33,033 bases of DNA from a virus (taxonomy: Duplodnaviria; Caudoviricetes): the IMG/VR virus record IMGVR_UViG_3300042464_000672, positions 1 to 33,033 of that record; one strand, written 5' to 3'. A model generated the notes under the pieces. The model was not told the origin of the DNA and did not search any database. It worked only from the letters and a program-made list of their open reading frames with translations. Below, in pieces: positions 1 to 33,033 of the stretch. Each line of letters begins with the position of its first letter. Positions within the stretch are counted from its first letter, which is position 1. The translations under genes and the position numbers were made by a program.

Positions 1-223
1 CCAACGACGCTCTTGCAACACGGACGGCATGGTTCAACAAGTACGCCTTGTCGTCATGCCCGTCCTTCTGAATCTCTTTCAACTGGGTCAGCAGGCCACC
101 AAAGGCCTTGTCATGCCCGAACAGCTTCGCCTCATGTGTTGACATGGCCCGCGGTAGCGGCCCGTCATGAAGCACGAGGACGATCCTGCCGTCTGGCAGG
201 ACCTCGATCTGGGTTGTATCCAT
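1..223 (-). CDS. Hypothetical protein (partial, runs off the left edge)
   Basis: ATG at 223 overlaps the TAA of the MazG-like gene (TAATG). Frame MDTTQIEVLPDGRIVLVLHDG... stays open for 74 codons to the edge. Not in the ORF track because it has no stop. Confidence 0.7.
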   Translation of the reverse strand, partial: MDTTQIEVLPDGRIVLVLHDGPLPRAMSTHEAKLFGHDKAFGGLLTQLKEIQKDGHDDKAYLLNHAVRVARASL

Positions 224-813
224 TACACCTGCTCCTCTTTCACGAACACACCGTCTGGCCGGAGATACCCTTTCCGGTCCTTGATCTCGTTGTACGCCTG
301 TGCGACACACTCAGTGAGGTGGTCCGAGGCCTCAGCAGGACAGTACCCCTCCCCCGCGATCTGAGCGAGGTGGGACATCATCTTTGCGTTTATAGTCCAG
401 TAGTCACTACGTCCACCGACCGAAGATGCACCCAACATGACAAGGCACTTCTGCAGGGACTCAATCGGGTTATTCACTGACGAAGGGGTGATGTCCTCTG
501 GGGGTGAGTACACCACCTCAGTCAGCTTGGAGTAACACATGGCCCCGACAATCAGGGTTATGTACACATCCCCAATAGCGTCTATCTTCTCCCCAACATT
601 TTGGCAGAAGATCAAGTTCTCCATCATGTCCCCCAAGTCCAGATCGTCGTCATACTCCATGACCACAGACGCCTGGATCAACTCCATCACCTCCTCGGCT
701 GTTTTAATCGCTTGGGCGTAGGCAGTACTGTGCCTTATTATCCCACGATCTGCTGCCCAGATGATTATCGCGTCGTTCAACTCCGGTAATGTCATCGCTC
801 TTTCACAGGTCAT
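223..813 (-). CDS. MazG-like nucleotide pyrophosphohydrolase (phage NTP-PPase)
   Basis: Motifs WAADRGI, QAIKTAEEVMEL, DAIGDVYITL and ECVAQAYNEIKDRKG..DGVFVKE. SD AGGAGG lies 5 nt before ATG 813. Confidence 0.8.
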   Translation of the reverse strand: MTCERAMTLPELNDAIIIWAADRGIIRHSTAYAQAIKTAEEVMELIQASVVMEYDDDLDLGDMMENLIFCQNVGEKIDAIGDVYITLIVGAMCYSKLTEVVYSPPEDITPSSVNNPIESLQKCLVMLGASSVGGRSDYWTINAKMMSHLAQIAGEGYCPAEASDHLTECVAQAYNEIKDRKGYLRPDGVFVKEEQV

Positions 814-859
814 ACGCACCTCCTAACTGATAAAAAAGAAACAGATTGAGACAACAGCC

Positions 860-888
860 AGCATCTCAGTCCCAGCCGAACCCGTCAA
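860..888 (-). promoter_or_regulatory. Candidate sigma70-type promoter for the leftward operon
   Basis: Minus strand TTGACG-N17-GATGCT with an extended -10 TG, about 45 nt upstream of the MazG-like start. Confidence 0.4.
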
Positions 889-1058
889 TCTTAGTCTGCC
901 CGTGATCTTAGATTTTCCCGATTCTAATAAATGGGACATCGGCCCGGCGGGACTGACAAGAATTCTTCAGCAGTTGTCACCTGTACAGTGCTTTGACTGA
1001 CAAAAAGTGACAAAGCAGTCAAGTCTTGTCAATCTTCAATTTTCACCCTTGGACCCTC

Positions 1059-1088
1059 TTGACAGGGTTTTCGCATACAGGCTATACT
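1059..1088 (+). promoter_or_regulatory. Sigma70-type promoter
   Basis: TTGACA-N18-TATACT, near consensus. Confidence 0.55.
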
Positions 1089-1256
1089 GGAATTGCCTTG
1101 GTAATACCTGGCTTAACTTGCTTGACCTAGGCCATACCTGCCTTTACTTTGGTAATACAATTACTCGAAGAGTAATACTACCTGTAGTACTTGTAAAACC
1201 TGAATGACATTGATTAACCTGGTTTGACCTGGTTAAGCTATAATCTTAATATACCA

Positions 1257-1280
1257 TTACAGGCCGTATACGGCCTGTAA
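1257..1280. repeat. Perfect 24-bp palindrome TTACAGGCCGTATACGGCCTGTAA
   Basis: The two 12-bp arms are exact reverse complements with no loop. Confidence 0.95.
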
Positions 1281-1353
1281 AACCAGGTAAAACCCCGATT
1301 TGGGCGGAGGAGCCGCGGACGGCTCCCGCAAAAGACAAAATTAGATTGGGGTG

Positions 1354-1382
1354 TTGACAGACCTCCGGACTGCTGCAAAGAT
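1354..1382 (+). promoter_or_regulatory. Candidate promoter
   Basis: TTGACA-N17-AAAGAT with an extended -10 TG; the -10 is weak. Predicted start near 1389 coincides with the first hairpin of the structured leader. Confidence 0.4.
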
Positions 1383-1388
1383 TCCGCA

Positions 1389-1486
1389 AACGATGTGGCA
1401 GTCGTTAACCAGAAACATGTTGGGCTACGCCCGGCACAAAACCCTCCCCTTCGAACTGCCACTCGATCGGGAGGGTTTTTCTTTGT
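1389..1486 (+). ncRNA. Candidate structured leader / small RNA with kissing-loop potential
   Basis: Hairpins at 1389-1406, 1418-1436 and 1438-1479. GTGGCAGT (1395-1402) is the exact complement of ACTGCCAC (1455-1462). Confidence 0.45.
1438..1486 (+). terminator. Intrinsic terminator / attenuator upstream of the primase
   Basis: Inverted repeat AAAACCCTCCC...GGGAGGGTTTT running into a T-rich tract (TTTTTCTTTGTT). Confidence 0.6.
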
Positions 1487-1512
1487 TATCCCCCAGACAG
1501 ATCGATGATGGC

Positions 1513-3759
1513 ATGGACCCAGAACGCTTTCGTTTAGATTGCATCAGTACGGCTGCATACTTGTGCCAGCACGGCATTCGAGTTACGCACGCCACGTTTC
1601 GCACCAAGTCCCCGAAGCACAAATCCTGGAACGAGACGGCCACCAACAACATCCAGCAGTTGGTTCAAGGTCTCCCTGCAGGCCTGTTCAACCTGGGGAT
1701 GGTATTCGGCCCAACCTCTGGCGTTCTCGATATCGAGCCAGACACCCCCGAGGCGTACATCGACATCGAAGCTTTGATGAAGGCGAACGGGGTCAGGACC
1801 CTGTCTTACCGCTCCCGGAGAGGGCTCCACCGGATCTTCAAATGGGATCCCCGGCTTTCCCACCTTGGACCCAACCCCAAGACGGTCAATAAGCTGGAGT
1901 GCCGACTCGGGTCGGCAACCAGTTCGTTCTTCTCGGTATGCCCTCCCTCAGTCCACCCAGACACTGGTGAACACTACGAGTGGGTTCCGGGCTGTGCTCC
2001 TTGGGAGATTGCCCCGGCTGAGCTTCCACAGAACGTGGTTGACCACTTCCTCCTCAACGTGAAGAAGTCGGCGGACGGTGGAAGAACCCACGACCTCATT
2101 GCGGACGATGATGGGTACATGCCTGCCGATGGTGGTCGGCATGACTACCTGCTCAGTTTCAGTAAGAGCATGTACTGCGACTGGATGCTGCCGAAAGACC
2201 TGGCTGTAGACATGACCCGGATGGTGTCCCAACGCTCCGGATCCTATGACGAGCCGGGCCGCGGCGAAGTGGAACTGAAGAACCTGTTTAAAGGTCTGCA
2301 ACGCCCTAGCGATCCGGTGAAGGAGATGCAAGCCACGATCTCGATGGACAAGGTCAACGACTTGTCAGAGGTCATCTTCGAGAAGTACCGGGAGGAACAC
2401 AAGGATCCTCTTGCAGACATCCCGGATCACATCTTCCACCCGGTGATACAGAAGGCCTCGCTGAGTGCCCGAGGTTCGCAGATGCCACGCAACCTTTGGC
2501 TCATGTCCATCGTCTCTGCAGCAGCCGCAGCACTGGGCACAGCATGCATGTCGCGGGTCAGTCCGAACCACCCAGTGACAGGCAATCAGATATACTCATT
2601 TGGAGTTGGTGGGTCAGGGTCAGGTAAGAGTAGGACCCTCATGGCGGTCAACGCCCCCTTCGCATCCTCAGACTATGTGATGACAGACGCGACTCCAGAG
2701 GCCCTCACATCGAGCCTCGCCCGGATCCCTCGAGGAGTCATGTTGGAGTTCAGTGAGGGAAGAGACTTCTCCAAGATGCTTGGCCGGTACAACTCTCAGC
2801 CTGGACAGTCGGACAACAGCTTGTACCATCGAGCCTGGTCGGGAGACAGGACGAGGGTGCAACGGCAGAAGGGGGCATGCTGGATCGAGAGACCACACCT
2901 TGTCGTGTCGGCAGCGATCCAGAGAAACAACCTGAACCTGCTGCCTCAGAACGACCTTGTCGACGGTCTCGGCCAACGCATCATCGTGTACCCTGTAGGC
3001 AAAATACCAAAGAAGTCCAGGCCCGAGGCATTGGCCGAGCATGCCGCATTCATGGAACTGTGGTACGAAGTGCTTGGTCGTTTGCAGGAGGTCAAGGCCA
3101 ATCTCGGCATGGTGCCAATGGAGGACATGTTGGCAGGCCGAAACGTCGTTACGAAGCCACTCATCAACACCCTCGATGAAGAGGCAAGGGTCCTGTGGGA
3201 AGAGTATGCTGCTCTCAAGCGGTCGGATCAGGTGGAGGCTCAGTGGCCAGACGACGAGCATCCGTTTCGGTCAGACATTGTGCGGCATGCTGAGCAGGCA
3301 CTGAGGTTCGCCAACGTGCTGTGGATGCTTGACTGCGCGATCGACAGAGAGTTCTGGTATCACTGGAACATTGCTCAACAAGACCATGGCTTCATTCCGA
3401 AGGGGGTTATGCAACGAGCTATTGACTTGCAGGAGTACCTCTGGGCTCACAAGCAAAAGTACCTCGAGCCTCTGGTCGAAGCAGCCTTCGCAGCGATCTC
3501 GGGAGGACATATGCTTGACAAGTCGGAGAGTGTTCCGAAGAAGCTTGTCAAGTTCGTGGCAGAACGGAAACGCAGAGTCGAGCGATCGGCTGGGGAGACC
3601 TGGACACTCCGCGATTATTACAACACTCTCGGTATCAGGAAAAACGATGGGCAAATGGAAGTTGACTTGTTTACCCGGGAAGGACATGTAGCATCTGTCG
3701 GAGTACCTGAAGGCAAGAACGCCGAACGGTTTAAGTTTCTGGAATTGATAGGAGAGTAA
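1513..3759 (+). CDS. Bifunctional primase/polymerase (Prim-Pol) fused to a DUF3987/YfjI-like P-loop domain
   Basis: N-terminal NLGMVFGPTSGVLDIE, YRSRRGLHRIF and VCPPSVHPDTGEHYEW. Walker A GGSGSGKS, then DATPEAL..EFSEG. Start placed at ATG 1513 because the longer ORF (from 1351) runs through a terminator. Confidence 0.85.
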   Translation: MDPERFRLDCISTAAYLCQHGIRVTHATFRTKSPKHKSWNETATNNIQQLVQGLPAGLFNLGMVFGPTSGVLDIEPDTPEAYIDIEALMKANGVRTLSYRSRRGLHRIFKWDPRLSHLGPNPKTVNKLECRLGSATSSFFSVCPPSVHPDTGEHYEWVPGCAPWEIAPAELPQNVVDHFLLNVKKSADGGRTHDLIADDDGYMPADGGRHDYLLSFSKSMYCDWMLPKDLAVDMTRMVSQRSGSYDEPGRGEVELKNLFKGLQRPSDPVKEMQATISMDKVNDLSEVIFEKYREEHKDPLADIPDHIFHPVIQKASLSARGSQMPRNLWLMSIVSAAAAALGTACMSRVSPNHPVTGNQIYSFGVGGSGSGKSRTLMAVNAPFASSDYVMTDATPEALTSSLARIPRGVMLEFSEGRDFSKMLGRYNSQPGQSDNSLYHRAWSGDRTRVQRQKGACWIERPHLVVSAAIQRNNLNLLPQNDLVDGLGQRIIVYPVGKIPKKSRPEALAEHAAFMELWYEVLGRLQEVKANLGMVPMEDMLAGRNVVTKPLINTLDEEARVLWEEYAALKRSDQVEAQWPDDEHPFRSDIVRHAEQALRFANVLWMLDCAIDREFWYHWNIAQQDHGFIPKGVMQRAIDLQEYLWAHKQKYLEPLVEAAFAAISGGHMLDKSESVPKKLVKFVAERKRRVERSAGETWTLRDYYNTLGIRKNDGQMEVDLFTREGHVASVGVPEGKNAERFKFLELIGE

Positions 3760-3760
3760 T

Positions 3761-3949
3761 GTGACAAACATCTTACGGTGTATTCAAAACCTCGAAAGGC
3801 AGACGCCTCTCCCCCCTTCGAAAGAGGAGAGTGTTGTCCAAGGGACTATCACCCTTGACCTGAGGAAGGATCCCGACCCGTATGGCTATCACCGAATGTC
3901 GGTGGCCTACCGTCTTCGATGCATGGGTTGGCCGGAGGAGTTGTCGTGA
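3761..3949 (+). CDS. Hypothetical protein
   Basis: AGGAGA upstream; tightly packed; GTGA overlap with the next gene. Confidence 0.55.
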   Translation: MTNILRCIQNLERQTPLPPSKEESVVQGTITLDLRKDPDPYGYHRMSVAYRLRCMGWPEELS

Positions 3950-4164
3950 AGACGTGCAAGAAATGCCTGGAAGAGAAAGAGTTGAAGGAGTTCGGCCTCC
4001 TCAGGCGGAGCAGCGACGGGCTGTCAAACATTTGTGGGGAGTGCCGTCGTGAGTTGGATCGGAAACGCCGCCACACGATTGAGTTCCACAACCTGCCTCA
4101 CCAGAGACGTGTGTGGGGCGACCAGATGATGAAGCATTTGAGGATCAACGCTCGTGACTACTAG
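3946..4164 (+). CDS. Small zinc-finger protein (CxxC...CxxC)
   Basis: KTCKKC..KELKEF..SDGLSNICGECR, resembling the Zn finger seen N-terminal to phage endonucleases. GGAGG SD precedes GTG 3946. Confidence 0.7.
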   Translation: MKTCKKCLEEKELKEFGLLRRSSDGLSNICGECRRELDRKRRHTIEFHNLPHQRRVWGDQMMKHLRINARDY

Positions 4165-4351
4165 CGTGACCTTCTGCTTCGTCAACAACAAGCCAGCCAA
4201 CGTGCAGTTCATCTGGGACGACATTGGCCCCGGCTTACAGATCGTCTGGTGTGAGCAGGCAGACCTCGTTGGTCAAGTCGTACGGAGTGATGCCGGGCTG
4301 AAGGTGCCGGGGATGTTCAAAAGTTTAACTGAGTTGTTGAGTGGAGGTTGA
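4154..4351 (+). CDS. Hypothetical protein
   Basis: 65-aa ORF filling the gap in a packed operon. Confidence 0.55.
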   Translation: MTTSVTFCFVNNKPANVQFIWDDIGPGLQIVWCEQADLVGQVVRSDAGLKVPGMFKSLTELLSGG

Positions 4352-4352
4352 C

Positions 4353-4568
4353 ATGGCTGATTTACGGATTGATGACGACCGGGAGGAAGTAACCGATCTC
4401 GTTGAAAGGTACACCGGCGATCAGTGGGGATTGATCGAAGGAGAACTTGAGAGAGTATCCGAGGAAGTCAAGCTCACCCGTCTCTTACTTGCGAGGCTGG
4501 TTGATGCTTTGGCCGACAAGAACCTGCTCACCAGAGACGAACTGATAAAGATCATACGAGGGTATTGA
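4353..4568 (+). CDS. Hypothetical helical protein
   Basis: GGAGGT SD before ATG 4353; amphipathic C-terminus LLARLVDALADKNLLTRDEL. Confidence 0.65.
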   Translation: MADLRIDDDREEVTDLVERYTGDQWGLIEGELERVSEEVKLTRLLLARLVDALADKNLLTRDELIKIIRGY

Positions 4569-4570
4569 CG

Positions 4571-5503
4571 ATGAAGTTCCTCAGCGTATGCTCAGGCATA
4601 GAGGCAGTCTCTGTCGCTACAGCCAACCTTGGTTGGGAGGCAGTAGGGTTCAGCGAGATTGAGCCACTACCTTGCTCAGTACTGGCTGAACGGTTCTCAC
4701 ACGTTCCTAACTTTGGAAACATGGAAAACTTCGATGAGTGGAACGTGCCTGAATTTGACATCCTGGCTGGAGGTACACCTTGCCAGTCTTTTTCAATCGC
4801 GGGTTTGCGTGGAGGACTGCAAGACGAACGAGGCAACCTCGCCCTTGTCTACTGCCGAATTCTGCAAAAGTTTAGACCCAAGTGGTTCATGTGGGAAAAC
4901 GTCCCAGGTGTCTTGTCATCGGCAGGAGGACGGGACTTTGGTTCCATCCTCGGGGCGATGGTCGAACTCGGGTATGGGGTCGCTTACCGAGTTCTTGACG
5001 CTCAGTACTTTGGAGTACCCCAACGACGCCGTAGAGTCTTCATTGTTGGATGTCTTGGAGACTGGGCCAGTGCCGCAGAAGTTCTTTTTGAGCCCAACTG
5101 CCTGCGAGGGGATACTACGAAGGGAGAGAAAAAACAGATCGAGAGCGGGGAAATTGTCGGAACAGTTACGACTCGTACTGGAAACGCTCGCGACAACTAC
5201 AGTGCAGAAGAAGGCCACGCAGTAGTGTACGACGGCTCACCTCGATGGCTTACACCCATCGAGTGTGAACGGCTCCAAGGTTTTCCCGATAACTGGACTT
5301 TGGTAAACCACCGTAGCAAACCTGCCAAAGATGGGCCAAGATACAAGGCGATAGGAAACAGTATGGCTGTACCAGTCATACGTTGGATCTGCAAACGCAT
5401 TCAGGAGAAGCACAAGTGTCAGCATACATCTACGCCCGAGTTTCAACCTTCGAGCAGTTCCACTCCGGGTTCTCCATCGACAACCAATGCACGTCAGGTC
5501 TGA
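4571..5503 (+). CDS. DNA (cytosine-5)-methyltransferase
   Basis: Motif I SVCSGIE, motif IV GGTPCQSFS, motif VI ENVPG, motif VIII PQRRRRVF, motif IX RWLTPIECERLQGFP, motif X GNSMAVPV. Confidence 0.95.
   Translation: MKFLSVCSGIEAVSVATANLGWEAVGFSEIEPLPCSVLAERFSHVPNFGNMENFDEWNVPEFDILAGGTPCQSFSIAGLRGGLQDERGNLALVYCRILQKFRPKWFMWENVPGVLSSAGGRDFGSILGAMVELGYGVAYRVLDAQYFGVPQRRRRVFIVGCLGDWASAAEVLFEPNCLRGDTTKGEKKQIESGEIVGTVTTRTGNARDNYSAEEGHAVVYDGSPRWLTPIECERLQGFPDNWTLVNHRSKPAKDGPRYKAIGNSMAVPVIRWICKRIQEKHKCQHTSTPEFQPSSSSTPGSPSTTNARQV
4734..5225 (+). CDS. Nested alternative-frame ORF resembling the M.EcoHK31I beta polypeptide
   Basis: +1 frame wholly inside the methyltransferase, open 4659-5225. Contains SSGRWSNSGM, EYPNDAVESSLLDVLETG and FFLSPTACEGILRR, which I recall from beta-like proteins. 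Confidence 0.6.
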   Translation: MSGTCLNLTSWLEVHLASLFQSRVCVEDCKTNEATSPLSTAEFCKSLDPSGSCGKTSQVSCHRQEDGTLVPSSGRWSNSGMGSLTEFLTLSTLEYPNDAVESSLLDVLETGPVPQKFFLSPTACEGILRRERKNRSRAGKLSEQLRLVLETLATTTVQKKATQ

Positions 5504-6969
5504 CGTACGCCAAGAACAACTTATTGCTCCCCGGCTTGGCGACCAACTGTGGGCTGACCGGGGTGTTCATTGACGGGGGCAAGTCTGCCTACACGAAGAA
5601 GTTGTCACAACGCCCCGGCGGGCAGGCCTTGATGGCTGTACTGAAGCCTGGCGATACTGTCATCGCGACAGCAACCCATCGCCTGTTCCGCAAGATGTCA
5701 GACATGGTTACGACCATGGAGTACTGGGTCGACAACGGAATCTCTGTTGTCTTCACAGACTATCCGATGCTGTCGACCAACACAGCTAACGGTAGGGCCA
5801 TGCTTCGCATCTTCGCAGTGGTGGCGGAACTGAAGTCAGACCTCACTTCCGCCCGTGTGCGTGAGGCACGGATGCTCAGCAAGGATAAGCCGAAAGAGCC
5901 AAAGGCTGCACCAGTAGTTCATGCACCTATCGAGAACCCGACGAGTAAAGACATCGGCTCAGTGATGCAAGCTATCGCGGCTGACCGCGAGAGAAGCAAG
6001 TTCAGATTCACTGGTAAGGTGAGAGCCTACATCCGATGTTCGACCAAGGATCAGACGGTCGAGCAGCAACGTCTGTGTATCCTCAAGCAACTCCCGCAAG
6101 ACATGAAGGAATCCGAGATCGTCTGGTACGAGGATGAGGGTGCCAGTGCGTTCAAGACCAGCCTGTCAAAGCGTAAGGCCGGGGCAAAGATGTTGGACGA
6201 CCTCAAGGCAGGCGACATCGTTGTAGCGTGGAGGCCCGACCGCATCTTCAGATCGATGCTCGACATGGCACGCATGACCGAGGCGATCCACGCCAAAGGG
6301 TCATACCTCATGACAGTCGAAGGAGGCATCAAGACCGACACCCCGTTTGGTAAGACCGTGGTAAGTCTGTTGAGTCTGCTGGCTGAAGTAGAGTCTCAGG
6401 AGATCAGCCGATCGACCAAGCAGGGGCTGATGGTTGCGTTGGGAGTCAACCCTGCGGCACAGGCTGCGAGAGCACCAAAGATGTTGGGAGAGTGCAAAGA
6501 CCGAGCGGGGCAGAAGCACTTCTGCTTCAACCAGTTCTTCTCCAAGGCTGAACGATTCTCAATGCACATTCACCTGGTACTCACAGCCAAGCAGTATCGA
6601 GATCGACGTACCGCATGTCGTGTCATCTCTAACCAGTGGCTGAAGCGTAAAGGGTTCCCAAGCTTGACCGGCGAGACGGGCGACACTCTGGCGATGTACC
6701 AAGCCAAGGTGAAGAAGATGCAGGCAGTGGAGTTCAGCGAGAAACGCGACCGACTGCTCGACGTGCTGAAGAAGTACGGTAAGGGCACGTTGGTGATGTA
6801 CCCGTTGAACGTCGATACGATTGCACACGTCTTCCCCCGAATGGAGGAGTGGATCCGGGTTGCCAAACCAATCCGGGGACGACTGCACGACAAGAAAGGT
6901 TTGACAGCGATGGCGGCAACGTGCCGCAATCCGGAAGAAGCGGTTAGATTGATGGAGGTACTACGTTAG
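5416..6969 (+). CDS. Serine recombinase with two tandem resolvase catalytic domains
   Basis: Domain 1: YIYARVST..DGGKSA..RPG..GDTVI..HRLFR. Domain 2: AYIRCST..DEGASA..GDIVVAWRPDRIFR..EISRSTKQG. AGGAGA SD precedes GTG 5416. Confidence 0.9.
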   Translation: MSAYIYARVSTFEQFHSGFSIDNQCTSGLTYAKNNLLLPGLATNCGLTGVFIDGGKSAYTKKLSQRPGGQALMAVLKPGDTVIATATHRLFRKMSDMVTTMEYWVDNGISVVFTDYPMLSTNTANGRAMLRIFAVVAELKSDLTSARVREARMLSKDKPKEPKAAPVVHAPIENPTSKDIGSVMQAIAADRERSKFRFTGKVRAYIRCSTKDQTVEQQRLCILKQLPQDMKESEIVWYEDEGASAFKTSLSKRKAGAKMLDDLKAGDIVVAWRPDRIFRSMLDMARMTEAIHAKGSYLMTVEGGIKTDTPFGKTVVSLLSLLAEVESQEISRSTKQGLMVALGVNPAAQAARAPKMLGECKDRAGQKHFCFNQFFSKAERFSMHIHLVLTAKQYRDRRTACRVISNQWLKRKGFPSLTGETGDTLAMYQAKVKKMQAVEFSEKRDRLLDVLKKYGKGTLVMYPLNVDTIAHVFPRMEEWIRVAKPIRGRLHDKKGLTAMAATCRNPEEAVRLMEVLR

Positions 6970-7205
6970 CCCTGTTGTATCAGAGGGATCCACTTAATCA
7001 GTTCTTCCCGTACGACGTACAATCTACCCCCAATGCGAACGCCCCGGAGCCAGTGATGGCTTGCCGGGGCGTTTCTGTTTTTCAGGCCGCGGGTAATCCA
7101 CAACCGGACTGTATCATCGGTTACTTCAATGCCTATGCCGGACAGGAGGGCGACGACCTCTTTGGCCGACAAGTACTGGTTCATCTCGTCTGGGTTGAGA
7201 CTCAT
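6966..7205 (-). CDS. Excisionase-like / DUF1580-like winged-HTH protein
   Basis: YLSAKEV..TVRLWITRGL..LRGVRIGGRLYVVREEL. Convergent with the recombinase; the stop codons overlap. Confidence 0.75.
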   Translation of the reverse strand: MSLNPDEMNQYLSAKEVVALLSGIGIEVTDDTVRLWITRGLKNRNAPASHHWLRGVRIGGRLYVVREELIKWIPLIQQG

Positions 7206-7249
7206 CAGGGAAATCCGAAAGAAACGAAGAAACCTAAAGTGAGAGTTTT

Positions 7250-7265
7250 ATACTCAACAGAGTAT
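7250..7265. promoter_or_regulatory. Operator-like inverted repeat between divergent genes
   Basis: ATACTC-aaca-GAGTAT, overlapping a possible minus-strand -10 (TATAAA, 7247-7252). Confidence 0.35.
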
Positions 7266-7330
7266 TGCAAGTCCACTCCACTTCGATTCTCATAAGGGAG
7301 AATTGCTCACCCCAGACAAAAGGAACCTAC

Positions 7331-8386
7331 ATGAGTACACCGTTTTCGCCGGTCACCCCGGCAATGCCGTCGTTCGCTGACCTTCAAGCCCAGACGGGTC
7401 AGCAACCTAACCTTACACCGAACGCTCCGTCTGGGGGAGCCAACAGCCTTCCCGCTCCGGTGGCAACACCGAGCGGGCAAGGTTTTACTCCTCAGGCACA
7501 ACCAGCCCCTCCGGTCCAGCCACAAGAGTCGTATCTGACTCAGCTTGAACGGGCGGGCAAAGTTCCTGCGGGACAGTTCAGAACCGAGCGAGAGTTGATT
7601 GACGCTCTGTACTCAACTGCCGAGGACTTGGCGAACCGAGTTAACCCTGAGCCAGTGGCCAGACCTGCGGTCGAACCTCCGGCTCCTCAGGCACCAGCAG
7701 TCAACCAGGCTGACCTATCCAAAGCTGCGACGATGTTTCAGCAGCAAGGGTGGTTGGCGATGAACAACGGGCAGTGGGTTGCATCAAACCCGATTGCCCA
7801 AGCAGCAGCACAACAGCTTAACACAGCCATGCTTGAAGCACAGGCCCGTCAGGCTGAACTGGCAGACCCAACAGCATTCATTTCGAAGTACGGCCAACAG
7901 GCGATTGATAGCCGACTGACTCCGCTTCAGCAGGAACTTCAGCAGTTGCGACAGGAGACACAGGCTCTCCGGAACCAAGTTGCTGAGACCCTACCGCGAC
8001 CGGATAAACAGTTCGTCGATGCCAACAAGGACAAGCTGTTTACCGTCGATGCTGCAGGCAAGCAGATGCATACCCCTGTCGGAAAGCTTTACTCCCAAGC
8101 CTGGGATATGGCGGACAGGGCAGGGTACGATTACAACAAGATTCACGAGTACGCTCTGTCAGTAGTTCAGCCTTACCTTCAGACAACTCAAGCCCCTCCT
8201 GCTCCGCAGCCTCAACAGTCTTGGGTGCAGCAGGTTCAGCAAAGTCCTGTCACTGACCCTAGCTTTACGGCACCGGGCACAGTGTTTACCAACTCAGTCC
8301 CGCCCAGTGGTATCGGCATCCCTGTCGGTAATGATGGGTTTCCGACCTTCGGGTCACTTCAGGCTTTGGGAATCCAGAGCCGCTAA
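7331..8386 (+). CDS. Probable capsid scaffolding protein
   Basis: P/Q/A-rich disordered ends and a coiled coil (LQQELQQLRQETQALR). Directly upstream of the capsid gene. AAAGGA SD precedes ATG 7331. Confidence 0.65.
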   Translation: MSTPFSPVTPAMPSFADLQAQTGQQPNLTPNAPSGGANSLPAPVATPSGQGFTPQAQPAPPVQPQESYLTQLERAGKVPAGQFRTERELIDALYSTAEDLANRVNPEPVARPAVEPPAPQAPAVNQADLSKAATMFQQQGWLAMNNGQWVASNPIAQAAAQQLNTAMLEAQARQAELADPTAFISKYGQQAIDSRLTPLQQELQQLRQETQALRNQVAETLPRPDKQFVDANKDKLFTVDAAGKQMHTPVGKLYSQAWDMADRAGYDYNKIHEYALSVVQPYLQTTQAPPAPQPQQSWVQQVQQSPVTDPSFTAPGTVFTNSVPPSGIGIPVGNDGFPTFGSLQALGIQSR

Positions 8387-8400
8387 CACCGGAGTAGAAC

Positions 8401-9546
8401 ATGGCTCACAGTCTTGTGCCGTCCACGGTATCGGGTCACATCAACAGCGTACGTGACCTCGCCCCACGCTATTGGAAGGGAATCTCGGACCTCACCGTTC
8501 GAAACTTCCTGACCTTCTACAACCTCCGCAAGTGGGGTTCGTTGACGTTCAATGCCCGGTCTCACAGCCAGGTGTGGAACGCCCGCGTCAAGCAGCCAAC
8601 GATCCTACCTGCTGTCGACAACCAGCCGATTGAGTTCGTGAACTGGGACACCGATATTCAGTACTACATCGGTATCAAGGGATACCGTGGGTCTGACTTC
8701 CTGCCAGAGCAGGAGTACCTGCAGGCACAAGGTGCCCCGGAGCAGATCACCAATCGCTACGAACGCAAGTCTAAAGAGATCGCTCAGGCGACTCAGGAAC
8801 GCTTGTGTCATTCGTTCTGGAAAGACGGCAACGTCGCCGCCAACGCATATGACTTCACTGGGATTAAAACCCCGCTGAGCTATGCTGCTGGTACTTGTGG
8901 TGCTGCTGATCGAGTGGGTCTGCCTGACGGGTCATACGCGGGTCAGTCCTGCGTGCTGGGTAACCTTGGCGGAACCTGGTCATCCAACATGGCGACCAAG
9001 CCAAACGCATCACTCGCCAAGGACTGGCCGTTCGGTCAGGGCTCAAGCGAGTACGACGGCACGACTCCGCTGGTTGTCAACTACGCCTCAACAGCGTGGG
9101 GCACTGGTGCAACTGACTGGGCAACCAACGCGATTGAGGCTACGAGCTACGCTCAGACAGCCATGCTACATCGTGGCGGGCAGTCAATGGTTGGGGCTCC
9201 ATGCCAGGTCGTAATGGCCTCCGAAATGTTCACCGAGTTCAAGAACTCGTTCCGTGAAAACAACCGTCAGATCATGCCGTTCAAGGACGGTGACCTGGGT
9301 TACCCAGGCGAGACTCTGATGGTCGACGGCATGGTCTACTCAATGGACTATGCAATCCCCGCCGGTGAAGCCTACATGTACTTGCCACAGTACACAGAGG
9401 CCTTCTTCCTGCACAATGACATCTACGGTGTCATGGGTCCTGAGTACAGCATCCCGCACGTCGGATACCTGTACTACATCAGCACCTACGGCAACTTCAA
9501 GTTCCTGCCGAAGTACCTGTGTCGCTTCGTGTCAGAGACTGCGTGA
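8401..9546 (+). CDS. Major capsid protein
   Basis: 381 aa; sits after the scaffold; capsid-like segments FWKDG..DFTGI and LMVDGMVYSMDYAIPAGEAY; GGAG SD. Confidence 0.8.
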   Translation: MAHSLVPSTVSGHINSVRDLAPRYWKGISDLTVRNFLTFYNLRKWGSLTFNARSHSQVWNARVKQPTILPAVDNQPIEFVNWDTDIQYYIGIKGYRGSDFLPEQEYLQAQGAPEQITNRYERKSKEIAQATQERLCHSFWKDGNVAANAYDFTGIKTPLSYAAGTCGAADRVGLPDGSYAGQSCVLGNLGGTWSSNMATKPNASLAKDWPFGQGSSEYDGTTPLVVNYASTAWGTGATDWATNAIEATSYAQTAMLHRGGQSMVGAPCQVVMASEMFTEFKNSFRENNRQIMPFKDGDLGYPGETLMVDGMVYSMDYAIPAGEAYMYLPQYTEAFFLHNDIYGVMGPEYSIPHVGYLYYISTYGNFKFLPKYLCRFVSETA

Positions 9547-9564
9547 TAAACCCGAGGCCGCTCT

Positions 9565-9588
9565 AGCCCGGCACTTCGGTGCCGGGCT
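9565..9588 (+). terminator. Stable cUUCGg hairpin after the capsid gene (mRNA stabiliser or leaky terminator)
   Basis: AGCCCGGCAC-TTCG-GTGCCGGGCT; the U-tract is displaced by about 13 nt. Confidence 0.55.
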
Positions 9589-9625
9589 CCTCTCCTGAAT
9601 CTTTTTCTCCAATGAGGTAATACTT

Positions 9626-10150
9626 ATGACGATCACGAACCAGGCCCGCCTCGGGTCATACAACGTCGTCTCTGACGACAGCATGCTTGGCCAGATCGCG
9701 ATGTTCCAAGATCAGGACATGGTTGATCCAAACGCTCCGGTCATCAACTCCGGCACCCCTGTCTACGCCATCATGGTGAAGGCAGACGTTGGTGGAGTTG
9801 TGACTCCGAGCCTGGGTTACACTTACAAGTCCGGCTACCTCGGCAAGCGGGTCGGAGCACTCTCCGGTGCAAACGCTATCTGTGACGGTATCGCGGACCC
9901 ATGGGTGTCCGGTACGATTCCAGATGGGGCTTACTTCTGGCTGATCATTCAAGGCCCTTGCGAATTGAAGATCGGTGCTGGCGACATCACTGCAAACGCA
10001 GTGGTTCAGACTCTGGCAAACGGTCTCTTCGGAACAGGCACTGCCGGAACGAACCCGATCGGACACTGTGGTAAGGCCAACGAAGCCGCAACCTCTGGCA
10101 ACTTCGCCCGATGTTACTTCACGAATCCGTTCTCAGCCGTCAAACCCTGA
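9626..10150 (+). CDS. Probable capsid cement/decoration protein
   Basis: Gly/Ala-rich 174-aa protein right after the capsid gene; IPDGAYFWLIIQGP motif. Confidence 0.6.
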   Translation: MTITNQARLGSYNVVSDDSMLGQIAMFQDQDMVDPNAPVINSGTPVYAIMVKADVGGVVTPSLGYTYKSGYLGKRVGALSGANAICDGIADPWVSGTIPDGAYFWLIIQGPCELKIGAGDITANAVVQTLANGLFGTGTAGTNPIGHCGKANEAATSGNFARCYFTNPFSAVKP

Positions 10151-10186
10151 TCCCAGTAATGGGTAAGAAAGGTGGTGATCCCATCT

Positions 10187-10303
10187 ATGGCCGATCAACT
10201 TCCTTGCCAGCCTCCTGCTGGTATTCATTCTCAGTCCACAGCACAGGTTGTCCACGCAGGCAACCCCATCCAAGTCGTAGCAGTGCCAAACACTCAGCGA
10301 TGA
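10187..10303 (+). CDS. 38-aa microprotein MADQLPCQPPAGIHSQSTAQVVHAGNPIQVVAVPNTQR
   Basis: Preceded by AGAAAGGTGGTGATCC (10166-10181), a 15/16 match to the extended anti-SD complement, and followed by a terminator. Below the ORF-track length cut-off. Confidence 0.6.
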   Translation: MADQLPCQPPAGIHSQSTAQVVHAGNPIQVVAVPNTQR

Positions 10304-10324
10304 TTTGGCAATCATGACCAACTC

Positions 10325-10360
10325 AGGGCAGGCAGGTTAAACTGCCTGCCCTTTTTCTTT
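10325..10360 (+). terminator. Rho-independent terminator
   Basis: AGGGCAGGCAG-gttaaa-CTGCCTGCCCT followed by TTTTCTTT. Confidence 0.85.
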
Positions 10361-10370
10361 GGAGCACAAC

Positions 10371-11501
10371 ATGGCGTCTCTCATGGACATACTGGCGGGT
10401 GCGGGCAACCTACTGGATCTTCCCGGAAGTTCTTTGAGGGATATACTATCGGGGCGTGACCCGTTCGACCAATGGGCGACCCCATTCTCGGATGGCAACA
10501 GAGCAACAGGTCGAGATGTGTTGGAGCCGTTCCTCGGGGTCAACGAAGAGACCGGCATGTCGGGTTGGGGGGACAACCCGATGGAAGGGTTCAAAGACAT
10601 CGCCGGGTTCGGGGCAGAGATGCTGCTTGACCCGTTGAACCTCGTACCGCTGGGGGCAGTGGGCAAAGCTTTGAAAGGCCGGAAGGCGGCACGACAGGCC
10701 AACGCAGCGATGATTGCGGAGCGGGGCGGCAAGTATTCCATGGTGAACCCGAGGATGCTGGCAGAAGAGATCCCAGAGGCGGCAAGACCGCAGGGACTGC
10801 TGGGGTACTCAGGTCCGTCTTTGAAAACATTGGAGTACGATGACCTTGCGAAGTATGACCCGAGTTACCAAACAAACACTTGGGTGGATAAGAACGCTTC
10901 TGGATCCTTGGACAGTGGCTTGGCCTCACCAGATGATGTTCCTTATCCGAACACATACTTGGTAAAGTCCACCCACTACCCTTCGGCAAGCAACACGTAC
11001 CGGTCGATGAACCCCGAATCCTTTATCGGGGACAATGTGACCATGCCCATGTTCGGGGCGTACTCTGGACTAAATCCAGGGCACGCCGCGTACCGAGCAG
11101 CCGCAAACAACATGGATGAAACTCTCGGACGGGTTGAGGTTCTTCGGCAGATGGAGCCAAGCACCGCTGAAGGTTTTGAGATGATAACCAGGACTAATGA
11201 AAGGGGGTACAACCGGTATTTGCCCGCCCGGAGGATGAACAACATGTGGAACGAAGCTTCGGACATGTACTCTGTGCCTCACAGACAACAAGTGGCTCCT
11301 GCAGACGTGTGGAGTAACATGGACCAAGGCGGTCCGCCAACCAGAGAGGCGGGATACGCAGGGCCTTTCGTACGACCAGATAACCTCATTCCCAACAACC
11401 CAATGCGACTCCAGTCGGAGCCGAGCATGTTCCCCGCCGCAGCCTCAGGGGCAGTCTACAACGCCTTGCAAACCTTCAACCGGCACGGCGGCATCCAGTG
11501 A
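10371..11501 (+). CDS. Hypothetical, probably virion/internal protein; N-terminus paralogous to ORF 30843
   Basis: GGAG SD before ATG 10371. GNLLDLPGSS..GFGAEMLLDP is shared with ORF 30843. Confidence 0.75.
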   Translation: MASLMDILAGAGNLLDLPGSSLRDILSGRDPFDQWATPFSDGNRATGRDVLEPFLGVNEETGMSGWGDNPMEGFKDIAGFGAEMLLDPLNLVPLGAVGKALKGRKAARQANAAMIAERGGKYSMVNPRMLAEEIPEAARPQGLLGYSGPSLKTLEYDDLAKYDPSYQTNTWVDKNASGSLDSGLASPDDVPYPNTYLVKSTHYPSASNTYRSMNPESFIGDNVTMPMFGAYSGLNPGHAAYRAAANNMDETLGRVEVLRQMEPSTAEGFEMITRTNERGYNRYLPARRMNNMWNEASDMYSVPHRQQVAPADVWSNMDQGGPPTREAGYAGPFVRPDNLIPNNPMRLQSEPSMFPAAASGAVYNALQTFNRHGGIQ

Positions 11502-12124
11502 CAGGTCTAGTCAACTTCCCCGGCAAGGTTGTGTGCCCAGCATGTAACCTGCCGGTTCTCCCAGAACACATACTACCCAGAGGTCTGTGTATGTCATGCG
11601 ACGATGATGCAAAGGTAGCGGGGACGATGGCTGTTATGGCCAGCAAAGTCCCGCAGCGAGGATTCAAAGAGGCACTGGCCGAAGTCAAGAAGGCTGGTCG
11701 GCCACTCACGCTTGACATTGCCGAAGCGGCGATGGATGAGTTAGGTGGGGCCGTTGAGCTTGGCAAGATGATGGCACAGGACCTCAAGAAACTCCGGGGG
11801 GATCACCTGCCGCCCGAGTTGAAGGAGTTTCATGACACCGACTTCAAGACCGTCAAAGGCTTATACGAAGCGATCATCCGGCTAACCTCTGAACGAGACA
11901 AACTGGTAGGAGAAGTCGGAGATCCGCTTGACGGCATCTCTGAGGTTGACCTGATGGCGATTGCCAGCCAAGCCGCCATGCTGCGTATAGAAGGCGATGC
12001 GGAGTTCCGCAAGCAGTTGCTTGCTGAGATCACCAAGTTCGATCCCAACGCTGTCGTAGAGGCTGCAGGAGAAGCCCTCAACATTATCGAAGCGGGACCG
12101 AGAGTCGAGGTGATTGATGTCTGA
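11498..12124 (+). CDS. Probable terminase small subunit (N-terminal CxxC..CxxC ribbon)
   Basis: Helical 208-aa protein overlapping the start of the large terminase; CPAC/CMSC. Call is positional. Confidence 0.55.
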   Translation: MTGLVNFPGKVVCPACNLPVLPEHILPRGLCMSCDDDAKVAGTMAVMASKVPQRGFKEALAEVKKAGRPLTLDIAEAAMDELGGAVELGKMMAQDLKKLRGDHLPPELKEFHDTDFKTVKGLYEAIIRLTSERDKLVGEVGDPLDGISEVDLMAIASQAAMLRIEGDAEFRKQLLAEITKFDPNAVVEAAGEALNIIEAGPRVEVIDV

Positions 12125-13886
12125 TATAGCCGACCGTATCCGAGCATCACTGACGCACCGGCGTGAACTCCAACAGGGCCTTGCTGCAGCAGCCAAGGTT
12201 GCCAAGCAGAAGCTCAACGCACTAGACATGTTCCGTCCGACCGAGTACCAGGAAGCGGTTGTCAAGTGTGACGCATCCGAGATCCTCGTCCAAGGGGGTA
12301 CTCGCTCCGGCAAGTCCACCATCGTTGCCGTGATGATCGCAGCCTACCTCCTCAACAAGCCGATCACGTTCGCAGATGGAACGAAGCACTACGTCCGCGA
12401 GCAAGGATGGCAGGGCAGACCTGTTACGGTGTGGCTCATCGGTCTTCAACTTAACCACATCGGCCAGACGATCTACCGACTGTTGTGCCGCCCCGGTGCG
12501 TTCGACATGGTACGGGATAAGAAGACCGGACTGTGGCGAGCTTGGCAACCGGGTCGCATCCCTGGCGACGAAGACATACCTGTTGATGAACGTAAGCCTG
12601 CACCACCGCTGATCCCTCCTTCAGAGATTGCTACCGAGTCTTGGGACAACAAGGCCAAGCACGAGTTCGCAAGTCTCACAATGAGGGACGGCTCGTGGGT
12701 GTATGCCTACGCATCGAGCGGTGCAGTGAAACGCGGCGACCCCGTCAACCGCATATGGATCGACGAAGAGATCGAGAACTCCGAGCACTACCCTGAATGG
12801 CAGAGCCGTCTGTCTGACCGCAAGGGGAGAATCTACTGGACCTCTTGGCCGAACATGAAGACCCCCGCGTTGATCGCACTGTATCGACGCTGTGTTGCTC
12901 AACGTGACGAGGTCGAACGTGGGGTCAGGACCAAGGCCGACGTGGTCAACTTCAAGTTCCGCGGATCCGACTCACCCTTCGTCGATGATGAAGAAAAGAG
13001 GAAGCGTGCTGAAGGTTGGACGGAGGAGCAACTCCGTGCCCGCGATCACGGGGACTTCGTCATGGACACGATCCAGGCGTACCCCGAGTTCAACGTGAAG
13101 TACCACTGTGTTGACTACGGGCCGAACAATCCTCTGAACGACAAAGTCACAGAGGCGATGCGTAAGCTGAACTGGAACGTGCCGCACGACTGGTGCGTCG
13201 ACCTGATCCTTGACCCCGGTACAACCCGTCCGGCTCTGCTCTGGGTAGCGATCCCGACAGAAGAGTATTGGGATGAAGGGGAGCCCTACCACATCATCTT
13301 CAGGGAGATGGCAGTCCCCAATATCGACGCCGCGGCGATGGGTAAACGAGCCAAGGCTGCGGATCCCGGCAGACGGTATTCCCGGTTCATTGGTGACAGA
13401 AAAGCTGGGGATCAGACGCCGATGGGGTTTTCTTGGGACGTGTTTGAGCAATACTCTCGGGAGTTCCGCAAGGCGGGGTTGAAATGTCAATTAACAGGTG
13501 ATATGTTTCTCAGAGGCGAGACAGTATGGGTAACACGTTCCATGAAACTGCGGGCACTCATGCGGTCCAGAAACTGCGGTAGGCCCCGGCTCAGGGTCGT
13601 ACCCCACATGTGTCCGACGTTGGTTAAACAACTTGAGACAGTCGTCAAACAGGTTGCGAAGGAGGCAGTACTCGATAAGTTGGCACCAGGGCAGGTCCAT
13701 GACGTTCTTGACACGGCAGAATACTACGCCGGGTTCGAACCGAAATTCCTTGCACCTCCTCGGGGACCAGCGATAATCGACCCTGGCCAAAGCATGTTTG
13801 ACGAAGACCAGAAGTTCTTGAACGGCATATTCAAGCTGAACAAGAAACAAGACGCCAACGGACCGATAGTCTTAGGCGTTCCCTAA
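12117..13886 (+). CDS. terL: Terminase large subunit
   Basis: PTEYQ, Walker A GGTRSGKST, Walker B RIWIDEE, nuclease LILDPG and HDVLDTAEY. Confidence 0.92.
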   Translation: MSDIADRIRASLTHRRELQQGLAAAAKVAKQKLNALDMFRPTEYQEAVVKCDASEILVQGGTRSGKSTIVAVMIAAYLLNKPITFADGTKHYVREQGWQGRPVTVWLIGLQLNHIGQTIYRLLCRPGAFDMVRDKKTGLWRAWQPGRIPGDEDIPVDERKPAPPLIPPSEIATESWDNKAKHEFASLTMRDGSWVYAYASSGAVKRGDPVNRIWIDEEIENSEHYPEWQSRLSDRKGRIYWTSWPNMKTPALIALYRRCVAQRDEVERGVRTKADVVNFKFRGSDSPFVDDEEKRKRAEGWTEEQLRARDHGDFVMDTIQAYPEFNVKYHCVDYGPNNPLNDKVTEAMRKLNWNVPHDWCVDLILDPGTTRPALLWVAIPTEEYWDEGEPYHIIFREMAVPNIDAAAMGKRAKAADPGRRYSRFIGDRKAGDQTPMGFSWDVFEQYSREFRKAGLKCQLTGDMFLRGETVWVTRSMKLRALMRSRNCGRPRLRVVPHMCPTLVKQLETVVKQVAKEAVLDKLAPGQVHDVLDTAEYYAGFEPKFLAPPRGPAIIDPGQSMFDEDQKFLNGIFKLNKKQDANGPIVLGVP

Positions 13887-13907
13887 CCCCAGGCCGGAGT
13901 TCCCCCA

Positions 13908-14210
13908 GTGAAGCAGTCAGACCTTATCAGACAATTCATCATCGAAGATCAGCCCATCGTCATCGCTCTTGGTGATGTGGTGTGGTTGTTCAACGAGAAC
14001 CAGCTTGACACCCTGCCTCACGTAGCGACAGTCACTGCGTTTGGCGAAGATAACATGGTCGATCTCACGTACAACGCTGTTGTCGGAAGTCGGCTTGTCC
14101 CGGTGCAGGGCGTGTGCCTTGTCGGGGATGAACGGTTGAAGAACGCCAACTACCGCAAACGCGGCTCGTGGATCCCACGAGGTGCGTTCTCAGTCCTTAA
14201 CCTGAAGTAG
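13908..14210 (+). CDS. Hypothetical protein between terminase and portal
   Basis: GGAG SD before GTG; 100-aa beta-rich ORF. Confidence 0.7.
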   Translation: MKQSDLIRQFIIEDQPIVIALGDVVWLFNENQLDTLPHVATVTAFGEDNMVDLTYNAVVGSRLVPVQGVCLVGDERLKNANYRKRGSWIPRGAFSVLNLK

Positions 14211-14217
14211 GTCCGTG

Positions 14218-16386
14218 ATGCAGCCAACGGCAGAGAACATCCAGCAATACCTGCTCGGACCCATTGTCAGTCAATGGTACGCCCGCTTCACTTCTGCACA
14301 GAAGGAGAAGGAGCGGTTCTCTGTCATGGCAAAACTCTGCCGTCAATTCCTCGGGTCTTCTGCGAAGGCCATGTGGGAGGACGGGTTTAGAAAAGAGTTT
14401 TACCCAGCAGTTGCACAGCCACAGTTCATGGTGTCCCTCAACAAGGCCTTTGAGCTTGTAGCCATCATCGGTCCATCCCTCTACTGGCAGTCCCCCACAA
14501 GGGAAGTCAAGAGCACGGACGTTCCTGACCAGACCCAAATCGCTCAATTACTCGGTATTACCGAGCGGGACATGTTGGAGCAGATTCAGCAGGTACAGGG
14601 GCAAAAAACTACCGAGCGGGAAATTCGCAATTCATTGGCTTCTTTGGTGCTCGAGTACATCGGAAGAGAGCATCCCGGCGGCACCAAGATCGACAATGAA
14701 CTCATCATTCAGGACGCTCTTGTCACTGGCAGAGGGTGCGGCTGGACCGAAACGTACACTAACCGATCGACGGGTCAACCGATGGTCGGCACCTTCTACG
14801 ATCCAGTCGACAATCTACTGATCGACCCGGACGCAAAAGACCCTGCACTGCGTGACGTGAAGTGGATGGCACGCAAACACGTCGAACCTGTCTGGGTTGT
14901 CGAACGACGCTTTGGATACCCGCCGGGGTATCTGCAAGGCCGCGGCACACATATCTCCTCTGAGTACGCCTCACGCATGGAAGTTGAGGTGAACAAGGGG
15001 AACACTATGTACCAAGACCAGATCGAGTGGTACGAGGTTTGGAGTTGTGGGGGCATCGGTGCTCGGGTGACCGGGGCCAACGCCACAATGGGGCAGGCCC
15101 TTGACCAGTTGACGGGCGACTACTGCTACCTGTGTGTTACTCGCAACCTCATGCATCCCCTCAATCTGCCGCCTGCCCTTGTATCACAAGGAGGCCCTGA
15201 GCAGATCCGTGAAGCCTTGAAGTGGCGAACGAGTCGGTTCGGGTCTGTCTTTGAACTATGGCGTGACCGAAAGTGGCCAGTCCAACTACTCGACTTCTAC
15301 CCAGTGGTCGGATCGTGTTGGCCGATGGCAGTGCTGGGCCCAGGCATCGGCTCCCTGCTCGCGATGAACATTCTCCTTGTGTCTCACCTCACGATGAGTT
15401 GGGACAGACGGAGGGACATCATTGCGGTCAACGGTGCGTACGCGGAAGAGGTCGAGGCTGCGATCAAGGGAGAGAATAACCCCGCAGTCATCAAGATCAA
15501 TGCCGCCTCTCAAATGAGCATCTCCGACATCGTGGCGTTTGTACAACGTCCCGAGGTCCAAGGTAATCTACTTGAGTGGATCCAGTATTTGGACAATCAG
15601 TTCCAGATGGCGACCGGACTGGACGACATCCATTACGGAGTCAGTCAGAAGCAAGCCCGAGTCAGTGCGGATGTGAACGCCAAGCAATCTGCGGCTAACG
15701 TGCGGCCTGAGAAGATGGCCACCGACGTTCATCAGTTTGTCGTCAACACCTCGACCAAAGAGTTGTGGCTGGCGGCACAGTACATCGAAGGGCAACAACT
15801 TCGCAGCCTGATTGGTGATTGGGGTGCGATGGCGTGGGATAACCTGCTGGGGTCCATGGACATCGACACCTTGTTCCACGAGATGGAGGTTTGGATCGAG
15901 GCCACCGACCTGCGTCGACCTAATCGCGACAAGGACATGGCCGACCTTGAACGTATCGCTCCGTTCTACATCCCGGCAGTACAGACATACGCTCAGTTAA
16001 CTGGCGATGAGAAGCCGTTCAATGCGTTCTTGCAGCGGTTCGGGACAGCGATGCAGATGAAGAACCCAGAGGACTTGTTCTTCGGTCCTTGGCAGCAGGC
16101 ACCAGATCCACAGATGCAGCAGTTGCAAGCCGAAGCACAGCAGGCTGAGATGGCCAAGACTGCGGCGACAACTGAAGAGATCAAGGCGAAGACTGTCGCC
16201 CGATTGGTTGATGCACAGTACAAGCAGCAGGGAGCGAACGCTCCGGCCCAGCAGAAGATGAAGTGGGCGGAGATGTTCAACCAGCAGAAGGTTCGTATGC
16301 AGGAGGAGTCTCACCTGCAACAGATGATTCACCTGCAGGAGCAGCAGGACATTCAGGCGGCTAACGCCAAGAAGGGGAGCAAGTGA
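14218..16386 (+). CDS. Portal protein (P22-like size, Q-rich C-terminal coil)
   Basis: About 720 aa after the terminase; DALVTGRG, NLLIDPDA, FQMATGLDD; long glutamine-rich helical tail. Confidence 0.85.
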   Translation: MQPTAENIQQYLLGPIVSQWYARFTSAQKEKERFSVMAKLCRQFLGSSAKAMWEDGFRKEFYPAVAQPQFMVSLNKAFELVAIIGPSLYWQSPTREVKSTDVPDQTQIAQLLGITERDMLEQIQQVQGQKTTEREIRNSLASLVLEYIGREHPGGTKIDNELIIQDALVTGRGCGWTETYTNRSTGQPMVGTFYDPVDNLLIDPDAKDPALRDVKWMARKHVEPVWVVERRFGYPPGYLQGRGTHISSEYASRMEVEVNKGNTMYQDQIEWYEVWSCGGIGARVTGANATMGQALDQLTGDYCYLCVTRNLMHPLNLPPALVSQGGPEQIREALKWRTSRFGSVFELWRDRKWPVQLLDFYPVVGSCWPMAVLGPGIGSLLAMNILLVSHLTMSWDRRRDIIAVNGAYAEEVEAAIKGENNPAVIKINAASQMSISDIVAFVQRPEVQGNLLEWIQYLDNQFQMATGLDDIHYGVSQKQARVSADVNAKQSAANVRPEKMATDVHQFVVNTSTKELWLAAQYIEGQQLRSLIGDWGAMAWDNLLGSMDIDTLFHEMEVWIEATDLRRPNRDKDMADLERIAPFYIPAVQTYAQLTGDEKPFNAFLQRFGTAMQMKNPEDLFFGPWQQAPDPQMQQLQAEAQQAEMAKTAATTEEIKAKTVARLVDAQYKQQGANAPAQQKMKWAEMFNQQKVRMQEESHLQQMIHLQEQQDIQAANAKKGSK

Positions 16387-17093
16387 TGGCTAATCCGAGT
16401 TTGGACTTGATTGAAAAAGTTGAGGGGGAGTTGGGCCTGACTAACCGATTCAAAACCATGCGTGAGAACCTTGAGTACGACGCGGTCGTACAGGCAGGCC
16501 CTGCGGCTATCGCAGCCTTTGATAAGATGATCGCCAAAGGTGAGTCCGTGTCCATGGCGGCTCAGTTCGCCACCCGTCGACCGCCCAGCGGCGGCATGAA
16601 CGACCGAGTCATCCAGAGCAATCACCCGAGTGTTACTGAGCAGTTCAAAGGATGCCCAGCAATGCTCGCCCTGTACCGAAAGAACTACCGAGCACACACC
16701 GGCGAGAACCTCCCTGAGGACGCGGTTGTGTACCGGGGCCTGGCGAAATTCCCAGGGGACCCCGGTTGTATTGTCACCCACAAGCAGAGCCTCTCCGACG
16801 TGAAGAAAATCATGAAGGAGCGGAACGAACAGATTGAGGGTGACTGGGAGAACCATCCAGTGTCGGAAGCACCACAGCCGCAGGTGGTCCGCATGAATGA
16901 GATGGTCATGGCACGATACCTGTCCGAGTACCGGGCAGAGGAAGAGTTTGCAAACCTTGACGAACGGGAACTGCGAGAACTCATCATCGACAATCACACC
17001 AAGGTCGTGACAGCCGACGATGCGATGAACGCCCCGACGAGTATTGAGCAAGTCAACCAGGAAGTCTTTGGAGGTGAACAGTGCATACGGTAA
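16386..17093 (+). CDS. Hypothetical protein (head module)
   Basis: 235-aa ORF coupled to the portal stop. Confidence 0.7.
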   Translation: MANPSLDLIEKVEGELGLTNRFKTMRENLEYDAVVQAGPAAIAAFDKMIAKGESVSMAAQFATRRPPSGGMNDRVIQSNHPSVTEQFKGCPAMLALYRKNYRAHTGENLPEDAVVYRGLAKFPGDPGCIVTHKQSLSDVKKIMKERNEQIEGDWENHPVSEAPQPQVVRMNEMVMARYLSEYRAEEEFANLDERELRELIIDNHTKVVTADDAMNAPTSIEQVNQEVFGGEQCIR

Positions 17094-17296
17094 TCGCTCC
17101 TGCAGAACGGGCAGTCCTTGAAGAAAAACTCCGCACGGTCTTAGGTGGTGGTGCCGCCACAACGGCACTGCTGAAACTACTTGATGCGGTGAATGAGTCC
17201 TTGGCCCCCTACACCGAAGTGGTGCCCATCGCAGACCTCGACGAAGTCACCCCCGAAGTCGCCCCCGAAGTCCAGGTAATCGAAAGTTCACCATGA
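17081..17296 (+). CDS. Hypothetical protein
   Basis: GGAGGT SD before GTG; ATGA overlap with the next gene. Confidence 0.6.
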   Translation: MHTVIAPAERAVLEEKLRTVLGGGAATTALLKLLDAVNESLAPYTEVVPIADLDEVTPEVAPEVQVIESSP

Positions 17297-18450
17297 TCAC
17301 AGTTGCCGACATGATGAGTCACATCGCTGTGCAGATCAACGCCTCTCTGGGTGGATACCTGGAGGGCAAGGTCCGCACGGCAGTATTGTCCGCATGGGCT
17401 CGTCTACTCAGCATGCATGAGTGGGCGTACTTCCATCGTGTCGGCACGTTGATCACGTACGCAGGTCAGTCGACCGGCACAGTTGACTTCAGCACATCAA
17501 CCCGTCTTGTCACGCTCACGGGGGCTACTTGGCCAACCGATGTAACGAACATGCAGGTCCGGCTGGACTTCAATTGGTATCCGATCTATAAACGCACCAG
17601 TTCGACAGTCATCGAGTTGTTCGAAGGGAAGCACCCTGAGGCTGATCTCGACGACCAGGCGTATCTGGTTCAACAGATGACCTACCCACTGCCGTATGAC
17701 GTTAGCGATGTCGTGCAGTTGTTGGAGGGTACTCAGAATATGCAGATGATGCGTCTCAGTTTGCTGGAGGCCCATCAGGTTCAGGAAGGCATGGTGTGGA
17801 GCCCGGCACTGCCGACGTGCTACGCACTTGTGGCAGACAGTGCCAACCCGAATCGATGGAGCCTTTGGCTACCAACTGAGCAGGTAGAAGATACGGTCTT
17901 GCAGTACTTGTATGTTGCCAGGAAGTCACCCAATGCTCTCGTTCGTGAACAACGTGGTACTGTCACTGTGGCGAGCGGAGTCGCCACGTTCACCGATGCG
18001 GTTGTCAGCCCGCTGTGGGAGGGTGCCGTGCTGCGAATCGGTAAATCGGATACCTCCCACCCCACTGGAGAGTTTGGTGATATTCCTGCTAACGATCTGC
18101 TGTATAACCGCGATTGCCATGAGGTGAGGGTGGTCAAACGCCTGACCTCAACGACATGCCAGATCAGTGATACCTCGATCGCAGAGACCGCAGTAGCCTA
18201 CTGTGCCTCGAGCCAGATCGATGTGTGTGATGGGGCGATGACCGTCTTACTTCAACGACTGTGTGAGGATGAGTATGGCTCGAAGATGGTGGGGAATCAT
18301 TCTGAAAGAATGGTTAGTCAGAGCCGGTTGGCTCAAGCCTTCAACGACGCCAAAGCGGCGGATGGCAGGTACGTTCGAAACAAAGGCCTTGCAGCCCAAT
18401 GGTATGGGCTGCGTTTGCGGGATGTCGGCTATGTCGGGACAGGATCTTGA
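17293..18450 (+). CDS. Probable head-tail adaptor protein with inserted beta domains
   Basis: MITVADM..WARL..WAYF..YPLPYD adaptor-like pattern; two GTV-led beta-rich inserts. Confidence 0.6.
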   Translation: MITVADMMSHIAVQINASLGGYLEGKVRTAVLSAWARLLSMHEWAYFHRVGTLITYAGQSTGTVDFSTSTRLVTLTGATWPTDVTNMQVRLDFNWYPIYKRTSSTVIELFEGKHPEADLDDQAYLVQQMTYPLPYDVSDVVQLLEGTQNMQMMRLSLLEAHQVQEGMVWSPALPTCYALVADSANPNRWSLWLPTEQVEDTVLQYLYVARKSPNALVREQRGTVTVASGVATFTDAVVSPLWEGAVLRIGKSDTSHPTGEFGDIPANDLLYNRDCHEVRVVKRLTSTTCQISDTSIAETAVAYCASSQIDVCDGAMTVLLQRLCEDEYGSKMVGNHSERMVSQSRLAQAFNDAKAADGRYVRNKGLAAQWYGLRLRDVGYVGTGS

Positions 18451-18664
18451 GCTAGCGTCAACAGACGACCTGATCAAAGAACTGCTCTGCAGGTTCGATG
18501 CCGCAGTGTTTACCGGCACAAAGCTGATGTCCGAGAAACAAGGATCTAGCGAGGTGTTTTGGAGGGGAGACTTTTTACCCCGCCTCGGTCTGGCCGACTT
18601 TGCGAAGCAGGTCATGTTTCAGGAATACCAACTCATAGAAGACGATTCAGATGGCGAACCCTGA
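18431..18664 (+). CDS. Hypothetical protein
   Basis: DLELASTDDLIKELLCRFD; start chosen to minimise overlap. Confidence 0.55.
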   Translation: MSGQDLELASTDDLIKELLCRFDAAVFTGTKLMSEKQGSSEVFWRGDFLPRLGLADFAKQVMFQEYQLIEDDSDGEP

Positions 18665-19181
18665 CTGGGCAATACTTGACCGCACGTACCGCATCATCCA
18701 AACCGCAGCCGCCAACGGTGAATTCGTGGCGGCACAAGGTGAACGGGTACGATCCGTCATACCTCAGGCAGTTCGTATCTGGAAAGTGCTGGAGGGGAGT
18801 GAGAGGAATAACACGACAGAAGGTCTCCAGAACCTGATCATGCCGGGTATTCTTATCACTCCCCTTCCAGTCGAATCAACCCTTGGTGCCGGGCTCAACT
18901 GTGCGGACGATGAGGTCCACAAAGTAGCCATACAGATAATTGATTCCACTCCTCACCAACATGAAGGTCCGGCAAGGACTTACGCCAACTGGATGAATAT
19001 CATTCGGCTGAAGTTCACCACCGTACCAAACCCCTTCTTGCAGGATGCTGATCCAGAAGAGTATGATCCCTTCGTAGTACATCCGTTAAAGAGATTGCCC
19101 GCAGATGCCCAGAGTCTGGTTCGGCATGAACAGCAAGTCGCAATGTTCACATTCCAGGTAATGGTCCGTCACCACAGATAG
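18651..19181 (+). CDS. Probable tail terminator/completion protein
   Basis: 176-aa alpha/beta protein immediately before the tail tube gene; MPGILITP. Call is positional. Confidence 0.5.
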   Translation: MANPDWAILDRTYRIIQTAAANGEFVAAQGERVRSVIPQAVRIWKVLEGSERNNTTEGLQNLIMPGILITPLPVESTLGAGLNCADDEVHKVAIQIIDSTPHQHEGPARTYANWMNIIRLKFTTVPNPFLQDADPEEYDPFVVHPLKRLPADAQSLVRHEQQVAMFTFQVMVRHHR

Positions 19182-19189
19182 GTTTAGTC

Positions 19190-20053
19190 ATGGCAATCAG
19201 TGTACCAATCAATGCCCGGATGATGATCAACAGCAAGAAGTTTTGCTTTGCGAAATTCCTTGACCAGAGTTCATTCGAGCGTATCCAGAACCCAGATGCT
19301 ATCTGCGGTAACAGGGACCCTCTACTTCAGCGGACTGCAGTAGGTCGGAGGAAGATTCAGTTCACTACCTTCCACGACATCACATACCCCATCCTGGTTG
19401 AACTGCTGCCACTGGCGGGTATGACCAATAGTGCAGGGACGTATACTGCAAACCAAACAGTCAGCACCATCCCAATCATCATCGATAAGGTCGGTGCCGT
19501 TCATGAGTACACGAACTGCCGCATGACCCGCATGATCATTCGAGGTCAGGTGGGCACGATGCCGGTCTCCGCCGAGTGTACCTGGATCGCGGAGGACGAA
19601 CTCGAAGACGCTGCAACTTCTTGGGTGGACGGCACCGTAGACAACCTCTTCGGGTTCCCAGGCACCACATACGAGATCGCCACTGTCGCTTACGGCATCG
19701 ACAGGTTCGCCTTTGTCATCGACAACAAGTTGGTCCAGTCATGGAACTCCAGCTACACTGTCACCGACGTTGGGGCAGGCCCCCGGCAGACGTTGCTCGC
19801 TACTTCCATTCCGTACACAACCGCGAACCACGCGGTGTACTGGGATGCCCGAGACAGTGCCGCCGGGGTCCAGCAGGAGTTGGTGCTCACGAATGGCACC
19901 GACACAATGACGATCAACATTCCGAAAGCAATCCTCAACCCCGAGTCTCCCTCAATCGAAGGGGCACTGGAAGAGATCCGGTTGCCTATGACTTGGGAGG
20001 CTCACCGTCAGTCCGCTACCGAAGCCTTTAACATTGTATTGACTAACGCATGA
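19190..20053 (+). CDS. Tail tube protein
   Basis: 287 aa, Thr-rich and beta-stranded; FVIDNKL and MTINIPKA..PSIEG..IRLPMTWEA are tube-like. Confidence 0.7.
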   Translation: MAISVPINARMMINSKKFCFAKFLDQSSFERIQNPDAICGNRDPLLQRTAVGRRKIQFTTFHDITYPILVELLPLAGMTNSAGTYTANQTVSTIPIIIDKVGAVHEYTNCRMTRMIIRGQVGTMPVSAECTWIAEDELEDAATSWVDGTVDNLFGFPGTTYEIATVAYGIDRFAFVIDNKLVQSWNSSYTVTDVGAGPRQTLLATSIPYTTANHAVYWDARDSAAGVQQELVLTNGTDTMTINIPKAILNPESPSIEGALEEIRLPMTWEAHRQSATEAFNIVLTNA

Positions 20054-20913
20054 TCGACCCAGAACTCGATGATGGATTCACCTTTGATGTGGACGGCAAA
20101 CCTTGCCGTCCACTTCTACATGATGACCCTATCAGGGACCACAAACATCTCAGGATGTTGTTGTTCGACAAATGCTTCTTTCGGCAGCAAGCCACCCCAG
20201 AGATGCTTCAGTGCATCGCGGAGTATGATGTTGCCAAAGAGAAGCAGGACTTTCAAGACCTCAACGACAGTGTTCAGTTGCATGTCTTGTACAACCCTGG
20301 TCTGAGCATGCTCGACTGCCGTGACTGCCAACAGTTCGCAGTTGACCATCTGACTGGTGAAGTACAGTACGGGCCGGACGAAAAGCCGAAGAGGATTCCC
20401 GGCGGGATCAGTGTCCCTTGTGAGACAACACAAGGTTGTTTGAAGCGACACCACAATGATCCGCTAGGTCTGTCTAACCCGAGATGGGCTAAGACTTGGA
20501 ACCATTACTGGACATACAGGAACGTACAAGACCATGCGTTGAAAGACGACCTGATCTTCCAGCGGAATAAACTCCTGCTTGATTGGATAGTAGAGTATGA
20601 TCGAGATCGAAGGTTTGATCCGTTTATTGGCCGAGGCCCCCGCCGAAGACGCCCCGATGACAAGGCCCAAGGAACTGCTGGACCGAGTGTCGATCGAAAG
20701 AGTTGCACAGGAGGGGGTTGTGCAGCCGGGGCCTGCGGTACCGGATGCGAAAGCAAGCCCGCCCCAAGCTGTACCTGGCGTTCAAAGCAAGTTTATGTTT
20801 CCTCAGCCTGCGGTGGGGCCGACAGCGAATCCCCTTCAGCAGATCCGGGCAGCGGGTCAGTCTGCACAGGCTCAGCAGGCTCAACAGACAGTGGGGGCGA
20901 CAGCGGATCCTAA
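20050..20913 (+). CDS. Putative tail assembly chaperone; last ~105 codons overlap the next ORF
   Basis: Follows the tail tube gene (ATGA overlap). IDPELDDGFT and CxxC..PC..C. C-terminus looks like a shadow of ORF 20597. Confidence 0.55.
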   Translation: MIDPELDDGFTFDVDGKPCRPLLHDDPIRDHKHLRMLLFDKCFFRQQATPEMLQCIAEYDVAKEKQDFQDLNDSVQLHVLYNPGLSMLDCRDCQQFAVDHLTGEVQYGPDEKPKRIPGGISVPCETTQGCLKRHHNDPLGLSNPRWAKTWNHYWTYRNVQDHALKDDLIFQRNKLLLDWIVEYDRDRRFDPFIGRGPRRRRPDDKAQGTAGPSVDRKSCTGGGCAAGACGTGCESKPAPSCTWRSKQVYVSSACGGADSESPSADPGSGSVCTGSAGSTDSGGDSGS

Positions 20914-21301
20914 GACCGGCATGCCGAACATGGACGTGAAGGTCAAGGTGATGTCGCCTGAGACGTTCATGGGCCGCGTAGCAACGCCGAAGATCCTGGA
21001 GGCGATTGCCGGGATGCCTGCCGAACGGAAGCAGCGAGAGACGCTCGTAGGAGCCGCTAGCCCCACCCCAAAGACACAGGTCACGATCTCAGTACCACCC
21101 GCATTCCCAATCGATCCAAAAGAGGCTTTCTCTGCCGTCGACGAACAGTTAGAATTACCCCCACGTCAGGACCCGGCAAAGGTCCGAGAGATCCGGGCGA
21201 ACCTGGATGACCTGAAGTTGGAGTCAACTGAAGCCTTTGTCGCACGGTCATACCAAGGCAACGAAGGAGCCTCTTCTGATCTGGACAGGTACTACCTATG
21301 A
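20597..21301 (+). CDS. Hypothetical P/A/Q-rich tail-module protein
   Basis: 234-aa ORF with an ATGA overlap to the next gene; occupies the usual tape-measure position. Confidence 0.65.
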   Translation: MIEIEGLIRLLAEAPAEDAPMTRPKELLDRVSIERVAQEGVVQPGPAVPDAKASPPQAVPGVQSKFMFPQPAVGPTANPLQQIRAAGQSAQAQQAQQTVGATADPKTGMPNMDVKVKVMSPETFMGRVATPKILEAIAGMPAERKQRETLVGAASPTPKTQVTISVPPAFPIDPKEAFSAVDEQLELPPRQDPAKVREIRANLDDLKLESTEAFVARSYQGNEGASSDLDRYYL

Positions 21302-22059
21302 AGTTCAAGTATGGCAGTTACACACATGATCAAGACGAGGTGATGGTCCGCACTTCCGTGCAGGGCATCTTCGATAAGTTCAATCGTCGCATGGGCGATA
21401 TGATTGAGTATACGATCATTGGCGTGAAGCAGGTCGCGGACGACCCCAATCCAGAGGTGACCAAGGCCAACCTAACCTCGGCTCTGCAGGACCTCACTGA
21501 CGCATACAATGTCGACTACATGGATTTTGGGTTGTACCATGACGACGGGACTACCCCTACCCGCCACGTTGTAAGCAACAGCGAGACTTTTGGTGGGACC
21601 AAGGTCGCAGTCCCCCCTTCGTTCATGAACGGCCCTTGGACAGGACGCATTGAGTACCTCAACCGACGCACGTACTTCCTTGTCCTGCGGGCGGAGATCC
21701 GGGTAGGCAGCGGCCTCTACTCCTGGAACGAACGAGTCACGGTCAAGGGCACAGGAGGCCCCCTCTGGAGGTACAGCCCTCAGCAGACGGGAGAACCTCA
21801 GGCCCAGATCCTCCAGACAGCAACATCCTTCTGGTATGTGCAGGAAGGGGAGAACGTGGGGCGGCAGGACTTTGAACCACCCGCGGACCCACTGTACCCA
21901 TCCATTGAACATGGAGAGATGCGGGTATATACCTTCGAGACAGCCAAAGACATAGTCGTTGGAGGTGCGGAGATGTTCGCGACATCCTGGAAGTACTTCA
22001 TGGAAGCTACCACGAGCCAGGGATTCAATGCCTTTATGCTGCCCAGCGTGAACTCATGA
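21298..22059 (+). CDS. Putative tail-tip/baseplate protein
   Basis: 253 aa, beta-rich, starts MKFKYGSYTH; translationally coupled. Call is positional. Confidence 0.55.
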   Translation: MKFKYGSYTHDQDEVMVRTSVQGIFDKFNRRMGDMIEYTIIGVKQVADDPNPEVTKANLTSALQDLTDAYNVDYMDFGLYHDDGTTPTRHVVSNSETFGGTKVAVPPSFMNGPWTGRIEYLNRRTYFLVLRAEIRVGSGLYSWNERVTVKGTGGPLWRYSPQQTGEPQAQILQTATSFWYVQEGENVGRQDFEPPADPLYPSIEHGEMRVYTFETAKDIVVGGAEMFATSWKYFMEATTSQGFNAFMLPSVNS

Positions 22060-23708
22060 CATGGTCAATGCCCAACATCTCATACCCGGTTGAGCTTATC
22101 TACAGCCAAACGCTGGGGTTCCAGCCTGACGTGGCAATGCTACGGTGCAACCCACAGGTTCCTGACCTGCCTGCTGTAGGTACGATCACAATGACGTGGG
22201 AGGCGACCACGATTACGTTGCCCAACTGCGTCGTGGACTTGGGCTCGCTCAAAGTCACACCGGACGGTAAGTTTGTTCAACTCAAAGTGCTCGACCGGCG
22301 AGAGTATTGGAGGCTAGCAGCCCCCATCAGCGGAGAGTACAACCTGATCCGAGCAGGCCAGTTTGTGATGGGCAAGCAGAGGACCTTGAGACAACTCGGG
22401 GCTCTGCTCATGACAGCCTTGGGAGAGGGCGGTGCGGACGTATCGGCCTTGCCCACGACAATTTACCCACCAGTATCCTGGGAGTGCGAGTCAGTCATTG
22501 AGGCGGCACAGACTCTCTTCGAGGAGCATGGATACTCTGTGGCGTTGGGGTTCGGCTCAGACGCAGTCACTGTCGTTAAGCTTGGCACAGGAGCAGCCCT
22601 GTCTTCGACGGGGCAGTTCATCTCCTCAGACACAATCGATGCTAAGACCGTGCCTCGGTACGTACGCAACTGCTTCGCTAACTCAGTCGCTCAAGTGCGA
22701 CTGAAGTTGGAGGCGATAGGGCTCGATACAGACGGGACTTGGAAAGCGATCGACAGCCTGTCGTACAAGCCCGCCGCGGGGTGGGAAGCTATTCCTCCAT
22801 ACTCTTTGCCCGACGCTGTTGATGGACTCACAGAAGAGCAAAAGATCGAAGCGGTTGGCTATGTCCGACGAGCGTACCGGGTCATGGGTTTCGCAGACGA
22901 GACTTGGAATCCACCAGACGGGTCTGGAGCCCTAAGCGGTTTGACAGACATCCTGCCCCTGCAGAATCGGCTGCTTGAGACCGAAGCCATCCGGGCGGAC
23001 GAGTCACGCACTCCCTTTAAAGTATACGGCCAGTACCATCGGTTGGAGGATGAGACCGGTCAGCCACCGATCCCTGGCGGAGCAGACACCGCAATAGGAG
23101 ACCGGGTCACGGGCCGGGCCATGCACTTCGACGGTGAGAACGGCATCATAATCTTCAGCAAGCCTATCTGGCGGATGGTCTCCTCCGAGTACAAAGCCGC
23201 AGACCTTTGGTTGGAGTGTACAATCGGGGCTCGCAACCAGACCAACTTTGCATGGAACCACTACGAGTATGACGTGGAGGTTGTTCCTACCGGCACAGGG
23301 TATCACACGATCAAGCATGAGCAGGCAGCGGAGTCTATCTTCGGGTACAACAGCAGCCACGTTGTTACGTCGACGACCACAAACCAGGCGGCTCTCATCG
23401 CTCTGGGAGATGCGTGGGCTACCGCAGTTGCGGCATCTTATGCAACGACAGCCAGCCAGTTCAAGGTTTATCACGAGCCGGTGTTGACACTCAGGTGCGA
23501 CGGTGCAATACTGCAAGTCAAGCACACTCTCACCGCCGGGAATCTTGGGGCTGCGGTTAACCGCACAGAGGCCGCTCGGCATTTTGAGTTCGACAAGGGC
23601 GTTCCCTCAAGGGCACAGAGGGTCGCACATCTTAGGGCTACATCATCGAAGGTGAGTATCTTGAGGCAGGCCAAGAAACTAGCGAAGAAGGAGTACGCAG
23701 ATGACTGA
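22056..23708 (+). CDS. Putative baseplate hub / tail-tip protein
   Basis: 550 aa; VLDRREYWR..GEYN and LLMTALGE..P.VSWE resemble a hub N-terminus. Call is partly positional. Confidence 0.55.
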   Translation: MTWSMPNISYPVELIYSQTLGFQPDVAMLRCNPQVPDLPAVGTITMTWEATTITLPNCVVDLGSLKVTPDGKFVQLKVLDRREYWRLAAPISGEYNLIRAGQFVMGKQRTLRQLGALLMTALGEGGADVSALPTTIYPPVSWECESVIEAAQTLFEEHGYSVALGFGSDAVTVVKLGTGAALSSTGQFISSDTIDAKTVPRYVRNCFANSVAQVRLKLEAIGLDTDGTWKAIDSLSYKPAAGWEAIPPYSLPDAVDGLTEEQKIEAVGYVRRAYRVMGFADETWNPPDGSGALSGLTDILPLQNRLLETEAIRADESRTPFKVYGQYHRLEDETGQPPIPGGADTAIGDRVTGRAMHFDGENGIIIFSKPIWRMVSSEYKAADLWLECTIGARNQTNFAWNHYEYDVEVVPTGTGYHTIKHEQAAESIFGYNSSHVVTSTTTNQAALIALGDAWATAVAASYATTASQFKVYHEPVLTLRCDGAILQVKHTLTAGNLGAAVNRTEAARHFEFDKGVPSRAQRVAHLRATSSKVSILRQAKKLAKKEYADD

Positions 23709-24681
23709 CCGTACTTCAGGCCCTCACCGAACTACCGCGGCGATGGAAGACACACTGCGGTGGGTCAACGTCTCAGGCGAAACGATCCCTGCGTACGGTG
23801 TCGTGCAACTGCGTACCAACTATGCGACGGGGTACAGTCAAGCCTCAAAACCCAATGACACTGCAGGATTGTTCTTCGCGAATGGAGCGGCAGCGGTAGT
23901 CAGCACCAAGAAGGGTGAGAGCCTTCTGTGGAGCCGTCCCCAACTCGCTAAGGTGGACGGGTCTCCTGCAGTCGGTACACAGGTCGGACCTGTGTCTGGC
24001 TCTTGGGCCATGTCAACAGCGGGCACCGGGTTTTACGTGATGCACCAGCCTGTCGACGGGGTAGCCTCAGTCGTTCAGGTCGGGGGAGGGGCAGGAGGAT
24101 CTGCTGAGTTCGCGTTTGGCGTACTTGGGCAGGACTCAGGCCAAGATGACTGCATCCTTCCCATCTCGCTCTACAGCACTGCAGACCTTGCAACTTTCAC
24201 GGCGGTCATGTGCGGCACATCAAACTGCTCAGGGTCTGGATCCGGGTCAGGGTCCGGAGCAGAACCAGAACCAGAAGGGTCCTGGTTAGGGTCTGGTTCG
24301 GGCAGTGGGTCAGGAGATACGACATTCATCGACATGGAGTTTGACCTGTGTACGGAGATAGGGAGTGTGAATGCCTTGGTCCCTGCCGGGTATAAAGCGG
24401 GGAAGGTCGGCCTCGCGAAATGGTCAGTCTGCAGTTCCGGGTCAGGCAGTGGATCAGGTTCGGGCAGTGGATCAGGAAGTTCTGACTGGACGGGATGGGT
24501 CGTGCTGTTTGGCAAACGGTCTCGATGCGTTGCCGAGATCCCAGCGGAGGTGGAGTGCTGCCCAGTCACTAACGTCATTCAGTTTACAAGATACAACCGC
24601 ATCTGGTTCTTTGGAGGGGCATTGACCGATTGTTTGGATCCTTGTCCAACCTCCGGGAGCGGATCAGGGAGCGGATCGTAA
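23701..24681 (+). CDS. Tail-associated protein with four (Gly-Ser)n tracts
   Basis: NVSGETIPAYGVV near the N-terminus; SG tracts at about 24229, 24289, 24433 and the C-terminus (24652-24678). Confidence 0.75.
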   Translation: MTDRTSGPHRTTAAMEDTLRWVNVSGETIPAYGVVQLRTNYATGYSQASKPNDTAGLFFANGAAAVVSTKKGESLLWSRPQLAKVDGSPAVGTQVGPVSGSWAMSTAGTGFYVMHQPVDGVASVVQVGGGAGGSAEFAFGVLGQDSGQDDCILPISLYSTADLATFTAVMCGTSNCSGSGSGSGSGAEPEPEGSWLGSGSGSGSGDTTFIDMEFDLCTEIGSVNALVPAGYKAGKVGLAKWSVCSSGSGSGSGSGSGSGSSDWTGWVVLFGKRSRCVAEIPAEVECCPVTNVIQFTRYNRIWFFGGALTDCLDPCPTSGSGSGSGS

Positions 24682-25211
24682 TGTCATGCTGTTGTGGAAC
24701 TACATGCTGCACTGAGAGATGTAATCCATACATCAGTGCGTTGCAGCCGGGGACTTGCACAGGTGCTCCCGGTGAAAACCCGATGCCGTCCTCCCTGACC
24801 GTGGAGATCACGACAGACTCTCCATACGGTTGTTGGACAATGTCCACGACTGTGACCTTGATTGAGTACGGTCGGTGGGGACTCGGTCGAGTGACAGGAA
24901 CCTGTACGTTTTGCTGCTACTACGACTCTGGGTTAAGTTGCACTTGGACATTCGACAGTCACGTCATCATCCAATGTTCTGCCGGAGCGGGCTGGCTGTT
25001 GGAGTGGAATTGGGCAGGGTCAGGAGGGCCGCTGAGTGTCCTTCCACCCGCAAACGTAGTCTTGACTCGGGTCAGTTGTGATCCCATTATGCTGACAGGC
25101 ACGATCTGCTGGAATCCAGCGATGGCTTGTATCGCATCGATCATGCCGCCGCTGCCGCCAGTCCTTCACCCCACACTATGTTTTTCCATCCTAGTTTATG
25201 AGACACCGTGA
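24681..25211 (+). CDS. Cysteine-rich protein, probably tail-associated
   Basis: TAATG coupling; starts MSCCCGTTCC; 17 Cys in 176 aa. Confidence 0.7.
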   Translation: MSCCCGTTCCTERCNPYISALQPGTCTGAPGENPMPSSLTVEITTDSPYGCWTMSTTVTLIEYGRWGLGRVTGTCTFCCYYDSGLSCTWTFDSHVIIQCSAGAGWLLEWNWAGSGGPLSVLPPANVVLTRVSCDPIMLTGTICWNPAMACIASIMPPLPPVLHPTLCFSILVYETP

Positions 25212-25375
25212 TGACAGAAGTCATTTGTACGACGCTCGCTTCGATCCTTGTTTCCTGCTGCCTACACGTAGTCATTCACTCAGACATTACCGACATCAAG
25301 GCCCGTGAGGTTGAATACCTCTCAGAGATAGGATTGAACAGCCCAGATGAGAATCCCAGAACAGTGGCAGATTGA
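25211..25375 (+). CDS. 54-aa protein with a hydrophobic N-terminus
   Basis: TGATG coupling; MTEVICTTLASILVSCCLHVVIH...; fills the gap before the glycosyltransferase. Not in the ORF track. Confidence 0.45.
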   Translation: MTEVICTTLASILVSCCLHVVIHSDITDIKAREVEYLSEIGLNSPDENPRTVAD

Positions 25376-27446
25376 GATAGACAACGACACCCCCTTCGGT
25401 CGTCGAGCCCAGAAGGTCATTGACGCTGCGAAGTCCCGAGGAGAGTCGATACGACTGGGGCCCCAACGGTTTCCAGGGAACACTCTGCATGACCTCCTCA
25501 AGGAGAGACACGGGGCCAAGATGGCGTCGTGCAAATGTCAGGAGTGGATCGATCGGATGAACGTCTGGGGTGTCGACGGTTGTCGTGAGCATATAGAAGA
25601 GATCGTTGACCACCTGCTTGAAGAGGCCTCGACAAACCCATCCGTGTCCACTGTAGTTCGGATGGCACTCCGGATTCCCTTCATCGGGAAACTCGAGGGG
25701 AAACGACAACTCAGAAACCTTGTCTTAGAAGCGATCAACATGGCCGAGTCCGCCCCACATAAGCATCTAAGCCAGGCTGAGCTATCCGTCCGCCTACACT
25801 CCCCGGCACATGGTTGGCCGAACGGGTGGAGGGACTGGCCTAACGTGGTCGAGTACCATCGAGAGATGCTCCGAGGTGTCTTGGGTGAGCCGGTCGTGGA
25901 GCCAAAGTTGGACCCAACCTCCCGAGCTATCCTCATCCCTGCAGGTGGGCGTTGCACGATCTACGACAGGAACGCTCCCCAATACTATTTCTGGGGAGCC
26001 TACGCGGCAGCTTGGGTTCTCCGATCGTATGGATGCACCCTACCCATTCAGTTCTGGTTCTTACCAGGTGAGATGGAAGAAATCGAGTTCTGTGAACTCC
26101 ATGCTCGGCGGGTCGCGGCAACCTGCCACGTCGTTGATACCACAGGCATGCGATGCGTCCACGGATGGCAGATCAAGATCAACGCGATCCTCCAAAGCGA
26201 GTATCAGCAGATCCTCCACCTCGATGCCGACAACATCGTTGCCAAAGACCCAACGTATCTGTTCGACAGTGAGACTTTCAAACAACACGCAGCCCTGTTT
26301 TGGATGGACAACCCACATGTCAATGACTACCACGGTCGCATAATCGAAGACCAGTGGATCCGTGTCGGGTCAAACCGCAAGGACAGGATCAACGATATTG
26401 AAACTGGTCAGATGTTGATCGACAAACGGAGAGGAGCCAAGGCCCTCAAGATCGTGAAGCACTTTGCAGACCGTGCTGACTACTGGGAGGGATTTAACGG
26501 GGGCGAACGGGGAGTTTGGTACGGAGACAAAACGAGTTTCCACATGGGGTTCAAGTTGACCAATACCCCACACTACATCCAACCATGGAATCGGTGGAAT
26601 CCCGGCGGGTTCTACGAGCACCAAGACCCTTCCGGCCAACTGATATTCCAGCACGCATGCCACCGCAAGGGACACCTGAACAATGGGCATGCGATCCAAA
26701 ACTTGGTGGGCAATACTTTGATTGCTGAGGCGGCAGCATTCAAGTCGCCTCTTGCGTTTCTCGACGGGTCCATCGAGGATGCCATGCGATGTATCGCCCC
26801 AGAGAGATGCTTCCATATCGAGAACGATCGGATTAGCCGGGAAACCTGGCTCGATGTTCTCGGCAGGAACGAATACCTTTTAGCCCCGACAGTCCCCGCA
26901 GACGAGGTCGTGATAGATATTGGGGCGAACTCCGGAGCGTTCTCATACGCCTGCCTCCGCCGAGGTGCGGGAACCGTCGTAGCATATGAGCCAGGGCCGG
27001 TTGCAGACTTAGCTGAGAAGAACTGCTCCGATTTTGGGAGTCGGTTCAGCCTAGTGAGGAAGGCAGTGTGGCGGTCCGATCAGGAAGGGATGAAGTTGGA
27101 ACTCGCTCCTTCCCACAGGGACCTGCACTCTGGGTCCATGTCGGCAGTGTTACCTCAGCGAGGTCCCCGTATCACGGTGGAGACGACCAGCCTCGATTCA
27201 ATTCTTCAACAGTTCGAGAAGGTCCACATCCTCAAGCTGGACTGTGAAGGGGCTGAATACCCGATCCTGATGACCTGCACCGAACTCCATCGGGTGGAGC
27301 ACATCCTTGGGGAGTACCACCACGTCGATGACGTGTGGTCTCTACAGGCCCTGAAGATATTTCTTCAGACCCGAGGATTTGAGGTGTACCGAGTCATTGA
27401 ACACGAACGCACTCACGGCAACTTCTGGGCAAAGAGGACGACATGA
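25347..27446 (+). CDS. Three-domain protein: Cys-containing N-domain + GT71/MNN-like glycosyltransferase + FkbM-family methyltransferase
   Basis: GT: IKINAIL..ILHLDADN..DPTYLFDS..ALFWMD, ETGQMLIDK, GDKTSF. FkbM: VIDIGANSG, LKLDCEGAEY, ILGEYH. Confidence 0.85.
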   Translation: MRIPEQWQIEIDNDTPFGRRAQKVIDAAKSRGESIRLGPQRFPGNTLHDLLKERHGAKMASCKCQEWIDRMNVWGVDGCREHIEEIVDHLLEEASTNPSVSTVVRMALRIPFIGKLEGKRQLRNLVLEAINMAESAPHKHLSQAELSVRLHSPAHGWPNGWRDWPNVVEYHREMLRGVLGEPVVEPKLDPTSRAILIPAGGRCTIYDRNAPQYYFWGAYAAAWVLRSYGCTLPIQFWFLPGEMEEIEFCELHARRVAATCHVVDTTGMRCVHGWQIKINAILQSEYQQILHLDADNIVAKDPTYLFDSETFKQHAALFWMDNPHVNDYHGRIIEDQWIRVGSNRKDRINDIETGQMLIDKRRGAKALKIVKHFADRADYWEGFNGGERGVWYGDKTSFHMGFKLTNTPHYIQPWNRWNPGGFYEHQDPSGQLIFQHACHRKGHLNNGHAIQNLVGNTLIAEAAAFKSPLAFLDGSIEDAMRCIAPERCFHIENDRISRETWLDVLGRNEYLLAPTVPADEVVIDIGANSGAFSYACLRRGAGTVVAYEPGPVADLAEKNCSDFGSRFSLVRKAVWRSDQEGMKLELAPSHRDLHSGSMSAVLPQRGPRITVETTSLDSILQQFEKVHILKLDCEGAEYPILMTCTELHRVEHILGEYHHVDDVWSLQALKIFLQTRGFEVYRVIEHERTHGNFWAKRTT

Positions 27447-28045
27447 AGTACAGACACAAGATAAAGTTACCCACCGGATTGACAAACGGGGATTGGGACC
27501 AGCCTCACTTGGAGGCAGTAATGACAAACCTCGGAGACCTGAGAGGCAAGTCCGTAATCGACATCGGCTGTTTGGACGGTCGGTGGTCGTTCGAGATGGA
27601 GGCCCGTGGGGCTCAGGTTACCTCAGTCGATGTCGTCTCCCTGCCGACATACCTTGCAGCCCACAGAGAGTTGGGCTCCAAGGCCAGGTACGTCACGAGC
27701 CGATTTGAAGAATACCCCATCGAAGGTAAATTCGATCTAGCTTGGTTCTGCGGTGTCTACTACCACTTGCCAGATCCGATTGGAGCGATGGTGCGACTGC
27801 GAAAGTTCGCGGACAAGGCAGTCATTGAGGGACACATTCTACCTGGGCTATCCCGGAACGTGGAAAGCTGGGTGGGCGAAGTGTACCCGACCCCGGATCG
27901 CTGTGTCGATGTCTCGTTGATCCCCACCCAATTCGTTTTGGAACAATGGGTGAGGTCTGCCGGATGGAGAATCGAATCCCACTCTTTTGACGTGGCGAAC
28001 AACCGCTTGGCCTTGGTTTGTTCTGCAGAAACACTGAAAGCATAG
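27443..28045 (+). CDS. Class I SAM-dependent methyltransferase (CmoB/DUF1698-like)
   Basis: LRGKSVIDIGCLDG and FDLAWFCGVYYHLPDP; ATGA-coupled to the GT fusion. Confidence 0.85.
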   Translation: MKYRHKIKLPTGLTNGDWDQPHLEAVMTNLGDLRGKSVIDIGCLDGRWSFEMEARGAQVTSVDVVSLPTYLAAHRELGSKARYVTSRFEEYPIEGKFDLAWFCGVYYHLPDPIGAMVRLRKFADKAVIEGHILPGLSRNVESWVGEVYPTPDRCVDVSLIPTQFVLEQWVRSAGWRIESHSFDVANNRLALVCSAETLKA

Positions 28046-28102
28046 TTACGGTCGGGTGTCCGGTGGATAAATAGCTGGACCCCACAACGTGGCCTGGGAA
28101 GG

Positions 28103-28124
28103 CCCTGCCCCGATCGGGGCAGGG
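28103..28124. repeat. Perfect 22-bp palindrome CCCTGCCCCGATCGGGGCAGGG
   Basis: Exact inverted repeat in the intergenic region. Confidence 0.9.
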
Positions 28125-28139
28125 TCGCCATGTTTCTGC

Positions 28140-28168
28140 TAGACAGACCTTGTCAAGCCTGATATGCT
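28140..28168 (+). promoter_or_regulatory. Sigma70-type promoter
   Basis: TAGACA-N17-TATGCT with an extended -10 TG, 33 nt upstream of ORF 28202. Confidence 0.55.
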
Positions 28169-28201
28169 GCAGTCTCACTATTTCCTGAATCGGAGAATCG
28201 C

Positions 28202-30826
28202 ATGGCCAAGGCCCGTGGAAACAAGCTCGTACAGCCGATGAACTACAGCCGGAATCCGATGGCTATTGACGCTCGGAGGTTGCAGACGAGTCCTCCCACA
28301 CCCTCAGGGATGTTCCAACTCCCTCCTGAACCAAGTGTCCGTGGTGGAAATCCGATGCAGCAGTCCCCCGCATCCACGGGATTCTTTGGCGGTCTTGGCA
28401 ACCGCCTGGATCAGACGGTTCAAGGGATTGGCCAGATGTTCGGGGCTCAGCCTCCACGACGGGACCCTTCGCAGGAGTGGATAACCGACACAAGACATCA
28501 CCCCTCGGAGGAGGCGTTTCGGGCGAGATTGCGGTCCCGAATGCCCCGTAACGGGTACGTCCCTCCCGTCCAGATGCCCTCGTTTGAAGATGAGTACGAC
28601 CCTGGCTTCGACCCTGGCTTCGGTATCGGTCCGCGTAAGGAAGATGAGTACGACCCGGGCTTCGACCCTGGCTTCGGTATCGGTCCGCGTAAGGAAGATG
28701 AGTACGACCCGGGCTTCGACCCTGGCTTCGGTATCGGTCCGCGTAAGGCGTTCGAACGCCCTTACCTAATCGACGGGGGTGAAGGGACTGACGCTGAACT
28801 ATTTGACTGGTTCCGTCGACGACGCCAACAACGCCGACCTGATACTCTGCCCCGAGAGAATTTTCAATACGGGCAGGAGGAGTCTCCTGTGCAGAACATG
28901 GGAGGGATGTTCCAAGTTCCGCCTGAGCCGAGTGCTCGTGTGGGGAACCCGATGTTCCCTGCGGACGCTGCACAAAGTTTTATCCAGTCTCAACGAAGAC
29001 CCTTGAACGTCTTCTCCGGGGGACTACAGGCACAGGCTCAGCCTTACGTCCCAATCGAACAGAGGGCGTCTGAAAACCCTATTGCCAGCCTCATACCTCC
29101 CGCCCAACCTTGGAGGTCTCCTTCTCCGACACTGGCCCAACCTTTGGTCCCGTTCGAGAAGAGGGACCCTGCTCGTCCTTTGGTAAACTTCATGCCTCCG
29201 GCCCAACAGCGGCGGTCCCCCTCGCCAATGACGTATGAAGAGCCGCGACCCGCCTCTGCCCTTGCTGAGAATCCGGAGTTCCCGCAGGGCCAAGGCCCCC
29301 TCCAAAAATTCGGGGAGTCTGGGAGTCAATTGATGGGGGACTACGAGCGGGGGGCATACACCCGTATGAAAAACGAGCGTCTTCGAGAGTTAGCTGACGA
29401 GATTAACGCCAAGAATGGCGTTCGCAATCCTATGGTCCCCAACTCTCCGTTGCGGCTTGACGAGTCTGGTCGCCAACTCCCCCCCATCGACCCAACCTCA
29501 GCCGCGATGAAAGAGGCAATTCGAGAGGGTCGTAGGGTTGATGAGTTCTTGGAAGGCACCCCTATCGCAACCTCGTCAGGGGAGGCAAGACGAAACGCAC
29601 AGAGTGTTCCGCCGGACCTGCAGAACCCTATGACGATGCGACCAGGTAGCGGGTACAACGGCAACATCGGATACGCGAATGATCCGAACCGTCCGAGCCC
29701 GGAAGATAACTTCCAGTCAGCCCAGCAGAGTGCGGAGTTTCAGTCGGGCAACCGAGTTAGACCCGGCAACGATGCGTTTGGGGATCGGTTCCGGCAAGAG
29801 CCTGGTCCGGGATACGATGGTCCCAAAACTCGGGAGTTGAAACGGATCGAGGCTCTCAAGGCTACCCCTGAGTACCAGGCTCGGGCGGCTGAGTACGCCA
29901 AGCAGAAGACCGCTAGGGAGTCACTACGTAACCGGGACAACCCCGCGGCTACTGAAGAAGAAGCCAAGCGGCGTATTGCTGCTAATGCTCAAGCCGCAGC
30001 ACGGGCCGCTAAACACCAAGCCTTCAAAGATGCCAACGGTGGAATGAACTACCGCCAGTACGACCGAATGACTGGCAGCAGCAACGGCAATAACTCTCTG
30101 ACAATGAAGGCTGTGCGAGAAGGACGGCTGAGTCCGGCAGAGGCTGAGTACCGTATGCAACTGCGGGCGGAGAAGGCACTACGCCGATCCGGTAACCCGG
30201 TAGCTCCGGGTACGTCTCAAGCCGGGATACTATACCCGGACCTGATGGGACGACAGCGGGGTGCGAGAGCGGATCAGAACCCGATGGCGCAGGCTGCTGA
30301 AGCCATGAGACCAGGTGGCAACCGTACCGCTGAAGGAAAGGCGGCTGCTAAGTCTTACTTGAAGACAGCATTCGCGGGGGGTGCGGATGAGTACGGGACC
30401 ACTGTACCTCCTAATGCATTCCTGAAGGACACAGGAGCCACCGGTGAAGAAGACAACATCGAGACCATGCACTTCGGTATACAGAAGTTGGTGCAGGAGG
30501 ATGTATCCCCTTCGGACGACGACTTGCAGGCAGTGTATGCTGCGGTAGTAGCCATGGACAGCGCGTACGGCACGCCTACCTACGACCCATTTGACATGAC
30601 GTATGGGGTAGAGTTTACAGGCACCGATAAAAAGCACACTGAGGTCTTTGGTCCGATGTACAAAGACCTCTTGAAGTTAAAGAACCCTAAGACATCTGAC
30701 CTTCAAGCGTGGTGGGCGAAGTTCAAGAGTAAAATCTCGAATGATACTGAGTGGGGGACTGAGGACCCAGTAGCTCCTCCTGGTAGCCCACCAGGTGTTA
30801 CCAGGGCCTTTCCAGAGCAGTACTAG
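28202..30826 (+). CDS. Large, mostly disordered protein; putative internal virion/ejection protein
   Basis: 874 aa, P/Q/R/G-rich, with internal repeats; GGAGA SD. Function inferred from position and composition. Confidence 0.7.
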   Translation: MAKARGNKLVQPMNYSRNPMAIDARRLQTSPPTPSGMFQLPPEPSVRGGNPMQQSPASTGFFGGLGNRLDQTVQGIGQMFGAQPPRRDPSQEWITDTRHHPSEEAFRARLRSRMPRNGYVPPVQMPSFEDEYDPGFDPGFGIGPRKEDEYDPGFDPGFGIGPRKEDEYDPGFDPGFGIGPRKAFERPYLIDGGEGTDAELFDWFRRRRQQRRPDTLPRENFQYGQEESPVQNMGGMFQVPPEPSARVGNPMFPADAAQSFIQSQRRPLNVFSGGLQAQAQPYVPIEQRASENPIASLIPPAQPWRSPSPTLAQPLVPFEKRDPARPLVNFMPPAQQRRSPSPMTYEEPRPASALAENPEFPQGQGPLQKFGESGSQLMGDYERGAYTRMKNERLRELADEINAKNGVRNPMVPNSPLRLDESGRQLPPIDPTSAAMKEAIREGRRVDEFLEGTPIATSSGEARRNAQSVPPDLQNPMTMRPGSGYNGNIGYANDPNRPSPEDNFQSAQQSAEFQSGNRVRPGNDAFGDRFRQEPGPGYDGPKTRELKRIEALKATPEYQARAAEYAKQKTARESLRNRDNPAATEEEAKRRIAANAQAAARAAKHQAFKDANGGMNYRQYDRMTGSSNGNNSLTMKAVREGRLSPAEAEYRMQLRAEKALRRSGNPVAPGTSQAGILYPDLMGRQRGARADQNPMAQAAEAMRPGGNRTAEGKAAAKSYLKTAFAGGADEYGTTVPPNAFLKDTGATGEEDNIETMHFGIQKLVQEDVSPSDDDLQAVYAAVVAMDSAYGTPTYDPFDMTYGVEFTGTDKKHTEVFGPMYKDLLKLKNPKTSDLQAWWAKFKSKISNDTEWGTEDPVAPPGSPPGVTRAFPEQY
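28586..28747 (+). repeat. 3 x 54-bp in-frame tandem repeat (EDEYDPGFDPGFGIGPRK)
   Basis: Units start at 28586, 28640 and 28694; unit 1 differs by one synonymous base. Confidence 0.97.
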
Positions 30827-30842
30827 TAATGAGGTGGAGTGA

Positions 30843-33033
30843 ATGGCAACGCTTACTGACCTGCTCAAAGCATCTCGGGTTACGAGCAATGCTGCCCAGA
30901 CTTTTGCCAATCCGCCAACTGAAGATCAGAGTTCCTCCGACGCTCTGAGTTCACTGAGCGGTATTGGCCTGGGTGCTGTCGCGTCTGTTGGTAACTTCCT
31001 CGACCTGCCCGGCAGTTCCGTACGTGACCTCTTGGCGGGAGAAGGTCTCGCAGGATCGTTTGACCAGTGGCTAACCCCACTATCGTCGGACAACCGAGTG
31101 TCGGGGCGTGACCTGCTTGAGCGGTACGGCATGAGGAAGAACCGAGAGACCGGCATGAGCGGTTGGCTCAGTGACCCCGGCGAAGGTGTGAGGGACTTGC
31201 TCGGCTTCGGTGCCGAAGTTGTACTCGACCCGTTTGGTCCCGGCACTAAACTCATCGGGGCTGCACTTGATGGAACCAAGCTCGCCACTGCAGGGATAGC
31301 CGCAGCCGACCGTGCTCACCCTCTGCTGAAGATGTTGGGTCGAGGGGCTGTCAAAACCTTCGACACAATACCTGGTGCAGTGCCGGGTTACCTCGCTCGA
31401 AAGGCATCTGAAGCAACGAGTGGGTTCAAAGCAATCTTCGACAAGTACGCCCAAGGTGTTACTGACGAAGTTGTGCAACCTATGGCCGTCAGCATCCGTA
31501 AGCAGATGGAGGCCTCTGAAGAGTTTCACGCCGCTATCACGAACGAAGTGGCGATGACTTCGGACAGTTTGGGGATCAAGCTGAAGGAGGACCCCAACCT
31601 TGATCTGAACGACCCAGCCAACTTGTTCGCAGAAGGATCCCCACTGAAAGTCAAGGCGTACCGTAACGCAATGACTCGGTATGCGGAAGGTGTCTACGAC
31701 CCCAACGCGGCTCGGCTGAACTCAGGAGACATCCTCGATGTGAACGGGGAGTTGAAGGAGGTCAAGTTCGTAGACTACCGTCAAGCGGGGGACATTGTCA
31801 CCCTTGTCGATGGTACAACCTTGCCGCTGTCTGGGGCAAAGCCTGCATTCATGAATGAGAATGTCGTGCTCCCTGACGGGGTCAAGAAGGCGATTGATAC
31901 GTACCTTACCGAAGTCGATAGGGTCCACGTTCAGGCACAGGACTGGGGAGTAAAGTCCGGGGATACCTATGATCCCTACATGGACCGGTACAACCCTCGC
32001 CAGAAGTCTGCAGAGTTGAGTCAAGCCGAGGCTCAGACCGGCATGACTGAATCGTCATGGATGCGACCAAGCCAGCGGAACTTGATGAACACCCTCAAGA
32101 CCGAGGGCGGTCGTGAGATGAAGTACAAGGCCTTTGCAGACGGCACTGTCGGAATCGACAATCTGTTCAAAGATAAGATGATCCAGGACGTGATTGAGAG
32201 GCTCGATGCGGATGGGCAAGCAATGCCTTTGAGCCACAACAACTCTCAGCTTGTAAACAAAGTGTTCCCGGACATGGTGGGTATACGCCACACCGAAGGG
32301 TTCGCACAGGCCATGGGCATGGAGGGCGAAGAGGCTTGGGAGCAGATGTTCGGGGACTTGGCCGAGGCTCCCCTGAAGGTCACCAAGGCCGAGTTCGTGA
32401 CCAAGGTCACAGACATGGCGAATGCTCTACAGGCACAGATCGCTGCGGGTACGGCTCAAGGGGTTCAGCCTGGCCGAGGTTGGTGGAAATCATGGACAGA
32501 CCTGCGTGACCCCACGAAGACGTACAACTTCAACATGGCCGCTGCACCGATGCTTCGTATCGACAGCACTAATCTGGCCTCGCTGGCAGGAGCCATGTCC
32601 CCTACAGACTTCCTTGCCGCCAAGGCACAGGTCGATCAGGGCATCGCTGTGTTCTGGGGTAGACGACCTCTCAAGAAAGGGCAGGCCCCTGTTGACTTAC
32701 TCATCGCTCCGATGAACAAGGCGAAGGTGCTGGTGGAGATGAACAGGCTGCTCAAGGGATTGGACAACGCATTAGCCAACGACCCTCTTAACCTACTCGA
32801 AGCCGCACACGATGAGGTCGCTCAAGTGATCGGGCGGAACTACGCCGACCGTGTTGATAAGTGGATGCCATCGTTGGATGCAGAAGGCAAGGCTGTTGCA
32901 ACCTCATCAGCCACGGGCGTTACTGCTTCAGACACTCTCAAAGGGTGGAGGGACCGGTTCGTAGACACCAAGGCCTTGGTCGACAGTGCGGCCCCCCTCG
33001 AACCGGGGAACATGGAATTCCTCCGGCTCGACG
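30843..33033 (+). CDS. Large putative internal virion/ejection protein (partial, at least 730 aa)
   Basis: GAGGTGGAG SD then ATG 30843 (MATLTDLLKAS...). Absent from the ORF track, consistent with no stop before the edge; both ends read in frame. Confidence 0.8.
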   Translation, partial: MATLTDLLKASRVTSNAAQTFANPPTEDQSSSDALSSLSGIGLGAVASVGNFLDLPGSSVRDLLAGEGLAGSFDQWLTPLSSDNRVSGRDLLERYGMRKNRETGMSGWLSDPGEGVRDLLGFGAEVVLDPFGPGTKLIGAALDGTKLATAGIAAADRAHPLLKMLGRGAVKTFDTIPGAVPGYLARKASEATSGFKAIFDKYAQGVTDEVVQPMAVSIRKQMEASEEFHAAITNEVAMTSDSLGIKLKEDPNLDLNDPANLFAEGSPLKVKAYRNAMTRYAEGVYDPNAARLNSGDILDVNGELKEVKFVDYRQAGDIVTLVDGTTLPLSGAKPAFMNENVVLPDGVKKAIDTYLTEVDRVHVQAQDWGVKSGDTYDPYMDRYNPRQKSAELSQAEAQTGMTESSWMRPSQRNLMNTLKTEGGREMKYKAFADGTVGIDNLFKDKMIQDVIERLDADGQAMPLSHNNSQLVNKVFPDMVGIRHTEGFAQAMGMEGEEAWEQMFGDLAEAPLKVTKAEFVTKVTDMANALQAQIAAGTAQGVQPGRGWWKSWTDLRDPTKTYNFNMAAAPMLRIDSTNLASLAGAMSPTDFLAAKAQVDQGIAVFWGRRPLKKGQAPVDLLIAPMNKAKVLVEMNRLLKGLDNALANDPLNLLEAAHDEVAQVIGRNYADRVDKWMPSLDAEGKAVATSSATGVTASDTLKGWRDRFVDTKALVDSAAPLEPGNMEFLRLD

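Follow-up and report, generated by a model that had tools for sequence, protein, structure and literature searches.

Serine recombinases are described in two accounts as dimers and tetramers of subunits that each carry one catalytic domain (PMC6188088, PMC9943657). A gene of a lake-water phage, in a stretch of 33,033 nucleotides referred to as the window, encodes two such domains in one protein (Table 1) and raises the question of whether one chain can act as two subunits. The two-domain architecture is real, and a large family of uncultured phages has conserved it beside the head genes. The single chain likely stands in for a dimer of two subunits. The fuller reading, in which one chain with two active sites stands in for a resolvase-type dimer and two chains make up a four-site complex, we hold at a probability of roughly 0.4.

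Table 1 Features around the double-domain recombinase gene (positions in the window)
Feature	Position	Strand	Remarks
C5 DNA methyltransferase, variable slot	4565..5503	+	overlaps recombinase start by 88 nt
Double-domain serine recombinase gene, 517 aa	5416..6969	+	GTG start, TAG stop, AGGAG at 5403-5407
Catalytic domain 1 and helix E, aa 1-158	5416..5889	+	PF00239 94.3 bits
Linker, aa ~153-198	5872..6009	+	basic Pro/Lys-rich part, then short predicted helix
Catalytic domain 2 and helix E, aa 199-345	6010..6450	+	PF00239 98.9 bits, register to gamma-delta
C-terminal domain, aa 346-517	6451..6966	+	basic, mostly helical, no Zn-ribbon match
79-aa excisionase/BldC-type winged-helix gene (HTH_17/DUF1580-like)	6966..7205	-	weak profiles, relatives' matches
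Conserved spacer	7206..7330	.	three direct repeats related to AAACCGAA, 9-10-bp spacing, 7211-7237
Head-module start: scaffold-like gene 7331-8386, major capsid protein 8401-9546	7331..9546	+	NF033394 E 3e-7
Terminase	12114-13886		PHROGs terL E 5e-12
Portal	14215-16386		PHROGs portal E 1e-8

Two intact catalytic domains in one conserved protein

The recombinase reading frame is uninterrupted from the GTG at 5416 to the TAG at 6969, with AGGAG upstream at 5403-5407. Contigs from four runs, three of which may be the source sample, cover the gene fully or mostly and without gaps, and no stop or frameshift between the domains was found in them; in run X6, which is not flagged as source sample, positions 5422-6913 are covered with 6 substitutions. 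The sequence-only reading of this DNA had claimed two complete resolvase domains in one 517-residue frame, and the claim holds: the motifs lie where it placed them (YARVS starting at 5431, YIRCS at 6028, HRLFR at aa 88-92 and DRIFR at aa 275-279), and a HMMER-type search with each half alone matched nearly the whole PF00239 Resolvase model at 94.3 bits (aa 3-158) and 98.9 bits, both far over the cut-off of 23.3 bits. The halves are 30% identical to each other (E 5e-13). Homologues share the layout, with two domains in 147 of the 150 best 50%-cluster matches. The search for shorter forms, among 2584 candidates at E <= 1e-15, returned one match (P0204), a near-identical copy of the recombinase truncated at 65 aa. 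No GenBank phage or PLSDB plasmid record covers 80% of the protein, and a literature search, with most subscription journals outside its reach, found no paper describing a two-resolvase-domain layout.

Six residues are essential in Tn3 resolvase, namely Y6, R8, S10, D36, R68 and R71 (PMC2794168). Their counterparts are Y6, R8, S10, D53, R89 and R92 in domain 1 and Y205, R207, S209, D240, R276 and R279 in domain 2, and H88 of domain 1 occupies the position of Tn3/gamma-delta D67. Both domains retain all six in every one of the 47 close homologues and in 97 of the 119 wide ones (105 if D to E is allowed), the R71 equivalent being lost from domain 2 in 7 of the 119. Six close pairs gave dN/dS of 0.01-0.06 for domain 1 and 0.00-0.05 for domain 2, and two distant pairs gave 0.07-0.20. 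These sequence comparisons show both catalytic domains to be intact and under strong purifying selection across the family; S10 and S209 would, with high probability, both be catalytic.

Fold comparisons place the protein among the serine recombinases. In the predicted model, domain 1 superposes on the TP901-1 catalytic domain with a VIA Z of 17.0 (rmsd 2.4 over 132 residues), and likeness to 5cy2/1gdt reaches Z 14-16, with phmmer E of 1e-9 to 1e-10. The catalytic fold (here present twice), the six essential residues and the long helix E are shared with Tn3/gamma-delta resolvase, Gin, Hin and Sin; unlike in those enzymes, one domain is without a DNA-binding part, E118 is replaced in domain 1 and no res or inversion sites were found. 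Small resolvases and invertases consist of one catalytic domain and a small C-terminal HTH in about 190 aa, whereas this protein has 517 aa, two domains and a tail of ~172 aa. Phylogenetic analysis placed all 238 domains in one clade against 64 single-domain proteins (0.997), and the N-terminal domains formed a clade of their own (111 of 119 at 0.98 in one tree, 119 of 119 at 0.87 in another). The nearest outgroup comprises mid-size proteins with a catalytic domain and a short PF07508-type tail, and the trees point to one old duplication within a mid-size recombinase.

Probable pairing of the domains, and the linker and tail

In the resolvase dimer, the two E118 side chains touch each other at the dimer axis. 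Of the single-domain proteins 68 of 69 have E here, as do 117 of 119 second domains, but only 27 of 119 first domains; the protein studied here has K140 (5833-5835) in domain 1 and E326 (6391-6393) in domain 2. All 47 close homologues combine K/R in domain 1 with E in domain 2. Complementary charges at a position that pairs with itself in the resolvase dimer fit a pairing of domain 1 with domain 2, and with it the covalent pseudo-heterodimer proposed from the sequence at the outset. Domain 1 would probably meet domain 2 across the helix-E dimer interface, K140-E326 replacing the E118-E118 contact of the homodimer. Among the 119 wide homologues the K/R-E pair occurs in only 48 and an E-E pair in 26, and both counts speak against such a pairing. 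Inter-domain covariation over 163 sequences was swamped by invariant columns and gave no information, and the full-length predicted model (pTM 0.43) does not fix the arrangement of the domains.

The K/P/A-rich linker noted in the sequence-only reading is borne out, its residues 158-178 being the sole part of the model with pLDDT below 50. In 119 proteins, at least 46 residues separate the domain-1 counterpart of R125 from the domain-2 counterpart of Y6, and 88% of these proteins have a linker with a net basic charge. Domain 1 itself lacks a DNA-binding domain. The tail (family median 159 aa) carries a net charge of +17 from aa 340 onward and has no Pfam match at E <= 10, HTH included; neither PF07508 nor the Zn-ribbon PF13408 matched the protein or any of the 96 relatives scanned, and no Cys stands among the invariant or near-invariant columns of the family alignment. 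In distant members, profile comparison matches the tail to the first half of a PF07508-type DNA-binding domain (probability 93%; shuffled controls <= 0.2%), the same comparison giving 0.2% for the recombinase's own clade. The tail is likely the single DNA-binding domain of the protein and, judging by a match seen in distant members only, likely derived from a PF07508-type domain. The earlier description of some 150 residues that resembled neither an HTH nor a Zn ribbon therefore stands as to the missing Pfam match, but the tail is about 172 residues long and, through its distant relatives, assignable. Modelled alone, it reached pLDDT 75 and pTM 0.66; Foldseek returned nothing at E <= 0.001, and a wide VIA search gave a best Z of 3.5 among 48,161 chains, so that neither a known nor a new fold is shown. 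Superposition of two serine-integrase chains on aa 192-513 of the full model was unusable (rmsd about 8), and ESM Atlas scores for the tail (best 0.80, PF07508-cluster row 0.79) were within chance.

Large serine recombinases (Bxb1, phiC31, TP901-1) and mid-size PF07508 proteins resemble this protein in being phage-borne with an Xis-like neighbour, and in the tail of its distant members. Unlike the large enzymes, it has a doubled catalytic domain, no Zn-ribbon or coiled coil and no att sites that could be seen, and its gene sits before the head genes; NCBIfam XisF and Ccr scores were far under cut-off (62 against 375). TnpA of the IS607 family has an unusual domain order, asymmetric sites and catalytic subunits that act where DNA binding is weak (PMC6188088). 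Our protein shares with it an unusual domain order, an asymmetric site being predicted here; unlike TnpA, with its N-terminal winged helix and one catalytic domain, it begins its first domain at residue 3 and the winged helix is a separate gene. NF033518 scored 19 bits against a cut-off of 110.

In the mechanism that we propose, the two active sites of one chain would pair like the subunits of a resolvase dimer, and two chains would come together as a complex with four active sites in which DNA strands are cut and swapped; its likeliest target is the genome of the phage itself. Only the domain-2 half would bear a folded DNA-reading domain while the other half, that of domain 1, would hold on to DNA by the basic linker, which makes an asymmetric site, on balance, the expected substrate. 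Two chains would synapse two sites and exchange strands, with the linker of at least 46 residues as slack for rotation. A tether from one dimer partner to the other spans the interface that rotates and could hinder exchange, which counts against a dimer contained in one chain. That the family forms a natural single-chain recombinase class, in which two specialised, charge-matched domains make a DNA-bound dimer reading one arm of an asymmetric site and two tethered chains exchange strands despite a tether across the swivel, is a more tentative proposition still.

The winged-helix gene, the spacer and the head module

The winged-helix gene is convergent with the recombinase gene (their stops overlap by 4 nt) and divergent from the head operon. 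Alone, its product matches HTH_17 at E 0.94 and DUF1580 not at all, but among 16 aligned relatives HTH_17 is found in 9 and DUF1580 in 3 (E <= 0.05), and one matches a PHROG excisionase. With an ESM Atlas lead of 0.91 to a cluster that is 32% DUF1580, calling the protein DUF1580-like was a fair label. The range of that family, as we assume it to be, would make Planctomycetota the phage's host, which is only a guess. Weak profile matches, none significant alone, were to RppC (E 0.01), 6AMK (0.21), which we take to be BldC, and 4J2N Gp37 (0.37), presumably a phage Xis. BldC binds direct repeats head to tail (PMC5859096); the spacer offers direct repeats, and binding to them is predicted here.

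Further spacer motifs are TTGCAA at 7265, TTCTCAT at 7287, CCCCAG at 7310 and AGGA, and some 100 bp align without gaps in 9 loci. The relatives G002, G003 and G005 have one copy of the spacer motif per genome; G004, with an inserted HNH gene at this place, has two. A strict sigma-70 scan of 5000-7500 gave 0 sites. The spacer is likely the head-operon promoter with a tandem operator, and it is also a candidate recombination site. The scaffold label of the gene behind it reflects position and composition only. In 23 of 23 distinct double-domain loci the capsid gene lies downstream and gene order and orientation around the spacer are constant. A survey anchored on the capsid gene in 22 phages found the double form in 18, a single form in 2 and no recombinase in 2. 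The recombinase gene is thus linked to the head genes in near-fixed fashion, and it is dispensable in some phages, since two have none upstream of the capsid gene. The C5 DNA methyltransferase gene is missing from a variant contig in which 4347 is joined to 5417. Relative G007 keeps the recombinase-HTH-scaffold-capsid order without a homologue of any G001-G005 polymerase, SSB, helicase or primase, and G002 has its own polymerase, SSB and helicase.

Locus L280 keeps the winged-helix gene and has no recombinase, and in 10 of the 22 distinct loci an insertion of more than 150 nt separates the two genes. The winged-helix gene follows the head-gene spacer more closely than it follows the recombinase, which leaves the earlier idea of a directionality factor unproven, gene linkage being equivocal on this point; a regulator of the head genes, for a protein whose gene faces a conserved spacer, fits at least as well. 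It would likely bind the direct repeats and control the head operon, with a second role in recombination possible.

Possible genome upkeep and alternative roles

P1 Cre circularises terminally redundant phage DNA and resolves multimers; it is a tyrosine recombinase that acts as a homotetramer on a known site, so that Cre-loxP would offer a functional analogy only, with no homology. Terminal repeats exist in three relatives, and tentatively, at odds somewhat below even, the recombinase would maintain the phage genome in one of the two ways in which Cre does rather than integrate it. Neither the window nor five complete relatives yielded a substrate site or any clear res- or lox-like repeat pair, although short imperfect sites could escape such a search. 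Joints with a change of strand were absent from window positions 1-20000 and from L001 1-6000, both read from contigs, which drop rare forms. These contigs and the 23 of 64 scanned parts of the genome collection showed no att site, and no inversion was found, the two things that the sequence-only reading had proposed to look for. No RNA run was listed as carrying the sequence. A 35-nt loose end at 17242-17276 falls in a coding repeat and was dropped. No prophage with a double-domain ORF was found in L029-L183 (genome collection, 23 of 64 parts, best 80 of 375; metagenomes, 8 of 64 parts, best 80 of 367), and five metagenome loci (L024-L028) are phage-like.

The alternative that survives best, though we consider it rather unlikely, is a phage integrase for which the winged-helix protein would act as directionality factor, with attP in or near the HTH-scaffold spacer, the one DNA-reading domain per chain relaxing the demand on the host site. 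No other site-specific recombinase was found (each of the five complete relatives has exactly two PF00239 matches, and 10 records have no PF00589 above cut-off; a weak match in G008 falls within the scaffold gene and was rejected), the nearest single-domain relatives have PF07508-type tails, and both the excisionase match in 1 of 16 HTH relatives and the xis-int-like order of L284, in which an HTH-like gene immediately precedes a single-domain form in the same orientation, suit an integrase. Against this stand the HTH gene's persistence without the recombinase and its frequent separation from it, the promoter-like behaviour of a spacer motif duplicated with an inserted HNH gene, and the want of a Zn-ribbon/coiled-coil part, which is where directionality factors of serine integrases bind; nor was a repressor or partition gene named among the 38 G002 ORFs scanned. 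A lone recombinase with an adjoining Xis-like gene fits an integrase equally well.

Improbable, but less so than what follows, is a different geometry in which the linker joins co-rotating subunits and one chain forms half the swivel, two tails sitting on both arms of a symmetric donor site while the two first domains, which have no tail, seize another duplex without much regard to its sequence, as a transposase might. No tether would then cross the rotating interface (mechanism in PMC9943657), and a first domain without a DNA-binding domain and a linker that is net basic in most of the 119 proteins agree with it; however, it requires dimers of first domains, with K140 facing K140 in all 47 close homologues, and the gene's position is fixed, with no sign of scattered insertion in the loci read. 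Cutting and rejoining without partner exchange, by a lone chain that relaxes one duplex or processes its ends in a site-specific manner during replication or packaging, is more improbable again: the two serines that a staggered double-strand cut requires are present in a single chain and its gene is tied to the head module, but characterised small serine recombinases are active only as tetramers (PMC9943657) and the phages have their own terminase. We give slightly less credence to a DNA invertase or switch acting on a segment such as a late promoter or a tail-fibre cassette. Its best PHROG label reads 'DNA invertase', and L001 has a 23-nt inverted pair flanking 851 nt, upstream of the window, but self-comparison of the five complete relatives listed no inverted repeat pair wider apart than a local hairpin, and order and orientation around the spacer are unchanged in every double-domain locus. 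A chance fusion, an assembly artefact or a dead, structural domain is practically dismissed, P0204 and the R71 losses notwithstanding, by the four-run contig cover and shared layout, which already refute an artefact, and by the six residues and purifying selection in both domains.

A conserved family whose chains each carry two active sites of different specialisation makes each strand cut separately mutable in a natural enzyme, tests the compatibility of a covalent tether with subunit rotation, and provides a natural scaffold for recombinases on asymmetric sites. If the single-chain class is true, it would be the natural version of the obligate-heterodimer recombinases of engineers, and would directly test how much freedom subunit rotation requires. 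The recombinase is also nearly a core gene in a broad group of aquatic phages that are uncultured and in which neither capsid nor portal had a match among 50,697 GenBank phage records, so its site would show how these genomes are kept or integrated.

Two catalytic domains in one reading frame

The recombinase gene lies in a 33-kb phage record that also encodes a Prim-Pol primase-helicase, a C5 methyltransferase, a capsid protein, a terminase and a portal protein. The sequence-only reading had placed two resolvase domains in one ORF, and the stop-free translation of 517 aa bears this out: each half gives a nearly full-length match to PF00239 (94.3 and 98.9 bits), the halves are 30% identical to each other, and the catalytic motifs lie where they had been placed. 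The frame runs unbroken through both domains, and the gene is fully or mostly covered, gap-free, by contigs from four sequencing runs; the source sample may account for three of these runs, and in the fourth the gene shows 6 substitutions. On 4 contigs, a protein (P0204) starts near-identically to the recombinase, departs from it beyond residue ~43 and ends at 65 aa.

In their study of Tn3 resolvase, Olorunniji and Stark describe Y6, R8, S10, D36, R68 and R71 as essential and D67, E118, R119 and R125 as less so (PMC2794168). All six essential residues are present in both domains of every protein in an alignment of 47 close homologues, comprising the query and 46 full-length proteins from 50 word-index matches (the self match, one partial and two single-domain proteins were excluded). 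They are also complete in 97 of 119 proteins of a wide alignment, or 105 if D-to-E exchange is allowed, in a selection biased toward complete motifs (the query and 118 of the best 150 matches, with 32 left out as short or seemingly N-terminally cut). No protein of the wide alignment departs from R8, S10 or R68 in either domain, the R71 equivalent is lost from domain 2 in seven proteins, and domain 1 carries H at the non-essential D67 position. Six close pairs give dN/dS values of 0.01-0.06 in domain 1 and 0.00-0.05 in domain 2; in two distant pairs the values are 0.07-0.20. The residue counts and low dN/dS speak against degeneration of either domain.

Family, tail and origin of the doubling

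The layout is shared by homologues: when 1.84 billion 50%-cluster representatives were scanned in full, two domains occurred in 147 of the 150 best matches listed, and in all 96 relatives run against Pfam two stretches match Resolvase while nothing else exceeds its cut-off. It was found in none of the GenBank phages or PLSDB plasmids, and no description of it was found in the literature searched. Each of the 24 runs listed is a lake or freshwater sample; at least half of the sampled words occur in 13.

The basic, helical C-terminal tail had been left without a match to an HTH or a large-recombinase Zn ribbon. In the window protein it has no Pfam match; for distant members, a profile comparison of 103 tails with PF07508-type domains gives 93% probability over 49 columns (20 column-shuffled control profiles, at most 0.2%; 52% beforehand, against fewer references). 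The references were fetched large and mid-size recombinases, five of which were Pfam-checked. Tails of the window protein's own clade reach 0.2-0.3% when compared with these references, 1% when compared with the distant tails, and a PF07508-type link for the window protein would rest on shared position and ancestry. No Zn-ribbon part was found in the tail.

In a FastTree tree of 238 domains and 64 single-domain proteins (from 144 distinct ones obtained by pattern scans), all 238 domains stand apart from the 64 with support 0.997, the nearest outgroup being eight mid-size proteins, and 111 of the 119 first domains form one clade (support 0.98). When five phage single-domain proteins are included, a single clade takes in all 119 first domains (0.87), and the single-domain protein of locus L204 is placed among the second domains. 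The simplest reading of these trees is one old duplication in which domain 1 was the copy gained.

Linkage to the head module and the winged-helix neighbour

A recombinase-anchored survey covered 36 loci, 24 of them distinct (23 double-domain, one single-domain). A capsid gene follows the recombinase in all of them, and the winged-helix gene is recognisable in 22 of the 23 double-domain loci. A capsid-anchored survey yielded 47 loci from 31 distinct phages; among the 22 with enough upstream DNA, 18 carry a double-domain gene, 2 a single-domain gene on the opposite strand and 2 no recombinase. The genome G002 has polymerase, SSB and helicase genes of its own; G007 lacks homologues of this replication set and keeps the block of recombinase, HTH, scaffold, capsid, terminase and portal genes. 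Given this block and the capsid linkage in both surveys, the recombinase gene travels with the head module. On other viral contigs, single-domain serine recombinases of 220-262 aa directly adjoin terminase-like or portal genes, and a wider link between serine recombinases and head genes is suggested.

Features of the window and of related phage genomes (G) and loci or contigs (L)
Feature	Location	Remarks
Recombinase ORF	window 5416-6969 (+)
Winged-helix gene	window 6966-7205 (-)	convergent
Spacer	window 7206-7330
Variable slot 5' of recombinase	window 4348-5416	methyltransferase overlaps recombinase start by 88 nt; slot absent from one variant contig; different methyltransferase in G002
Non-coding DNA flanked by divergent MazG and primase genes	window 831-1350	palindromes, short motifs common to relatives; candidate origin or recombination site
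Inverted 23-nt arms around 851 nt, upstream of window	L001:2899-2921, 3773-3795	perfect 12-bp core; motifs joined differently in contigs of other phages
Glycosyltransferase-FkbM methyltransferase fusion, then second methyltransferase	window 25347-28045	after tail-like genes
Three tandem 54-55-nt copies	window 28586-28748	98-100% alike; within 874-aa ORF 28202-30826
Hairpin repeat, 60-90 nt, short loop	e.g. G002 (L189) 26145-26237, 29104-29191, 31371-31454, 31980-32067	dispersed among small early genes of G001-G005, several copies per genome; reminiscent of the early stem-loops of T4 or the RNase III sites of T7
Conserved helical ORF, sigma-factor-like by eye	G002 33603-34616 (L189:13603-14616)	homologues in G001, G003-G005; no Pfam or PHROG match; three records start or finish close to it
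Imperfect terminal repeat	G007 1-1133, 68956-70085	78% alike over ~1.1 kb; record complete-looking
HNH gene inserted 5' of scaffold gene	G004 (L012:11948-12913)	brings own second copy of repeat-plus-TTGCA motif
Single-domain relatives at same genomic position	L204:1905-3011, L284:4093-5184, L289:2853-3908	N-terminal extension in place of domain 1: ~100 aa (L204), Cys-rich (L284), coiled-coil-like (L289)
Single-domain recombinases beside head genes	L211:5458-6246, L225:473-1135, L208:9959-10699	terminase assignments by eye

The 79-aa neighbour belongs to the HTH_17/DUF1580 winged-helix group through its relatives' matches, and its structure matches are weak. Between this gene and the scaffold gene lies a 125-nt spacer whose conserved part aligns gap-free in nine loci, in the order three 9-10-bp direct repeats, TTGCAA, TTCTCAT and CCCCAG; the repeat motif occurs once in each of three complete genomes and twice in G004, and the strict pattern misses it in G001. 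BldC-type proteins are reported to bind head-to-tail on such repeats (PMC5859096). We read the spacer as the putative promoter of the head operon together with a tandem operator, although a strict sigma-70 scan does not recover it; a recombination site could also lie there. The proposed role of the HTH protein as directionality factor is possible, but is not indicated over a regulatory one: locus L280 keeps the HTH gene with no recombinase within 7 kb, and the two genes lie more than 150 nt apart in 10 of 22 double-domain loci.

Domain pairing and function

In resolvase, the two E118 side chains are reported to be in contact across the dimer axis (PMC2794168). E occupies this position in 68 of 69 single-domain proteins; among the 119 double-domain proteins, 117 second domains have E there but no more than 27 first domains do, and K or R in domain 1 faces E in domain 2 in 47/47 close and 48/119 wide homologues. 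Such loss of symmetry at a self-pairing position is what pairing of domain 1 with domain 2 would predict, whether within or between chains. From the R125 to the Y6 equivalent, the linker has a minimum of 46 and a median of 53 residues, is net basic in 88% of the wide alignment, and joins domains that the full-length model resolves confidently inside but not between (pTM 0.43).

We consider it most likely, at a probability of roughly 40%, that the protein is a single-chain pseudo-dimer which works on the genome of the phage itself. A phage integrase comes a close second; no tyrosine integrase or additional resolvase was found in five complete 65-68-kb relatives. For the pseudo-dimer, the main mechanistic puzzle lies in strand exchange, which serine recombinases are described as performing in a tetramer by 180-degree rotation (PMC9943657): a tether joining dimer partners would cross the rotation interface. 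For this reason it is also conceivable, if less likely, that the linker joins subunits rotating together, with dimers of two first and of two second domains.

The protein is predicted to work like a serine recombinase, but lacks the layouts that define the small, large and IS607 classes. Its double-domain architecture is genuine, has an old origin, is under selection and occurs widely.
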